DNA of 64,000 nucleotides, taken from NCBI GenBank assembly GCA_028712895.1, contig JAQTPL010000001.1, positions 3,681 to 67,680 of the forward strand, in the 5' to 3' direction. The translations under genes and the position numbers were made by a program. Within the stretch, counting starts at the first letter, position 1. Every line of letters begins with the position of its first letter. The DNA is from a bacterium. Its GTDB lineage: Bacteria > CAYTYR01 > UBA6262. Under the pieces are notes generated by a model. It was not told the DNA's origin. It saw only the letters and a list, made by a program, of their open reading frames with translations, and did no database searches. Below are positions 1-64,000 of this stretch, in pieces.

Positions 1-275
1 CCTTCCAGCTCCAGCTTCTTTTTCACCAATTCGGTCATGTGTACAAAATCCCGGCGATCCAGGCCCAGATTATCAAAATCAAGATCCTCCGAGAACCGGT
101 TATGCTCATAAGCGATCCGCAATGCCGTACCACCCATAAAGGCTAATTCATGACCATATTTTGAATCAAAAATAATAGACAATATCTTATATTGCAGGTA
201 CTCCCGCATAATATTCTTCTTGAACGGCTTAAGATAGTCTGGATAAAAAGTTTCAATTTGTTTAAGATCAAGCAT
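1..275 (-). CDS. AbiEii/AbiGii-type nucleotidyltransferase toxin (DUF1814-like), N-terminal part; gene continues past window start
   Basis: Minus-strand translation from ATG at 275-273 reads MLDLKQIETFYPDYLKPFKKNIMREYLQYKILSIIFDSKYGHELAFMGGTALRIAYEHNRFSEDLDFDN..., a typical AbiEii N-terminus. Its start overlaps the stop of the upstream AbiEi-like gene by 8 nt. Confidence 0.6.
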   Translation of the reverse strand, partial: MLDLKQIETFYPDYLKPFKKNIMREYLQYKILSIIFDSKYGHELAFMGGTALRIAYEHNRFSEDLDFDNLGLDRRDFVHMTELVKKKLELE

Positions 276-885
276 TCTGCAGGTACTCCATAAAATTATT
301 TATTCTTCTCAAAAGCTGCTTCTGGCCCATTCTTTCCGCCAGTGCTCTCAGCTTGTCCCGATCACCTTCCTTCAGGAACAGCTCAGCGTTAAACCGGAGC
401 TTAGTAAAATCGTCACTGCTCTTTAGATCGGGATGGATATAGAAATAATCTAATATGGCCTTTTCCCGGCAGGCAATTTTGCCATGCTTGCCGTTATGAT
501 CGATCAGCTCATAGCCGAAAAAAAGGCCGGGCTTCAGCGAGTGATACTTAAAATTGGCCATAGGGGTCTTAAAAGCGCGCGTTACCAGGGTACTGGCAGA
601 GGTTATCCCATACACGCTTTCCGGGATGAGATGGTAAAAAGACAGGGCAGATTCAAAAGAAACATAGGAAGGGTCATATATTTTATTAGCCAAGATAAAC
701 AGGGCAAATTCATCCATCTTTACATCAGTGAAAATATAATAACCCCTGATCACCTTTCTGATATAACCCTTTTCCTGCCAGTTATTCAGTCTGCGGCGAT
801 GAAATTTCGGGTCTACGCTGTGTATATCTGCCAGCGAGAATATGGTAAAATCCTGTAAAGCCTGCTGAAACTCTAAAAACCTCAT
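268..885 (-). CDS. AbiEi-family antitoxin / COG5340-type transcriptional regulator (type IV TA system)
   Basis: The 205-aa ORF has the N-terminal wHTH-like MRFLEFQQALQDFTIFSLADI...FHRRRLNNWQEKGYIRKVIRGYYIF typical of AbiEi antitoxins. It overlaps the downstream nucleotidyltransferase gene. Confidence 0.6.
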   Translation of the reverse strand: MRFLEFQQALQDFTIFSLADIHSVDPKFHRRRLNNWQEKGYIRKVIRGYYIFTDVKMDEFALFILANKIYDPSYVSFESALSFYHLIPESVYGITSASTLVTRAFKTPMANFKYHSLKPGLFFGYELIDHNGKHGKIACREKAILDYFYIHPDLKSSDDFTKLRFNAELFLKEGDRDKLRALAERMGQKQLLRRINNFMEYLQNA

Positions 886-976
886 CTATTTCTCCAAACT
901 GCTATTAATAGCACTTTCAAGAAACAATATGCCATTATATCGTTCATTTGTCAAGTATTATTTTGTCCTGACCTCA

Positions 977-2323
977 TTACACATAATTATAAGCTACTTT
1001 CCTTAACATCCTGCCTGTCCAGATAACTCCTATAACCGCAGAAGATAGATCAGTTAACAATCTACCCCAAAAAATACCGGCGATGCCAAACAATTTCGCG
1101 CCGAAATAGGCCAAAGGTATCATCAACACAACCACACGGATCACGGTTAAATAAGTAGAAAAGACTGGCTTGTGGATACCTATAAAACAAAAAGTAGCAT
1201 AGCGGTGCACTTCCAGAAATCCATAGCCAAAACACGTAATATAAATATAACGCACCAGGATATTGATAACTGCGGGATCGGCAGAAAATAGTTTACCCAG
1301 AGGACGCGCGATGACCAGAAAAACTATCGCGATGACAAAGCCAAAGCCCAGCGCGAAGAGCATCGCCCCTTTGCGCACAGCGCGAATCCGGTCGAAACGT
1401 TTGGCCCCATAATTCTGGGCAATGAATGGCACCAGCGAAATACCTACAGTCATAGGGATCATGAACGCAAACATCTCGATGCGGCTGGCCACCCCGACCG
1501 CGGCTACCGCGCTGTCGCCAAATCCGGCGACTATCTTAATAACAATCGCGGCAGATAACGGAGTCAAAATAGAACTTAACGTAGTAGGAATACCGATATA
1601 CAGGATCCGGCGCCAGGAAGCAGCGATACGATTGATTGAATGGGAAACGAAAATGATCAAATGATATCTTTTATGGATGAACAGGAAGGCCCCGACCAAT
1701 ACGAGCGTTTCGGCAATAACCGTAGCCAGCGCCGCCCCTTGTATTCCCAGCCGTGGGAATCCCCACAATCCGAAAATCATTACCGGATCGAGAATGAAAT
1801 TCAACACTGTGCCCAAGACCATCAGCAAACTGACTGCCTTCGTATGTCCCGCACCAATAATAATGTCGGCAAACATCATATGCAAAACCCTGAAAATCAA
1901 GCCATAATACCAAATCGTCATGTATTGCCGCGTCAGCGCCAGCACCTCTCCTGCCGCACCCAAGCGCGTAAAGACAGGATCGATCGTTAAAAGTCCGGCC
2001 ACCATCAGGCACAAGGCCGCGCTGGAAGACAAAAAAACTGCGTGCGTAGTAATGCGTGCCGCCGTCTTCTGCTTCCCTTTGCCTAAGGCATGCGCCACTA
2101 CGGTCATGGCTCCGGTTCCCAGTCCGCGCATAATAAAACTAATCAGCATTACCACCGGAAAAGTAAAAGACATCGCTGCCAGGGCATTAGTCCCCAACCG
2201 CGACACAAACCAGGTATCAGTTAAGTTATAGGCGTTCATGGCGAATGTCCCGGCCAACATCGGGACAGCCATGCGTACAATTGTAGGAAATACTTTATCT
2301 TTAACTAATAGCGCATTATTCAT
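977..2323 (-). CDS. MATE family efflux transporter
   Basis: The 448-aa protein is hydrophobic throughout, with a 12-TM-like pattern. N-terminus VKDKVFPTIVRMAVPMLAGTFAMNAYNLTDTWFVSRLGTNALAAMSFTFP is typical of NorM/DinF MATE proteins. Confidence 0.85.
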   Translation of the reverse strand: MNNALLVKDKVFPTIVRMAVPMLAGTFAMNAYNLTDTWFVSRLGTNALAAMSFTFPVVMLISFIMRGLGTGAMTVVAHALGKGKQKTAARITTHAVFLSSSAALCLMVAGLLTIDPVFTRLGAAGEVLALTRQYMTIWYYGLIFRVLHMMFADIIIGAGHTKAVSLLMVLGTVLNFILDPVMIFGLWGFPRLGIQGAALATVIAETLVLVGAFLFIHKRYHLIIFVSHSINRIAASWRRILYIGIPTTLSSILTPLSAAIVIKIVAGFGDSAVAAVGVASRIEMFAFMIPMTVGISLVPFIAQNYGAKRFDRIRAVRKGAMLFALGFGFVIAIVFLVIARPLGKLFSADPAVINILVRYIYITCFGYGFLEVHRYATFCFIGIHKPVFSTYLTVIRVVVLMIPLAYFGAKLFGIAGIFWGRLLTDLSSAVIGVIWTGRMLRKVAYNYV

Positions 2324-2348
2324 TTAATATTATTATGTCCCCGGAATT

Positions 2349-2819
2349 TTAATTCAAATAAACGAGCGCTCCATTCAATATCCCTGCAAAACTGACCCAT
2401 ATTATGTAAGGTACCAACAGCCACGCTGCCGCTGTCGATACTTTTTTAAAAACCACTATCGTCCACAGTATGGCGCACCATAATACTATTATGACTCCCA
2501 TGGCTCCAGCAATAGAATGGAGCCCAAAAAACACCGCTGACCAGCTAACATTCAACGCCAGTTGCAAAGCAAATATCCACATTGCTTTCCTGGTACTTGG
2601 CTTCTCTGCTGATCTCGCCCATACCATATACAAAGCTATACCCATCAGGAGAAATAATGTGTTCCATACAGGCATAAACACCCAATCCGGTGGATTAAAA
2701 GCCGGCTTTTGTATAGTCGTGTACCAGGTTTTTACCGAATTAGCCGTAAAGAGCCCGCCTAATCCCCCTGCCAGTTCACATATAATGATGCTTAGTGTTA
2801 GTTTCAGCCACTTTTTCAT
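2349..2819 (-). CDS. tspO: TspO/MBR family tryptophan-rich sensory protein
   Basis: The 156-aa, 5-TM Trp-rich protein has the motifs KPAFNPPDWVFMPVWNTLFLLMGIA and LALNVSWSAVFFG characteristic of TspO. Confidence 0.8.
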   Translation of the reverse strand: MKKWLKLTLSIIICELAGGLGGLFTANSVKTWYTTIQKPAFNPPDWVFMPVWNTLFLLMGIALYMVWARSAEKPSTRKAMWIFALQLALNVSWSAVFFGLHSIAGAMGVIIVLWCAILWTIVVFKKVSTAAAWLLVPYIIWVSFAGILNGALVYLN

Positions 2820-2834
2820 CTAACTACCTACCCT

Positions 2835-3344
2835 TTATATCTTCCTGCTATCATAGGCCCAATGCAGTATTGCCTGTCTTTGTTTCGGACGGCAGGTAAT
2901 GCCACCAGGCGGGCAATTCTTTTTGACCTGGGCGATATGACGGGCCATCGCTTTCCATCTTTTGATTTGACGTTGGTCCTCGCGCGGCAGCCGTCGCCCC
3001 ATATAGTAGCGGCAATACCACTGGAACCAGCCACGGGGATCATCAGGATAGATCCATCCTTTTTTCCTCCAATATGAGAGCGGTTTGCTGGCATTCACTC
3101 CGAAGTAATTCAGCTTGGGGTCATGCTGTTCAGGGCAGAGTTTGGCTTTTTTGAACCAGTCAGCCGGGAATTCTTTCTGGCAATCTGTCATATATTTGCC
3201 GCCGAATATGCCCATAGCCAGCATTTGTTTCGGAGTTATTTCCGGTTTAAAGTCAGGCGTAAAATTCCAGCCCACAGGCTCTACCAACTGGTACCGGTAA
3301 TTCTTTTGCATCTTATCGTTGACCACCACGGTTTTCAGTTTCAT
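2835..3344 (-). CDS. conserved hypothetical protein (Trp/Tyr/Arg-rich, 169 aa)
   Basis: The intact ORF is bounded by the TspO gene and the island boundary. No family was recognised from sequence alone. Confidence 0.45.
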   Translation of the reverse strand: MKLKTVVVNDKMQKNYRYQLVEPVGWNFTPDFKPEITPKQMLAMGIFGGKYMTDCQKEFPADWFKKAKLCPEQHDPKLNYFGVNASKPLSYWRKKGWIYPDDPRGWFQWYCRYYMGRRLPREDQRQIKRWKAMARHIAQVKKNCPPGGITCRPKQRQAILHWAYDSRKI

Positions 3345-3434
3345 AACCTGCCTAATTTAATTAGTATTGCCTGCCCCCGCGGCTTTGATTTTCCAGTTTC
3401 TCGGACAAATCATCATGGGTGTTCCCGGATTTAA

Positions 3435-3512
3435 CCGGACACCTACGCGGTGTCTGAAAAGGGTCTACGATGTTGATAGTTTAGCCCTGACCCCGTTTTT
3501 CACAAGTTCCGG
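3435..3512. repeat. REP-like composite repeat (copy A), left boundary of the AT-rich island
   Basis: Contains the hairpin module gacacc-tacgc-ggtgtc and the module ggggtcagggctaaactatcaaca (as reverse complement). Its reverse complement recurs at 11984-12082, with module variants at 10696, 10800, 11634, 12779 and 14053. Confidence 0.7.
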
Positions 3513-3656
3513 AGCTTCTCAAGGTAACTGATGGGTGTGGCGCCGACTGGATAATCTTTATAGCAATCATTAAACTTAAGATTGTGGAAAATCTTTCAAG
3601 GGATATCTATCTCTTCCCTTGACAATCACCTAAATAGGTGACCCCGGTGTATTTCC

Positions 3657-4607
3657 TTACAGGTTTATAATTAATCCTTGAATCTTAGGAGGAATCGGGC
3701 CAAAAATATCCTTTAATTCCTTTGATATATACATGTTTCTTCTATGATTTCTAAATCCTTTATAAACTGCTTCGACATCAGAATCAATCAATATACCTAA
3801 AACCGCTTGAAATGGAGTAATTGAATGGGCAGATAAGATATATTTATATTTATCGGATTCAAAATTCTGTTCTAAATAAGTTACTTCCTTATTACAAATA
3901 TTAAGAACCTCATATATTTCATTAACTAATCCATGCATATTTTGAGGTAAATTAGGCAAGCCCCATGTCTTCTGTATAAGCACACATATTCTTGCTTTTC
4001 GAGCAAAGTCTTCGAAGTTATTATCAGGACAAATATTAGCCACCTCATCTATATGTCCAAGGATTTGATCTGATTGTTCAAGCATTGCTTTTATTTGATG
4101 GGCTATTCTAAAGCGAGGCCAAAGTAATTTATCTCCTTTATATAATATATCATGAGTGGCTTTTGCCCAACCATGCTGCAGGAATGTTTTAATTTGTAAC
4201 TCAAAAGGTCTCATCAAATATTCTTTTCCTGGCACACTTACTTGTGGATTATAGTTAATATGCAGATGTAAATCGTCATAGATGAAATTAGAATATTCTT
4301 TGCTACGGTTCTTAATTTGTTTAATCACAATGAACTGTTTTTCTACATCTCTTTTTATTAATTCAACCTGTACATGTGTCGCGACTACAATAGTAGCAGC
4401 ATACAAGTCAATAATATCGTCATGATTAGCATATTTGCCAGTCTCTATTTTTTGGGCAAAACTTTCCTTCTCCTTAATTCTGCTGCTAAATAAACCATCA
4501 AAACGTAAGGAAATTGAATCCAAAACAGGATCAATTTCCCTTTTTAATAATTCTAGTTTTTGCTGAATATTATCATATATTTCTGATATCCTGCTTGAAA
4601 TAATCAT
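3657..4607 (-). CDS. RelA/SpoT-domain nucleotidyltransferase (small-alarmone-synthetase-like, toxSAS-like) with a ~150-aa C-terminal extension
   Basis: The N-terminal half carries the ordered synthetase motifs SRIKEKESFAQK (R-x-K-x3-S-x3-K), DLYAATIVV (D-x2-G-x-R-ii), YDDLHLHINY and FELQIKTFLQHGWAKATHDILYKG (E-x-Q-x-R-T...W-A...H..YK). The start ATG overlaps the stop of the DUF262 gene (ATGA). The gene is very AT-rich. Confidence 0.6.
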   Translation of the reverse strand: MIISSRISEIYDNIQQKLELLKREIDPVLDSISLRFDGLFSSRIKEKESFAQKIETGKYANHDDIIDLYAATIVVATHVQVELIKRDVEKQFIVIKQIKNRSKEYSNFIYDDLHLHINYNPQVSVPGKEYLMRPFELQIKTFLQHGWAKATHDILYKGDKLLWPRFRIAHQIKAMLEQSDQILGHIDEVANICPDNNFEDFARKARICVLIQKTWGLPNLPQNMHGLVNEIYEVLNICNKEVTYLEQNFESDKYKYILSAHSITPFQAVLGILIDSDVEAVYKGFRNHRRNMYISKELKDIFGPIPPKIQGLIINL

Positions 4608-5602
4608 TTTGTTTTAATCAACTTTTTAATAATAATTTTTCTAGACTCTCTGTTAACTTTATCATTAGGTTGAGCGCTAATTGCGTTTTGATAAATTGTA
4701 ACATCTTTTTCTAAGGATTTTATATCGACTTTTTTAATAAACTTAAGTATATTCTTTCTAGAAGCTTCAAAATCAATATCTTCAGCTATTAATTCTAATA
4801 ATGCTGCCCATAAAGAGTAAAAATCAGAATAATTACTTAATCTATTTGAGCATGTATCCAATTTAAGCTTAATAATAGATCCTTTTACCTTATCAAACTC
4901 TTTTCTCGCTTTTTTTTCATTAGGAATTTCTTCATCATATTCAGCATAATAATTATCCAATAAGTCCTTATCTGTAGTGGAAATCCCATGCATCGTTAAA
5001 AAGAACAATTCTGAGATAAATTCAACATCTTTCATCCTTCTTATTGTTGCGGGCCTACTAATGCAAATATCTTCCCAAAAAGGATCGTCTGCAACTTCCG
5101 TTATAAGAGATATAAATCTTCCAGAATATTTAGCATGCCTTAATTCTTGAGCTGTCAACTTCAAAACATTTCTATTCAATCTATCAAATGTATCGTTAAT
5201 TATTTCTTCTTCTGCGCCCTGGAGATTTTCAACTGAAATTTCATATCCCCATAATTTACTTCTATTATCATTTGATAATTCTCCAAAATATTTACCATTC
5301 AGTTCTAAATTGCCAAAATCATCTGGTATAGCTATTTTACCCTGTACAAAATCCATAATAGATTCAAGGCGCTGTTTCCCATCAACTACATAATATGTAA
5401 CAACTCCATTTGGAGCAACAATAGTATTTAGAAATATTGAAGGAGAAGGATAATTTCTCATAATAGTATCTATGAAAAAGCGCTTATACGATTTGGTCCA
5501 AACACTTCTCCTTTGGTATGGAGGATCTAAAACCATTAACTTTCTATTAATTAAATCAATAAACCATGCAATATTTTGCCTGTTCAATGTTCTTTGTATC
5601 AT
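4604..5602 (-). CDS. DUF262 (ParB/Srx-fold, GmrSD N-terminal-like) domain protein
   Basis: The 332-aa protein carries DPPYQRRSVWTKSYKRFFIDTIMRNYPSPSIFL and VVDGKQRLESI, the DGQQR-type DUF262 signature. No DUF1524/HNH half is present. It is translationally coupled to the RelA/SpoT-like gene. Confidence 0.65.
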   Translation of the reverse strand: MIQRTLNRQNIAWFIDLINRKLMVLDPPYQRRSVWTKSYKRFFIDTIMRNYPSPSIFLNTIVAPNGVVTYYVVDGKQRLESIMDFVQGKIAIPDDFGNLELNGKYFGELSNDNRSKLWGYEISVENLQGAEEEIINDTFDRLNRNVLKLTAQELRHAKYSGRFISLITEVADDPFWEDICISRPATIRRMKDVEFISELFFLTMHGISTTDKDLLDNYYAEYDEEIPNEKKARKEFDKVKGSIIKLKLDTCSNRLSNYSDFYSLWAALLELIAEDIDFEASRKNILKFIKKVDIKSLEKDVTIYQNAISAQPNDKVNRESRKIIIKKLIKTK

Positions 5603-5708
5603 TTTAGTTCCTCCTCATTTTTCTTATTTTGAAAAATGTGTCTTATAACTGGGAATATAGCACTTATTTCTTTTAGATAGTATTGTTTGATGCCCCGGAT
5701 ATCCAAAA

Positions 5709-6827
5709 TTAAATTGTGCATTGTCCTTCATTGCTAATTACTACATTTTGTTTCTTCCAATCTTTAGGCAATAAAGTATCTTCATTATTACTAAAATAAG
5801 AAGCCCTTACTATTCCCACTAGATCTTGTATTTCATTTGCATATTGATTACCTTTGTTATATCGTTCTATAATTTCTCTTTCTAACCAATACTCTGATTT
5901 ATACATATCTTCTTTATTTTCATATTCTTTTAAAATATTATTATAGTCATAAAGTATTTTATTTACTCCAATTTCAACGCTTTTATTATCAGAAATTATT
6001 CTATCAGTTTTCACTTGCATAATACCTAATGTTTTTGAATGACCTACTTTAAATAGTAAAACCTCAAGCATACGAATAAGCTTAGGCCTATTAAAAGACT
6101 CATAAATCATAATTGAATAAATTAATGCTTTTAATTTTGCATTTGTTACTTTATCTTCTATTATAGATTTGTATTTATGCTGATAAGAGAGAAACTTATA
6201 ATCAATATATTTGCTCTTCCTTTTTTCTGTATCTCTTGGTGACAGTTTAATATTATTAAACAATTCATATAGAAAAAATATAATTATTAACCATAATTCG
6301 TTACCAATTGTTTGCATATCTGGAAATAAGTAACTTCTTACAACTATTAGCTTCCTGTATATAAAATATGATATAAATATTATTATTACTGCACATAATA
6401 ATTCCTTATTCCAGTCAAGTAACTTTGCTCTTCCGAGAGCTAAGTTAAATAGCAATCTAAATGCTACATAGTATACGCTTATCAAGTAAATACTATTTAC
6501 ATATATATCCATCGAAAGTGCATATAATATAACTGAAATTATAATTATATATACAACTGGCGAAAATATTCTATAAATAAAATTAAACATTGGTGCTTCA
6601 TCTGCCTTCATAAATATTGATAGTTCCATATATCCCTTTGAGTATGACTGTTTACCAATAATGTTAATCAGAATAAACTGAAGTAATGCTAATCCAAAAT
6701 GTAATGTATAAGTATCCCAACTCATTTTGATTTCACCTACTTTATTAAATAGACCATGCAACGTGGTCAGGCACTGAAACGTGAAAGTAATTCTTTGTCT
6801 GGATTCAGAATTAGTATTGTGTCTCAC
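5709..6827 (-). CDS. integral membrane protein with a C-terminal soluble domain (hypothetical)
   Basis: The 372-aa ORF likely starts at the internal Met (MSWDTYTL, ~6725). It has about 6 hydrophobic helices followed by a ~150-aa polar domain. The domain bears a weak ESF...GIMQ...YN.G resemblance to lytic transglycosylases, which is uncertain. A 10-nt gap separates it from the upstream protease gene. Confidence 0.5.
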   Translation of the reverse strand: MRHNTNSESRQRITFTFQCLTTLHGLFNKVGEIKMSWDTYTLHFGLALLQFILINIIGKQSYSKGYMELSIFMKADEAPMFNFIYRIFSPVVYIIIISVILYALSMDIYVNSIYLISVYYVAFRLLFNLALGRAKLLDWNKELLCAVIIIFISYFIYRKLIVVRSYLFPDMQTIGNELWLIIIFFLYELFNNIKLSPRDTEKRKSKYIDYKFLSYQHKYKSIIEDKVTNAKLKALIYSIMIYESFNRPKLIRMLEVLLFKVGHSKTLGIMQVKTDRIISDNKSVEIGVNKILYDYNNILKEYENKEDMYKSEYWLEREIIERYNKGNQYANEIQDLVGIVRASYFSNNEDTLLPKDWKKQNVVISNEGQCTI

Positions 6828-6836
6828 ATATTAATT

Positions 6837-7724
6837 CTAAATTTGTATAAATGAAGAACCTAAATGGTTTTCAATAATTTTACCTGCTTGTGTTGCCGAT
6901 AAGGTATGAATAAAAGTATGATGAACCGTTAAGACAGCATCTTGAAGTTCATTATCTTGCTCTAACATAGATATTCTTAATCCAACTTCTATACATCGTT
7001 CTGGAGGTAAATGTCTAGAATGGGATAAAGTTACATCATGACTACCTATTACTTCCACAATTCTATTAGCAGTATCGGAACGCAGTGGTTCTGACAAATC
7101 AGCTAGCATCCCTGTCCCTAGCCACTTTTTTACCAAATATTCAGACCAATTAATAGCTTTTTGGCATTCTCCAATAAAAGCAGGTGGGTATTTAGCTATT
7201 ATCGGTTGCCAAACTGGTATTTTTGCAGGGTTTGCCTTTATTTCATTATATGCTTTTTCAAACTCTTCAATAACGCCTTGGGCTGGAATACCATTAAATT
7301 GTGGGTCAATTGGACCAAGACTGGAGTGTTTACCCATTAATATTTCCTTGCAAGCGCAAGCAATCATAGTGCCCGCAGACATAGCAAGTTGAGGGACAAT
7401 TGCTCTTATATTTGTCCCAAACAAACTACGTAAATAGTCTACTAATGATTCTGTAGCAGCTGTTTCACCACCGGGAGTATGTAAAATTAAATCTAGTCCT
7501 TTCGATTTGTCCATACCTTTTAAAGTAGACATGAAACCATTTTTATCATTATCATTAATCGAAGCGACTAAAGGATGCATTTGTTTTTGAAGCCAACCAG
7601 AATAATACGCTATAACATTACGCCCTGTCAGTTCATAAAGCTTTTTGAGATATTTTCTTCTAATAATGTCAAAGGTGCTTCCTGATCCTTTTATTTCTTC
7701 TAATAACTCTTCCCAGTTTCCCAT
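6837..7724 (-). CDS. Clp-fold serine protease, SDH/S49-like family
   Basis: The 295-aa protein carries ILHTPGGETAATESLVDYLRS and AMSAGTMIACAC (a Ser nucleophile in a GxSxG-like context), typical of ClpP-fold SDH-type proteinases. Confidence 0.5.
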   Translation of the reverse strand: MGNWEELLEEIKGSGSTFDIIRRKYLKKLYELTGRNVIAYYSGWLQKQMHPLVASINDNDKNGFMSTLKGMDKSKGLDLILHTPGGETAATESLVDYLRSLFGTNIRAIVPQLAMSAGTMIACACKEILMGKHSSLGPIDPQFNGIPAQGVIEEFEKAYNEIKANPAKIPVWQPIIAKYPPAFIGECQKAINWSEYLVKKWLGTGMLADLSEPLRSDTANRIVEVIGSHDVTLSHSRHLPPERCIEVGLRISMLEQDNELQDAVLTVHHTFIHTLSATQAGKIIENHLGSSFIQI

Positions 7725-7882
7725 TTGCCACTCCTATCAGATAACGTATTATCCGTAATCAATATTTTCCACTTATCATCGGTTAGAAAATTACTAATAT
7801 TCCTTAAGTCTGTTTCTTTCCCATGGCCAATACCTAATATTTTGTATAGTTCTATTATCTTTGTTTTAGTAATATTGCGCAT
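7700..7882 (-). CDS. small hypothetical protein (60 aa), first gene of the protease/membrane-protein cluster
   Basis: This ORF-track entry is AT-rich like its neighbours and overlaps the protease start by 25 nt. No family was recognised. Confidence 0.3.
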   Translation of the reverse strand: MRNITKTKIIELYKILGIGHGKETDLRNISNFLTDDKWKILITDNTLSDRSGKWETGKSY

Positions 7883-7922
7883 TGATTACTCCTTAATAAT
7901 TATTTTAGGACAGATTTTTTGA

Positions 7923-8384
7923 TTATCTAGAGTTGTATTCTATCATTAATTTATCTACCAACTTAAAGACTCTTTTATTAATCTGACATTCCCAAAAAGT
8001 TAAAACCTTCCATCCTAAACTCTTTAATTCTTTATGTTTCCTTTTATCTCTCTCAATATTATTTCTAAACTTGTTGCTCCAAAATCTAATATGTGTCTTC
8101 GGCTTTGAAGGATTACAATATGGGCAGCGATGCCAATAACATCCGTTGACGAATATTGCAATTTTCTTATTTAGATAGCATATATCAGGCCTTCCTAATA
8201 CCTTTTTGCAGTGAAGCCTATACCCTCTTAATCCAGCCTCTCTTAGAGCCTTTCTAAGTATCAGCTCAGGCTTTGTGTTCTTTGCCTTAATAGCACTCAT
8301 TATACGAGATGTAATTTCTTTTTTAGGGATTGGAGCGCGACCATCTCTAATGTATTGATACCCCTTGTTACTATTTAAATACAT
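7923..8384 (-). CDS. vsr: very short patch repair endonuclease Vsr
   Basis: The 153-aa protein carries SRIMSAIKAKNTKPELILRKALREAGLRGYRLH and GRPDI...KIAIFVNGCYWHRC, matching the Vsr catalytic and zinc motifs. It lies directly downstream of the C5-MTase. Confidence 0.85.
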   Translation of the reverse strand: MYLNSNKGYQYIRDGRAPIPKKEITSRIMSAIKAKNTKPELILRKALREAGLRGYRLHCKKVLGRPDICYLNKKIAIFVNGCYWHRCPYCNPSKPKTHIRFWSNKFRNNIERDKRKHKELKSLGWKVLTFWECQINKRVFKLVDKLMIEYNSR

Positions 8385-9683
8385 TTATAAAGCCTCATCA
8401 AGAGTCTGGAATAGTGCTTTCCCAATTTTATCAACTACACCAACAACTAATGCATTTCCCATAAAAAAGGCACGTCTTGAATCAGGGACACCTTTTGTAT
8501 GATTAACCGGGAACATATTTAATTTTTCAAGCTCAATCGGAGTAAGCCGTCTATATTTACCAATCTTAGTTTTAATTACATGCTTAAATCTTGATGGTGT
8601 GGCTCCTCCCTCGCCCGTAATGATAGTCCTGGAAGGCTTATCAAGAAGATCTGGGAAAGACATCGAGCCTTCAGAATAATTGTATTCAAAACCTCCTGAG
8701 CTTTTTCGTAGTTCTTTTTTTGCACCTTTAAGATATTTCCATCTTGGGATATCCTTTTCGTCAATATAGTACTCTAGAGGCACTTCACTCTCTTTTTGTA
8801 ATATTTGTCCTAGCGTTTGCCTTTCCCCTGAATATTTTGGTGCAGTATGAATAGTGAATACTTCCCTATCTTTCATGATCCCTGTGTTCTGAAATGGTGA
8901 CATATTACGATCACCTTTAAAAACACCTGATATTTCAAATAAGTCTCCTTCCAATTTAAAAAATCCTTCGTTTATAGGTATGTCAGTTTTATTTTGGATA
9001 ATTGGGAAAGCCTTGGTAATAGGTCCATCTGATAAAAACCAATAAGCAAGATGCTCTCGTTCTATAATTCTTTTATAAATCTCTGAACCTTTTTTATATG
9101 CTAGTATATATACTCGCCTTCTTCTTTGTGGCATTCCATAGTCTGCAGCATTTATTACGCGCCATTCTACTATATATCCTAGGTCAGACAAGGAAGCTAA
9201 CATTATTCCAAAATCACGGCCTCGCTGTTTTGCAGGTGATTTTAGTAGTCTATCTACATTTTCTAAGAAGAGATAGTTTGGTGAATGTTGTCCTTTCTCT
9301 TTTAAAATTCTATGAATTTGCCACCACAGGACACCTTTTTTCCCTACAAGGCCCTCAGCCTTACTTAAAGTGCGCGCCACCGAATAATCCTGACATGGGA
9401 ACCCACCTACAAGCAAATCATGGTCAGGTATATCATTAATTGATACTTTTGTTATATCCTCATTAGAATGCCCCTTACTACTAAACCGCAATTTATAAAT
9501 ATCAGACGCGTGTTGCTGTTTTGTCGTCGGTTCCCATTGATTGCTCCAAACAACCTCATAATTTCCTTCGTTTTTCTTGCCAGGCTCTCCTTCTAGGCCA
9601 AGCCTAAAACCACCTACCCCTGCAAATAATTCTATTACCTTCAAAGGCTTTCCTTTTGTCATATAACAAGTCTCCATAATCAA
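8385..9683 (-). CDS. dcm: DNA (cytosine-5)-methyltransferase
   Basis: Motif I is LKVIELFAGVGGFRLGLE, motif IV is GGFPCQDYSVA, motif VI is FLENV, and motif X is GNALVVGVVDKI near the C-terminus. The true start is probably at MTKGKPLKV. Confidence 0.85.
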   Translation of the reverse strand: MIMETCYMTKGKPLKVIELFAGVGGFRLGLEGEPGKKNEGNYEVVWSNQWEPTTKQQHASDIYKLRFSSKGHSNEDITKVSINDIPDHDLLVGGFPCQDYSVARTLSKAEGLVGKKGVLWWQIHRILKEKGQHSPNYLFLENVDRLLKSPAKQRGRDFGIMLASLSDLGYIVEWRVINAADYGMPQRRRRVYILAYKKGSEIYKRIIEREHLAYWFLSDGPITKAFPIIQNKTDIPINEGFFKLEGDLFEISGVFKGDRNMSPFQNTGIMKDREVFTIHTAPKYSGERQTLGQILQKESEVPLEYYIDEKDIPRWKYLKGAKKELRKSSGGFEYNYSEGSMSFPDLLDKPSRTIITGEGGATPSRFKHVIKTKIGKYRRLTPIELEKLNMFPVNHTKGVPDSRRAFFMGNALVVGVVDKIGKALFQTLDEAL

Positions 9684-9700
9684 ATAATTAATAATGCTTT

Positions 9701-10561
9701 CTACTTATTTCCAATATAGAATATCTTGATGAGGTCCTCTGTTGAGATAGGTGATACCCCTCGTCCTCTAGCGAATCCATCTATGAATTTACCTATCATG
9801 ATTTGATTATCCTCAATTAAAAAAGCTAAAAATGCAATAAATGTAAGGACTGTATTTATTCTGCCTGTGTTACGAAGCCAATCTGGTTTTTTTTCTTTCT
9901 CTTGAGCTTTTTTTATGGTTCTATAGAAATACTTGCAGTCTTCATTCCATGCGATTAATTCAATATAATATAATAAAGCTTCAAATGACATATCTGCAAT
10001 TTGAGGTATAATTTTTGAAAATTGTTCATAAGCCTTTTGAGGTGGTATATATTCATAAAATGGCTCCATATATTTTGAACCTTCATTTTCTTGCATTGCC
10101 CCATATAAATAAGTAATATCCCTACTATCACATGCACATTCTTCATTTGCCTTTTTAGTATGATCACACATATATGCCATTCTATATAACATAACACCAA
10201 ATAATCTTATAAGCTCCTTTTTTGACTCATCGCATTCCTTCAGTTCTTGATACATTTTGCCTGCAATATTGCCAAACGATAAATTATCCATTCTTTTTTT
10301 ATCAAGCGTGATTAACTCTGGTCTAAAATCCCATGGCCGGGATGATGCTCTTTCTGCCTCTTTTCCTGGATATTGAATCCTTAAACTCTCGTTCTTTTTA
10401 GTAAACTTTATTAATATTTGCTTCTCTTTCTTTCCATAAATCAACCCTACTCTTGGTAAATCTCTAACCCATAAAATATTGTATTTTCGTTTTTCTGTAG
10501 ATGGTGCTCTTATTCCACTACTTTCTAAGTTAGTAGGCAAGATATCCCGAACATTAAGCAT
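9701..10561 (-). CDS. putative type II restriction endonuclease partner of the C5-MTase (no recognisable family)
   Basis: The 286-aa AT-rich ORF sits 17 nt upstream of the MTase in the same orientation. The call rests on position alone. Confidence 0.35.
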   Translation of the reverse strand: MLNVRDILPTNLESSGIRAPSTEKRKYNILWVRDLPRVGLIYGKKEKQILIKFTKKNESLRIQYPGKEAERASSRPWDFRPELITLDKKRMDNLSFGNIAGKMYQELKECDESKKELIRLFGVMLYRMAYMCDHTKKANEECACDSRDITYLYGAMQENEGSKYMEPFYEYIPPQKAYEQFSKIIPQIADMSFEALLYYIELIAWNEDCKYFYRTIKKAQEKEKKPDWLRNTGRINTVLTFIAFLAFLIEDNQIMIGKFIDGFARGRGVSPISTEDLIKIFYIGNK

Positions 10562-10873
10562 TTAATACTCCTCACCGTTTTTAATTAGCAGATTTAAGTG
10601 GTTTCATTTTTTTACTGCCCCATACACTGTACCTAATTGTATTCTACGCCAAAGTACATCGATATACTTGAAGCCGGCGGATTGCAGTGAAACCCAACGG
10701 GGTCAGCCCTTGAAATGTGAAATGATTCCCATGACTGTCAGTTCCAAACCGTAAACCCTCTGCTGTTAGATTCGTAATTAATTTTGACCCATTTCCCATC
10801 TACGCGGTGTAGAATCTGGGGACATAATACTCATTCTACTTAATTAGTATTGCCTTCCCGGAATTCCCAAGGA

Positions 10874-11590
10874 TTACACCATTGCTTTTATGTGAGAATC
10901 TACTATTCTTTCTCCTAATAGCTCTATAGCTTTCCTGGCAATTTCAATATCCATTGGAATCTTTTCAATAACACTTCTCTTAAATGACAAACCGAATCTC
11001 ATCCCCCCATTTGTTTCTATAGAAATAGCAATTGTTTTAGTTAAAAAATACTTTACTATCATAGCCAAACATAACACCCATCCAATTAAAGGTATAATAT
11101 CTGTAAAAATGATTCTATGCCAATTGCTTAATAGGTCAATTTGCATTGTATAAATATTATAATATCTCTGAAATAAGTTATATCCTATGCTTAATATCGC
11201 TATTATTGGCCCTATAATAATGAACTGTACTGGTTTTATAAATCCGCAACTAGCGCTTGCTACAGATTTAAGTGACACAACATGATTCACTTCACAAAAA
11301 AAGCTTTTACTTTTAAAACTAATTTCCTTATTTGTAACTAACAGCTGCGTTACCATATCAAATTTAAGCAATGTTAATAACCATGAAAATATACCGGGAT
11401 GTCTTCCTTTAATTTCTATTATTATATTCGATTCTACAGAAGGCGTGTCGTTTATCTTAAATTTCTTTAGAACAAATACTTTCCCAGGAAAGTTAAATTG
11501 ACTACTAGCTTTTTTAGCTAACCAGAATCCAATTATTAAGACTATTACTCCTATTGATATCAATACAATTAAATAAGTTTGTCCGTACAT
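10874..11590 (-). CDS. hypothetical membrane protein (238 aa)
   Basis: It has an N-terminal TM helix and further hydrophobic segments. It is AT-rich and flanked by REP-like repeats. Confidence 0.45.
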   Translation of the reverse strand: MYGQTYLIVLISIGVIVLIIGFWLAKKASSQFNFPGKVFVLKKFKINDTPSVESNIIIEIKGRHPGIFSWLLTLLKFDMVTQLLVTNKEISFKSKSFFCEVNHVVSLKSVASASCGFIKPVQFIIIGPIIAILSIGYNLFQRYYNIYTMQIDLLSNWHRIIFTDIIPLIGWVLCLAMIVKYFLTKTIAISIETNGGMRFGLSFKRSVIEKIPMDIEIARKAIELLGERIVDSHIKAMV

Positions 11591-11701
11591 TTGATTCTCC
11601 TTTCTAATTATTTGAAATCATAAATAACGAAAACAACGGGGTCAGCCCTTGAAACTTGAATCCGTAACCCTATTTTCCACTTCGGAAGTGGAAAGACGGT
11701 T

Positions 11702-11953
11702 CTATTCTAGCAGAAGAGCCTTAATCTCCGCAAGTTTCCTTTGATAATCAATTCTATCTTCAACAAAAGGCTTATATGTTTCCGGATCAATCTCCAGTAG
11801 TTCCGTAAATTCACAAATCTTAGGCTTATTATACGAAATAAACTCTTGGTACGATGATGAATGCCAGGAATTAGGATGTTCCACTAAATTTGCCGTGGCT
11901 GGATTTAAATGGATATACCTGGTCAAATGTAAGAGCTGGGCATCTGTCTCCAC
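11702..11953 (-). pseudogene. truncated RAYT/IS200-like transposase (C-terminal 83 aa only)
   Basis: QLLHLTRYIHLNPATANLVEHPNSW...YQRKLAEIKALL aligns at about 50% identity with the C-terminus of the full-length RAYT at 12089..12745. The HuH N-terminal half is absent. Confidence 0.6.
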
Positions 11954-11983
11954 TAAAACATTTTTGAACTTGACCTAATAATT

Positions 11984-12082
11984 GGGGTCAGGGCTAAACT
12001 ATCAACAAAAACTTCCCCCCGTACACCCTATCAGACACTCCTCCACCCCGTAGACCCTTTCAGACACCGCGTAGGTGTCCGG
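11984..12082. repeat. REP-like composite repeat (copy B), inverted relative to copy A with a 42-nt internal duplication
   Basis: This is the reverse complement of 3435-3512, apart from an inserted partial repeat (ccgtacaccctatcagacac...). Confidence 0.7.
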
Positions 12083-12088
12083 AGGGGT

Positions 12089-12745
12089 TCATGATTCTAA
12101 AATAAGATGCTTTATCTGTGCCAGCTCTCTTTGATATCCTACGCGATCTTTTACAAAAGATGTATAATCCTCAGCTTTAATATCAACGACATCTGTAAAT
12201 CTGCAGAATGATTTGCTGTTACTAATGCCAGTATATTCTTGATAAGAAGAATTTATCCACTCTTTTGGATCATTTACGATGAAAGATGTCACCGGATTCA
12301 AATGTACATATCTGGTCAGGTGCAATAATTGAGTGTCATCCTTAACCAGGACATTCTTAAATCTGCTCTCCCATAATGGACCCTTCCGTCCATGTTTTTT
12401 ATTGAAATATTTGGTATAGCTATTTAGAATATTATTCATGAACTTAGAAATACCTTCATCCTTTGTTTGTTTCAATATAAGATGCAGATGTGTAGGCATT
12501 AGACAATAAGCAATTGTTTCAACAGACTCTTCTTCGGCAGAGATTTGATCATTAAGTATTCTCTGCTTAGGCTCGGAGAGTTCTAGGAACTTAGCGAACC
12601 TTATTGCTGGTTTTTCCGCATGATAATAGCGGATCACTTCTATCATTCTGTTAAATTCTTCCTGGTCATTGAAAATCACATACCCGGCAATACTTTTCGT
12701 AAAAACATGGTAAACCTGCCCATTTGCCAGCGCTTCTTTTCTCAT
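12089..12745 (-). CDS. REP-associated tyrosine transposase (RAYT) / IS200-like TnpA
   Basis: The HuH motif is CLMPTHLHLIL and the catalytic Tyr region is LHLTRYVHLNPV. The protein is 218 aa. Confidence 0.8.
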   Translation of the reverse strand: MRKEALANGQVYHVFTKSIAGYVIFNDQEEFNRMIEVIRYYHAEKPAIRFAKFLELSEPKQRILNDQISAEEESVETIAYCLMPTHLHLILKQTKDEGISKFMNNILNSYTKYFNKKHGRKGPLWESRFKNVLVKDDTQLLHLTRYVHLNPVTSFIVNDPKEWINSSYQEYTGISNSKSFCRFTDVVDIKAEDYTSFVKDRVGYQRELAQIKHLILES

Positions 12746-12940
12746 TTATTAGTTTACATCCGCATCTATTATTCTTAAACCCTTTCAGACACCTATCCTC
12801 CACTAAAACGTTGGCGAACTCCCAAGGGTCGCGCGGTGTCTTAAGGGTTAATCTACAAGGTTGACAGTTTGCTATTATGAGCTATCCGGAATTCCCGGAT
12901 AACTCAAAACACCATGTGCAAAAATTGCACATACTTGATT

Positions 12941-13408
12941 TTATAATCTAAAATTAAGTTCTAGTTGCGGATTTTCCTTCTTAACTTCTATCAAGATTTG
13001 CTTCAATAGTTGTATGCCATCTTTAAAAGCCTTATGGCTCTCTTTTTTGCTCACTAATATGCCGGCTTCATAGGTCATTTCGTTTCTTTTCCTGCGCATA
13101 GTCTCGAATTGGTCAGTGATATCTCTGTAACGTTTCCCCAATATGGCACTGGTTATTTCTACCACAGTTCGATGTTGTGCTCCATCATCAGGAACATACC
13201 CGTTGCTCAATAATAAAGCTCTACCTGCCTTGAGCATGGCCATATACGCCATAACATAAGTTGCCCGTTCGGCAATCGGTAATGTCTTTTGCGCTTCCTG
13301 CAAATCCAATATTGATTGTTTCAGTAACGCCTCTATCTGAACTATACCGGCCTTCTGTTTTCTTAATTTTCCTTCCTTAAGCAGCCTTTCTATGAGTTTT
13401 TGCGGCAT
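12941..13408 (-). CDS. HEPN domain protein (partner of the adjacent nucleotidyltransferase)
   Basis: It carries a PF05168-like LKAGRALLLSNGYVPDDGAQH motif. It overlaps the MNT gene by 32 nt. Confidence 0.55.
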   Translation of the reverse strand: MPQKLIERLLKEGKLRKQKAGIVQIEALLKQSILDLQEAQKTLPIAERATYVMAYMAMLKAGRALLLSNGYVPDDGAQHRTVVEITSAILGKRYRDITDQFETMRRKRNEMTYEAGILVSKKESHKAFKDGIQLLKQILIEVKKENPQLELNFRL

Positions 13409-13964
13409 TTACCTCCCCTTTCAGTATTATTATTTTCCCGTTAGTGATCAGGTTAAGAAAACTGCCAGATTTAGCTGTTTCTTTCTTAAATTCGTCTTTA
13501 TCATAATGGGTGAAATTGATTTCGCGACCTATTTTGGATTCTAAATTGCGGACCTTGCGGGTGAATTCGTCCAAGGGGAATTGTCCAACTACTAATAGAT
13601 CTATATCCGAGGATTTATTTTCGTTTTCTTTGGCATATGAGCCATATATGAAAGCCAGGGATATACCTTTATATTTTGCTATTATATTTCTTAATGATCC
13701 CTCTATACCTTCTGTCTTGAAGATTATCTCTTTAATTTCTTTGTATAAAGGGTATTCTTTGCTGAGGGAATAATATTTTGAATTGCCGCGGATGAACGAT
13801 TTGAAAAGGCCTTCTTTTTCCAGCTTATTCAGCTCCCTGGATAAATTACCGGGGTCGTCATTGATAATGGCTGCTATTTCCCGGACATAATAATTCTCAT
13901 CAGGATGGCTAAAGAAATAGGTTAAAACGCTCTTTCTCAATTTGGTGTTGATAAGTATAGACAA
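13377..13964 (-). CDS. nucleotidyltransferase (MNT) with N-terminal wHTH
   Basis: It has the signature GSYAKENENKSSDIDLLVV (GS...DxD) and an N-terminal ArsR-like helix YYVREIAAIINDDPGNLSRELNKLEKEGL. Confidence 0.7.
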   Translation of the reverse strand: MSILINTKLRKSVLTYFFSHPDENYYVREIAAIINDDPGNLSRELNKLEKEGLFKSFIRGNSKYYSLSKEYPLYKEIKEIIFKTEGIEGSLRNIIAKYKGISLAFIYGSYAKENENKSSDIDLLVVGQFPLDEFTRKVRNLESKIGREINFTHYDKDEFKKETAKSGSFLNLITNGKIIILKGEVNAAKTHRKAA

Positions 13965-14159
13965 GCTTATATCCTCATATTGTATTTATTACATCATACG
14001 TTGTAAATAATACAACAGTCATGCTATTTTGTCAAGTTCTTCAGTCGGAAGAAACGGGGTTAGTCCTTGAAACTTGAAACTCTCTCCCCACCCAAAACTA
14101 CCCGCCAAGACCCTCCACCACCCTCCAATAAGCTTTGGCGGGCTAAAGAGCTATGGCGG

Positions 14160-14549
14160 TTATAATAGCCAGTACTCTTTAGGCGAAATAATCTTAATGC
14201 TTTTATACTGTTTTAATACAAGCAGATCCTTATCGCCAGTAATAATAACATCTATCCCATTAGCATCTGCATCTGCCAAGATATGATTATCATCCTTGTC
14301 CCGGCAGCAATCAGGGATGTTTTTCCCAGCAACACCTTCCTGGAAATGTTTTTCTATAAATACAGTCATATCCTTTATTATGGAAGCGGTAAACTTGAAT
14401 TTGGTCCTGAAATTATGGTGGAATTCTTTAAGGATATACTGGGTATAGAATACTTCGTGGGTGTTGACCGCGCTTTGAACTATGTCGTAACAGTTTCCAT
14501 TACTCAGGAAAGCCGCAATTAGGACATTGGTGTCAAAAAGGATCTTCAT
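14160..14549 (-). CDS. PIN-domain toxin (VapC-like)
   Basis: KILFDTNVLIAA places an Asp at position 6. DADANGIDVIITGDKDL supplies the C-terminal acidic residues. Confidence 0.7.
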   Translation of the reverse strand: MKILFDTNVLIAAFLSNGNCYDIVQSAVNTHEVFYTQYILKEFHHNFRTKFKFTASIIKDMTVFIEKHFQEGVAGKNIPDCCRDKDDNHILADADANGIDVIITGDKDLLVLKQYKSIKIISPKEYWLL

Positions 14550-14767
14550 GAGATCTTTTCCAGGATCTCATCTTCTGAAAGCACAATACCTCTCTTCGCT
14601 GCCTCCAGCATGGCTTTTTTGCGCAACTCATCAAATTCGGTCTTAAAAAAGTAATCCTTCAGGGCCTTGCGCACTACTTCACTGATATTGGCGTTTTCTT
14701 TCTTGCTATTATCTTTAAGCTTGCGGAGTATTGCGTCCGGCAGGCTTATGGATACACTGTTTCTCAT
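14546..14767 (-). CDS. ribbon-helix-helix (CopG-like) antitoxin
   Basis: The 73-aa ORF overlaps the PIN start by 4 nt. ISLPDAILRKLKD is a beta-strand followed by helices, as in RHH folds. Confidence 0.6.
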   Translation of the reverse strand: MRNSVSISLPDAILRKLKDNSKKENANISEVVRKALKDYFFKTEFDELRKKAMLEAAKRGIVLSEDEILEKIS

Positions 14768-14884
14768 ATTAATACCCTCCTGTATTACAATGTAGCACAG
14801 TATTGTCTATTTGTCAAGAAATAAACAATCATTTCGTTAATTATCTTTTTTGACTATTAGAATTTATCGAATAGTTGGTTACAA

Positions 14885-15199
14885 TTACTTCTTTTCTTTA
14901 AGTTTGGCTATGACATCGGCGGTTTTCATTAAATTCCTGCCTTCTTCGGTGACCACTAAATTAAAAAAGTCACATCGCATACAATTGCTGACCTTTCGGG
15001 CAAAAGAGCCCTGGATCTTGGAGTCACAAAAAGTCCCGGCGATCGCCCAGCAAACACGCCCGCCATTTATGCCGCCATGTACACCAAAGACACGAGTATT
15101 TGTGGCTGCCGGACATACGCCTAATTCATTAACCTTGCTGCCACCAGGCTCCCGGCCGCACCTTTTTAATTCCCAGCAGTTGATTTTCAATATTGGCAT
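14885..15199 (-). CDS. small cysteine-rich protein, paralog 1 (unknown family)
   Basis: The 104-aa protein has 7 Cys in the pattern NCWELKRCGRE...GVC...GVHGG.NGGRVCWAIAGTFC...NCMRC. It shares about 45% identity with 34140..34439. Confidence 0.55.
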   Translation of the reverse strand: MPILKINCWELKRCGREPGGSKVNELGVCPAATNTRVFGVHGGINGGRVCWAIAGTFCDSKIQGSFARKVSNCMRCDFFNLVVTEEGRNLMKTADVIAKLKEKK

Positions 15200-15289
15200 G
15201 TATAACCCTTTATTCCACTCTGAGGTGGACAGTTTGTTATTTAAGCTATCCAGAATGACTAAAGATTCATACCAAGGTGGCTAAGCTAA

Positions 15290-16549
15290 CTAATTATTCG
15301 CGGGAAATACGCTTTCGTAGAATTCTCTGGCCCTGGCTTGCTGCTGTTTTGTGCTGGCAGAGATATCCGCCAGGTTATGTTCCAGTACTTTGGCCACATT
15401 GTGGTCCAGCATGCCTTTTTCATCCAGGTTCTTGATAATGGCCATGGCTTCATCCAGGGTCATCCCTGCCCGATAAGGACGGTCCTCGGTCAAAGCGGTG
15501 AAGATGTCGGCTACAGCCATGATCCGCGAGATCATGCTTAATTTATTGGCCCGTAGATGGAACGGGTACCCGGACCCGTCGAGTTTTTCGTGGTGAAACG
15601 CGGCCCATTCAGCGATCTCTTCAAGTCCTTTTACTGTGCAAAGCGTCGTATAGGTGAAATAAGTGTGCTGTTTCATGATGGCAAATTCCTCGGTCGTAAG
15701 CTTATCCTGTTTTTCCAGGATAGTGTTGGGGACCATCAGTTTGCCCAGGTCATGCAGGTTGCCTGTTATTTCCATCAGTTCGATCTCCCATTCAGTCAAA
15801 CCGAAATATTTGGCAATGAGCCCGGCAGAGGTCGAGACCCCGGCTGAATGTGTCGAGGTGAACCTGGACCGGAAATCGATCAAGTTGCGGAATATTTTAG
15901 ATACTTCTTTCAGGTCCGAGAGGTCCAATACAACGCTTCTGTAGGTGGCCTCGCGGTAAAGGAGGGAATATATCCGGGGTGAAGTCACAGTCAGCCAAAA
16001 ATCTTCTCTCTTGGCGATATCTTTGAAAATATCGATTAAGCCAACCTGGATGTCAGTCGCAGCCAGCCGGGAGACTTGCTCGGCAATATTGCGGTCCTGG
16101 TGCAGAATGTATTTGGAGCGGTTGATGCTTCTTTCCACATAGTCTGCCAGGTTCAGTATTTGGGCTTGCGCAGTCAAAGGATTTTCAACTGTTTGTACCC
16201 AGTCCTGCCATTTGTGATGATGCAGCCTGATGATCTTCGCGGCATGCGCGAATACCGGTACGTCTTTGAGCAGGGATTCTCCCAGGATACAATGCGGCTC
16301 GGTCATGATCGTATCAGCCTCATGCAGATTGATCTTTTCTTCGGCAGTCAATGCCCCCACATCATGGATCAGGGCGGCGATCACCAGGTTTTCTATATCT
16401 TCCCTGCCCATACCGGTTTTTCTGGCAAGTTCCCAAGCGATATAGGCGGTCCTGATCTGGTGCTGCACAAGCTCCGGGCTGGCCAAGTCCAGGGCGTCGG
16501 AAAACGACAGGACCAGATTAAATAAATTGATGGATATTCCCCTATACAC
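15290..16549 (-). CDS. HD-GYP domain protein (tandem HD domains; c-di-GMP phosphodiesterase-like)
   Basis: The N-terminal HD is IAALIHDVGAL. The C-terminal HD-GYP is GNLHDLGKLMVP, HHEKLDGSGYP. Confidence 0.75.
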   Translation of the reverse strand: MYRGISINLFNLVLSFSDALDLASPELVQHQIRTAYIAWELARKTGMGREDIENLVIAALIHDVGALTAEEKINLHEADTIMTEPHCILGESLLKDVPVFAHAAKIIRLHHHKWQDWVQTVENPLTAQAQILNLADYVERSINRSKYILHQDRNIAEQVSRLAATDIQVGLIDIFKDIAKREDFWLTVTSPRIYSLLYREATYRSVVLDLSDLKEVSKIFRNLIDFRSRFTSTHSAGVSTSAGLIAKYFGLTEWEIELMEITGNLHDLGKLMVPNTILEKQDKLTTEEFAIMKQHTYFTYTTLCTVKGLEEIAEWAAFHHEKLDGSGYPFHLRANKLSMISRIMAVADIFTALTEDRPYRAGMTLDEAMAIIKNLDEKGMLDHNVAKVLEHNLADISASTKQQQARAREFYESVFPANN

Positions 16550-16578
16550 GAGTAGCCTCCTCTGTCCAGGATCCTGGC

Positions 16579-16956
16579 TTATTTTTTCAGTACCTTTTCA
16601 ATGGAGTGCATTATGATCAGTGCGCCCGGCAGTTGCAGGGTATATTTAAATCCCATATTTGCCAACCCTGTATAGAATACTGTATTCAGGCCCAACCAGG
16701 CAACAATTATTATTACTATTCCGCTAAAGGACAAGTTCCCCTTCCGGCTCAACAGGTAGGCTAACAGAGGTATGGGGAAAAAATAGGTCACGTAAGGCAG
16801 CAGATTTACAAAGCTGACCATGACCGACATCCAGATCGCCTGGCGCAACGGCTTGTCCACATCAAAGAAAAGAAACATGATCCATAAGCCGACAGTGGAC
16901 ACCGCTACCCCGGCCCAGAAATTAATGATATACGTGTGGATACTCGCGAACGGCAT
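16579..16956 (-). CDS. hypothetical small membrane protein
   Basis: The 125-aa ORF has four predicted TM helices. Confidence 0.4.
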   Translation of the reverse strand: MPFASIHTYIINFWAGVAVSTVGLWIMFLFFDVDKPLRQAIWMSVMVSFVNLLPYVTYFFPIPLLAYLLSRKGNLSFSGIVIIIVAWLGLNTVFYTGLANMGFKYTLQLPGALIIMHSIEKVLKK

Positions 16957-16966
16957 ACATTATCCT

Positions 16967-17941
16967 TTAGTCTTTGGCGCCGGCTTTTTCCAGTAATTTA
17001 TCAATTTCGGTATTTCTCTCTTTGGCTGCCACCATCCGTGCCGTCATCCCGGAATTATCCTTGGCGTTTATATCCGCGCCTGCGGCTAGCAGCAGGACCA
17101 CAATATCTTTATGGCCTTTCTGCGCCGCCACCATCAACGCGGTGCCGCTACCGGTATTTTCCTGCGCGTTTACATCAGCACCTTTGTCTATCAGCATCCT
17201 GGCGACATCTTTGTGCCCGTACATGGCCGCGATCATAAGCAGGGTATTCCCGGTATTATCCTTAGCCTTTACATCAGCCTCTTTGCCGATGAGCAGTTCC
17301 GCCATGGCTGAATTGCCCTCTTGTGTCGCTGCCATTAGCGCGGTGAATCCGTTTTGATCACTGGCATTTACGTCTGCCCCGCTGGCTATGAGCATTTCCG
17401 CTATTTCTTTATGGCCGTACATTGCAGCTGACATCAGGGCCGTAGTTCCGGTATTGGTCTTGGCTTTTACGTCAGCCCCTTTGGCAATAAGCAGTTCCAC
17501 TACTTCTTTATGTCCGATAGCCGCGGCTGACATTAGCGCGGAGATCCCGGCGCTCGATTTAACCTTGACGTCAGCGCCTTTGGCGATGAGCAGTCCGGCG
17601 ATATCTTTTTGTCCCGTTGCCGCGGCTGACATTAGCGCGGTGCCGCCTTTATTGCTCTTGGCGTTTACCTGCGCTCCCTTAGCGATGAGCAGTTCCGCTA
17701 TCTCCTTGTGACCCTTTCCCGCAGCCCACATCAATGCAGTGGTTCCGTCGCTGGACTTAGCCTTGACGCTGGCTCCCTGGTCGATCAGGGATTTTACCTG
17801 GGCCAGGTCACCATCCCCGGCTGCCTTTATCAGGGATAGGTTCTCCTGCTCTCCGGCAAATACAGAACCACTGATTATGAGCATGACGAATACAATGGCA
17901 GATATGAACAATTTCCTGGTTTCTCTCACTCTTCCCTCCAT
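16967..17941 (-). CDS. secreted ankyrin-repeat protein (~8 ANK repeats)
   Basis: It has a signal peptide followed by repeats of G.TALM.AA..GH..IAELLIAKGADVNAK. The nucleotide sequence is also tandemly repetitive. Confidence 0.85.
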   Translation of the reverse strand: MEGRVRETRKLFISAIVFVMLIISGSVFAGEQENLSLIKAAGDGDLAQVKSLIDQGASVKAKSSDGTTALMWAAGKGHKEIAELLIAKGAQVNAKSNKGGTALMSAAATGQKDIAGLLIAKGADVKVKSSAGISALMSAAAIGHKEVVELLIAKGADVKAKTNTGTTALMSAAMYGHKEIAEMLIASGADVNASDQNGFTALMAATQEGNSAMAELLIGKEADVKAKDNTGNTLLMIAAMYGHKDVARMLIDKGADVNAQENTGSGTALMVAAQKGHKDIVVLLLAAGADINAKDNSGMTARMVAAKERNTEIDKLLEKAGAKD

Positions 17942-18097
17942 TAAGTTTTTAATCTAATATAAAATACCATAATCAGTCCTATGCAGGCAATAAAAAATGT
18001 AGATAATAGTCAATTAAAAGCGGCGTCAGCCAATTACTACTTAATGGGAGATGAGGTAAGATCAGGATAGGCAATAAAAAAAATAAGGAGGGATCGC

Positions 18098-18241
18098 ATG
18101 AAAACGAAACATTGGCGTCAGGGAGTGATATTGAGTTGCGCGAGTTGGGAATTCCTTGCCAGTATCTTGTGGTCAGGTTCGCTGGCCCAGTCTACGGCAG
18201 GTAAGAAAAAATCTGAAAGCGAAAAATCAATTACCTCATAG
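18098..18241 (+). CDS. candidate small ORF (47 aa) with a strong Shine-Dalgarno
   Basis: AAGGAGGG at 18085-18092 lies 5 nt before ATG 18098. It encodes MKTKHWRQGVILSCASWEFLASILWSGSLAQSTAGKKKSESEKSITS. It is absent from the ORF track (<60 aa). Confidence 0.25.
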   Translation: MKTKHWRQGVILSCASWEFLASILWSGSLAQSTAGKKKSESEKSITS

Positions 18242-19655
18242 CCCTGATCAAATAACGGGACAATGTTTTAACCCATCCCGCAGACAGCAGATCAGTATAG
18301 TACTGGTCTGCTGACCTTTTTACGACCTGGCTGAGGGTAGGATAAATATGGAGAGTTGAACTTAATTGTCCGATCTTTAGTTTTGCCGACATAGCCAGGA
18401 CGCACTCGTGGATTATCTCTCCGGCATTGGCTCCTACGATATGAGCACCCAGGACATAACCTTTCCGGTCACAGATAACCTTGGCGAATCCTGTTTCCTC
18501 GAGGTCTGTTATTGCCCGGTCATTGTCACGGTAAAAGGAACGGTAAACTTTGATGTTCTTGTACCTGTTCCTGGCTTCATCTTCTGTTAATCCCGCGTGC
18601 GCGAGTTCAGGATCGGTAAAAGTGCACCATGGTACGGCCTGATAATTGGTTTTACGCTTAAACGGGAACAGGGCGTTGCCCACGGCTATGATCGCCTGGT
18701 ATTCTGCCATATGGCTGAACTGATAGGGACCAACCACATCCCCGCTGGCGTAAATGTTGTTGGCTGTGGTCCTTAACGTATTATCAACCTGTATTCCCTT
18801 GCCGGAATATTTAACTCCTGCTTTTTCCAGGTCTAATCCCGCGCAATTGGGAACTCGTCCTACTGCCACCAGCACTTTCTCCGCTTTTATAGTTGAATGT
18901 TCCTTATCCTTATTTTCCATGGTTATCGCTATGACCTGGTCTTCTGTGGAGAATTTGACTGCTTTCTGCCCCGCGTATATTTTCACGCCATCCTTGACCA
19001 GCGCCGCGGTAAGCACGGCGGCAGCTTCGGTATCCTCCCGGAAAAGGATCCTATCCGTCATTTCAATTATCGAGACCTCAACCCCCAATTTCGAAAATGC
19101 CTGGGAAAGCTCGACTCCAATGGGCCCGCCGCCCAATACTGCCAGGGACTTAGGCAGGTCCTGCAGGTCAAATATATTTTCATTAGTCAGGTAATTGATG
19201 TCTTGCAGCCCTTCTATGGGCGGCACTAAGGGTTGCGATCCGGTACAAATTATAAACCGTTTGGCGGATATCTTTAGTCCATTGAGCTCGATCGTATGGT
19301 TGTCCATGAATTTCGCGGCTCCGGTTAATAAACTTATGCCGCGCTTTTCAAAAAGGTCAGGAGGAATATGCAGGCTTGTCTGCCTGGCCACATCCCGCAC
19401 ATGAGCCATTACCCCGCTGGTTTTGATTTGAGCATTCCCGGTTAGGCCAAACTCATCGGTTCTTTTAAACAGGGAAAATACCTGCGCTGACCTAAGGAGC
19501 GCTTTTGACGGGATACAGCCATACCAGGTGCAGTCCCCGCCTAATTTATTTTTCTCGACCAGGGCTGTCCTGGCGCCCAGTCCGGCAGTTCCTGTGGCCG
19601 CGACTAATCCCGCGGCGCCGCCGCCGATAACTATTACGTCAAAGTCATGTTTCAT
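18231..19655 (-). CDS. FAD-dependent pyridine nucleotide-disulfide oxidoreductase (Lpd/MerA/GR class I family)
   Basis: The FAD-binding GxGxxG is DVIVIGGGAAGLVAA. The redox-disulfide region is GGDCTWYGCIPSK. The C-terminal dimerisation-domain His is present. Confidence 0.75.
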   Translation of the reverse strand: MKHDFDVIVIGGGAAGLVAATGTAGLGARTALVEKNKLGGDCTWYGCIPSKALLRSAQVFSLFKRTDEFGLTGNAQIKTSGVMAHVRDVARQTSLHIPPDLFEKRGISLLTGAAKFMDNHTIELNGLKISAKRFIICTGSQPLVPPIEGLQDINYLTNENIFDLQDLPKSLAVLGGGPIGVELSQAFSKLGVEVSIIEMTDRILFREDTEAAAVLTAALVKDGVKIYAGQKAVKFSTEDQVIAITMENKDKEHSTIKAEKVLVAVGRVPNCAGLDLEKAGVKYSGKGIQVDNTLRTTANNIYASGDVVGPYQFSHMAEYQAIIAVGNALFPFKRKTNYQAVPWCTFTDPELAHAGLTEDEARNRYKNIKVYRSFYRDNDRAITDLEETGFAKVICDRKGYVLGAHIVGANAGEIIHECVLAMSAKLKIGQLSSTLHIYPTLSQVVKRSADQYYTDLLSAGWVKTLSRYLIRAMR

Positions 19656-19664
19656 AAGTCTCCT

Positions 19665-20627
19665 TTACTTGGCCAGCGCGCCTTTACAGCTGGATCCTGC
19701 CCCGGCTGTACAGCTATAGCAGTGATCCTCGAAAACTATTTCCTTGTCCTCTATATCCTGCAGCCGTAGTCCTCTTATTTCCATTATTTTGCCGGCTTTG
19801 TCTCTCAGGCTCAGTCCCAGGGCCTGGTTGAAGTCACAGTCATATAGAACGCCGTCCCAGCCGATGCTTAAAAGATTACGGCACATTATATCTGTCACTA
19901 CCTCCCGGTTAAAATTATCCATTAACAGCTTCATATATTCGTCAAAAGTATTGTTAGCCTCCAAATATGTCTTGAACCTGTTGATCGGGGCATTGGTAAT
20001 AGTGATCAAATGGTTAAACACTATGCCGTGCCGGCTTAATTGTTGGTGGTAATCTTTTTCCAGCGCGTTTTGCGCGCCGGGCAGGCAGGCTCCTCCCGGA
20101 TTATACACCAGGTCTATTTCCAGCCCCGGTTCCCGGCCATAACCCAGGCTGTTCAGTAATTTAAGCGCGCTGATGCTTTTGTCAAAAACACCTTCTCCTC
20201 TTTGTTTGTCCACGTTCTCTGCGGTATAGCACGGCATAGAGCAAACCAGCTTAACCTTATTGTCGAGGTAAAAACCCGGCAGCCATTCCATACCCGGCTC
20301 AAACAGTACCGTGAGATTATTTCGGACCATAACTGTTTTTACCAGGGGTCGGGCTGTTTCCACGATATACCTGAAATTCGGGTTCAGTTCCGGACAGCCG
20401 CCGGTGATATCCAGTACCAGGCCTTTTGTTTTGGAAAGGAACATGATTATATCGTCAATGATCCGGCGGGACATTATTTTATCCCCTCCCGGCCCGGCAT
20501 TCACATGGCAGTGGAGGCAGCGCTGGTTGCACACGTTCCCGAGATTAACCTGCAATATCTCCAGGTTCTTTCTTCTCGCCAATTTCTTATCCACAGCCAG
20601 GACCGCGGTAGTAAAATTATTAGGCAT
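19665..20627 (-). CDS. radical SAM/Cys-rich-domain protein (ArsS-like, TIGR04167-type)
   Basis: It has CNQRCLHCH (CxxxCxxC) and a C-terminal Cys cluster HCYSCTAGAGSSC. It is co-clustered with DUF2064 and GT2 genes. Confidence 0.6.
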   Translation of the reverse strand: MPNNFTTAVLAVDKKLARRKNLEILQVNLGNVCNQRCLHCHVNAGPGGDKIMSRRIIDDIIMFLSKTKGLVLDITGGCPELNPNFRYIVETARPLVKTVMVRNNLTVLFEPGMEWLPGFYLDNKVKLVCSMPCYTAENVDKQRGEGVFDKSISALKLLNSLGYGREPGLEIDLVYNPGGACLPGAQNALEKDYHQQLSRHGIVFNHLITITNAPINRFKTYLEANNTFDEYMKLLMDNFNREVVTDIMCRNLLSIGWDGVLYDCDFNQALGLSLRDKAGKIMEIRGLRLQDIEDKEIVFEDHCYSCTAGAGSSCKGALAK

Positions 20628-21309
20628 TTTCCCCTCCTTTTCTTTTTAAGCGTTTGTATACGATTGGCGCCAGGATGGCTAACGCCAGGACTGCCAGGGC
20701 GATAACGAACTTGACCGAGGCCAGGTCCTTAAATCCCCGTATCTCGCCCAGGGTCCCGCCAAAATATGCTGATATTATCACGCCGGGGATTATCCCCAAA
20801 AAAGTGGCGGCAAAATAATCCCTGAACCTGATCTTGGAAAGTCCCCCGGCATAATTGAGCACTTCATAAGGCACCAAAGGAATGAGCCGGAAGAATAAAA
20901 TAGTGAAAAATCCATTTTTTTCCAGCCGGTCATCGAAGTTCTTAAATTTACCCCGCAAGATCTGTTCCGCAAAAGCCCGTCCGAAAGTCCGGGAAATAAG
21001 AAAGGTAATGCTGGTGCCGAGAATTGCGCCGGTCATTAGTAAAAGAGCTCCCCAGGTATGGCCGAAGGCCAAGCCGGCAGTCAATGACAGAATCGCGATG
21101 GGCGGAAATATTGATATTGTATTCAGCGCGTAGGCCAATACATATACGACTGCGGCCCACTGTCCATATATCTGGATACGATCCCTCATCGCTGCCGGGG
21201 TCAAAGACTGGGGATCGATATACCCGCTCCAGACTATCCACCAGATAGCAATAACAACCAGTATCCCGGTTGAAATCCTTATTATATTTTTAAAAATAGT
21301 CTTGTCCAA
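20620..21309 (-). CDS. TVP38/TMEM64 (DedA-like) family membrane protein
   Basis: It is a 229-aa polytopic protein with the SNARE-associated-like core FPPIAILSLTAGLAFG. Confidence 0.65.
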   Translation of the reverse strand: MDKTIFKNIIRISTGILVVIAIWWIVWSGYIDPQSLTPAAMRDRIQIYGQWAAVVYVLAYALNTISIFPPIAILSLTAGLAFGHTWGALLLMTGAILGTSITFLISRTFGRAFAEQILRGKFKNFDDRLEKNGFFTILFFRLIPLVPYEVLNYAGGLSKIRFRDYFAATFLGIIPGVIISAYFGGTLGEIRGFKDLASVKFVIALAVLALAILAPIVYKRLKRKGGENA

Positions 21310-21932
21310 GGCGCGGCCTTTGCATTTTTATGCAGATCTCTCTTGAGCCGGGCCAACCCGGCAGGATCATCTATATCATACCACTTCTTTAAAAACGATA
21401 TTTTCTTACGAAGCGCCCGGGCATTACGCACCGTGCGCTCCAGCACACTGGCTGAGCTCCATTGAACATCTTTGAACAGGCCGGGACAGGGCTGTTTGAG
21501 CCCTACTAAATAATACCCGCCATCAATACTCGGTCCTAAAACTATATCGCTGGTATCCAGCCGTTTAAACGCTTCTTTAATATACCGCGCGGGCAAGTTG
21601 GGAAAATCAGAACCTATGAGCACCGTCTTGTCACAGTTAATCCCGCGGGTAAACTTAAAGGCATTATGCATTTTCGCTCCCAGATCCCGGCCCCGCTGTT
21701 TGTAAAAGATGAAGTCCGGGGCTATGGTTCTCAGGTATACCGGACCGGCTGAGGTAGCGTCGTAGGCCAGTACTGTATTCAGGCCTTTTAATTTTCGTCC
21801 CAAGCTGACAATATCCTGCAAGAAAGCTTTGTAAAGCTCCACGCACTCTTGCCGGGATAAGCATCCCTGCAGGCGTGTCTTAACGCGCCCCGCTTCCGGT
21901 TCCTTGGCAAAAATGATCAGGCAATTCTTCAT
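21282..21932 (-). CDS. DUF2064 family protein (TIGR04282-type, rSAM/selenodomain-associated transferase 1)
   Basis: The conserved N-terminus is MKNCLIIFAKEPEAGRVKTRL. This start gives an ATGA overlap with the upstream GT2 stop. The ORF-track start at 22043 is probably too long. Confidence 0.6.
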   Translation of the reverse strand: MKNCLIIFAKEPEAGRVKTRLQGCLSRQECVELYKAFLQDIVSLGRKLKGLNTVLAYDATSAGPVYLRTIAPDFIFYKQRGRDLGAKMHNAFKFTRGINCDKTVLIGSDFPNLPARYIKEAFKRLDTSDIVLGPSIDGGYYLVGLKQPCPGLFKDVQWSSASVLERTVRNARALRKKISFLKKWYDIDDPAGLARLKRDLHKNAKAAPWTRLFLKI

Positions 21933-22600
21933 CTGAGATCGTCGTAAAACAGTTTTATTTTTTTTAAGGGGACTCTTAGCCAGGATAACACGATAATCAG
22001 GTTGTAAAGTAATACCGTCTTGAATATGCCGTTCTTTTCCCATCTCCTGGCTGAGACCATCACTTTTTCCGGCAACATGATCGTTTTACCGTATTTCCGC
22101 AATTTTTTAGTGAAAAGGACATCTTCCATGATCGGCACCAGGGGAAAGCCGCCGATACTTGAAAAAGTATTTTTCCTGACGAATATGCCTTGATCTCCGT
22201 AATACACCCTGGTAAGCCGGGCCCGTATATTCCCCTGCCATTCGATCAACCTGTAGATAGAGAGATCATTGTCTATTCTCTGGGTGAGGCAACCGCCGGT
22301 GTAGCCGGCGGCTATTGTTTTTTCGATCGCGGCCAGGGTGGAGCCGGAAATGATATTATCAGCGTGCAAAAATAACAGGACATCGCCTTTTGCCTGGCTG
22401 GCGCCGTAGTTCATTTGCGCGGCGCGGCCTTTTTCGCTATGCAGGACCAATCCATACTGCCAGGCAATTTCCCTGCTCCTGTCCGTGCTTCCGCCGTCAA
22501 CAAAATAAATTTCGGCGTTCGCCGATAGTTCCCGCAATTTAGCTGCGTTCCGCGCCAGGATAGTTTCTTCGTTATATACAGGGATAATTATGCTGATCAT
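21929..22600 (-). CDS. family 2 glycosyltransferase (TIGR04283-like)
   Basis: It has the GT-A N-terminus [12 protein letters not shown] and a DGGSTD motif. Confidence 0.7.
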   Translation of the reverse strand: MISIIIPVYNEETILARNAAKLRELSANAEIYFVDGGSTDRSREIAWQYGLVLHSEKGRAAQMNYGASQAKGDVLLFLHADNIISGSTLAAIEKTIAAGYTGGCLTQRIDNDLSIYRLIEWQGNIRARLTRVYYGDQGIFVRKNTFSSIGGFPLVPIMEDVLFTKKLRKYGKTIMLPEKVMVSARRWEKNGIFKTVLLYNLIIVLSWLRVPLKKIKLFYDDLR

Positions 22601-23691
22601 TATTTTGTCTGGAAAAACTTGGTATATTTCCCGTAACCTTCTTTTTCCAGGTCTTCCTTGGGTACGAACCTAAGCGCCGCGGAGTTCATGCAGTAACGCA
22701 ACCCGAGTGGCGGCGGACCGTCATTAAAAACATGGCCAAGATGCGAATCAGCATGTTTGCTGCGGATCTCTGTCCTCAGAACAAAGAAACCGATATCGGT
22801 TTTGTCCACGATATTTTCCGGCTCCAGCGGTTTGGTAAAGCTCGGCCAGCCGGTCTTGGAATCATATTTATCAAAGGAACTGAACAGCGGTTCGCCTGAT
22901 ACGATGTCCACGTAAATGCCATCCTGGTGATTATCCCAGTATTTATTGTCATAGGCTGGTTCGGTCCCTTCCTCCTGGGTAACGTAGTATTGCATTTTGG
23001 TCAGGCGGCTCTTCAGTTCTTCCTTGCTTGGTTTGGTGTAGGTGTTCGTTCCGGCGGGGGCGCTGACTTCATGATCCTGCTTGCCCCATATTTTTTCCAG
23101 GTAACGGTCGCGGCCGCAATTGTACCGGTAGAACTTGTAGCGGATCGGGTTCTTTTTGTAATAATCCTGGTGATACTCTTCGGCTGTATAGAAGGCCGAA
23201 GCTTTGATTATTTCAGTGATCACCGGCTGGTCATATCTTCCGGTCTTGCCCAGCTCGATTTTTGATCTTTCGGCAGCCTGTTTTTGTTCCTCATCCAGGT
23301 AAAATATAGCTGACCGGTATTGCGGTCCCCGGTCGCAAAATTGTCCGCCCTGGTCTGTTGGATTTATTTGTTTCCAGAAAATATCCAGGAGTTTGGCGTA
23401 GCTTATTTTAGAAGGGTCATAAATGATCTCTACGGCTTCGATGTGGCCCTTTTGCGCGTAATTATCATAGGTCGGGTTGGGGCCAGTGCCACCGGTATAA
23501 CCCGAAGAAACCGCCGTGACCCCGTTGAGCTTCTCAAAAGGCGGTTGCATGCACCAAAAGCATCCACCGGCAAATATCGCTTTATCCATTGTTTTCACTC
23601 CTTTTTCTCCTGCGGAAATCACCAGGCTTGGCATTACTGCCAATAGCGCCAAGACCAGCAAGAAGAACAGTCGTTTTATTGATCGTAACAT
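22600..23691 (-). CDS. msrAB: bifunctional peptide-methionine (S)/(R)-S-oxide reductase MsrA/MsrB, secreted
   Basis: It has a signal peptide. The MsrA motif is [21 protein letters not shown]. The C-terminal MsrB motif is [10 protein letters not shown]...[11 protein letters not shown]. Confidence 0.9.
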
Positions 23692-23799
23692 GACAAGTAC
23701 CTAACCTTTCTTGATATTTTAATTATAATTTACTCTTAAATGGTTTCCGGCGTAATTGTCTGCTTCTGTATTTTATTGACTATTTTCCACTTGCCGCAT

Positions 23800-23827
23800 A
23801 AATAAAAATGCCGGGCTGTTAACCCGG
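23800..23827 (-). terminator. putative intrinsic terminator downstream of the acidic secreted protein gene
   Basis: On the minus strand, the hairpin ccgggttaacagcccgg is followed by a T-rich run (catttttattt). Confidence 0.4.
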
Positions 23828-23866
23828 AATTTGCCTTAGTATGTGACACCATCACGAGTAACTTAA

Positions 23867-24508
23867 TTACTCTTCTTCGAACTCTTCTTCATCTTCTTCT
23901 AATTCTTCTTCAATCTCTTCTTCTTCGACTATAACGGCTTTCTTTGCTATTTTACCAAAGTAATAACCAAAGCCTATCGATATTTTAACAGCGCCGCCTT
24001 CTTGATGAGTGCCTTTGGGTTGATCATAGATTGGATACAATAAATCAAAATCCATACCTAATTTTCTGCTGACTTTCCAGTCAAATCCTAATCCAGGAGC
24101 AAATCCTTCAATAAAGCTATCACTTGATTTATTAATAGCGACAGTTCCTCGAAGTAAATTTATTCTAGGCCTGAAATGCGATTTCCTTGGCGCGAAATAT
24201 ATACGCCCACCGACAGAATAGCCTATCTCCAGATCGCCAAAATTGTCTACATCATTACCAGAAGGATATATCCCTATTCCAGCACAGAGACTAAGGAGAT
24301 CATTTAATCCTATTTCAAAATTAACACCTAATACTCCGTAAGGGATGCCAAATCCTAATCCTGCTCTCCATTTGGTTGCTGAAGTGGTCTTTTTGACAAC
24401 AATTTCTTCTTCATATTCATCATCTTCATAATCAGCCGCTATGATTGGTGAATGGGAAATAAATAGAATGACCAAAACTAATAAAAATAACAGTAATTTA
24501 TTCTTCAT
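23867..24508 (-). CDS. secreted protein with acidic N- and C-terminal tails (possible small beta-barrel), hypothetical
   Basis: It has a signal peptide, a Gly/aromatic alternating core and a poly-Glu C-terminus. Confidence 0.45.
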   Translation of the reverse strand: MKNKLLLFLLVLVILFISHSPIIAADYEDDEYEEEIVVKKTTSATKWRAGLGFGIPYGVLGVNFEIGLNDLLSLCAGIGIYPSGNDVDNFGDLEIGYSVGGRIYFAPRKSHFRPRINLLRGTVAINKSSDSFIEGFAPGLGFDWKVSRKLGMDFDLLYPIYDQPKGTHQEGGAVKISIGFGYYFGKIAKKAVIVEEEEIEEELEEDEEEFEEE

Positions 24509-24546
24509 AGCTCTCCTTTATACAAAAGAAATTGTCAAATACTTAT

Positions 24547-27075
24547 TTACTCACTAAGAGATTCTTCTCCTCTTTTGGCACTTAATCCCACTCCGGGGAT
24601 TTCCGGGCAGGGCACATCCCAAATATCCCGGGCATATTCGGCAATAGTCCGGTCGCTGGAGAACCGGCCTGATTTAGCTGTATTGATGATTGATTTCTTA
24701 GTCCACAGGTCTGGTTTCAGAAAATCTTCTGCCACCAGCTGCTGTGCCTGGCAATAAGCGTCGAAATCAGCGCAAACCATAAAGGTGTCCAGATAGCGCA
24801 GACTGTTTAGTATTGGGGTAAATAATCCCGGATCCCTTTGTGAAAAAAAGTCCCCTTCGATCAGTGACAATACTCTCTGCAGTATTGGCGAACGGTCAAT
24901 AAATTCCTGCGGCCGATAACCCCTGCTTCTGAGCTGATGCACTTCTTGCACGGTCATGCCGAAAACAAACAGGTTATCATCTCCAACCTCGTTCCTGATC
25001 TCAATATTAGCACCGTCCTGCGTGCCGATAGTCAGCGCTCCATTGAGCATGAATTTCATGCAGCCGGTTCCTGAAGCTTCGGTCCCAGCCAGGGAAATTT
25101 GCTCGGACAGGTCAGAGGCCGGGAATAGCCGTTCAGCCAGGGAAACCCGGTAATTGGGCAGAAAAATAACCTTTAACCGGTCATGTATACCGCGATCGTT
25201 ATTGATAACGTCGGCAATACTGGTGATAAACTTGATGATCAGCTTGGCCATGGCGTATCCTGGAGCTGCCTTGCCGCTGAACAAGAAAGTCCGTGGCGGC
25301 ATACCGTTACTCGGCGCTTCTTTAAATTTCACGTATTGGGATATCGTGTACAAGGCAAGGAGCAATTGCCGCTTATATTCATGGATGCGTTTGATCTGCA
25401 CGTCAAACAGGGACTCAGGATTGACGCTGATCCCGGATTGCTCATGAATATAGGCAGCCAGATTCTTTTTGTTCTGGGTTTTGACCTGGCGCCATTGTTG
25501 CCTGAATGCCGGATCATCGGCATAAGGCAGTAAAAGGGAAAGCTCTTCCAGGTTCGCTACCCAATGTTCGCCAATATTTTTGGTGATCAGGTCAGACAAG
25601 GCGGTATTCGACTTGCGCAACCAGCGGCGCGGGGTGATACCATTGGTTTTGTTTGTAAATTTCTCCGGCCACAATTCGTAAAAGTCCTTGAACAACTCTG
25701 TCTTCAGCAGCTCGCTGTGCAACGCGGATACGCCGTTGACAGAATGACTGCCTACGACTGCCAGGAAGGCCATGCGGATGTATTTGGCATCATATTCACT
25801 AATGATGGACATGCGCGCCAGCCGTCCTGTATCAAAGGGAAATTTATTCGCTACTTCCCGCAGGAAGCGGTGATTGATCTCATAAACCAGCTCCAGATGA
25901 CGCGGCAATAAAGCCTGGAATAGCGGGAGCGGCCATTCTTCCAGCGCTTCCGGCATCACAGTGTGATTAGTGTAAGCAAAAGTGTTGATAACAATGTCCC
26001 ACGCCGCATCCCAGTCGAGGAGTTCATCGTCAATGAGTATGCGTAGCAGCTCCAGGATGGCCAGGGCCGGATGAGTGTCATTGAGCTGGATGGCTGTTTT
26101 CCGGGGAAAGAGAGTGATGTCGCTATTATCCACCTTGAACCGGCGGACAATATCGGCAATGGAGGCAGCGGTGAAAAAATATTCCTGTTTCAGGCGCAGC
26201 TCCTTGCCCTGTACTACCATGTCATTGGGATAGAGCACCTTGGAAATGTTCTCCGAATAAACCTGGTCGTATACGGCGCGTTCATAATCGCCGTCGTTAA
26301 AATATTCGAAATCAAATTCCTCTGAGCTGCGGGCAGACCAGAGACGGAGTGTATTCACAGTATCGTTTTTATAGCCAGGCACCGGCATATCATATGGCTC
26401 AGCCAGTACATCCCTGGTATCCAGCCATTCCACGCGCAATCTGCCTTGCTGGTCACTATACATGCGCGTATACCCGCCAAACCGGATCTTTACAGTATAT
26501 TCAGGGCGGTTAAATTCCCAGGGATTGCCCAGTTGCAGCCATTCATCCGGCGACTCAACCTGGTAACCATTGATGATCTTTTGATTGAATATGCCGTAAT
26601 CGTAACGGATACCATAACCATAGGCAGGTATTCCCAGGCTCGCCATAGAATCGAGAAAACAAGCTGCCAGGCGTCCTAAGCCGCCATTGCCTAGTCCGGC
26701 ATCTGACTCCTGATCGCGAATCTCTTCCAGGTCAAAGCCCATTTCCTCCAGCGCCTGCCAGGTCTCGTTCCATACGCCGATATTCATCACGTTGTTGCTA
26801 AGCATCCGGCCGATCAGGAATTCCAAGGACAAGTAATACACCCGCTTGGCATTTTCCTTGTGATACCGTTGTTGGGTCAAGATCCAGCGTTCTACCAGGC
26901 GGTCACGGATGGAAACAGCAATGGACATAAAGTTATCATGGTTAGTCGCTGAGTGCTGATCCTTGGCCATAAAGTACTGGCGGGTTTCCTGGAAAGAGAC
27001 CTTGATCCCCTCTTTGCTCATTTCCCGGTGGACCGTTACCCATTTATTATTATGCTGTTTTTTGTGTGCCGGCAT
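24547..27075 (-). CDS. glgP: glycogen/maltodextrin phosphorylase
   Basis: The 842-aa protein has EFLIGRMLSNN. The PLP site is GTEASGTGCMKFMLNGALTIGTQDGANIE. Confidence 0.95.
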   Translation of the reverse strand: MPAHKKQHNNKWVTVHREMSKEGIKVSFQETRQYFMAKDQHSATNHDNFMSIAVSIRDRLVERWILTQQRYHKENAKRVYYLSLEFLIGRMLSNNVMNIGVWNETWQALEEMGFDLEEIRDQESDAGLGNGGLGRLAACFLDSMASLGIPAYGYGIRYDYGIFNQKIINGYQVESPDEWLQLGNPWEFNRPEYTVKIRFGGYTRMYSDQQGRLRVEWLDTRDVLAEPYDMPVPGYKNDTVNTLRLWSARSSEEFDFEYFNDGDYERAVYDQVYSENISKVLYPNDMVVQGKELRLKQEYFFTAASIADIVRRFKVDNSDITLFPRKTAIQLNDTHPALAILELLRILIDDELLDWDAAWDIVINTFAYTNHTVMPEALEEWPLPLFQALLPRHLELVYEINHRFLREVANKFPFDTGRLARMSIISEYDAKYIRMAFLAVVGSHSVNGVSALHSELLKTELFKDFYELWPEKFTNKTNGITPRRWLRKSNTALSDLITKNIGEHWVANLEELSLLLPYADDPAFRQQWRQVKTQNKKNLAAYIHEQSGISVNPESLFDVQIKRIHEYKRQLLLALYTISQYVKFKEAPSNGMPPRTFLFSGKAAPGYAMAKLIIKFITSIADVINNDRGIHDRLKVIFLPNYRVSLAERLFPASDLSEQISLAGTEASGTGCMKFMLNGALTIGTQDGANIEIRNEVGDDNLFVFGMTVQEVHQLRSRGYRPQEFIDRSPILQRVLSLIEGDFFSQRDPGLFTPILNSLRYLDTFMVCADFDAYCQAQQLVAEDFLKPDLWTKKSIINTAKSGRFSSDRTIAEYARDIWDVPCPEIPGVGLSAKRGEESLSE

Positions 27076-27096
27076 TATTCTTCACCTCTTGTTGCT

Positions 27097-28065
27097 TTAA
27101 TTGATATAGTCTGGGTTACTGTTAAAAAACTTGTTGACTATAATAATTAAGTAATTATTAAGATGCCTGGTTTTTGAGATCGCTTTAAAGAGCTTATTCC
27201 CGCCTTTAAATGACTTGGCCCAATACCGCCAAAGCTCTTTCATCTTATCCATTAAATGGCCCGGGCCACTTAATGTTTTTTGATATGCTGTAAGGATTTC
27301 ATCATGAAAGCTGATAAATCTCTTTAGCTTTTCCTGGGCCGTATCGCTGCGTAAATTCTTGATCTGTTCCGGTAAAAATGGATTGGTGATGCCGCTGCGG
27401 CCGATCATCCATCCGGTGATATCCGGGAAACGGCTGGCTAGCCGCTTAAATGTTTCCGGAGAATCAATATCGCCATTGTAAATGACCGGGTGTTTTGATA
27501 AAGAAAGAACCTCCGCGAAAGCGTCCAGGTCTACTTCCCCTTCATACATCTGGCTGCCGATCCGCGGATGAACAATAATATCTTTCAGCGGCAGATCATT
27601 CAAAAAGGAAAGCAGCTCTATAAATTCCCGGCTATTTTCGCTACCCAGCCTCACCTTAATAGAGAGCTGGTTAGGGATCGCCGGGATGATCTTATGCAGC
27701 ATCCCCAATATCTCAGAAGGATATGGCAGCAATCCTGCTCCCCGCCGCTTGCTTCTTATGTGCTTGATCGGGCAGCCTAGATTCAAATTTACAGTCTTAT
27801 AGCCCAGATCGTACAAGGCTTTAGCCATGGAAATAAAATCACTTGGGGTATTGCTTAAGATTTGGGGTATTAAGCCAATCTTCGTATCATTGCGCTCAGG
27901 AAAAAGATCGCGTAATGCTGTGCATGTATTACTGGTGACCACACAACTCCTGATAAATGGCGCAACAGCAAAATCATATCCGGCAAACATCCGGGAATAT
28001 ACATTTCTGTAATCGCAATTTGTTATTCCCTGGAGTGGCGCCATATAGAGATTAGGTTTATTCAT
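27097..28065 (-). CDS. tRNA-dihydrouridine synthase (Dus family)
   Basis: It has a TIM-barrel and the NLNLGCP motif. The N-terminus is MAPLQGITNCDYR. Confidence 0.75.
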   Translation of the reverse strand: MNKPNLYMAPLQGITNCDYRNVYSRMFAGYDFAVAPFIRSCVVTSNTCTALRDLFPERNDTKIGLIPQILSNTPSDFISMAKALYDLGYKTVNLNLGCPIKHIRSKRRGAGLLPYPSEILGMLHKIIPAIPNQLSIKVRLGSENSREFIELLSFLNDLPLKDIIVHPRIGSQMYEGEVDLDAFAEVLSLSKHPVIYNGDIDSPETFKRLASRFPDITGWMIGRSGITNPFLPEQIKNLRSDTAQEKLKRFISFHDEILTAYQKTLSGPGHLMDKMKELWRYWAKSFKGGNKLFKAISKTRHLNNYLIIIVNKFFNSNPDYIN

Positions 28066-28112
28066 GTAAATACCGCAAACCCTCTAACTGTCCCCTTCGC
28101 AGGGAACGACTG

Positions 28113-29363
28113 TTATTTCTTATTATCATTCCACGTTTTCTGATATTCGAAATAAACTTTTCTTAGCTGTCTCAAAAATGGGCTATTTGTTCCGTCACCT
28201 TGCGAAGTTATTCCATGCCATTCCCATAGATCGCCAGCCTTTGACTTAGGATCATGTATCAGGGGGGTGCCGTTAAGCGACCATTGATCACACCAGATAA
28301 AAGCAGTGCCTCCCAACGCATTTCCCTGCCCGCCTTGCCCATAACTATTGTCGCTGATAACTTTCCAGATGTTCCGGTGGTAAGCTGCCTGGGATTCTTC
28401 ATCTTCCCTGACTTGTTTCCAGGCGCTTGCGCCATATTCTGTCACTATTACTGGTTTGTCGCACTTTTCCTTGATATTTTTGTAAATACTTTCCAACCCA
28501 AAATAACTGGTATAAGAATTTATCCCGATAATATCCAAAGCCGGGGCAAATTCTTTTATTTCCGTCAAATTTCTCTGTCCATAATTACATAAGGCCACTG
28601 GATGAGTTGGATCAAGTGAATGAATCAATTCAGCGACTTCATTGACCAGGGACAAAAATGCCGGCACATTTTTCTCCGCATTATCATGATCCAAGGGATT
28701 AAAATTCTCATTACCGATCATCCACAGTAAAGTATAGGGTTCATTTTTATGCTCATTAACCATTATTTTAATACATTCCAGCAGGTTTTCCCGTTGTTTT
28801 GGATCGCTGTAATCCGTACCTTTATCCCAGGTAGCGCCGGAACCTATAGCCCATTCCCCAAAGAAATGTCCGATTATTACTCTAATGCCAAATCGTTCAT
28901 ATAGATCCCGAAGCAGTTTTTTGTTGGGAGGATGCCCAAACGTTAATTTATCTGCCAAACCAATTACCCGTTTATTATCGGTTGGTGTTTGGTAAACCCG
29001 GATAGTATTACACCCCATTTCTTTGAGTAGCTGCCAATCGCCAATTACCTTTTCGTCCTGGTCCTGGATATTATTTTGATTAGTATCTACCCAGGAATCA
29101 TAAGCCACATCGTTTTTACCATTACCATTTAAATCGAGGATGCTCCAATCCCGCAGAGTCCCTGCATCCGGATCGTCCCCGATCACCCAGAAATTATAGC
29201 ATACCCCTTTAATAATATAGGGTTGGTCATCTACCAGCAATTGCCATTGACCATCATTGTGCTGAACTACCTTGACCGTACTGCAAAATAATTCGCCTGT
29301 TACCGCAGCCAAGAAAATTAATATTATATGTAACAATAAATTTAATTTGCAGTGCCTCTGCAT
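28113..29363 (-). CDS. secreted glycoside hydrolase (GH-A clan TIM barrel, GH5/GH2-like)
   Basis: It has a signal peptide. IGNEN is the acid/base region and VTEYGASAW is a nucleophile-like region. Confidence 0.5.
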   Translation of the reverse strand: MQRHCKLNLLLHIILIFLAAVTGELFCSTVKVVQHNDGQWQLLVDDQPYIIKGVCYNFWVIGDDPDAGTLRDWSILDLNGNGKNDVAYDSWVDTNQNNIQDQDEKVIGDWQLLKEMGCNTIRVYQTPTDNKRVIGLADKLTFGHPPNKKLLRDLYERFGIRVIIGHFFGEWAIGSGATWDKGTDYSDPKQRENLLECIKIMVNEHKNEPYTLLWMIGNENFNPLDHDNAEKNVPAFLSLVNEVAELIHSLDPTHPVALCNYGQRNLTEIKEFAPALDIIGINSYTSYFGLESIYKNIKEKCDKPVIVTEYGASAWKQVREDEESQAAYHRNIWKVISDNSYGQGGQGNALGGTAFIWCDQWSLNGTPLIHDPKSKAGDLWEWHGITSQGDGTNSPFLRQLRKVYFEYQKTWNDNKK

Positions 29364-29438
29364 AAGTTTCCTTTCTTTGAGGTGAATCTGGATGTCTACT
29401 CGCAGGGGAACGGTTGATTATGAGAGGTCAACCTGGCT

Positions 29439-29813
29439 TTAAATAATAAAGCCGAAATAGCCGAATAAGAGGCCAAGGGCGAGCATCAGGATACCCAAGA
29501 TCCGGGTGTTTTTGTACCAACTCTTAAAAAGAGAGATATACTGTGGAAAGACGATGAGCATGATCCCTTTAAAGAGAGCAATCCAGCCGATGATAGTGAT
29601 CAGCATGGTCCAGCCGCATGTCCAGATATTATGATAGTGCACCAGCAGCATGCCCAGGACCAGGGTCATGAATCCGGAGACATAAGTAAGCCCTTGTGAC
29701 ATTTCAAAGTCAGCGACTATTTTGTCGAAGGATATCTTACCGGTAAGCGCAGCAATGCCAGCAGATAGGTAAACCAGCGCCAGTATCTTTGCTACCAAAA
29801 CTGAAAGTTCCAT
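29439..29813 (-). CDS. hypothetical membrane protein (124 aa, 4 TM)
   Basis: It is a hydrophobic ORF. Confidence 0.4.
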   Translation of the reverse strand: MELSVLVAKILALVYLSAGIAALTGKISFDKIVADFEMSQGLTYVSGFMTLVLGMLLVHYHNIWTCGWTMLITIIGWIALFKGIMLIVFPQYISLFKSWYKNTRILGILMLALGLLFGYFGFII

Positions 29814-29936
29814 TGTTCTGCCTCCTTTTTAGTATTAACCTGCATTTAGGGTAGAATAAAGTCAATTAAAAGTATCCTTACCCAATTATATATATTTCCC
29901 TGACCTATTATAATTCAAATATCCAGGAGGTGATTT

Positions 29937-30395
29937 ATGGAAAAAATAAACAAATATTTTACTGTTAGCTTTATCATCTGTGCTTGCTTCATGATAGCTG
30001 CTTATGGCTGGAGCCAGGATATCAAACCTTTACCGCAGTTAACGCCGGTACCTCAGCTGCCGTCGGCGACTACTTTTTTGCCGGTGAATCCATTGGACAA
30101 GGTCATTGATGATGTAGTAATTAGTACTGCCCCTGTGCAGTCTGCCCCGCCAGAACAGCAGCCAGGACAGACGATACAGGATAGACTCAATAAAAGCCAG
30201 CAAAAACGGCAAGATTTACTGGATAAGTCAAATGCCCCCCATCAGAAAATACTGGATAGGATCAACGAGAGCCAGCAAAAGCGGCAAGATATGCTGGATC
30301 GATCAAATGAGCCTCACCAGAAGATACAAGATAAAATAGACAAAAACCTGAAAGAGCAGCAAGACAAGCTGGATCAGTCACATAGTATCAATTAG
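29937..30395 (+). CDS. secreted Gln/Lys-rich repeat protein (hypothetical)
   Basis: It has a signal peptide. The unit SQQKRQD(L/M)LD(K/R)SN.PHQKI is repeated three times. Confidence 0.45.
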   Translation: MEKINKYFTVSFIICACFMIAAYGWSQDIKPLPQLTPVPQLPSATTFLPVNPLDKVIDDVVISTAPVQSAPPEQQPGQTIQDRLNKSQQKRQDLLDKSNAPHQKILDRINESQQKRQDMLDRSNEPHQKIQDKIDKNLKEQQDKLDQSHSIN

Positions 30396-30847
30396 AATCT
30401 TTTTTTACCGCGAAAAGGCGCGGCAGATCTTTTGCCGAAGCCGCGGCTGTCGCCGCCAAACTGGGGCCGCCCGTGGCGTTCACGGTTAAAACCGCCGGTT
30501 CTTGGCCGGCTATCCCGCCTACCCTCAAATGAACCACCCTCGCGCTTGGAGAAGCAATTCCGGCAATATACCGGGCGGTCTCCTGTAGGCTTAAATGGCA
30601 CTTCACAGGATTGTCCGCATTCGGCACATACTGCCTTGAAACCTCTTGGACTGAAGCTGCTATCCCTATCGCCTCGATCATGGCTAAAAGGGCGTTCCTG
30701 GTGCCTTTCCTGAGGTTTACTGGACAAGGCATCGATCTTTTTTTCCAAGAAAACCAACCGGGTTTTTATTTCCTGGAGCAAAGTTACAACATCTGTCTCT
30801 TCTTGCGGCATTTCTACTGGATCTTTGCGCTTGAATATCTTTTTCAT
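30392..30847 (-). CDS. CxxC-x17-CxxC zinc-ribbon protein with Arg/Gly-rich tail
   Basis: CAECGQSCEVPFKPTGDRPVYCRNCF is followed by RG/FG repeats. Confidence 0.45.
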   Translation of the reverse strand: MKKIFKRKDPVEMPQEETDVVTLLQEIKTRLVFLEKKIDALSSKPQERHQERPFSHDRGDRDSSFSPRGFKAVCAECGQSCEVPFKPTGDRPVYCRNCFSKREGGSFEGRRDSRPRTGGFNRERHGRPQFGGDSRGFGKRSAAPFRGKKRF

Positions 30848-30857
30848 AATACTCCTT

Positions 30858-31052
30858 CTATTTTGGTTCTTGTTTCTTGATCGTTGATATTTTTATCGGT
30901 ACATACAATGGGCACCAAGAGATCAACGCTGTAATGATCGGTATCAGGCCGAGAGCACCCCACCAGCTATCATAAAACAGGCCAGCAAAAATGATTGCCA
31001 CGCCGATGACCCATCTGACTACCTTATCCGCGCAACCGATATTCTTAACCAT
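30858..31052 (-). CDS. DUF2892 family small membrane protein (YgaP-like)
   Basis: MVKNIGCADKVVRWVIGVAII matches the DUF2892 N-terminal pattern. Confidence 0.55.
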   Translation of the reverse strand: MVKNIGCADKVVRWVIGVAIIFAGLFYDSWWGALGLIPIITALISWCPLYVPIKISTIKKQEPK

Positions 31053-31070
31053 AAAACTCTCCTTTCTTAT

Positions 31071-31280
31071 CTATTTCTTGCCGAGGGGCTTGCCGCATTT
31101 GGGACATTTTAGCGACGAGACACGGAAGCCCGGCTTTAATGGCACTTCTGTCTGGCAAGCAGAGCAGATCCCGGCGATCTTGGCTGTTTTGGTATTGACA
31201 TTGCCTTCATCAGTGACTTTGGGAGCGCCTTGCTCATACATTTTGACTGCTTTTACAGGATTCTGTCCATTTCTCTGCAT
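31071..31280 (-). CDS. small zinc-ribbon protein
   Basis: It has CSACQ...CPKCG. Confidence 0.4.
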   Translation of the reverse strand: MQRNGQNPVKAVKMYEQGAPKVTDEGNVNTKTAKIAGICSACQTEVPLKPGFRVSSLKCPKCGKPLGKK

Positions 31281-31309
31281 TTCTCGTATTACCTCCTAGT
31301 GAAAGTTAT

Positions 31310-31798
31310 TTATGCTTTAGATAGTTCTTCCAATGCTTCCTGGACACTTTCTTTGTGCTTGCGGCTTTCGTATCGGGACAGGATCTTGTAGGCGCAAGGC
31401 ACCACAAACAAGGTCATCAGGGTTGATAATGTCATGCCCCCGATCACCACAATGGCCATGGGGATGCGTGATTCTGAACCAGGACCAATGGCCAGTGCTG
31501 CCGGTATAGCCGCGACGATAGTCGTAATAGCGGTCATCATAATGGGCCGCAGGCGCAGAGGGCACGCATATAACAAGGCCTCGACGACTCCCAGGCCCTT
31601 TTCCCGCTGCTGGGACTGGAACAGCTGTTCCTGCTGTATTTTCAGGTCGCTGTTCTTAGCTGCAGCCAATGATATGCACTGCTCCAGGGTAAGTGGCGCA
31701 GGGTCAGCTGCAAAGGCTGAAGGCAGGATGAATAAGAGACAGAAGCCCAGGTATATGACCAATCTGTGATAAAATATCATATCGTAATTAGGCTCCAT
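31310..31798 (-). pseudogene. in-frame relic fusing an outer-membrane-factor (TolC-like) N-terminus to an RND permease C-terminus
   Basis: Residues 1-60 are a signal peptide plus LTLEQCISLAAAKNSDLKIQQEQL, the start of an OMF. Residues ~75-162 are PLRLRPIMMTAITTIVAAIPAALAIGPGSESRIPMAIVVIGGMTLSTLMTLFVVP, the last TM helices of AcrB-type RND pumps. Confidence 0.55.
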
Positions 31799-32022
31799 TA
31801 TTGGTTAGTGTTGTCGTATTGGCGCTCAGAGGCGTTTATCTTTTTATTGAGATTGTCCACTTTCTCCTGGGCTCTTTGCACTACACCTTGTGAGACTGCA
31901 GTTTCCCCGTTTTTCTGGACCGTGTCTTTTAATACAACTTTCATATAGACATAAACCATCAGCATGATGATGATCACTGCCACTAGCATTTCTACCAGTC
32001 CCACTCCTTTATTTCGGCTCAT
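31798..32022 (-). CDS. small protein with prepilin-like N-terminus (hypothetical)
   Basis: KGVGLVEMLVAVIIIML resembles the G-F-T-L-I-E class III signal. Confidence 0.3.
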   Translation of the reverse strand: MSRNKGVGLVEMLVAVIIIMLMVYVYMKVVLKDTVQKNGETAVSQGVVQRAQEKVDNLNKKINASERQYDNTNQ

Positions 32023-32034
32023 AATTTCCTCGGC

Positions 32035-32586
32035 TTAGTAATTTGAGCGGTTCTTGTTTCGTTTGATAACAGCCATAACATATACTACGGTGACGACTAT
32101 GACCAGAAGGCCAAAGATAATTGCTAATAATGGTATTGATGATCTAGCTGGTGCGGATACTGGTACTGTTTCCGTGCTTGCCGTCACATTTACGGGTGTC
32201 GTTGTATCTGCAGTTACCACTGGTTCAGCTACCGTCGCTACAGCTTTTTTAGGGGTAACCTTTTTCTTAACCGGGGCGACAGTCTTTTGCACCTTTTTCG
32301 GCGTAGTTTTAGAGGTGACAGCAGTGGTTTTAGCGGGTGATTTTTTGGCCGCCGCCGGGGCTGACAGTTTGCGACCGTTGATAGTATCGATCTCCGCTGG
32401 AGTAAAGGTTATAACCCCGTAACTGGTGACGACTTTGATCTCATTTTTAGTCCGTTCGGCTATAGTGCCATTAAGTACGCGCCCGTTTTTCAGCTTAATA
32501 GTCGCAGCCAGGGCTGAAACAGTGATGATCAGTAATAGTGCTGTACCGACAAGCACAGCTAATTTATTTTTCTTTGCGTTTATCAT
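32035..32586 (-). CDS. Thr/Pro/Lys-rich secreted protein with C-terminal TM anchor (hypothetical)
   Basis: It has a signal peptide, a low-complexity TPKK region and a C-terminal hydrophobic helix. Confidence 0.4.
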   Translation of the reverse strand: MINAKKNKLAVLVGTALLLIITVSALAATIKLKNGRVLNGTIAERTKNEIKVVTSYGVITFTPAEIDTINGRKLSAPAAAKKSPAKTTAVTSKTTPKKVQKTVAPVKKKVTPKKAVATVAEPVVTADTTTPVNVTASTETVPVSAPARSSIPLLAIIFGLLVIVVTVVYVMAVIKRNKNRSNY

Positions 32587-32672
32587 TAAAATATCTCCTT
32601 ACCTCTTTTGCCGGGCTTTTCAGGGGCACAATACTTATGATTAGAGTATTGTGCCCCTGCAGTAGCGCTATC

Positions 32673-33308
32673 TTATTTCTTTATTTTTGATTCATCGATG
32701 CTGATCTGGAGCTCAACCCGACGGTTCATCGCGCGGCCTTCTGCCGTATCATTGGAAGCGACAAAATTGGTTGCGCCCATGCCTACCGGCTCGATCGAGG
32801 CTGCTGGTACGCCGCGCGCGATCATGGCTAAACGCACAGCTTGCGCTCTCTGCATAGACAAGCGCTGGTTGAGGTCGCTGCCGCCAACACTGTCAGTATA
32901 ACCGACGACGATTATTTTGTCTTCGGGATACTTTTTGATAATGTCGGAGATCTGGTTCACGCTGTCTACAGCTGCCGGTTTCAGGTCAGCTTTGCCGGAA
33001 TCAAATAAAAGATTGCTCTTCAAAGTTGTGATGATACCGTTTTCAGTCCGTTTGGTTTCAGCGAGTACTTCAAGTTCCTTGGCTTGTTTGTCCAGGTAAT
33101 TGCCAACGCCGCCGCCCAAGAGCGCGCCAGCTGCCGCGCCGATAAGGGCGCCCTGGCCGGTTTTGCCGGATTGGTGGCCGATCACAGCTCCCGCGATGCC
33201 GCCTATGGCGGCGCCGGTGCCTGCCCCGATAGCGGTACGTTTGCCGGGTGTGGTGCAACCTGCGGCAACTAAGGCCAGCAAAAGAAATACTACTAATAGG
33301 TTCTTCAT
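32673..33308 (-). CDS. OmpA-family lipoprotein with glycine-zipper N-domain
   Basis: The lipobox is VAAGC. OmpA-C is FDSGKADLKPAAVDSVNQISDIIKKYPEDKIIVVGYTDSVGGSDLNQRLSMQRA. Confidence 0.8.
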   Translation of the reverse strand: MKNLLVVFLLLALVAAGCTTPGKRTAIGAGTGAAIGGIAGAVIGHQSGKTGQGALIGAAAGALLGGGVGNYLDKQAKELEVLAETKRTENGIITTLKSNLLFDSGKADLKPAAVDSVNQISDIIKKYPEDKIIVVGYTDSVGGSDLNQRLSMQRAQAVRLAMIARGVPAASIEPVGMGATNFVASNDTAEGRAMNRRVELQISIDESKIKK

Positions 33309-33391
33309 GTTTATTCTCCTTTTATTTTTTATTAGGTCATACGCAACTTGCTGTTATCGCCCCCCTTCACAGTTTATTTTGTGCTTATAAG

Positions 33392-33730
33392 CTATTGTTT
33401 GCTGTGACGGTATTTGATCACTTTGACTTTCTCCAGGGTGATCAGCCCTTCGGTGACTGTTTCATCAAGAAAAGGCATCAGCAGGTCTATTTTTTCCTGC
33501 ACATCCACCAACTCTATCACTATCGGCAGGTCATTGGATAATTGCAATATTTTGGAAGTATGCATACGGCTGTCAGCGCCGAAGCCCATGATCCCGCGCA
33601 TGACTGTCGCGCCAGCCATATTGAGTTCCCTGGCTTTAAGCACTATTTGTTCATAGAGAGGCTTACCCTGGTATTTATCAGTCTCGCCTACAAAGATCCT
33701 TAGCAGCATACCTTCTTCAGGTAGTTTCAT
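33392..33730 (-). CDS. DUF190 (PII-like) protein, CrcB-associated
   Basis: LLRIFVGETDKYQGKPLYEQIV...GATVMRGIMGFG...LPIVIELVD matches the DUF190 consensus. Confidence 0.75.
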   Translation of the reverse strand: MKLPEEGMLLRIFVGETDKYQGKPLYEQIVLKARELNMAGATVMRGIMGFGADSRMHTSKILQLSNDLPIVIELVDVQEKIDLLMPFLDETVTEGLITLEKVKVIKYRHSKQ

Positions 33731-33739
33731 GGAATTCTC

Positions 33740-34126
33740 CTATTTCAGCATGAATGACAATAATTCTTTGGATAAAATAACGCCAGCTACGACCAAAACC
33801 AAACCCAGGACATTGGTAGTGATGATATTGATAAAGGCATATCCGGTTTCGCCGGCGCGGAAAAGATTGATAGTTTCCAGGGCATAGCTGGAAAAAGTAG
33901 TAAATCCTCCCAGGATACCCACTAAAACAAAGACCCGCAGGTCAGGAGCTATGGAAACGCGCTCAGAGAGCTCCCATAAAATACCGATCAGGCAAGAGCC
34001 GATAAGATTTACCCACAACGTGCCCCAGGGAAATACCCCGGCAGTTTGTTTGTGGGTCCAGTCGGTCATCAGATACCGTAATCCTGAACCTATGCCGCCT
34101 CCGATGATGGCATATAGTAATGGCAT
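33740..34126 (-). CDS. crcB: fluoride ion channel CrcB/FluC
   Basis: It is a 128-aa 4-TM protein with GGGIGSGLRY and GFTTFSS motifs. Confidence 0.85.
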   Translation of the reverse strand: MPLLYAIIGGGIGSGLRYLMTDWTHKQTAGVFPWGTLWVNLIGSCLIGILWELSERVSIAPDLRVFVLVGILGGFTTFSSYALETINLFRAGETGYAFINIITTNVLGLVLVVAGVILSKELLSFMLK

Positions 34127-34139
34127 TCACATTCTCCTA

Positions 34140-34439
34140 TTATCTCAGATGCTGCAGCAATTCGCTGGTTTTCTTGATATTAAACCCTTCTTCACTTTTG
34201 ACCATCATGTAGAAACTGCACTCGAAGCAATTGTTATTAAGGAGCGCGAACGAACCTTGGGTTTTGCCATAACACAATGTCCCGGCTACCGCCCAACAGG
34301 CCCGGCCGGCATTTTTGCCGCCGTGCACGCCGTTCAACCTGGTTTCCGTAAAAGCCGAGCACACCCCTTTTTCATCCTCTTTGCAGCCGCCGTACTCCCG
34401 GCCGCATTGCATAAATTCCCAGCAATTAAGTTTGGCCAT
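34140..34439 (-). CDS. small cysteine-rich protein, paralog 2 (unknown family)
   Basis: The 99-aa protein has 8 Cys in NCWEFMQCGRE...GVC...GVHGGKNAGRACWAVAGTLC...NCFEC. It lies 13 nt upstream of crcB. Confidence 0.55.
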   Translation of the reverse strand: MAKLNCWEFMQCGREYGGCKEDEKGVCSAFTETRLNGVHGGKNAGRACWAVAGTLCYGKTQGSFALLNNNCFECSFYMMVKSEEGFNIKKTSELLQHLR

Positions 34440-34487
34440 ATTCGATCATCTTCCTCTGTTTAAAATGAGGGATGTTACTAAATAGAA

Positions 34488-35891
34488 TCAGTCTTTTGGT
34501 TCAGTGCCGCTCCAGCAGTAAAGGCAAAGTTGCTTGCGGGGCAAGCCAATGGCTTTGACCATATTTTCGATGGTCTGGTACCGCAGGGTGGTCACTTCTA
34601 TATCTCTGGCGATCCATTCCACCATCTTCTTGTATTTCCTGGAGTTAGGATCCAAATATTCGGAAACATCTTCTATATCCCTGCCTTCCAGCGCTTTGAT
34701 CGCGCGTCTGGCTACCAGCTCATTGATGTTGCGGGTAGAAAGGCAGAATTTGCACGGGAACATGAGCGGCGGACAGGCTGGCCGCACGTGCACTTCCTTG
34801 GCGCCGCAATCCCACAGCTTGTTGACCGTAAAATTCTTCAACTGGGTGCCGCGGACGATCGAATCTTCGCAGACCACGATACGGTTGCCTTTGATGATCT
34901 CTTTGATCGGCACTAATTTCATCTTGGCGATAAGGTCCCGGGTTTCCTGGGATGGCGGCGTATAGCTCCGGCCATAGCCGGGTGTGTATTTCACCAGCGG
35001 CCGGCGGAATGGCTTACCTGATTCCATGGCATAACCCAAAGCATGGGCTAACCCTGAATCAGGGACGCCGGTGACCACATCCACTCCTATATCTTTGTCT
35101 TTCCTGGCCAACGCCCGGCCGCAGCGTTCTCGGACCACTTCCACGTTGATATTCTCATAGTCAGACGCGGGAAATCCGGTATAGATCCAGAGGAAAGAGC
35201 AAATCTGGTTGGTCCTACCGCCCTTTTTTTTGGCGACCAGCCCTTTGTCGGTAATGAGCGTGATCTCTCCTGGCTGTAGGAATTTGACAGTTTCAAATCC
35301 CAGGTTCGGGAACGCGTGATTCTCGGCAGTGACGGCCCAGGTGTCGTTATTCTTGCCGATCACCAGCGGCGTGTACCCACGGCGGTCGCGGGCCGCGTAA
35401 ATGCCGTCTTTGTTGAGCAGAAGCAAGGAACATGATCCTTCGATCAGGCTAAACATCTTTTCAATACCGTCAACAATATCCTTGCCGGTGATGATCAGTT
35501 TGGCGATCAGCTCGGTCACATTCACGCCGTCTTTCCCTGCTTCGCTGAAAGAATAGCCTTTGTCAAACAGTATTTTAGTCAGCTTTTCCTTGTTTTCAAT
35601 GAGTCCTGAAGTTACCAGGCAGAACGGGCCGAACCGGGAGTTGATGTACATAGGCTGTTCGTTTGAGTCGCTGATCACGCCTATGCCTTTGTTGCCTTCC
35701 ATATGGCGATAATCTTCGTAGAATTTTGATTTGAACTGGGTCTGGCTAATATTGTGTATTTGCCGGGTGAAGTTTTGTCCCAGCACGGCCATGCCGCCGA
35801 ATTCAGTACCAAGATGGGAATGGTAGTCAGTACCGTAAAACAAAGTCTGGATGCAGTTAGATTTTGAAACAACCCCGAAGATTCCACTCAT
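34488..35891 (-). CDS. amidophosphoribosyltransferase (PurF)-like protein with Ser in place of the N-terminal Cys nucleophile
   Basis: It starts MSGIFGV (codon AGT where PurF has Cys) and has the PRTase motif VVCEDSIVRGTQ. C-terminal Cys pairs CKFC and CLYC are present. Confidence 0.7.
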   Translation of the reverse strand: MSGIFGVVSKSNCIQTLFYGTDYHSHLGTEFGGMAVLGQNFTRQIHNISQTQFKSKFYEDYRHMEGNKGIGVISDSNEQPMYINSRFGPFCLVTSGLIENKEKLTKILFDKGYSFSEAGKDGVNVTELIAKLIITGKDIVDGIEKMFSLIEGSCSLLLLNKDGIYAARDRRGYTPLVIGKNNDTWAVTAENHAFPNLGFETVKFLQPGEITLITDKGLVAKKKGGRTNQICSFLWIYTGFPASDYENINVEVVRERCGRALARKDKDIGVDVVTGVPDSGLAHALGYAMESGKPFRRPLVKYTPGYGRSYTPPSQETRDLIAKMKLVPIKEIIKGNRIVVCEDSIVRGTQLKNFTVNKLWDCGAKEVHVRPACPPLMFPCKFCLSTRNINELVARRAIKALEGRDIEDVSEYLDPNSRKYKKMVEWIARDIEVTTLRYQTIENMVKAIGLPRKQLCLYCWSGTEPKD

Positions 35892-35924
35892 TTCATCATA
35901 CTCCTTTGTATGAAGATGTAGTTG

Positions 35925-36719
35925 TTAGTTCTTTTGTTGGCTTATCATATCCTGTTCTGTGATGTCAGGGTGATGGTACCTCTTCCTAACCGCTGTCTTC
36001 TTGCCGGCTTGTATCGCTTCCTGCGGGCACCATTGCAGGCAGCCCACGCATTGTTCGCAATGATGCAGCCAGACAGGTTTGCCGTCACTCATTTTGATGT
36101 TTTTAACCGGGCATACTTTTTCGCAGACGCCGCAGCTATTGCACTTCTCATCTACCCAGAAAGCTTTATCTCCTTCGGGGATCTTAAGTGAGCCGTGTTT
36201 GTAGATAAAGCTACTGAATAAGGAATTAACCAAAGCATTGTTGGCGCTGATAGGCACGCTCTTGTTGGCTTTCACTATCTCCGCGATCTCCTTGATGGCA
36301 GCGGCTTCCCTGGCAAAATGCTTTTGCTGTTCTGCCGTTGATTTAGCGCCGTACATCGGCGTATAGTTGCCAGGCATCTTGATACCGAATCCGGCTGAGA
36401 GATCGATCTTGTTGGTTGCGAGGAGATCTTTCAACATCAGCAGTGTGCCTGCCGGGAATCCTCCATAATTAGTGATCCCAAAGACATAGGTTGCCGCAGG
36501 CACTTGCAATTTGCGGGCAAAGTTGGCGACGATCAACGGCGGTCCCCATATATATACAGGAAAGACTATGCCGACCCGGTCCGCGGACGGGGTGATGCTT
36601 GGCTGGTCTATTACTTTGGCGATCGGGATGATCTCAGTGTCACCCAGCTGGGCGGCCAGGTCTTTGGCTATTTTCAGGGTATTACCGGTACCGGTAAAAT
36701 AATACAATAGAGTTTTCAT
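35925..36719 (-). CDS. flavodoxin-like domain protein with C-terminal 2x[4Fe-4S] ferredoxin motifs
   Basis: The N-terminal flavodoxin-like region is KTLLYYFTGTGNT. The two clusters are CNSCGVCEKVCP and CEQCVGCLQWCP. Confidence 0.7.
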   Translation of the reverse strand: MKTLLYYFTGTGNTLKIAKDLAAQLGDTEIIPIAKVIDQPSITPSADRVGIVFPVYIWGPPLIVANFARKLQVPAATYVFGITNYGGFPAGTLLMLKDLLATNKIDLSAGFGIKMPGNYTPMYGAKSTAEQQKHFAREAAAIKEIAEIVKANKSVPISANNALVNSLFSSFIYKHGSLKIPEGDKAFWVDEKCNSCGVCEKVCPVKNIKMSDGKPVWLHHCEQCVGCLQWCPQEAIQAGKKTAVRKRYHHPDITEQDMISQQKN

Positions 36720-36759
36720 AAAATTGTTTCCCCATTTCCTGGACTGTGAACGGCAGTTA

Positions 36760-39700
36760 TTACCAGTTCTTAGCGATGGCCTCTGATAGCAGGGTGAGGT
36801 AGGTAGCAGGCTGGATCTTGTTCTGGTGGCAGATTTCCAGGATCAACTTCTCCTCCACGGTTTGTTGGTAGAATATTTTTTCCTGCAATTCGGATTGGCT
36901 TTTAATCGACGGGTATTTAATATTAGTATCAGTCATCGCCCGGTCCTTGGCATCAATGAGACTGTCGTAAATATCACGTCGTTTAGATTCGCCGGACGGC
37001 AGCTGCGGCGCGATATTTGATCCGCGGCACAGAGTCTTGCGGACGAATCTTGTTTCACCGGAGAATGTCAGTACATGGTACCAGCCTTTTTGCTGGCCGT
37101 TATATTTGAACACATCGCCTTTGAGGCCGATTAAAAGGGCTTGGGCATTCGTGTCAGGCACAGGCTTGATCTCGGCATAAGGCGCATTAATGACGACATA
37201 GCTGTATTCTGCCAGGTCTTCCCTTTCTTCTTCAGCTTTGGCTTTTAGTTCAGCTTCTTTGGCTATCTGTTCTGCTTCTATTTTAGCTTTCAATTCAGCT
37301 GCTGCTTTGGCTTTAGCGTCAGCTTCTTGTTTCATTTTTACTTCACTGGCTTTTCGTTCAGCTGACAGGCGTTCTTTTTCTGCCAGTGCTTTCTGTTCCG
37401 CTTCCTGTTTTTCGAGCTTCGACTTACGCTCAGCTTCCTGCGCTTGCCGCAGGACTTCCTGCTTGGCCCGGCGGTCGAGTTCCTGTTGTGCTTTTTGGGC
37501 TGCTTCTTCGGCTCTGGCTTTTAGTTCTGCTTCTTGGCGGTCTTTCCGTTCTTCAGCTTCACGCAGGATGCGTTCCTGCTCCTGTACTTTTTGCCAGGCA
37601 GACAGCTCATTCATGGTCATTGATTTGGCTGACGATACATCCACGAATCCCATGGCCATGGCTGTGCCGGTAGGTACTTTGATCTCATACCAGTTGTCCC
37701 TGATCCAATTCAGCTTAAAAGCTTCATTTTTTTCAGCTACGTGCAATACGCTAGCCCGAATATCAGGGGCAGTGCGTATCACGGCGTTGTTATCAGATAT
37801 CACGATATATTTATCATTGACATAGGCTTCCATTTTAGCTTTGGCTTCAGCTTCGATCCTGGCTTTGGCCTCGGCTGCTTCTTTGGCTTTGCGTTCAGCT
37901 TCAATAAGGGCTTTTTCTTCAGCTTCCTGTCGGGCTTTCAGTTCTGCCGTGGCTTTGGCTTTAGCCTCAGCTTCCAGTTTCAGTTTTTCTTCACGCGCTT
38001 TCTGTTCCGCTTCCAGCTTGGCGATCAGTTGAGCTTCTTTTAAGGCTTTCTCTTCAGCCTCTTTTTTGATCTTTTCCAGGCGCGCTTCTTCTTGCTGTTG
38101 CCTGAGGGTGGTTAATTCCGTGCTTGAGAGGACTTTGACGACTGTGTTGTGAATATAGGCAGAGCCGGTATTCAGGGCTATTTCATACCATTCCTTGCCC
38201 CTGGAGATGATCTTGAAGCTCTGGCCAGGTTGGGCTTTCTGCACTATTTCGGCAGTCTTGCCGGCAGTTTTCCTGATATTAGTATCCTTAGATTGTACGA
38301 ATACGTATTTGTCTTTGAGCCACTCTTCTTCAGCGGCTCTTTCAGCTTCGAGCTTCAACTTGCGCTCAGCTTCCTCTCGGGCTTTCAGTTCAGCAGCTGC
38401 CCGGAGCTGGCGGGCTTTTTCCTCATTTTCTTTTTGCTGCGCCAGTCGGTATTCATTAAGCTCCTGTTCAGTCATCAATTTAACCAGGGTAGATAAGACA
38501 TAGGCTGTCATTGTAGCTGTACCTTTAGGAACGGCAATCTGGTACCAGGGAACATTTTGCTTATTCGGGGCGATCCAGGTTACTTTAAGAGAGACATCAT
38601 TGTTCGCTTTGGCGATAATAGTTGCTGTTTGTTGTGGTGCCTCTCTAAGATTGGTATTTGCCAGGGTGGTCAGTATATATTTATCTTTTACATAATCTTC
38701 CATTCTGGCTTTTTCTTCGGCTGCTTGCTTTTCGAGCTTCGACTTACGCTCAGCTTCCTCATGGGCTTTCAGTTCAGCGGCTGCCCGGGCCAGCCGTTCT
38801 TTTTCTTCTTTGGCTTTCCTGGCAGTTTCTTCCCTGGCTATCCGCTCTGTTTCCTGTCGCTCTTTGGCCTCGGTTTCAAGACGGGCCTTCTCTGCCGCAG
38901 CTTTCTGCTGGGCTGAACGGTATTCATTAAGTTCCTGTATTGTCATTAATTTGGTCACGGTAGAAGATACATATGCCGGTATGGTCGCAGTACCTGACGG
39001 GATCGCTACCTGGTACCAGGGCACATTTTGCTTATCTGGGGTGATCCAGGTTACTTTCAGGGAAACATCGATTTTTGCTTTGGCTATGATCGCAGAGTTT
39101 TTATCCGGTGCCAGCCGGCAATTAGTATTATCCAGGGTAGTGAGGATATATTTATCTTGGACATAATCTTCCATTCTGGCTTTTTCTTCGGCTTCCTGCT
39201 TTTCGAGCTTCGACTTACGCTCAGCTTCCTCGCGGACTTTCAGTTCAGCGGCTGCCCGGTCAGCTTCCTGCCTGGCTCTAGATTCAGCTTCCTCACGGAG
39301 CTTTAGTTCTTCGGCCGCGCGGAGCTTGCGAGCTTTTTCCTCAGTTGCTTTTTGCTGCGCCAGGCGGTAGTCATTAAGCTGCTTCTTGGTGAGTAATTTA
39401 GCTAATGTGGAAATGATGTATCCTTCCACTGTTTGCGTACCAGAGGATAAACTCACTTGGTACCACGGCACATTGAGCCGGTCTTTGATTATCCAGGTGA
39501 CTTTGAATGATTCACCGCCGGCTACCTTCGTGAGCGGCGGCGCGTTTTCATCCGGAGCTGTCCTGACGTTTGTATTATCGACCATGGCCAGGGCATATTT
39601 ATCGGCGATAAAGGCCTTTGTTTTAGCATCGTCTTTGGCCTGTTGCCTGGCCTGCAGTTCCGCCGCTGCTTTAGCTTTCGCTTCGGCTTCCTGGCGCGCT

Positions 39701-42700
39701 TTCAGTTCTTTTGCCGCCCGGAGTTCACTTGCTTTGCGCTCTGCTTCTTCAGCGGCTGTTTTTTCCGCTGCAGTGATGATTTTGGTAACTCCGGCATGGA
39801 CAAAGACTGTACCTGAGGAAGTGCTGATTTCGTACCAGTCCCTCGTGCGTGAGTTTAGTTTGTAGGTTGTCCCAAGCTTGGCTTTTTCTAAGATCGCGGC
39901 ATTCTTGCTGGCTGACTTGCGCAAATTTGTATTATCAATAGTGATCAGGACATACTGTTCCGGCGCCGGGATTGGCGGTACGGGAATCCTGGCCAGGAGC
40001 AAAGCATCGAGTTCTTCCTTGGTGATCGGTTTGGCCAGCGATGAATGAACATAGGCTTTTATGCTTTGTTTACCAGAGGGGACATCGACCTGATACCAGG
40101 AATTCTTGCCTTCATTGTTTTCAATCCAGGTAAGCTTGTAATAATCCCCGGCTTTGGACCGGGTAATGATTGGTGATGATGTTGACGGGGCTGACCTGAG
40201 ATTGGCATTTTCCGCCTGGATCAGTATGTATTTATCCTGGACCTGGGATTCTATTTTGGCTTTGGCTGCAGCTTCTTTTTTGGCTTTTTCTTCCGCTGCC
40301 AAAGATGCTTTCAGTTCCAATTCTTCCTTAGCTTTGCGCTCAGCTTCCAGTTTAGCCTGTTGTTTAGCTTCCAGCCTGGCTTTTTTCTCAGCTTCTTCTT
40401 TTAGTTTTTCCTGGCGGCGCAATTCCTGCTGTAGGCGATAGTCGTTGAGTTCCTGTCCCGTCATCAGTTTGACCTGTTTGATGGGGACAAAGACCGTACC
40501 TGAAGACGTATCCACGCCGTACCATTCCGCGGTCCTGGTCACGATCTTGAAACTGGTGTCAGGCAGCGCCGTGCCGCTAACAAGAGCATTTTTATTCGGC
40601 GCCGGATAAACGCTGGTTTGCTTATTAACTAATATATATTTATCTTTGAGCCAGGCAATTTCCCGGGCTTTGCGTTCTTCTTCTTCCTTGGCTTTTAAGG
40701 CTGCTGCTTCTTTGCCCCGCAGGTCAGCTTCAGCCCGGAGTAGTTTTTCCCTTTCCAGTTTGGCTATGCGGGCTGCTTCCAGGCGGGTTTTCTCTGCTTC
40801 AGCTGCCCTGCGCTCAGCTTCCTCCTGTTTAGCCAGTTCTTCAGCTGCGCGTTGTTTGCGCAAAAGTGCCGCGCGCTCTTTCCTGATCCCTGATTCAACG
40901 TCAGCCTCGGTAAGTATGTCAACCAAGCCTCTATGGATGAAAGCGTTCTGGTCCGGAGGCAGGAATATCTCGTACCAGTCCTGGTTCCTGGATAGCAGCT
41001 TGAAAATATCAGCTCTTTTTGCGTTGGCCAATATATTTGCAGTGAGCTTCGGTTCAGCGCGCAGGTTGGCATTGGTAGATTTAACCGCTACATATTTATC
41101 TTTGCAAAAGGCTTCATCAATAGCTTTAGCTTCTGCTTCCTGGCGCGTTTTTAGTTCTTCTGCTTCACGTTTCTTCTGTACTGCTTCTTCGCGGGCCTTT
41201 TTAGCCGCTTCTTCTTTAGCCAGCTGTTCAGCTTCGCGTTTGGCTTTAGCTTCTGCTTCCAGGCGTTCTTTTTCTGCGGCGGCTTTTCTTTCAGCAGCCC
41301 GCTTTGCTTCCAAGTCATTAGCCGTGATGACATCAGCCAGGCTACTGGCTATAAAAGCGGTGCCGGAAGACAAACTGATCTCGTACCAGTCTTTGGCCCG
41401 GGAAACAAGCTTGAAAGATTCGCCATTCCTGGTTTTATTTATGATCGTCGCAGTTTTGTTAGGAGACTTGCGCAAGTTTATATTATTCTTGTTTATAATG
41501 ACATATTTATCAGCCAGCCATTCTTCTTCCCGGGCTTTAGCTTCATTTTCCTGTTTTTCGAGCTTCGATTTACGCTCAGCTTCCTCACGGACTTTTAATT
41601 CGGCCGCTTCCCTGGCCCGCTGGTCAGCAGCTTCTTTAATCCTGCGTTCATTTTCCTGCCTGGCTTTTAATTCTTTTTCTTTACGAGCTTTCTCTTCAGC
41701 AGCTTTTTGTTTTTGCTCAGCTAAACCGGTTTCGCTGAGTATTGTGCCCAGGTTATGATTGATAAAAGCTGTGCCGCTGGAGAAATTGATCTCATACCAA
41801 TCTGCCCGGCGCGAAACCAGCTTAAATGAATCACCGATATTGACCGTAGCAAGGATCTTGCCCTTGATATTCGGCACATTTTGCAGGACTGCTTTCCTGA
41901 CGTTGATGAGCACATATTTATCTTTGAGCCATTCTGCTTCCTGGGCTTTGATAGCGGCTTCCCGCTTAGCGGCATCTTCTTTGATCTTTCTTTCATTTTC
42001 CTGCTTTAATTTTAATTCTTCTTCTTTGCGGGCTTTTTCTTCCGCAGCTTTCTTTTCGAGTCGCAGTTTACGTTCCGCTGCCTGGCGCTCCTGTTTCAGC
42101 TGCGCCAATTTATTAGGACCAGCCAGGACATCAGCTTCGGTGATGATCTCCGCCAGGCTGGAGGCTATAAAGCCATTCTGTTCCGGCGGCAAGAATATTT
42201 CATACCAGTTATTCTGGCGTGCCAGTAATTTATAGGTGTTGTCTTTATTGGCCCGGTCCAGGATGCGGCTGTTCTTGTCCGGAGCTTCGCGCAGGTTGAC
42301 CATATTGGCAGTGACCAATACATATTTATCCTTGATCCAGGCGTCTTTTTCAGGTTCAGCCAGAACCTTTGTTTCCACTGCCAGGACCGGTAATGCCGGT
42401 GGAGCAGGCTGCGGCGCTAGCTGGGGTTCAACATCAGGCTTTTCGTTTTTCATCGGCTGGGCTAACTTGTCTGAGATAAAAGCCGTGCCAGAAGACGTGA
42501 GCACTTCATACCAGTCCTTAAAGACCCAGACCAGCTTAAAAACAGTCCCCTGTACCGCAGTAGTGATCACCTTGGATGTGTCATTGGCTTTAGTATATAA
42601 CTTTGCCGACTTTGCCGTCACGGCAACAGTATTCACTTTAAATTGTTTGGCGGATCTGGTAGCTTCATTGATCGCTGCTGTCAGTTCAGTTTCTTTAACG

Positions 42701-43542
42701 ATCTTTACTACTTTGGCCAGGACGAACGCATGCCGCTTGTCAGGAAGTAAGACCGTACACCAATCGCTTTCCTGGGAAAGTATACGGTAATGATCACCTG
42801 GTTTAGCAGTGACCATGATCTTGGCGGTAATATTTGGTTCTTGCCGCAGGATAATATCGTTCTTCATAGCTACAGCATATTGGGCTGCTGCTGGCTGAGG
42901 TTGAGGAGCTGTTTTAGGAGGAATGGCTGCTTTGCGCTGTGCTTTATGCTTTGCCAGCTGGGCCGGCGTGATGATCTTGGCTGCACTCACCGGGACATAA
43001 CTGATCTTATTATTGGGTAAAACTATTTCATACCAGGAACCGGAAACCTTCCGGCTTAATTTGAAGGCATTGTTGATTTTAGCCTGCGCGATGACCGGAC
43101 CGTTTGTTTTTGGGGTTTTGCGGATATATGAACCAGAACTGGTAATAAGCACATAGTCTTTTTCCTGCTCTATTGCCGTTGGCGCAGGTTTTGGTACAAG
43201 GATCTTGCCGCTTTTAGATTTATCCAGTTTTTTGACGCGGGCGTACTTTTTAGACAGGTACCCTTCTTTATTGGCAGAGAGTTCAATGAGGTACCAGTCT
43301 GGCAATTCTCTGAGGACTTTAAAGATCTCGCCTTTGAAAGCGATCTCGGAGATCTTGGCTTCCGGATCCGGGGCTGCCCTGACCTCAGCTTTTTTGATCT
43401 CAACAATGACATGGCCAGGCGCAGCTTGGTCAGGTTTGCGTTGGGCAGACCAAAGGGAGGTACAGAGCAAAGCGGCTACGCTGAGGGTGAGAAAAAAATA
43501 AAATATCTTGATGATACAAGTCTTATTTTTTGTCATATTCAT
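36760..43542 (-). CDS. giant secreted repeat protein (2260 aa): ~17 SH3b-like domains separated by Glu/Lys/Ala/Arg-rich coiled-coil linkers
   Basis: It has a signal peptide. The unit KY(V/I)L...N(L/I)R.AP....I.....G..FKL.....DWYEI....G.AFI is repeated. Linkers resemble EAERKSKLEKQ. Near-identical 31-nt DNA repeats occur at about 37408, 38728, 39200 and 41555. Confidence 0.85.
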   Translation of the reverse strand: MNMTKNKTCIIKIFYFFLTLSVAALLCTSLWSAQRKPDQAAPGHVIVEIKKAEVRAAPDPEAKISEIAFKGEIFKVLRELPDWYLIELSANKEGYLSKKYARVKKLDKSKSGKILVPKPAPTAIEQEKDYVLITSSGSYIRKTPKTNGPVIAQAKINNAFKLSRKVSGSWYEIVLPNNKISYVPVSAAKIITPAQLAKHKAQRKAAIPPKTAPQPQPAAAQYAVAMKNDIILRQEPNITAKIMVTAKPGDHYRILSQESDWCTVLLPDKRHAFVLAKVVKIVKETELTAAINEATRSAKQFKVNTVAVTAKSAKLYTKANDTSKVITTAVQGTVFKLVWVFKDWYEVLTSSGTAFISDKLAQPMKNEKPDVEPQLAPQPAPPALPVLAVETKVLAEPEKDAWIKDKYVLVTANMVNLREAPDKNSRILDRANKDNTYKLLARQNNWYEIFLPPEQNGFIASSLAEIITEADVLAGPNKLAQLKQERQAAERKLRLEKKAAEEKARKEEELKLKQENERKIKEDAAKREAAIKAQEAEWLKDKYVLINVRKAVLQNVPNIKGKILATVNIGDSFKLVSRRADWYEINFSSGTAFINHNLGTILSETGLAEQKQKAAEEKARKEKELKARQENERRIKEAADQRAREAAELKVREEAERKSKLEKQENEAKAREEEWLADKYVIINKNNINLRKSPNKTATIINKTRNGESFKLVSRAKDWYEISLSSGTAFIASSLADVITANDLEAKRAAERKAAAEKERLEAEAKAKREAEQLAKEEAAKKAREEAVQKKREAEELKTRQEAEAKAIDEAFCKDKYVAVKSTNANLRAEPKLTANILANAKRADIFKLLSRNQDWYEIFLPPDQNAFIHRGLVDILTEADVESGIRKERAALLRKQRAAEELAKQEEAERRAAEAEKTRLEAARIAKLEREKLLRAEADLRGKEAAALKAKEEEERKAREIAWLKDKYILVNKQTSVYPAPNKNALVSGTALPDTSFKIVTRTAEWYGVDTSSGTVFVPIKQVKLMTGQELNDYRLQQELRRQEKLKEEAEKKARLEAKQQAKLEAERKAKEELELKASLAAEEKAKKEAAAKAKIESQVQDKYILIQAENANLRSAPSTSSPIITRSKAGDYYKLTWIENNEGKNSWYQVDVPSGKQSIKAYVHSSLAKPITKEELDALLLARIPVPPIPAPEQYVLITIDNTNLRKSASKNAAILEKAKLGTTYKLNSRTRDWYEISTSSGTVFVHAGVTKIITAAEKTAAEEAERKASELRAAKELKARQEAEAKAKAAAELQARQQAKDDAKTKAFIADKYALAMVDNTNVRTAPDENAPPLTKVAGGESFKVTWIIKDRLNVPWYQVSLSSGTQTVEGYIISTLAKLLTKKQLNDYRLAQQKATEEKARKLRAAEELKLREEAESRARQEADRAAAELKVREEAERKSKLEKQEAEEKARMEDYVQDKYILTTLDNTNCRLAPDKNSAIIAKAKIDVSLKVTWITPDKQNVPWYQVAIPSGTATIPAYVSSTVTKLMTIQELNEYRSAQQKAAAEKARLETEAKERQETERIAREETARKAKEEKERLARAAAELKAHEEAERKSKLEKQAAEEKARMEDYVKDKYILTTLANTNLREAPQQTATIIAKANNDVSLKVTWIAPNKQNVPWYQIAVPKGTATMTAYVLSTLVKLMTEQELNEYRLAQQKENEEKARQLRAAAELKAREEAERKLKLEAERAAEEEWLKDKYVFVQSKDTNIRKTAGKTAEIVQKAQPGQSFKIISRGKEWYEIALNTGSAYIHNTVVKVLSSTELTTLRQQQEEARLEKIKKEAEEKALKEAQLIAKLEAEQKAREEKLKLEAEAKAKATAELKARQEAEEKALIEAERKAKEAAEAKARIEAEAKAKMEAYVNDKYIVISDNNAVIRTAPDIRASVLHVAEKNEAFKLNWIRDNWYEIKVPTGTAMAMGFVDVSSAKSMTMNELSAWQKVQEQERILREAEERKDRQEAELKARAEEAAQKAQQELDRRAKQEVLRQAQEAERKSKLEKQEAEQKALAEKERLSAERKASEVKMKQEADAKAKAAAELKAKIEAEQIAKEAELKAKAEEEREDLAEYSYVVINAPYAEIKPVPDTNAQALLIGLKGDVFKYNGQQKGWYHVLTFSGETRFVRKTLCRGSNIAPQLPSGESKRRDIYDSLIDAKDRAMTDTNIKYPSIKSQSELQEKIFYQQTVEEKLILEICHQNKIQPATYLTLLSEAIAKNW

Positions 43543-43599
43543 CCCTGTAGAGTTAATATTTTATTCTACACAAATTCCTGATTTAAGTCAATGAAAAAT

Positions 43600-43629
43600 A
43601 AAAAAACCCGCCAAGTTTAAATTGGCGGG
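43600..43629 (-). terminator. intrinsic terminator
   Basis: On the minus strand, cccgccaatttaaacttggcggg is followed by ttttttattttt. Confidence 0.7.
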
Positions 43630-43653
43630 TTAAGGTGATCATTTGCTGAGCGA

Positions 43654-43746
43654 TTATCCTTCCCTTTTTTTTAGCTCTTTATCTATAAATAACATTGCGG
43701 CATTGATCTGTGCGTTGATCGCATCTTGCATCTTCTTGCTGATCAT
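43654..43746 (-). CDS. candidate 30-aa small ORF with strong SD, followed by its own terminator
   Basis: On the minus strand, GGAGG lies 5 nt before the ATG. It encodes MISKKMQDAINAQINAAMLFIDKELKKREG. A terminator follows 20 nt downstream. Confidence 0.3.
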   Translation of the reverse strand: MISKKMQDAINAQINAAMLFIDKELKKREG

Positions 43747-43819
43747 AAAATCCTCCGCTAGATGGTTGTTTCTTTAGTTTCTATTTATACAATTTATAAG
43801 GTAATAAGTCAAGTTATCT

Positions 43820-44347
43820 TTACCGGTAATTGATACATTGTAAAGGCAAAGCAAAATCAAGACCATGCAGGTACTGTATGACCGCCTGTAGTTCATCTTT
43901 TTTAGCGCTGGACACTCTCAGTTTTTCGCCTTCGATCTGGACCTGGACTTTGACATTGAGTTTTTTGATCAGCTGGACCAGTTCTTTGGCTTTTTCTTTT
44001 TCCAGGCCGACAGCGATATTAGCCAGCTGCCTGATAGTTCCGCCAAGGGCTGTTTCTTCAGGTTTATAGGCCAGGGCTTTCGGCGAGATCTTCCGGGAAA
44101 CGAAACGGTTGGATAATATTTCCTTGAGAGCGCGGAGTTTGTAAGCGTCATCAGCAGTCAAGGTAATGGTTTTTTCAGTTTTGTTTAATTCTATTCCAGC
44201 TTTAGAGTTTTTAAAGTCATAGCGCTGGGAGATTTCCTTGAGCGCCTGGTTAACTGCATTATCGACTTCCTGCAGGTCAACCTGCGAAACTACGTCAAAA
44301 GAAAAAGTAGAGGCCACTAGTATCTCCTTTTTTTGGGTTTTGATCAA
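43820..44347 (-). CDS. yajQ: YajQ family (UPF0234) nucleotide/c-di-GMP-binding protein
   Basis: STFSFDVVSQVDLQEVDNAVNQALKEISQRYDFK is the typical YajQ N-terminus. The true start is probably internal. Confidence 0.75.
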   Translation of the reverse strand: MIKTQKKEILVASTFSFDVVSQVDLQEVDNAVNQALKEISQRYDFKNSKAGIELNKTEKTITLTADDAYKLRALKEILSNRFVSRKISPKALAYKPEETALGGTIRQLANIAVGLEKEKAKELVQLIKKLNVKVQVQIEGEKLRVSSAKKDELQAVIQYLHGLDFALPLQCINYR

Positions 44348-44350
44348 CTA

Positions 44351-45700
44351 TCAACTTAATTTGTTTTTAACTATGTCAGCTACTTTCTTGGCCAGCTTAT
44401 CAGCGATATCCTGGGTAGAAGCTTCCACCATTACCCGGCAGAGCATCTGCGTGCCCGAATAACGCACCAGGATACGTCCCTGGTCTTTCAGTTCATTCTC
44501 TGCCGCCCGGACTGCTTGCATGATCTCTGCCTCAGCGCTCAATTCAGGTTTGGACTTGACCTGCACGTTGATCGTGTTTTGCGGATAGATCTTCATCATC
44601 TGTGCCACTTGCGAGAAGGGTTTGTTTTCTTTCTTCAAGCTGGCCAGCAACTGCAGGGCTGAGATCAAACCATCGCCGGTATTATGATAGTCCAGGAAAA
44701 TGATATGGCCGGAATCTTCCCCGCCGATGACCGCCCCTTTTTTCAGCATTTCTTCCAGGACGTAACGGTCGCCGACATTGGTCGTGACATGCCCGATATT
44801 ATTTTGCTTGGAAAACACGGTCAGTCCCAGGTTGCTCATTACGGTGCTGACCAGGATATCATTCTTGAGCTTGCCTTCTTTTTTCAGGGTATTGGTGCAG
44901 ATAGCCAGCATGCGGTCGCCGGTGACGATCCCGCCCTTTTCATCCGACGCTATGCACCGGTCGCCATCGCCGTCAAAAGCCAGTCCGACATCAGCTTTTT
45001 CTTTGACCACTTCATTAGCCATGACCTCAGGATGCAAAGCGCCGCAGTTGGCATTGATGTTTTTACCGTCCGGATTGTTATTCATAATGACTACTTTGGC
45101 TCCCAGCTCTTCAAAAATGCACGGGGCTATTCTATAGGTGGCGCCATTACCGCAATCTATGACTATTTTCAATCCTTCCAGGTTCAATTCATTGGGAAAC
45201 GTTTTCTTCAGGAAGGTAATATACCTGCCGCGGGCGTCATCGATACGGAATGCTTTGCCCACTTCTTCCGCGGTTGGGCGCAGGGCATCGATACTTTTAG
45301 AGAAGATCATTTCTTCTATTTCGTTTTCCACATCATCCGGCAATTTGTAACCGTCGCGGTTGAAGATCTTGATGCCATTGTCCTGGAACGGATTGTGGCT
45401 GGCAGAAATGACAATGCCGGCATCAGCTTTGAGATCAGTGGTTAAAAAAGAAATAGCTGGCGTAGGCATGGGGCCGACCAACAAAGCATCCACACCCATG
45501 GAGCAAATACCTGCTACCAGGGCGTTCTCGATCATATAGCCGGATAACCGGGTATCCTTGCCGATGACGATCCTATGCCTGTATTTATGATGTTTGCAAT
45601 AGTGAGCCACTGCACGGCCGATCTGCATGGTGATCTCCGCAGTCATCGGATAGACATTGGCCACTCCTCTTACTCCGTCTGTGCCAAATAACTTGCCCAT
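44351..45700 (-). CDS. glmM: phosphoglucosamine mutase
   Basis: The N-terminus is MGKLFGTDGVRG. The active-site region is GIVISASHNPFQDNGIKIF. Confidence 0.9.
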   Translation of the reverse strand: MGKLFGTDGVRGVANVYPMTAEITMQIGRAVAHYCKHHKYRHRIVIGKDTRLSGYMIENALVAGICSMGVDALLVGPMPTPAISFLTTDLKADAGIVISASHNPFQDNGIKIFNRDGYKLPDDVENEIEEMIFSKSIDALRPTAEEVGKAFRIDDARGRYITFLKKTFPNELNLEGLKIVIDCGNGATYRIAPCIFEELGAKVVIMNNNPDGKNINANCGALHPEVMANEVVKEKADVGLAFDGDGDRCIASDEKGGIVTGDRMLAICTNTLKKEGKLKNDILVSTVMSNLGLTVFSKQNNIGHVTTNVGDRYVLEEMLKKGAVIGGEDSGHIIFLDYHNTGDGLISALQLLASLKKENKPFSQVAQMMKIYPQNTINVQVKSKPELSAEAEIMQAVRAAENELKDQGRILVRYSGTQMLCRVMVEASTQDIADKLAKKVADIVKNKLS

Positions 45701-45778
45701 TAGGCCTCCATAAAAAAGTCACGGGTCGTGAGTCGCGTGTCTTGAATTTTAATTTTATACCACAAAAAACCATCTAAT

Positions 45779-47029
45779 TCAACAGATATTTGCCAGAATA
45801 TGGTCGTCTTGTATTTTGCGCAGTTTTACCCTGATTAACTGGTTCTTCAGGTTCTGGGTTGAGCGTACCCTTATTTTCAGGTAATTATCAGTATGGCCTT
45901 CCCAAAAACCAGGCGCTTCTTTAACTCGGTCTTCAAAAAGCACCGGCATTATTTTGTTGATAAATCTTTTCATAAAAGCTATTTCGCCAGCCCGGGCCAA
46001 AGCTTTCATTTTATTAAATCGTTCAATAATAATATTTGCCGGAACTGGATCCTGAAAAGAAGCAGCTGCCGTACCTGTTCTTCGGCTATACGGGAAAATA
46101 TGGATGCGCATAGGTTTGACTGCTTTCAGCAGCTTTACCGTGGTTTTAAAATCTTCATTAGTTTCTCCGGGGAACCCGACCATAATGTCTGTGCTGATAC
46201 CGATACCAGGGACTTTCTTCTGTGCTGTTTTGAGCAGGTCAGAATAGAGTTTGAAACTGGCTCGGCGATTCATCCGGCGTAAAACACTATCAGCGCCGCT
46301 TTGGATAGGGATATGCAGGTGACGGCATAGTTTCCCGGATCGGGCCATCTGGTCGATTAAAGCGTTTGTTAGGTCCCAGGCTTCCAGGGAACTGAGCCTG
46401 ATACGCTCAAGACCTTTGATTTTTTCCAGGGCTTTTATCACCTGCAGCAAGCCAGTTTTTGGTTTCAGGTCTTGTCCATATAAACCCAGGCATACTCCGC
46501 AGAGCACTATTTCTCTAAATCCCCTGCCAGCAAGCTGTTTGGCTTCAGCTATCACATTGGCTAATGGTTTACTACGGGACCTCCCCCTAACGATATGCAC
46601 TTTGCAGTATGAGCAGGAATTATTACAGCCGTCCTGGATCTTCAGGAACGGGCGGGCATGGTCCTGGAAGCCGGAGATCGCCGGTAAGGCTGGCTTTATC
46701 GGGGTGACTTTGGTCACTCCCGGTATTTTAGCGAGAACCCGGGCATCTAACCGGGCATAGCAGCCGGTTACCACTATTTCGGCGTGGGGATTTTCGCGAT
46801 GGGCGTAGTGGATATAATGGCGGGATTTTTTATCGGCTGAAGCTGTTACCGTACAGGTATTGATTATGTATAGATCAGCCGGGCCGGCAGCAGTAATTTC
46901 TACGTATCCCCGGCGCTGGTAATCTTCCCTGATCACCTGGCTGTCATACTGGTTGATCTTGCATCCTAACGTATAGATCTTAAAAGTTTTCATACGTACT
47001 ATAATAACAAAAGAGACGCTAGTGCGCAA
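45779..47029 (-). CDS. MiaB/RimO/MtaB-family radical SAM methylthiotransferase
   Basis: The MTTase N-domain is KIYTLGCKINQYDSQ, with radical SAM CSYC and a C-terminal TRAM. The likely true start is at MKTF (~46993), because a hairpin at 47016-47045 overlaps the longer N-terminus. Confidence 0.75.
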   Translation of the reverse strand: MRTSVSFVIIVRMKTFKIYTLGCKINQYDSQVIREDYQRRGYVEITAAGPADLYIINTCTVTASADKKSRHYIHYAHRENPHAEIVVTGCYARLDARVLAKIPGVTKVTPIKPALPAISGFQDHARPFLKIQDGCNNSCSYCKVHIVRGRSRSKPLANVIAEAKQLAGRGFREIVLCGVCLGLYGQDLKPKTGLLQVIKALEKIKGLERIRLSSLEAWDLTNALIDQMARSGKLCRHLHIPIQSGADSVLRRMNRRASFKLYSDLLKTAQKKVPGIGISTDIMVGFPGETNEDFKTTVKLLKAVKPMRIHIFPYSRRTGTAAASFQDPVPANIIIERFNKMKALARAGEIAFMKRFINKIMPVLFEDRVKEAPGFWEGHTDNYLKIRVRSTQNLKNQLIRVKLRKIQDDHILANIC

Positions 47030-47079
47030 GCGCCTCTTTGATATTTTTTATGGTTGATCCCTGGATTAAGGTTTTTTGG

Positions 47080-47193
47080 TCAAGCTTTGCCGGTTAAACA
47101 GAAATAACCGTTGCCCAGTTTATATTGTTTAAAAATGTCGCACTGGCCGCAAATGCACTTGTTCATATTCTCTTGCGTATTTGGTACTTGCAT
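47080..47193 (-). CDS. candidate 37-aa Cys-rich mini-protein (DUF2769-like)
   Basis: On the minus strand, SD aaggag precedes the ATG. It encodes MQVPNTQENMNKCICGQCDIFKQYKLGNGYFCLTGKA. It is absent from the ORF track. Confidence 0.3.
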   Translation of the reverse strand: MQVPNTQENMNKCICGQCDIFKQYKLGNGYFCLTGKA

Positions 47194-47216
47194 AATGATC
47201 TCCTTGTAGTTTATCT

Positions 47217-48008
47217 TTATTTGAATATTTCCCGGAGAAACATTTTCAGGTCTTCCCAGGAACGTTTATCAGCCTGTTCATTATAGGCCGCTCCTTTGGC
47301 CGGGTCATTACCCGCGGCAGGATTGGTGAAAGCATGAACCGCGCCGCCATAAATATTCATCTGCCAATTGACCCCGGCATCCTTCATTTCTTTTTCTAAA
47401 GCCATCCGGGCCTCGGCTGGCACATTAGGGTCATCCGCCCCGTGCAATACCAGGACTTTACCTTTGATATTAATGGCATCCATAGGGCTGGGAGTATCCA
47501 GTGAGCCATGAAAAGCGACTGTGCCGACTACGTCAGCGCCGCTGCGGGCTAGTTCCAGGGCAACCATCCCGCCAAAGCAATAACCCATGATAGCGATCTT
47601 TTTCTGGTCAACCATTTTCATGGTTTTGAGCTCATTTAACGCTGCCATAGCCCTGCCCCTGGCCATTTTCCGGTCAGCACGGTAAATACTGGCGAGCTTA
47701 CCGGATTCCTCCGGAGTGTTGGCCCTGATGCCTTTGCCGTAGATGTCAGCGGCAAGAACCACATACCCCAAAGCGGCAACTTCCCGGGCTCTCCTTTGAG
47801 CGTAGTCACCAAGTCCGTTCCATTCATGGACAATGATCACTCCCGGGACTTTACCTTTGATCGAATCATCGTAGGCCAGATAGCCTTCCAGCATGATCTT
47901 GCCGTCATAGTATTCGATCGTTTTGGTTTTTATCGCGGCCTGGGACCGGGCGGCGAATAAGAGAGTTATAGCCAAAATGATAAAAACGATCTTGTTAGTA
48001 TTTTTCAT
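47217..48008 (-). CDS. dienelactone hydrolase family protein, secreted
   Basis: It has a signal peptide. The nucleophile elbow is GYCFGG and HGADD is in the His region. Confidence 0.75.
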   Translation of the reverse strand: MKNTNKIVFIILAITLLFAARSQAAIKTKTIEYYDGKIMLEGYLAYDDSIKGKVPGVIIVHEWNGLGDYAQRRAREVAALGYVVLAADIYGKGIRANTPEESGKLASIYRADRKMARGRAMAALNELKTMKMVDQKKIAIMGYCFGGMVALELARSGADVVGTVAFHGSLDTPSPMDAINIKGKVLVLHGADDPNVPAEARMALEKEMKDAGVNWQMNIYGGAVHAFTNPAAGNDPAKGAAYNEQADKRSWEDLKMFLREIFK

Positions 48009-48020
48009 GATTTACTCCTT

Positions 48021-49133
48021 TCAAGGTTTGTAGCTTATACGGTATATTGCACCGGCTTTATCATCTGATACCAGCAGTGTCCCGTCAGGCATAACCTGTA
48101 CGTCCACCGGACGGCCCCAGCTGCTTTTTCCCTGGAGCCAGCCTTCAGCGAAAGTTTCGTAACTGACAGCGCGGTCTCCCTGCAGAGTGACCAAGGTGAC
48201 GCGGTACCCTAAAGGATCCGCCCGGTTCCAGGAACCATGCTCGGCGATAAATATCTGGTTTTGGTATTTTTCCGGGAACATTTTCCCGGTATAGAAACGC
48301 ATTCCCAGGGCAGCTACGTGCGGCCCCAGGTCCCGTACCGGAGGAACAAAATTATTTTTAGGGAATTTTTTACCGAAAGCCGGATCAGGGAGGCCTGAGC
48401 CGTGATAATAAGGAAATCCAAAATGCAGTCCCGTCTTAGGCGCGCGGTTCAATTCGTCTGGCGGGACATTATCCCCCAGCCAATCGCGGCCATTATCCGT
48501 GAACCAAAGCTCTTTAGTCCGCGGATGCCAGTCAAACCCGACAGTATTGCGGATACCCCGGGCAAATATTTCAAAACCAGTGCCATCAGGGTTCAAGCGT
48601 GTGATACCGGCATAAACCGGTGCCGGAGGTTCACAGACATTGCAGGGCGCCCCTACCGGCACATAAAGCCGGCCATCAGGGCCGAATTTAATGAATTTCC
48701 AACCGTGCCAATTGTCCGTAGGATATTTGGCGTAGACTATCTCCGGCGCGGGAGGATCGTTCAGGCGGTTTTCAATATCCTTAAATTTCAGGATACGGCT
48801 GATCTCAGCCACATACAGGTCTCCCCGGTAGAAAGCCACGCCATTGGGCTCGTTCAATCCGCTGGCTATGGAGGTCACCTTACCTGCCTGTATGGCGTAT
48901 ACCTTGCCTTCCGGCCTGGTACCGGCAAAGACAGTTCCTTTTTCGCCGATAGCCAGTGAGCGCGCGCCAGGCACCTGGTCGGAATATACAGTGATACTGA
49001 ATCCTGGCGGCAGTTTTATTTTTTCTAACGGCAGATTGCGGTTTTGACCGGGCCAAAGAAGAAATCCCCCGGCAGCCATTAAAATTACTATTTTGTAATG
49101 CTTTGCTCTGCTTCCATCCATTCTTCTTCCCAT
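48021..49133 (-). CDS. PQQ-dependent sugar dehydrogenase (soluble aldose dehydrogenase family)
   Basis: It has beta-propeller motifs NEPNGVAF and DGTLLVSDDKAGAIYRI. The true start is probably MAAGGFLLWPG (~49079). Confidence 0.7.
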   Translation of the reverse strand: MGRRMDGSRAKHYKIVILMAAGGFLLWPGQNRNLPLEKIKLPPGFSITVYSDQVPGARSLAIGEKGTVFAGTRPEGKVYAIQAGKVTSIASGLNEPNGVAFYRGDLYVAEISRILKFKDIENRLNDPPAPEIVYAKYPTDNWHGWKFIKFGPDGRLYVPVGAPCNVCEPPAPVYAGITRLNPDGTGFEIFARGIRNTVGFDWHPRTKELWFTDNGRDWLGDNVPPDELNRAPKTGLHFGFPYYHGSGLPDPAFGKKFPKNNFVPPVRDLGPHVAALGMRFYTGKMFPEKYQNQIFIAEHGSWNRADPLGYRVTLVTLQGDRAVSYETFAEGWLQGKSSWGRPVDVQVMPDGTLLVSDDKAGAIYRISYKP

Positions 49134-49405
49134 TCTTTCAGATGATCAGCCAGCTCATACACGGCTTTGCTGTCTTTATTCTTATTAGCCCGGTACGCTG
49201 CTTTCCACATAGATTCGCTTAATAGTTGCGGTTTATATGAATCCTGAAAACCTTTCATTCTCCTCACCCCTTTCAGATGATAAAAATTGAAATATTAATT
49301 GATGACCACATTTTAGCCGTTCCTATAATAAAAGTGAATTGGGTGTTTCCACTTTTTTTTGACCTTTTTCCTAATCCTGTACAAACTCCGGGATACCCCA
49401 GGCAT

Positions 49406-49443
49406 AAAAAAAAGAACTCCCGTGATCGAGCACGAGAGTTCTT
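49406..49443 (-). terminator. intrinsic terminator downstream of serA
   Basis: On the minus strand, the long palindrome aagaactctcgtgctcgatcacgggagttctt is followed by tttttttt. Confidence 0.7.
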
Positions 49444-49471
49444 AATGGATTATTGTGCTTGTTCGTTTTTC

Positions 49472-50641
49472 TTATTTCAACGCCCTAACCTTGATGATGT
49501 TTTCTATCTTGGCAATACTTTCCACGGTTTTATCCGTGACTTCGCCGGCGACATCAATGATATTGTATGCCAGGTCACCTTTGCTCTTGTTGATCATTTC
49601 AATGATGTTCAGGCTGGCTTTGCTGAACACGGTTGAAAGCTGTGCCACCATCCCTGGTACGTTCTTGTTGATGATGGTCAGGCGAGTCGTGCCGGGATTC
49701 CTTTCCAGGGCACAGCCCGGAAAATTAACTGAATTGGTAATATTGCCGTGTTCCAAAAAATCAATGACCTGGTCTACTACCATACTGGCGCAATTTTCCT
49801 CAGCTTCTTCGGTTGAAGCGCCGAGGTGAGGGATGCAGATCACTTTGTCCATATTCAGCAGTTCGTCATCCGGGAAATCAGTGACATAGCAAGCCACGAT
49901 ACCGTCGGAAATGGCCTTTTTGAGATGTTCGTTGTTCACAATGCCGCCACGGGAGAAATTGAAAATGCGCACACCTTTTTTCATCTGCCCGAATTTTTCT
50001 GTATTCAAGAGGCCTTTGGTCTTGTCATTGAGCGGGACATGAAGAGAAATATAATCAGAGGTGGCGAGCAAACGATCCATGCCTTTGGCATTTTTGACTT
50101 CATTGGATAGTTTCCAGGCGCTTTCCACAGAGATGAACGGGTCAAACCCCTCCACCGTCATGCCAAAAGCCAGGGCATCGTTGGCGACCATGACGCCGAT
50201 GGCTCCCAGGCCGATCAGGCCGAGCTTTTTGCCTCTTAGCTCAGTGCCGGCGAACTGGCCTTTGTTCTTTTCGACCAGTGGCGGCACTTCTGCTCCTTTT
50301 CCTTTTAAGGTTTTGCAGTATTCTATGGCTGACGGCAAATTCCGGGCAGACAGGAACATGGCTCCAAGCACCAGTTCTTTGACGGCATTAGCATTGGCGC
50401 CAGGAGTATTAAAGACTACAATGCCTTTACCGGTGCAGATATCTACCGGGATGTTGTTAACCCCGGCTCCTGCCCGGCCGATAGCCCGCAGGGTTTCAGG
50501 CATTTCCATTTTCAGCATATCAGCGCTTCTCACCAGGATAGCTTCCGGCTGGCTGATCTCCGTGCCTATCTCATAGTTGTCCAAAGGAAATTTCTTTAAT
50601 CCGATCGGTGAAATTTTGTTAAGGGTCTTGATCTTAAACAT
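49472..50641 (-). CDS. serA: D-3-phosphoglycerate dehydrogenase
   Basis: The NAD fold is GKKLGLIGLGAIGVMVA, with catalytic R/E/H positions and a C-terminal ACT-like domain. Confidence 0.85.
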   Translation of the reverse strand: MFKIKTLNKISPIGLKKFPLDNYEIGTEISQPEAILVRSADMLKMEMPETLRAIGRAGAGVNNIPVDICTGKGIVVFNTPGANANAVKELVLGAMFLSARNLPSAIEYCKTLKGKGAEVPPLVEKNKGQFAGTELRGKKLGLIGLGAIGVMVANDALAFGMTVEGFDPFISVESAWKLSNEVKNAKGMDRLLATSDYISLHVPLNDKTKGLLNTEKFGQMKKGVRIFNFSRGGIVNNEHLKKAISDGIVACYVTDFPDDELLNMDKVICIPHLGASTEEAEENCASMVVDQVIDFLEHGNITNSVNFPGCALERNPGTTRLTIINKNVPGMVAQLSTVFSKASLNIIEMINKSKGDLAYNIIDVAGEVTDKTVESIAKIENIIKVRALK

Positions 50642-50652
50642 GGATTCCTCCG

Positions 50653-51741
50653 TTAAACTTTATTATTAATTTCGAAATTCTTCATAAACTCGACCAGTTT
50701 CTTCACGCCTTCAACCGGCATGGCATTATAGATGCTGGCTCTGCAACCGCCGACACTGCGATGGCCTTTCAAGGTGGTCAAGCCAAGCTTTTTGGCCTCA
50801 GCCAGGAATTTCTCATCCAGCGCTTCAGTCGGTAAGGCAAACGGCACATTCATGATAGAACGGAACTTCGGATTAGCGACCGGCGCTTTATACAGCTTGG
50901 AATTGTCGATGGCGTTGTAGAGCATGGCTGCTTTTTCTTTATTACGCGCTTCGATCGCTTTAACTCCGCCTTCCGCCTTGATCCATTCAAAGACCAGCTT
51001 GGAAATATAAATGGCATAGCATGGCGGTGTGTTGTATAAAGATCCGTTCTCAGCATGGATCTTATAGTCCAGCATGGTAGGTGTGATCGGCAAAGCTGAG
51101 CCTACCAGGTCTTTCTTGATGATCACGACAGTGACGCCGGCAGGGCCGATATTTTTCTGGGCGCCCGCATAGATCAAGCCGAATTTGGCGACATCGTATT
51201 GCTCCCCCAGGATATTGGAAGACATGTCTGCAACCAGTGGCACGGCGCCGGTATCGGGGAGCTCCCTAATGGTCGTGCCTTCAATAGTATTGTTCGTGGT
51301 AATGTGGAAAAAATCCGCATCTTTGGAGAACTTGGCCGGGTCCAGGACCGGGATCTCAGCGAACTTCTTATCTTCGGAAGATGCCACGACATTGGCTGTG
51401 CCATATTTCTTGGCTTCAGAGATGGCTTTTTTAGACCAGGTGCCGGTATTGACAAAGTCGGCTTTTTTGGAATTCTTGAACAGGTTCAGGGGAACCATGG
51501 CGAATTGCATTGAAGCTCCGCCTTGCAGGAACAATACATAGTAGGTATCAGGAATACCCATGATCTCACGTAGCGTGGCTTCCGCGCCGTTGATTATTTC
51601 TTCAAATGGTTTGGAGCGATGGCTCATCTCCATGACGCTCATGCCGCTGCCCTTGTAATCCAGCATTTCTTCTGCTGCTTTTTTTAATACCGGTTCGGGC
51701 AGCATTGCCGGTCCTGCGCTGAAATTAAATACTCTAGCCAT
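50653..51741 (-). CDS. serC: phosphoserine aminotransferase
   Basis: The N-terminus is MARVFNFSAGPAMLPEPVL and it has a class-V aminotransferase fold. Confidence 0.9.
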   Translation of the reverse strand: MARVFNFSAGPAMLPEPVLKKAAEEMLDYKGSGMSVMEMSHRSKPFEEIINGAEATLREIMGIPDTYYVLFLQGGASMQFAMVPLNLFKNSKKADFVNTGTWSKKAISEAKKYGTANVVASSEDKKFAEIPVLDPAKFSKDADFFHITTNNTIEGTTIRELPDTGAVPLVADMSSNILGEQYDVAKFGLIYAGAQKNIGPAGVTVVIIKKDLVGSALPITPTMLDYKIHAENGSLYNTPPCYAIYISKLVFEWIKAEGGVKAIEARNKEKAAMLYNAIDNSKLYKAPVANPKFRSIMNVPFALPTEALDEKFLAEAKKLGLTTLKGHRSVGGCRASIYNAMPVEGVKKLVEFMKNFEINNKV

Positions 51742-51833
51742 AGTTATTTCCCCCTTTTTATTTGAAATATGATTACACCGATTTAAAAAAAGATTACCCG
51801 CTACTAAGGCGTCGGCGGGCGCGGCACAGATAA

Positions 51834-52457
51834 TTATTTCTTTTGGCTGATGAGAGCTGAGACGATCCTGAGATAACCAGTATAGTCTATGTTCCTAATT
51901 ATTACCTCCTCCGGGACGCTGACCATGGCAGTAGTGCAGTTAATGATACCTTTAATGTGAGCATCCACTAACTTGTTGGCTGTCTCCTGTGCAGCTTCCG
52001 GCGGCGTGCAGATGAAACCGATCTCAATCCCCCTGGACTCGATAATTGATTTAAGTTCATGTATCAGGTGCAGGCTGACTTTGCTGACGATCATTTCGAT
52101 CTTATTTAAATTGACATCAAAGCCGGCAGCTATCTCAAATCCTTCTTCTTTGAATCCTTCATAGGCCAGGATAGCGCTGCCGATGCGGCCTAGTCCGATA
52201 ATACAAGCTTTACGCGGCTTAAAGAGCTTGAGATCCTGCCCGATATACTTTTTTAACTTGGCAATGTCATAATCCCGGCCAGCTACGCTGGGCATACTTA
52301 AATAGCTGATATCTTTGCGGACCGTAGCATTGGTGGTATTGATGTTTTTGCCGATCTGGGTGCTGGAAACAGTCTTAATACCGTTTCTTTCAAGCTTCTC
52401 CAGAAGACCGTATATGTTAGAGAGCCGTTCTATCGCCGGTAAGGGTATTTTTTTCAC
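51834..52457 (-). CDS. rex: redox-sensing transcriptional repressor Rex
   Basis: It has an N-terminal wHTH and the Rossmann motif CIIGLGRIGSAIL. Confidence 0.85.
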   Translation of the reverse strand: MKKIPLPAIERLSNIYGLLEKLERNGIKTVSSTQIGKNINTTNATVRKDISYLSMPSVAGRDYDIAKLKKYIGQDLKLFKPRKACIIGLGRIGSAILAYEGFKEEGFEIAAGFDVNLNKIEMIVSKVSLHLIHELKSIIESRGIEIGFICTPPEAAQETANKLVDAHIKGIINCTTAMVSVPEEVIIRNIDYTGYLRIVSALISQKK

Positions 52458-52500
52458 ACTCTAATACCTCGAATTGCAGCAAATTAAGCGAATATATACC

Positions 52501-52550
52501 TGTGAATTCTTTCACAGGTATAATATTACCACTATTGCTTAAACTTGTCA
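52501..52550 (-). promoter_or_regulatory. rex promoter (-35 TTGACA, -10 TAATAT) with a Rex operator TGTGAA-N4-TTCACA overlapping the +1 region
   Basis: Minus strand: TTGACA (52550-52545), 16 nt, TAATAT (52528-52523). The palindrome tgtgaattctttcaca (52501-52516) matches the Rex box consensus TTGTGAAnnnnTTCACAA. Confidence 0.6.
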
Positions 52551-52559
52551 AGAAATATT

Positions 52560-52970
52560 TTAAATGACGAGGATCCAGTCGGAAATGAGCTTTTGGCAGG
52601 GCACCCGGCCGTACCACGAGCAGTTGCGGCAGAAATTACGCAAAGAAAGCTTAGTTAGGAGTCGGATATGCTGGTGAAGCACCCCTATATTATATATCCC
52701 AGGGGTGATCTTAAGCAGTTTAAAGGCTTTTTTATCCAGGGCAATGATCCTGGAATTGGGGCTATCGATCGGGGAAATACAGGTGTTATTGGACAGGTGC
52801 GGGCACTTTTTACAGGCCATGTCCGGGCCAGCGACTACTTTGACCTTTTCATCCGGATTATTCAGGTATAGTTTCTGTAATTTCTTGAAGTTCCTGGCGA
52901 AGGCTTTAGAGTACCCTTCTCCCTGGAACGCTATTAAGCATATCAAATGATGTCCGCGTAATTTAAGCAT
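52560..52970 (-). CDS. DUF1284-like Cys-rich protein
   Basis: The N-terminus is MLKLRGHHLIC. The Cys pairs are CKKCPH and CRNCSWYG. Confidence 0.4.
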   Translation of the reverse strand: MLKLRGHHLICLIAFQGEGYSKAFARNFKKLQKLYLNNPDEKVKVVAGPDMACKKCPHLSNNTCISPIDSPNSRIIALDKKAFKLLKITPGIYNIGVLHQHIRLLTKLSLRNFCRNCSWYGRVPCQKLISDWILVI

Positions 52971-53064
52971 GTTAGTCCTTATATAAATAGTAATAGATAG
53001 CGATTTTATGAAACTTTTTGAAAGTAATTGTGTCTATAAGCTAAGTAAGAAACGGAGGAGATAA

Positions 53065-53412
53065 ATGAACAGCTTGCTACAGGAAAAAAGGAAATTTGAG
53101 AGGTTCAATACTGCGATTAAGGTCTTGTATCGGAATTCAGAGAATATCAATACCGCTATGTTGAAGAACATCAGTATGAACGGCATGCTTTTGCACAGTT
53201 CAGAAGCTTTGACGGCATATACTATACTGACGATCACTCTCTCTGTCGCAGGCATAACCGCGAATAGCCCGAAGATCGCGGCTAAAGTCCTATGGTGCAA
53301 AGAACTTAAAGATAACGGCTGGCTGATAGGTACCGGCCTGATCACTAACTTTTCCCAGAGCGCCCGGTTTATGACTGATATTTTTGCCTCACAGAATAGA
53401 TCTAATAATTGA
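53065..53412 (+). CDS. PilZ domain protein
   Basis: SD ggagga precedes the start. EKRKFERFNTAIKV is the RxxxR motif. D.S..G-like region is NISMNGMLL. Confidence 0.6.
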   Translation: MNSLLQEKRKFERFNTAIKVLYRNSENINTAMLKNISMNGMLLHSSEALTAYTILTITLSVAGITANSPKIAAKVLWCKELKDNGWLIGTGLITNFSQSARFMTDIFASQNRSNN

Positions 53413-53417
53413 TGTAG

Positions 53418-54155
53418 TTAGTCCAGTTCATACCGCAGTATCGCTGCTACTACTATCCCGGCAGTTTCAGTCCGCAAGATCCTCTGGCCGAGACTGACCG
53501 GGAGCACCCCCGCTTTTTGGGCTGCCGCTATTTCTTGCTCGCTGAATCCGCCTTCCGGTCCGATAAAATAGATAATATCCCGGGCCTCTGAACCGTTTAA
53601 AGCCTGCTTAAGACTGGTTGTTTTTTCATTTTCCCAGGGAATAATGGCCATCTGGCCTGGCTTAGCTTCGTTAAGCACTGCAGCCAGGTCAGTCACTGGT
53701 TCAACTTTAGGTATGGTGATTCTATGAGATTGCTCAGCCGCTGACTGGGCGATCTTTTGCCAGCGTTCCTGTTTCTTGACTGCTCCAGCCTGGTCTAATT
53801 TGATGATCGTCCGTTCACTTTTGCAGGGAATAAATATGTCTACTCCTATTTCGCTGCACTTCTGGATGATCAGGTCCATCTTATCGCCTTTGGCCAAGGC
53901 TTGGACCAGGGTAATCCTGGTTTTGTCCGGGGTACCTGCTATGTAGCGGCTCATGATCCTGCCTTCTGGTTCAGGAAAAATCTTTTCCAGGAGTAGTTCA
54001 TACTCGAAGCCAGTACCATCAAAAACAAGGCAATAATCTCCGGTTTTCATCCTGAGGACATTTTTAATATGGTTAGCATGCTCTGCCGGGAATATTACCG
54101 TATTATCCAGGATATTTTTCTGCGGAACATAAAACCGATGCAAATTCTTTTTCAT
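53418..54155 (-). CDS. rsmE: 16S rRNA (uracil1498-N3)-methyltransferase
   Basis: It has PUA-like N-terminus HRFYVP and the SPOUT C-terminus LVQALAKGDKMDLIIQKCSEIGV, IGPEGGFS. Confidence 0.85.
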   Translation of the reverse strand: MKKNLHRFYVPQKNILDNTVIFPAEHANHIKNVLRMKTGDYCLVFDGTGFEYELLLEKIFPEPEGRIMSRYIAGTPDKTRITLVQALAKGDKMDLIIQKCSEIGVDIFIPCKSERTIIKLDQAGAVKKQERWQKIAQSAAEQSHRITIPKVEPVTDLAAVLNEAKPGQMAIIPWENEKTTSLKQALNGSEARDIIYFIGPEGGFSEQEIAAAQKAGVLPVSLGQRILRTETAGIVVAAILRYELD

Positions 54156-54220
54156 GTTTTCCTCATTTAGAAGAACGATTACACAGATTTTGTAGAGAGA
54201 TTACAATGATTTTTTAATGG

Positions 54221-54595
54221 TTATTTTTTATTGCGCCACCAGATAAATAATGTTATCGCCAGGGCCGCGCCAACAGCGTCGCTGATCACGTCGCTTATGC
54301 CCGGGCACCTGGTTGGCTCGCAAAATTGCGCTAGTTCGTTGGCAATGCCCCAGGTTAGCGCGTAGATGAATGAAATAAGGGCGATAGAAAGCAAACCGTA
54401 TTTCCAAAATCTCAAGGCCAGGCAAAGCAAGGCAGCCAATACAAAATAAACCGCGGCATGGGCCAGGCTGGCCAGCAGGTCAAATGGCAGAAATTTTTCC
54501 ACTTCAGCGGCAGGCTGTAAAGAAAGGAAAAGTAGGAAAAGCGACCAGGCCAAGGCCAGTATCAGATATCTTTTAGCGCGTTTTTTGAAAGTCAT
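54221..54595 (-). CDS. VanZ-like family membrane protein
   Basis: It is a 4-TM protein with GIANELAQF...SDVISDAVGAALA, a VanZ-like C-terminus. Confidence 0.5.
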   Translation of the reverse strand: MTFKKRAKRYLILALAWSLFLLFLSLQPAAEVEKFLPFDLLASLAHAAVYFVLAALLCLALRFWKYGLLSIALISFIYALTWGIANELAQFCEPTRCPGISDVISDAVGAALAITLFIWWRNKK

Positions 54596-54597
54596 AG

Positions 54598-55395
54598 TTA
54601 AAGGTTTAATAAAGTGCCGGCATTGAGCGAGATGATCTTTTCCAGGTCAGTCTCATCCGTAATTAAAGCTCTTAACCTGGCGAGTTCCTGTTTCTGGTCC
54701 TGCCAAGGGGAATCTGTGCCGAATAAGATCAGGTCCGGATCATGCCGCTCGACCAGCTGGAGAAAAGCATGGCTGGACATATAGTCCATGGAGAATGATG
54801 TGTCAATGTAGACATCTTTGCCAATGACCTCTTCCCGCACTTCTTCCCACATCTGGAAACCACCCATATGTGCCAGCACCAGCTTCAGGCTGGGGAAAGC
54901 CTTGATCAGCCTGGAAAAATGAGCCGGTGTGCCATGAACGTTATCAAAAGCGATATCCCTGCCGGCGTGGAAAAACGCGATCAGCCTGGCTTTGGCTAGT
55001 TCTGCATAAACTGGGAACATGGCTTCGTCATCAGGAAAAAAATCCTGGTATTCAGGATGGAATTTAACTCCCTTGATGCCGCCGGCTTTTAGCCGGGAGA
55101 TCTCCTTCTGGTAATGGGGATATTTCGGATGCAGGGCGCCGAAAGACATGATCTTCCGGTCATTGACTTTAAGAGCATAGGAATTGATGCTTTCAACCTG
55201 GTCGGCCCGCGTGGCTACCGGGATCTGTACGCTGACCTGGATGCCGGAGCGCTGCATAGAATCGAGTAATCCCCGCCTGGTGCCGTCGGTAAAAGCTTTG
55301 CAGTCTGCTTCTTCTTCCAGGGCGGCGATGATCTTAGCGGCGCCATGGTCCGGGAAAATATGGGTGTGAATGTCAATAACCGGGGTCTGGGTCAT
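54598..55395 (-). CDS. amidohydrolase-2 family metal-dependent hydrolase
   Basis: It has IDIHTHIFP and a TIM-barrel metal-dependent hydrolase pattern. Confidence 0.6.
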   Translation of the reverse strand: MTQTPVIDIHTHIFPDHGAAKIIAALEEEADCKAFTDGTRRGLLDSMQRSGIQVSVQIPVATRADQVESINSYALKVNDRKIMSFGALHPKYPHYQKEISRLKAGGIKGVKFHPEYQDFFPDDEAMFPVYAELAKARLIAFFHAGRDIAFDNVHGTPAHFSRLIKAFPSLKLVLAHMGGFQMWEEVREEVIGKDVYIDTSFSMDYMSSHAFLQLVERHDPDLILFGTDSPWQDQKQELARLRALITDETDLEKIISLNAGTLLNL

Positions 55396-55797
55396 TTCTT
55401 TTTATCCGTTTTGCAGGTTTTTGACCCGCATAATATTACGGACGAATTATCATAAATGATCAGGAACAGGTCGTATACAAAGAGGACCGTAATTATATCA
55501 TTGAATTGCACCTTGACTGTTCCGTTCGGCAGGACCAAGTCGATGCCCCAAAGCACGAATATTATTCCCATGAACATACGCCAATGGTGGTTATCGCTCA
55601 TGGCACAACCGCGGAAACAGATCGAAAAAAGAGATAGGCCGATCAGTCCCAAAGCTAAGGCTATAAGATAATCATGCGCAGGGAAAGCATACCCGGAAAA
55701 GATCGTGATCATGGCTACGCTCAGGCTGAGGATGAGAGCGAATACAGCGGCTATTTCAGTCAGGAATAAGCGGGTGGTATGCAACCTCGACGGCATT
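55392..55797 (-). CDS. hypothetical membrane protein
   Basis: It has four hydrophobic helices. The start is trimmed to MPSRLH so that it does not overlap the upstream gene. Confidence 0.35.
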
Positions 55798-56959
55798 AAT
55801 TCTTCTCCAGGGTAATAAAGGTAATTTCCGGCGGCGCCCCTACTCTTACCGGCGGTCCCCAAGTGCCTGTACCGCGGTTGACATAAACAGTGGTATCACC
55901 AGACTTGAATAAACCATAAGGCATGGCAAAAATTCTTTTAACAATGTAAAGAAAAGGCCACAATTGGCCTTTATGCGTATGTCCGCTTAACTGCAGGTTC
56001 ACTCCCAGGCGCTGCAGTTCGTCCATGGTTGTGACCGGGGTGTGATAAAGCAGGATCACTGGTTTTTTCGGGTCAATACCTTTCATGATCTCGGACAACG
56101 GGGGTACATTTTCACCGATTACCCGCGTACTGACAGGATCATCGCGGCCCACGATCTGTAATCCGCCGGCTACTTCTATCCAGCGGTTACGCAACAGGCG
56201 CACTCCGCTTCTTTCAATGAAAGCTTCGGCTTTCTCGATACCGGCAAAATATTCATGGTTACCGGTGCAGGCAAAAACCCCATACTTGCTTTTTAAACGG
56301 CGCAAAGGTTCTACCAGTTCTTCCATGTGCAGGGCTTGCTCGTCCACCAAGTCCCCGGTAATGAAGATCAAGTCAGGATCGAGGTTGTTGGTGAGCGTTA
56401 CTATATTGTCCAGCTTTTTACCCTGGATGATCAACCCCATATGCACATCGGATATCTGGGCAATGGTAGTGCCGGCCAGATTTTCAGGCAGTTTGGGCAT
56501 TTTTACGGTAAGCCGGGTAATGCCGATACTCGTCGCTTCTGCCAGGCCGTAGATAGTGACAGCCAGGGCTATGCCTGAAACCAGGGAGGTGAATAAACGG
56601 GGATTTTGCAGGGCTTTATTGCCGCTGAGTTTTAGCGCCAGTCTGACCAGGTCGAATCCAACTGTCGCCAGTAAAAGGTACACGATCAAGCCCATCCAGA
56701 CAGAGGAAATATAATTAATGGCTTCAACCAGCGGGCCATTCTGCCCCCTGGTGACAAAATGCAGCAAGGGGAAAGAAAGGCACAGCGTAATAAATAAAAG
56801 CTTGACCAATAGGGATGTAAAACCAGTCAGCTTGAGGGGATGGATCAGCCTGGCGAAAACATACAGGTGACTGCCGCCATAGACGATAAGAAAAATAGTT
56901 AAAAAACTCATAAAAAGCCAAAAATATTGCCGCATGTTAACCTCGTAAAACAGGGTCAC
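55796..56959 (-). CDS. membrane-anchored metallophosphoesterase (calcineurin-like, YkuE-type)
   Basis: It has N-terminal TM helices. The phosphoesterase motifs are DVHMG, GDLVD and GNHEY. Confidence 0.8.
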   Translation of the reverse strand: MTLFYEVNMRQYFWLFMSFLTIFLIVYGGSHLYVFARLIHPLKLTGFTSLLVKLLFITLCLSFPLLHFVTRGQNGPLVEAINYISSVWMGLIVYLLLATVGFDLVRLALKLSGNKALQNPRLFTSLVSGIALAVTIYGLAEATSIGITRLTVKMPKLPENLAGTTIAQISDVHMGLIIQGKKLDNIVTLTNNLDPDLIFITGDLVDEQALHMEELVEPLRRLKSKYGVFACTGNHEYFAGIEKAEAFIERSGVRLLRNRWIEVAGGLQIVGRDDPVSTRVIGENVPPLSEIMKGIDPKKPVILLYHTPVTTMDELQRLGVNLQLSGHTHKGQLWPFLYIVKRIFAMPYGLFKSGDTTVYVNRGTGTWGPPVRVGAPPEITFITLEKN

Positions 56960-56996
56960 TAAAAAGGATCAATAAAGAGTGTCATAGTTAAAGCAT

Positions 56997-57647
56997 TTAC
57001 TTTGACCCTCTGACACTTTGACCCTTTTCTTTGACACTTAATATGTATGGTTTGATCTTATTATATACCCGTTGGGCGATAATACCGTACCCTGAAGCAT
57101 TCGGGTGTATTTCATCGCTCTTTTTCGAAGGGTCGGTAAAGATGTCTTTGATAATATTGGGAATATAAATACATTTGCGGTCGCTGGCTACCCGCTCAAA
57201 AACCTCATCATATTCATCTACCAATAAACCAATACGCACTCCGGCTATTGCTACCATGGCCCCTTTCTCCTGGATTTTCAGGACTATTTGGTCCAAGTTA
57301 TCCCTAGTCTCATTCTTGGGTATCTTGCGGAAAAAATCATTGGCACCGAACTGCACGATCACGAGTTTGGGATCCTTATCCAGGACATCTGTTTCTAAAC
57401 GTTCCAATGCCTGGCGGGTAGTATTGCCGCTGCTGCCGGCATTGATTACTGGCTGGCCTAGAAGTTTTGACAGGACAGCGGGATAGTCTTCACCTGGTTT
57501 GGCCCCATAACCTGCGGTCAAACTATCCCCGAAACAGATAATATTACTACCCTTGGCAGAGGTGTTGGCTACTTTTGGCCCGCACGCTCCCATAGGTAAG
57601 ATCATCGCCAGGAACAGTAAATTAATAGTTAGTTTGCACCAGGACAA
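56997..57647 (-). CDS. SGNH/GDSL hydrolase (arylesterase/TesA-like), secreted
   Basis: It has IICFGDSLTAGYG (GDS block I) and a DxxH-like region EIHPN. Confidence 0.8.
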   Translation of the reverse strand: MSWCKLTINLLFLAMILPMGACGPKVANTSAKGSNIICFGDSLTAGYGAKPGEDYPAVLSKLLGQPVINAGSSGNTTRQALERLETDVLDKDPKLVIVQFGANDFFRKIPKNETRDNLDQIVLKIQEKGAMVAIAGVRIGLLVDEYDEVFERVASDRKCIYIPNIIKDIFTDPSKKSDEIHPNASGYGIIAQRVYNKIKPYILSVKEKGQSVRGSK

Positions 57648-59049
57648 AAGTCTTTTTACCTTTTTTTACGGTTATATTGGAAATGATATCTTCCGCGGCT
57701 TTGACACTGCTACGGTTGAAATAGTTAACCTTTAGCTCATGGATACCTGCCGGTACCGCGAATCTGGCCATCCTGATAGTGTCAGGCAGGACCTGCCAGC
57801 ATCGTTTGTCTGCTTTTTCAGTCAGGGCTGCTGCCACTTTTACCGTGCTGGATAATAAAAATGCGCCCAGGGCGTTGTCGGCTTTTTTCTCTATGTTCCT
57901 GACTGCAGCCCGGGATAAGGCATACTTTACTGCAGCGCGGGCAAAAGCTTTGGCATAGATCCGGCCGATCCGGTCGTTCAGGCTCTTGACGGCGATCTTG
58001 CCTATATCTTCCACCAATTCGGTCGGCTTGCTTATATCTGGAAGCTCAATGATACTGGAAGTAATGGCATAGTTAGTAGGCACATATTGCGGAAAAGCAA
58101 CGACTACCTGCTGGTTAGCAGCTATGGACATGATAGCTGTTTTGGCAGTAGAAACACTTTCCGCTGCTTCTCCTTCAGTCTGCACTGCGCCGACATAACC
58201 CCAGGCTTTGTTAAAAGCTATTTCCAGGATATTATCTATTTTATGAGGTACCCGCCCGTTATAGTGCAGGACGATTATCTCGCCGAAGCTATTGGCCAGG
58301 CCAGCCTGTTTATAATTCTCTGCTAATGCCGGAAAATCTTTAAAAAGTTCTTCCTTCTCGCTGTCAAAATGCAACCTGGCTGCCGTAGCAATAGTGCTGT
58401 CGAATAACTCCTGCGGTATTGGCACACCCAGGGATTTTTGCTGGTCCCGGTACGTGTATAAAGCTTTACGGTAAGAAATGAAGGCGTCATTGGTCTCACC
58501 TTCATTTTCATAGATCAAGCCCATGAGATAACGTACAAAGGCATCTTCCTGGTAGGTATTTTTGTTACCGTAGTTGGTTTGCAGGAGCTTAAGGAAATCA
58601 TCTGCCGCCCTGGCTTCAACCAGGGCATCTTCACCCTTATTGAGGAAAATATAATTAAGCGCAGAGAACACGTGGACCAAAGCCTGTTCAAAATCTTCCC
58701 CATAATATGGACGCATATTATCGCTGATCAGGAAGGTGGAAGCTTCTCGGGAGATGCTTTTAGTGAACAGGTCCTTGGCCAGCTGGCTGGCTTCGTATAG
58801 CAGCAGGTTAGATTTGTTATAGTCTGCCCCGATATGATACAGGTAGCCCTGGTCAAGGTAATACAGCAGGAGATCATTTTCGCCATAGAACTTAGCAGTA
58901 TTGTCTTCAACCTGTTTACTGGCGGCAGCATAATCCTTCTGGGCTACATAATTGTTGAGGGTGTTATAATATGTTAATCTGTTAGCTCCGCAACCGGCCA
59001 AGGCAAAAGCCGCTAAAAACAGGAGAACGATATTTGTTTTTATCTTCAA
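57622..59049 (-). CDS. large lipoprotein of unknown function
   Basis: The lipobox is LAGCG. The 475-aa protein is alpha-helix-rich. Confidence 0.45.
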   Translation of the reverse strand: MKIKTNIVLLFLAAFALAGCGANRLTYYNTLNNYVAQKDYAAASKQVEDNTAKFYGENDLLLYYLDQGYLYHIGADYNKSNLLLYEASQLAKDLFTKSISREASTFLISDNMRPYYGEDFEQALVHVFSALNYIFLNKGEDALVEARAADDFLKLLQTNYGNKNTYQEDAFVRYLMGLIYENEGETNDAFISYRKALYTYRDQQKSLGVPIPQELFDSTIATAARLHFDSEKEELFKDFPALAENYKQAGLANSFGEIIVLHYNGRVPHKIDNILEIAFNKAWGYVGAVQTEGEAAESVSTAKTAIMSIAANQQVVVAFPQYVPTNYAITSSIIELPDISKPTELVEDIGKIAVKSLNDRIGRIYAKAFARAAVKYALSRAAVRNIEKKADNALGAFLLSSTVKVAAALTEKADKRCWQVLPDTIRMARFAVPAGIHELKVNYFNRSSVKAAEDIISNITVKKGKKTFVLVQTNY

Positions 59050-59102
59050 AGCTTATTCTTTCCGATCGGGTTTCGTTTCCGATAACCGATACCGGGATTT
59101 GA

Positions 59103-59708
59103 TTATGGTTTTACCTTTGGCCTGGTGACCAGTTTCTTGATCTTCTTCTGGCCGATCCAGACTTTTTCATTGGTGAGAATATTGATCATTTCCAGTTCTA
59201 CCTGGTAATACATGACCGCTTGTTTGCCGGCTGCATCCATGATAGTATTGATCTGCCCCTGCAGCATAAAATCAGCGCCCTTTTCCTTACCCATAGCTTT
59301 AATCGTGGCCGGGTCTGCAAAGTCAGCCTGGTCCATCTTTTCTTCGCGGACTTCGGTGCGTGGTTCCCTGGCAACGACGAATTTCACTTTGCCGGAATTG
59401 AGCAGTTCCCTTTCCAGGTCTTTGACAAAGGTTTCAGTATTAATGTGCTCGCTGGACCGGTTCCGCACTGTACCGACTATTACTGTCGGTGGCTTGCCCT
59501 GTGTAGAACGGAATTCACTGACCCATGGACGGCTGAGTGAATCATTGATCATCTCTGCTGATACTAGCTGGGAATCAGTATCATTCCAATTACCGCTCAA
59601 GTCGATCATTTCACCGGAGTCGACTCTTTCCACTTTCGTTCCGCCGCAACCAGCTAACAGGCTCAAGGCCAGCATAAAAAATACTATTCCTACCATATAC
59701 TTTTTCAT
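59103..59708 (-). CDS. lpoB: LpoB-like penicillin-binding-protein activator lipoprotein
   Basis: The lipobox is LLAGCGG. LSGNWNDTDSQLVSAEMIN...TVIVGTVRNRS...VVAREPRTEV matches the LpoB/YcfM pattern. Confidence 0.6.
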   Translation of the reverse strand: MKKYMVGIVFFMLALSLLAGCGGTKVERVDSGEMIDLSGNWNDTDSQLVSAEMINDSLSRPWVSEFRSTQGKPPTVIVGTVRNRSSEHINTETFVKDLERELLNSGKVKFVVAREPRTEVREEKMDQADFADPATIKAMGKEKGADFMLQGQINTIMDAAGKQAVMYYQVELEMINILTNEKVWIGQKKIKKLVTRPKVKP

Positions 59709-59855
59709 CTGCTTTTCCTCCTATTGTTAAGTATTTGGGTTATGGTTTTGGAAGTAGGTTTGGTCTTAGGTTAATGAGTTTAGGTCTTAAACCACAAACT
59801 TTAGACTTACTTCAATACTTACTTCTACAACCAACAACTTCTTACTAGTTATTAA

Positions 59856-61070
59856 TTAAAGGTGCCTTGATATCTTCCCTTTCAACTCGGTGAAGTTCGG
59901 CGTGATGTTTTCTTTCTTCCGCCCGAAACAAACGCCCATTCTTTCATGGAACTTGACCTGGTCCAGGTCAACAAAACGCTGTTTAATGGCTTCGGCCGTG
60001 GGGATATATTTTACATCCTTGCCTTCAACTCCGGCCACTGTTACCCCGGTAATACCCTTTTTCAAGAGTAGTACAGCGGCAGCACCCGCTTCTTTGCCGA
60101 AATTAACATCATACGCCGAGGAATGGCCAGCCCTAACCAGGTGGCCTGGTGTGACGGAACGGATCTCAGGGATCTCGTTGATGCCTTTGACGTACATATG
60201 GTTTTTGATCATGTGTTCTTTGGTTTTAGTGTCAGCTTTCATCCGCTTGGAAACTTCCTGCACCACATATTTGGCAGCGCCGGCCAGTTTCTTGTGGCCG
60301 AAAGCGTCTATACCTGACGATTCATCATAAAGCTCGGTTCCGTCCGAGTTCCGCAGGCCTTCAGCTACAACAATTGTATACGTCCCGGCCAGTACGTCGC
60401 TTTCCTCTATACGGCTCCAATAACGTTTGCTGATATGCTGGTACAGCAGATCAAAATCTACCGGTATCTCAGGGATCAGGATAGCATCAGCGTCAGCACC
60501 GATACCGCCACGGAAAGCCGTATGTCCGGCATAGCGGCCGAATACTTCGATGACCATGATCCGGTTATGGGTACGGCCGGTGGTCTTCAATTCCTGCACA
60601 AAATTGGTGATACGGTTAATAGTAGAATCAGCTCCGACTGAATAGGTCTGCAGGTCCAGGTCCATGGTTTTGGGGGCGTGGACGCAGGGAATTCCCTGCT
60701 GGATCAGGTCCACCATGACACTGCCGGAATCATCTCCGCCGCTGATGACCAGGCCATCGATCTTGAATTTATTCAGGCCGTCTTTGATCCTCTTGTATTT
60801 GTCCGGATCTTCGATCTTTTTGATCTTGACGCGGGAATGCCCGGCTTCACTGCCAGCCAGGTTCGATTCGACTGAATCAATACGTTCCGGGTCCAGGCTG
60901 ACCAGCTTGTCAAAGTCGATCAGGTTGTATAACCCGGCATAGCCGTTGGGAATAACAAAAACTTCGAGCCCTTCCTTATGTGCCATCTGGGCAGTGCCTT
61001 TTACGACCGCATTCAAGCCACCGCAATCACCACCGCTGGTAATAATGCCTATCCGTTTGATCTCGCCCAT
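59856..61070 (-). CDS. 6-phosphofructokinase, probably PPi-dependent
   Basis: It has GIITSGGDCGGLNA. GGDDS (Asp in the GGDG motif) and PKTMDLD are typical of PPi-PFKs. Confidence 0.8.
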   Translation of the reverse strand: MGEIKRIGIITSGGDCGGLNAVVKGTAQMAHKEGLEVFVIPNGYAGLYNLIDFDKLVSLDPERIDSVESNLAGSEAGHSRVKIKKIEDPDKYKRIKDGLNKFKIDGLVISGGDDSGSVMVDLIQQGIPCVHAPKTMDLDLQTYSVGADSTINRITNFVQELKTTGRTHNRIMVIEVFGRYAGHTAFRGGIGADADAILIPEIPVDFDLLYQHISKRYWSRIEESDVLAGTYTIVVAEGLRNSDGTELYDESSGIDAFGHKKLAGAAKYVVQEVSKRMKADTKTKEHMIKNHMYVKGINEIPEIRSVTPGHLVRAGHSSAYDVNFGKEAGAAAVLLLKKGITGVTVAGVEGKDVKYIPTAEAIKQRFVDLDQVKFHERMGVCFGRKKENITPNFTELKGKISRHL

Positions 61071-61152
61071 GATTCTTTTTCTTCCTCCTTAGTATTAGTT
61101 TGTTTTTGAATAAAAAAGTATAGCAAAAATGCGCTTAAAAGTAAATAAATTC

Positions 61153-61863
61153 CTATGCTTTTGCCAGGTCATAACTAATGAGCAGGTCTTTATTGGAAAG
61201 TATCTCAAAGGTAGGGCCGAAAGCTTTGAGCCTTCCCCGGTTCAGAATAGCTACTTTGTTGCAGAGAGTTCCGACCATTTCCAAGTCATGGGTAGCGATC
61301 AGTTTCGTGATATTCAGATTTTTCAACAAGTCGATCAATTCCCAACGGTGCTTGGGGTCCAGGTTGCTGGAAGGCTCATCCAATACCAGTATCTTGGGTT
61401 TCATGGACAGGACCGTGGCCAGGGAAATCCTTTTCTTTTCCCCAAAACTCAAATGATGGGAGGAACGGTGTTTTGCCGAAAGCATATCCACTTCTTGCAG
61501 GGCCAGGTCCACTTGCCAATTAACTTTATCTTTACTCCAGCCCATGTTGACCGGGCCAAAAGCGATATCTTCATATACAGAAGGCATGAACAACTGGTGT
61601 TCAGGATCCTGAAATACCAAGGCCACTTTCTCCCTGATCTGGCGGATGGTATCAGCAGTGATCTCCAGCCCGTCTATCAGGATCTGGTTATTACCGTGCA
61701 AAATACCATTCATATGCAGTAATAGAGTTGATTTACCGGCGCCATTAGGGCCGATCAAACCGACGCAATCCCCTTCTTCCACATCCAGGGAAACATTTTC
61801 CAGGGCCAGGTTACCGTCAGGATATGTATAGGAAAGATCCTTAATTTCGATCAAAGGGCTCAT
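61153..61863 (-). CDS. ECF transporter ATPase (CbiO/EcfA type ABC protein)
   Basis: Walker A is GPNGAGKST, the signature is LSFGEKKRISLATVL and Walker B is ILVLDEP. Confidence 0.85.
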   Translation of the reverse strand: MSPLIEIKDLSYTYPDGNLALENVSLDVEEGDCVGLIGPNGAGKSTLLLHMNGILHGNNQILIDGLEITADTIRQIREKVALVFQDPEHQLFMPSVYEDIAFGPVNMGWSKDKVNWQVDLALQEVDMLSAKHRSSHHLSFGEKKRISLATVLSMKPKILVLDEPSSNLDPKHRWELIDLLKNLNITKLIATHDLEMVGTLCNKVAILNRGRLKAFGPTFEILSNKDLLISYDLAKA

Positions 61864-62585
61864 CGCAGGCTATACTCCATGATCTTGATAATAATAAAAA
61901 TCATTAATGCTGAAACACCAAATAAATAATCCCTGTTCTTCAGGCTGAAATCGTCCAGGGTCCTGATCGTCCCGTCAAAACCGCGGGAAAGCATGGCCTG
62001 ATAAATACGCTCACTGCGCTCATAAGAAGAAATAAAAACTACACCAATAATATTGGCCAGGACTTTAGTATGGAACCACTTGGAACCACCTACTGTCCGG
62101 GCATCCTTGGCAGTCTTGACATTCATTAATTCGTCAGTGATCACAAAAAGATAGCGGTACATAAAAGAAAAGATCATGACCAGGACAACGGGTATTTTCA
62201 GTTTTTGCAGGGCTTTCAGGAAATGGGAGAAACTGGTAGTTGAGATTAGCAGGATCATGGTCAGGATCGACAGATAGGCTTTAACCACGATAATCCCGCT
62301 GAACCAGGGTTGCCGGTGATGATAAAATAACGAAAACAAGGCAAAGAAGATGATAAAAGGCAAACTCACCAAGGATTTCCGGAAAATACGGAGCAGCGGG
62401 ACATTAGCCAGCAGAGTGCACAGGACCAGGATAAAAGTATAGTAAATCAGGGAGAAAGAATTATTGAAAGAAGTAATGTTCACCAGCAATACAAATAATA
62501 CGGTAGAAATGATCTTTATCCTGGGATCAATCTTTTGCAGTACCCCGTTGATTTTGGAATATTCGTCGGCAAAATGGTGTTTCAT
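61860..62585 (-). CDS. ECF transporter transmembrane T component (CbiQ/EcfT)
   Basis: It has 5-6 TM helices and the KIDPRIKII N-region. It overlaps the ATPase start. Confidence 0.7.
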   Translation of the reverse strand: MKHHFADEYSKINGVLQKIDPRIKIISTVLFVLLVNITSFNNSFSLIYYTFILVLCTLLANVPLLRIFRKSLVSLPFIIFFALFSLFYHHRQPWFSGIIVVKAYLSILTMILLISTTSFSHFLKALQKLKIPVVLVMIFSFMYRYLFVITDELMNVKTAKDARTVGGSKWFHTKVLANIIGVVFISSYERSERIYQAMLSRGFDGTIRTLDDFSLKNRDYLFGVSALMIFIIIKIMEYSLR

Positions 62586-63256
62586 TAAATATACCCTTTC
62601 AGCAGGTAATACATAAACTTGATATATTCTTCACTGGTAGACATCATGGCTTTTTCCGAGTGCCACCAGTTGTTCCTGGTATACCAGCTGTCTTGCACCG
62701 GATAGATCATGACCTTGATCCCGGAGTTTTTGTAAACCTTTTTAAAAGCGTAAAATGCCCGCTTGGTATGAAATGGCTCTGAAACCACGATCAAGGATTT
62801 TAAATTACGTTTTTTGCACTCTGCCAGGCTCAAGGTAGCGTCATCATGCGTGCTCATAGAATCCAGGATAGGAATGATCCGGTCCCAGGGTACGCCGCGG
62901 TTATTGGCTAATTTCTGTCCCTGCAAAGCCCAATGATATACCGGGCCGCCCATGATCGGCGTGAATTCACCGGTCAGCATCATTTGATTGGCGTATTTCT
63001 CGCGGTAGAGCTGGGCTCCCTGTAATACCCGTTCGCCCCTGCCTCCGCCCAGCACCAGGATAGCATCAGCTTTTTCGATCTTGTTCTGGTAAATGAGCCA
63101 TCCCCCCACTTGTTTCAGCCAAAACTTGTAGAACAGCGGGAATTGGAGAATGATGAGGCACAGTATTAATAGAATATATTTTGTTGATTTCTTCATAATT
63201 CCTTTATAATTCAATGGTATAGTGGCTCGCTGTCTCGCTGCGCCGTTTTCCGCCAC
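62585..63256 (-). CDS. DUF218 (YdcF/ElyC-like) domain protein
   Basis: It has ADAILVLGGG and HTKRA. The true start is probably MKKSTKY (~63196), which has a TM anchor. Confidence 0.65.
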   Translation of the reverse strand: MAENGAARQRATIPLNYKGIMKKSTKYILLILCLIILQFPLFYKFWLKQVGGWLIYQNKIEKADAILVLGGGRGERVLQGAQLYREKYANQMMLTGEFTPIMGGPVYHWALQGQKLANNRGVPWDRIIPILDSMSTHDDATLSLAECKKRNLKSLIVVSEPFHTKRAFYAFKKVYKNSGIKVMIYPVQDSWYTRNNWWHSEKAMMSTSEEYIKFMYYLLKGYI

Positions 63257-63469
63257 TAATCCTCCAACAAGCTCTGGCGGACTAAAGAGCGTTGGCGGAC
63301 GCGGCGAAAATCGTGTATATAATAGCTTGAATTTGCTGTAAGCAAATTCACCCGCCGATCTTTTTTGAGGGCCGAACGTTTTCTACACTGGCATCAGCGG
63401 CCGCGCTCGCCTCTTATCCAATGTATAGATCAGGGAACCCGTCATTATTTTGAGCGAGCTTGTCGAGAG

Positions 63470-64000
63470 TTATTTAGGCAAATTCAGGGAAATGTCCACG
63501 TCTTTCTTTTCATCTTCCGAGATCCTGAACATCTCTTTTTCCCGATAGCTCAGCATATTGGCAATGATCATATCCGGCACCTGGTTAATGCGGATATTAT
63601 AAATATTCACGCTGTCGTTGTACAGCTCGCGCCGGTCAGCCAATTCTGATTCCAGGCCGCTGATGCGGGTTTGCAATTGGTGAATATTGTTGTTTGATTT
63701 AAGATCAGGATAAGCTTCCCCGACTGCCCAGATACCACCCAGGGCTTTGGTCAGATTGCCTTCCTTGACTGCCTTATCAGCTACGCCGGTAGCGTTCATG
63801 GCAGCAGTACGCAGTTCGATCACCCGCTCTAAAGTACCGCGTTCGTACTGGGAGAACTGTTCGCAGATCTTGATGAGCTTGGGGATCTCGTCATGCCGTT
63901 GTTTCAGAATGACATCAATATTGGCCCACGCCTTCTCAATATTACGCGACACCCGGATCAAGCCATTGTAAATAGTGAACGCATAGCTGATCAGCCCAAA
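63470..64000 (-). CDS. LemA family protein (N-terminus beyond window end)
   Basis: AWANIDVILKQRHDEIPKLIKICEQFSQYERGTLERVIELRTAA matches the LemA core. The TM N-terminus is missing, so the ORF continues past 64000. Confidence 0.7.
   Translation of the reverse strand, partial: FGLISYAFTIYNGLIRVSRNIEKAWANIDVILKQRHDEIPKLIKICEQFSQYERGTLERVIELRTAAMNATGVADKAVKEGNLTKALGGIWAVGEAYPDLKSNNNIHQLQTRISGLESELADRRELYNDSVNIYNIRINQVPDMIIANMLSYREKEMFRISEDEKKDVDISLNLPK

What the first reader, a model, noticed from the sequence alone, without database searches (positions are those of the whole stretch)
36760..43542. Giant 2260-aa secreted protein made of ~17 SH3b-like modules alternating with charged coiled-coil linkers, with near-identical DNA repeats
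Seen in sequence:
- A single 6.8-kb ORF has a signal peptide and a periodic architecture.
- Each period has a ~60-aa SH3b-like unit (KYVL...NLR.AP....I.....G..FKL.....DWYEI....G.AFI).
- Each is followed by a 40-70-aa Glu/Lys/Ala/Arg-rich linker (EAERKSKLEKQ, AEEKARKEEELK...).
- 31-nt segments are repeated almost exactly at about 37408, 38728, 39200 and 41555 (minus-strand coding), so the gene is prone to slipped recombination and copy-number variation.

Inference:
- This is a fibrous surface protein (adhesin, S-layer-associated protein or molecular ruler).
- Such giant genes are a hallmark of some uncultivated lineages.
- The long internal repeats also risk assembly collapse.
Basis: seen in the sequence. 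Interest (0 to 1): 0.6.

Follow-up and report, generated by a model that had tools for sequence, protein, structure and literature searches.

The report
SH3b domain rod with helical spacers
This is a real 2,258-2,260-residue exported protein of an uncultivated Elusimicrobia-like bacterium: 17 cell-wall-binding (SH3b) domains are strung on stiff single alpha-helices whose lengths change between species almost only by whole helical turns, which points to a rigid multivalent envelope rod, not a coiled-coil adhesin.

Summary
The ORF at 36760-43542(-) encodes one N-terminal hydrophobic signal segment, 17 SH3b units (Pfam SH3_3, E=5.7e-105) and 11 charged linkers of 44-128 aa. The 31-nt box sits at 37409, 38729, 39200 and 41555.

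It is not an assembly artefact. Three independent assemblies of this species give the same 17 modules, and one differs by 1 nt in 6,783.

The interpretation needs correcting.
- The linkers are ER/K single alpha-helices, not coiled coils.
- The repeats are old (SH3 units 30% identical on average; longest exact DNA repeat 35 nt), so this is not a Periscope-type hypervariable gene.
- No surface-sorting or S-layer domain is present, and the window carries diderm markers. A periplasmic, peptidoglycan-associated location is therefore the default.

New findings:
- The family occurs in only 4 of 185,579 species representatives, with 15-20 modules in the complete proteins.
- The best-conserved part is the last SH3b plus an 84-aa three-helix tail. 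The same pair also exists as a widespread small secreted protein, and the tail matches no Pfam, NCBIfam or PDB entry.
- Linker lengths are quantised at 3.65 residues, while the linker DNA repeats every 8 codons. Selection therefore appears to fix the rotational register of successive SH3b domains.

The function (a rigid multivalent peptidoglycan-binding rod) is inferred.

The parts
36760..43542 (-). Whole CDS: 2260 aa from the first ATG. The likely true start is M3 at 43536, giving 2258 aa.
43563..43591 (-). Sigma-70-like promoter TTGACT-17-TAGAAT (10 of 12 matches), just upstream of the gene.
43605..43631 (-). Intrinsic-terminator-like hairpin (10-bp stem plus T-run). It closes the upstream yajQ/ferritin-remnant unit, so the gene has its own transcription start.
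43444..43542 (-). N-terminal Sec-type signal segment (aa 1-33): basic n-region, 19-22-aa hydrophobic core, conserved LWSA/LISA motif. Whether it is cleaved or stays as an anchor is not resolved.
42448..43443 (-). SH3b units 1-4 (aa 34-365), joined by short Lys/Pro-rich linkers without helices. Unit 1 is the best-conserved internal unit (60-93% identity to orthologues).
42355..42447 (-). Pro-rich non-helical spacer (aa 366-396).
37231..42354 (-). Array of SH3b units 5-16 with the 11 ER/K helices.
SH3b units: 42139-42354, 41734-41946, 41323-41535, 40909-41124, 40459-40668, 40021-40260, 39772-39981, 39388-39627, 38941-39180, 38470-38709, 38125-38337, 37615-37839.
Helices: 41947-42138, 41536-41733, 41125-41322, 40669-40908, 40261-40458, 39628-39771, 39181-39387, 38710-38940, 38338-38469, 37840-38124, 37231-37614.
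37015..37230 (-). Terminal SH3b unit 17 (aa 2105-2176), part of the most conserved module.
36763..37014 (-). 84-aa C-terminal three-helix tail domain, consensus ..AEDRA..EA..KYP...Y...L.DKYKLE..H...IQP..Y..L..EG..KNW. It matches no Pfam, NCBIfam or PDB entry.
37409..37439 (+). 31-nt box, copy 1 (exact); encodes EAERKSKLEK in linker 16-17.
38729..38759 (+). 31-nt box, copy 2 (exact); linker 13-14.
39200..39230 (+). 31-nt box, copy 3 (exact); linker 12-13.
41555..41585 (+). 31-nt box, copy 4 (1 mismatch); linker 6-7.
38447..39259 (-). The only recent internal duplication: modules 13 and 14. Two 342-nt copies (38918-39259 and 38447-38788) align over 345 columns at 80% DNA identity; the SH3 units are 70% identical. 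Unit 14 is absent from orthologue P0012.

Best explanation
The gene encodes a Sec-exported, roughly 251-kDa rod-like envelope protein.

Shown by analysis of the sequence, its orthologues and structure predictions:
- It has an N-terminal signal segment.
- A membrane-proximal cluster of four SH3b domains follows, then twelve SH3b domains.
- Eleven of the junctions from unit 5 onward are each a continuous ER/K single alpha-helix of 44-128 residues, about 7-19 nm each and about 120 nm in total.
- It ends in a highly conserved head made of a 17th SH3b plus a new three-helix tail.
- The helices are not coiled coils.
- Their lengths, within the protein and across five homologous proteins, fall on a 3.65-residue lattice.

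Inferred:
- The helices are rigid enough to transmit rotational register, and selection keeps every SH3b domain at a fixed azimuth to its neighbours.
- The mostly basic SH3b domains (pI about 9-10) bind the cell's own peptidoglycan, as SH3b domains of cell-wall enzymes do.
- In this probably diderm organism the protein therefore lies in the periplasm along the sacculus. There it would act as a multivalent tie-rod or spacer with binding sites at fixed distance and orientation.
- The conserved terminal module is the ancestral functional unit, and the array grew in front of it.
For: Domain identity:
- SH3_3 at E=5.7e-105 and related families.

Linkers are single alpha-helices:
- Composition, neutral net charge, salt-bridge excess z 1.7-4.5, and no a/d seam.
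- No hydrophobic power at 3.5-3.67 residues; charge period about 7.7-8 with z about 5.
- AlphaFold2 gives one unbroken helix, residues 62-143, at pLDDT 74-90.

Length lattice:
- Differences between orthologous linkers peak at 3.65 residues in a blind 2.5-12 periodogram (mean cosine 0.68). 0 of 5000 jittered sets reach this.
- The 32 distinct absolute lengths give R=0.54 at 3.65 (P=0.0036 for the periodogram maximum). Without the one linker that carries a Gly-Pro break, R=0.73 and P<2e-4.
- 44 of 51 linkers lie within 0.2 turn of one common phase. All six proteins share that phase, and a seventh partial sequence also fits.
- Non-helical linkers show nothing at 3.6 (R=0.06).
- Linker DNA is self-similar at 8, 16 and 24 codons, not at 7, 11, 18 or 22. 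The observed differences are 7, 11, 18, 22 and 29 and never 8, 16 or 24. Mutational bias therefore does not explain the lattice.

Export and envelope:
- Only one hydrophobic segment, at the N-terminus.
- OmpA/Gly-zipper and LpoB lipoprotein genes lie in the window.

Conservation and reality of the gene:
- The terminal module is 64-83% identical between orthologues, against 33-59% for the whole protein.
- The tail profile finds 46 cluster representatives; most of those examined are 110-320-aa proteins carrying one SH3b plus the tail, usually behind a signal peptide.
- Three concordant assemblies.
Against: - No experiment or localisation predictor was available, so periplasmic location and peptidoglycan binding are inferences from domain family and envelope markers.
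- One related genome is labelled 'Clostridia' in its record, so the diderm assumption rests on few markers.
- The lattice rests on six proteins from about five species, and orthologues are not independent samples.
- The first charged linker, the last one and a few others are off-phase.
- AlphaFold2 confidence for the SH3 domains in the two-module model was low (mean pLDDT 58), and no coordinates were available to measure the inter-domain angle.
- At roughly 170-190 nm contour length the rod far exceeds a typical periplasmic width. It could fit only lying parallel to the wall.
Confidence: 0.55

Rival explanations
1. Cell-surface fibril or adhesin. The protein crosses the outer membrane or is released. 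It projects from the cell on its helical stalk and binds external ligands or other cells through the SH3b domains or the terminal head.
For: - Large size and rod-like build.
- Fast divergence: 48% identity where the neighbouring GlmM is 92%, and 33% where GlmM is 83%.
- Gain and loss of modules between species.
- A conserved distal head.
- A comparable giant protein of Apilactobacillus, with beta-domain beads, a long single helix and a C-terminal SH3b-like domain, is extracellular (PMC12863079).
Against: - No secretion or sorting domain of any known outer-membrane or cell-wall pathway.
- No dedicated transporter gene in the conserved neighbourhood, which is glmM-yajQ-gene.
- The closest structural matches of the SH3b units are cell-wall-binding domains.
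- A fixed azimuth for every internal domain is not needed for a simple stalk.
Confidence: 0.2
2. Self-assembling lattice or filament. Copies of the rod pack side by side through SH3b-SH3b or SH3b-tail contacts and form an envelope sheet or cable. The phase lock would then serve protein-protein register, not peptidoglycan binding.
For: - A fixed azimuth and a common phase in all modules are what lateral in-register packing needs.
- Both ends are conserved and the middle is variable.
Against: - Charged helices without a hydrophobic face offer no obvious packing surface.
- Module number and linker lengths differ between species with no partner that must co-vary.
- No evidence for oligomerisation could be obtained here.
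Confidence: 0.15
3. Dimeric or trimeric coiled-coil rod, as the finding's title states. Whole-turn indels would then preserve a hydrophobic seam.
For: - Standard coiled-coil predictors usually score such charged helices highly (own knowledge, not run here).
- Indels of 7, 11 and 18 residues are also typical of coiled coils.
Against: - Hydrophobic residues make up only 6-16% of the linkers.
- The best heptad a/d occupancy is 0.08-0.33, no better than shuffles.
- Hydrophobic and hydrophobic-plus-Ala spectra are below random at 3.5, 3.6 and 3.67 residues.
- The length lattice fits 3.65 and not 3.5: mean cosine 0.68 against 0.09.
Confidence: 0.08
4. Assembly chimera or collapsed repeat array, so that the ORF does not exist as written.
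For: One of three assemblies of this species breaks inside the gene. It yields three fragments and one probable frameshift.
Against: - An independent assembly (GCA_028719005.1) has the same 6,783-nt gene with 1 mismatch.
- The three fragments of the third assembly are colinear and cover 2,253 of the 2,258 residues.
- The last 1,107 aa of the 3,051-aa homologue were re-found, identical, on a separate metagenome contig.
- The longest exact repeat is 35 nt.
Confidence: 0.02

Closest known systems
SH3b cell-wall-binding domains (Pfam SH3_3/SH3_4; lysostaphin, phage endolysins, YkfC/NlpC-P60 and EntFM/CwpFM peptidases)
   Different: There is no catalytic domain at all. It has 17 copies instead of 1-4. 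Most copies are separated by long rigid helices instead of short loops.
ER/K single alpha-helix (SAH) domains, e.g. in myosin VI and X levers (PMC5378345)
   Same: Charged E/K/R/A composition, i/i+4 salt-bridge pattern, no hydrophobic seam, and a predicted long isolated helix.
   Different: Eleven SAH segments are used in series as spacers between identical-type binding domains in an exported bacterial protein. Their lengths are locked to the helical repeat. I found no report of this in five text searches.
TolA domain II
   Same: An N-terminal membrane segment followed by a long Ala/Lys/Glu-rich helix in the periplasm. NCBIfam tolA_full matches the linkers at 49.4 bits.
   Different: The match is below the 59.45-bit cut-off and is compositional. 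There is no TolA C-terminal domain, and no tolQR genes appear in the gene lists of the orthologous loci.
Periscope proteins (SasG, Rib, Sgo_0707; PMC8201768)
   Same: An elongated array whose module number differs between relatives, with a conserved distal domain.
   Different: Periscope stalks are near-identical tandem DNA repeats that vary between strains. Here the units are 30% identical on average, the best DNA repeat is 80% over 345 nt, and three assemblies of one species have the same count.
Giant5 of Apilactobacillus kunkeei (PMC12863079)
   Same: Beta-domain beads, a very long predicted single alpha-helix and an SH3b-like wall-binding domain at the C-terminus.
   Different: Giant5 has one roughly 2,000-aa helix after nine beta-sheet domains and belongs to a Gram-positive organism. 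Here helices and SH3b domains alternate. No sequence relationship was found.
Coiled-coil sensor-effector linkers with periodic length preferences (e.g. phytochrome-diguanylate cyclases, PMC9587094)
   Same: That paper treats the relation between the length of a helical (coiled-coil) linker and coupling of the two domains it joins (abstract). That such linker lengths follow the heptad repeat is my own knowledge.
   Different: Those are short dimeric coiled coils (heptad period, own knowledge) that transmit a signal. Here monomer-type helices of up to 128 residues show a 3.65 period, in a structural array.

Membership tests
Bacterial SH3 (SH3b; Pfam PF08239 SH3_3) | Profile match above the gathering score | tested here: met
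   343.9 bits against a cut-off of 27, in 16 stretches. 17 units with an own HMM.
Bacterial SH3 (SH3b) | SH3-like beta-barrel fold resembling wall-binding domains | tested here: met
Bacterial SH3 (SH3b) | Binds peptidoglycan | not testable with these tools
   Needs a pull-down with purified sacculi.
ER/K single alpha-helix (SAH) | High E/K/R content with an excess of i/i+3 and i/i+4 opposite charges, at near-zero net charge | tested here: met
   46-58% charged, net -1 to +4, z 1.7-4.5 against shuffles. Charge period about 8, z about 5.
ER/K single alpha-helix (SAH) | No hydrophobic seam | tested here: met
   Hydrophobic spectra z -0.4 to -1.7 at 3.5-3.67 residues; a/d occupancy no better than shuffles.
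ER/K single alpha-helix (SAH) | Monomeric stable helix in solution | not testable with these tools
   There is only the AF2 prediction of one continuous 82-residue helix.
Coiled coil | Heptad or hendecad hydrophobic periodicity | tested here: not met
Periscope proteins | Long, highly identical tandem repeats at the DNA level | tested here: not met
   Longest exact repeat 35 nt; best long repeat 80% over 345 nt. Units 30% identical on average.
Periscope proteins | Repeat number varies between close strains | tested here: not met
   17 modules in all three assemblies of the species. The number varies only between species: 15, 15, 17 and 20.
TolA | Match to tolA_full above its cut-off, including the C-terminal domain | tested here: not met
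   49.4 bits against a cut-off of 59.45, over the linkers only.
YgiM-type 'SH3 and anchor' proteins (TIGR04211) | Signal peptide, one SH3 and a C-terminal transmembrane anchor | tested here: not met
   No NCBIfam hit. No C-terminal hydrophobic segment. JGI labels one small relative 'YgiM (DUF1202 family)'.
S-layer, autotransporter, RTX, T9SS or sortase surface proteins | SLH, beta-barrel translocator, RTX repeats, T9SS C-terminal domain or LPXTG signal | tested here: not met
   None among the Pfam or NCBIfam hits. The C-terminus is a soluble three-helix domain.
SH3b-bearing cell-wall hydrolases (NlpC/P60, EntFM/CwpFM) | A catalytic domain | tested here: not met
   EntFM scores 116 bits against a cut-off of 720, on SH3 units only. 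No NLPC_P60 or other enzyme domain.
Unnamed 'SH3b + three-helix tail' secreted proteins (defined here) | One SH3b directly followed by the AEDRA...KYP...KNW tail | tested here: met
   The tail profile finds 46 representatives at E<=1e-3. A 25-sequence alignment shows shared motifs. SH3_3 lies upstream of the tail in the small proteins.

The most novel reading that the evidence does not exclude
The ER/K helices are rigid, phase-locked spacers. Evolution accepts insertions and deletions only in whole alpha-helical turns and rejects the mutationally favoured 8-residue steps. All SH3b domains along a rod of roughly 170-190 nm therefore keep one rotational register. That would make this a new kind of bacterial envelope element: a registered multivalent tie-rod or ruler that reads, or imposes, spacing on the peptidoglycan layer. 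It would also be the first comparative evidence that single alpha-helices transmit orientation, not only distance, between domains.
Probability: 0.35. Interest if true: 0.8.

Novelty: new variant of a known kind. Interest (0 to 1): 0.6.

Why it matters
Single alpha-helices are usually treated as semi-flexible spacers or constant-force springs that set distance. A lattice of linker lengths at the helical repeat, conserved over proteins only 33% identical, would mean they also set angle.

That is testable with a few recombinant fragments, and it is useful for protein engineering with ER/K linkers.

For envelope biology it offers a candidate for a long, regularly spaced peptidoglycan-binding element in a poorly known phylum. 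It also defines a widespread, unannotated 'SH3b + tail' secreted protein family whose function is open.

Tried and rejected
- RNA structure for the conserved 31-nt box: four copies folded, z -0.9 to +0.5, nothing.
- Identity of the tail domain:
  - no Pfam hit;
  - no NCBIfam hit;
  - nothing below E=0.1 in PDB sequence-profile searches with 4 and then 25 sequences;
  - the afdb50 fold library was not available.
- Gene neighbourhoods of two small SH3b+tail proteins: a two-component system plus serpin, and a type III CRISPR locus. Neither is informative.
- Metagenome scan for more orthologues: it returned only a second copy of the P0016 C-terminus.
- Word-indexed search with a profile of 11 internal units: only one 139-aa protein, so it did not widen the family.
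- Three large proteins in the tail search (P0020, P0040, P0053): unrelated repeat proteins of the F5/8, RTX and cadherin types.
- Mutational explanation of the length lattice: tested and rejected, because the DNA self-similarity is at 8, 16 and 24 codons.
- Lipoprotein reading of Cys27: rejected, because the Cys is absent from the orthologues.

Full report
**1. The observation**

The ORF is there as described: 36760..43542 on the minus strand, 2260 aa from the first ATG. GenBank annotators start two codons later (2258 aa, 'SH3 domain-containing protein', MDD5258392.1). That start has the better Shine-Dalgarno spacing.

The gene has its own transcription signals. A sigma-70-like promoter, TTGACT-17-TAGAAT, lies at 43591-43563. 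A strong terminator hairpin lies just upstream at 43631-43605.

Only one segment is hydrophobic enough for a membrane or signal helix. It is aa 9-27, with a Kyte-Doolittle mean of 2.27; everything else stays below 1.3.

Pfam gives SH3_3 at E=5.7e-105 in 16 stretches, plus SH3_4, SH3_YKFC_2nd and SH3_16. An HMM built from the units finds 17.

The 31-nt box is exact at 37409, 38729 and 39200 and has one mismatch at 41555. None is expected by chance.

**2. The gene is real**

A separate assembly (GCA_028719005.1, a 23-kb contig) carries the same 6,783-nt gene with a single mismatch.

A third assembly of the species broke inside the gene. Its three fragments are colinear and cover 2,253 of the 2,258 residues, with the same modules.

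The repeats are too diverged to collapse.
- The longest exact direct repeat is 35 nt.
- The longest diverged repeat is 345 nt at 80% identity.
- The 17 SH3 units average 30% pairwise identity, and adjacent units 36%.
- Only units 13 and 14 (70% identical) look recent.

**3. The family**

The whole-protein search found five homologues plus the protein itself.
- Complete proteins: 1906, 2153 and 3051 aa.
- Contig-truncated proteins: 1860 and 1483 aa.
- Identity to the window protein: 33-59%.

A scan of one genome for each of 185,579 species found four loci. Two are labelled Elusimicrobia, one 'bacterium' and one 'uncultured Clostridia'. The metagenome scan added only a duplicate.

The complete proteins have 15, 15, 17 and 20 SH3b units.

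Units can be matched one to one between the closer orthologues. Whole SH3b-plus-linker modules have been gained or lost.

The order glmM-yajQ-gene is conserved in the three species whose loci were read. Downstream genes differ.

The protein diverges much faster than its neighbour. GlmM is 92% and 83% identical where the large protein is 48% and 33%.

**4. Anatomy**

After the signal segment come four SH3b units joined by short Lys/Pro-rich linkers. A Pro-rich spacer follows. Then come 13 units with 11 charged linkers of 44-128 aa between them. Junction 10-11 is short and non-helical.

SH3b units are mostly basic: pI is 8.8-10 for 13 of the 17 (8.1 for unit 8, about 6.8 for units 5, 16 and 17). 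The linkers are electrically neutral. The mature protein is about 251 kDa with pI 9.3.

At 0.15 nm per residue the helices would measure 6.6-19 nm each and about 120 nm together. The SH3 domains and N-terminal linkers would bring the contour length to very roughly 170-190 nm (own estimate).

**5. The linkers are single alpha-helices, not coiled coils**

- They hold 46-58% D/E/K/R, 18-35% Ala and only 6-16% large hydrophobic residues.
- Opposite charges at i/i+3 and i/i+4 are enriched over shuffles (z 1.7-4.5).
- The best heptad a/d hydrophobic occupancy is 0.08-0.33, no better than shuffles.
- Fourier spectra show no hydrophobic or hydrophobic-plus-Ala power at 3.5, 3.6 or 3.67 residues (z -0.4 to -1.7).
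- Acidic and basic residues alternate with a period of about 7.7-8 (z about 5). That is the E4K4-like pattern of ER/K helices.
- AlphaFold2 on the unit 6-linker-unit 7 segment, with five orthologues aligned, predicts one unbroken helix from residue 62 to 143 at pLDDT 74-90. The helix abuts the next SH3b. The SH3 parts of that model are of low confidence.

The TolA match in NCBIfam (49.4 bits, cut-off 59.45) is a compositional echo of the same helix type.

**6. Linker lengths sit on the helical repeat**

An alignment of one orthologous linker showed indels of 4, 7, 11 and 29 residues. This prompted a systematic test. As a measure I took the distance from the invariant Trp of one SH3b to the invariant Trp, or the first Tyr, of the next.

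(a) Differences between orthologues. There are 33 pairwise differences from nine linker positions. A blind periodogram from 2.5 to 12 residues peaks at 3.65 (mean cosine 0.68; 0.62 at 3.6; 0.09 at 3.5). None of 5000 sets in which every length was jittered by up to 5 residues reached that maximum at any period. The commonest differences are 11, 18, 22 and 29 residues, which are 3, 5, 6 and 8 turns.

(b) Absolute lengths. The 32 distinct W-to-Y lengths from all six proteins again peak at 3.65 (R=0.54, P=0.0036 for the maximum). Leaving out the first charged linker, which contains a Gly-Pro break, gives R=0.73 and P<2e-4.

(c) A common phase. 44 of 51 linkers lie within 0.2 turn of one phase. Each protein on its own has the same mean phase, including the 33%-identical P0016 (R=0.89). 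A partial seventh sequence that was not used before also fits.

(d) Control. The non-helical linkers show nothing at 3.6 (R=0.06; mean cosine -0.16).

(e) Mutational bias. The SH3 part of the measure is constant between orthologues: 39, 38 or 44 residues from Tyr to Trp. Linker DNA and protein are self-similar at lags of 8, 16 and 24 codons (z 3.4 at lag 8), and not at 7, 11, 18 or 22. Slippage should therefore make 8-residue steps. Not one difference of 8, 16 or 24 is seen.

Since there is no hydrophobic seam to keep in register, the simplest reading is this. The helices are stiff, and the rotation of each SH3b relative to its neighbours is under selection. This is an inference from six related sequences and needs more data.

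**7. The conserved head**

The last SH3b and the 84-aa tail are 64-83% identical among orthologues, well above the rest of the protein. AlphaFold2 (mean pLDDT 75) gives an SH3 barrel followed by three helices.

A profile of the tail, run against 1.84 billion representative proteins, finds 46 hits at E<=1e-3. Most of those examined are 110-320 aa long and carry one SH3b and the tail, usually behind a signal peptide. A few have the tail alone.

Sources name these proteins only 'SH3 domain-containing' or 'YgiM (DUF1202 family)'.

The tail has a clear consensus: AEDRA..EA..KYP...Y...L.DKYKLE..H...IQP..Y..L..EG..KNW. It has no match in Pfam, NCBIfam or PDB sequences.

The large protein thus looks like a small 'SH3b + tail' protein that acquired a long array in front of it.

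**8. Location and function (inferred)**

The window encodes an OmpA-family protein with a glycine zipper (32673-33308), an LpoB-type lipoprotein (59103-59708) and an AcrB fragment. Two relatives are labelled Elusimicrobia, a Gram-negative phylum (own knowledge).

No domain of any known outer-membrane secretion or wall-sorting pathway is present, and the C-terminus is a soluble helical domain. After Sec export the default location is therefore the periplasm.

My best explanation is a multivalent peptidoglycan-binding rod lying along the sacculus, with binding sites at fixed spacing and orientation. Surface display, self-assembly into a lattice and a true coiled coil remain as rivals in that order. 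An assembly artefact is essentially excluded.

**9. Comparison with known systems**

The closest known things are:
- SH3b wall-binding domains;
- ER/K helices of myosins (PMC5378345);
- TolA domain II;
- Periscope proteins (PMC8201768);
- Giant5 of Apilactobacillus (PMC12863079);
- coiled-coil sensor linkers whose length matters for coupling sensor to effector (PMC9587094).

The protein fails the defining tests for TolA, Periscope proteins, YgiM-type anchors, S-layer or secreted adhesins, and wall hydrolases. The membership table gives the details.

Five text searches found no description of an SH3b array on single alpha-helices or of helical-turn quantisation in such linkers. The library is incomplete, so this is not proof of novelty.

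**10. Verdict**

It is wrong on the coiled coil, on repeat instability and probably on surface display.

The protein is a new variant of known parts. The phase-locked spacers and the unannotated tail family are the points worth following up.

Noticed in passing
window 37409-37439, 38729-38759, 39200-39230, 41555-41585; also L003 at 9030 and L006 at 8619 and 9912: The 31-nt box encoding EAERKSKLEK keeps the same minor codons (GAG, CGT, TCG, CTC) in all four copies while its flanks diverge. It recurs with 1-3 mismatches in other species. Independent origin has a probability of about 2e-6, and no RNA structure was found. Gene conversion or selection at the nucleotide level remains unexplained.
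   Followed up: partly
window 43654-43746 (-): A 30-codon ORF between yajQ and the large gene is a ferritin remnant. Its first 16 and last 16 residues match residues 1-16 and 149-164 of the intact 164-aa ferritin at the same place in L003. This points to an in-frame internal deletion.
   Followed up: yes
window about 3600-14000: A low-GC stretch (30-38% against about 47%) holds defence and mobile-element genes: a RelA/SpoT-like nucleotidyltransferase, a GmrSD-N protein, an SDH-type ClpP-like protease, a C5 cytosine methylase, an IS200-like Y1 transposase and a Pol-beta nucleotidyltransferase. It is probably an acquired island.
   Followed up: partly
window 31310-31798 (-): A 162-aa ORF matches only the last 80 positions of the 1021-position AcrB profile. 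It is a truncated RND pump gene or pseudogene.
   Followed up: no
window 16967-17941 (-): A 324-aa protein made almost entirely of ankyrin repeats (E about 1e-65), which is uncommon in free-living bacteria.
   Followed up: no
L002 19181-19540; L003 210-629 and 13371-14309; window 15290-16549 and 43820-44347: Genes linked to cyclic-di-GMP signalling recur near the large gene. They are PilZ (L002, L003), a response-regulator GGDEF directly downstream in L003, an HD_5/HDOD protein in the window, and the conserved neighbour YajQ. This may be coincidence.
   Followed up: no
P0021-P0062; alignment A5: A family of small proteins carries one SH3b plus an 80-90-aa three-helix tail, usually behind a signal peptide. 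It has 46 cluster representatives; one member is labelled Acidobacteriota and another comes from a marine metagenome. The tail is absent from Pfam, NCBIfam and PDB and could be defined as a new domain family.
   Followed up: partly
P0086/P0088 (third assembly of the species), corresponding to window about 38470-38490: In one MAG the gene is split into two adjacent ORFs at ...AYVLST / KLMTEQE(R)NEY, with an L-to-R change. This is a probable frameshift or sequencing error. The same MAG also has a contig break at aa 1089-1093.
   Followed up: partly
Non-helical linkers of all six proteins: The lengths of the Pro-rich, non-helical linkers show a weak periodicity near 5.6-5.75 residues (P=0.02 for differences, 0.14 for absolute lengths). 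It may reflect PQ/PE-type short repeats, or chance.
   Followed up: no
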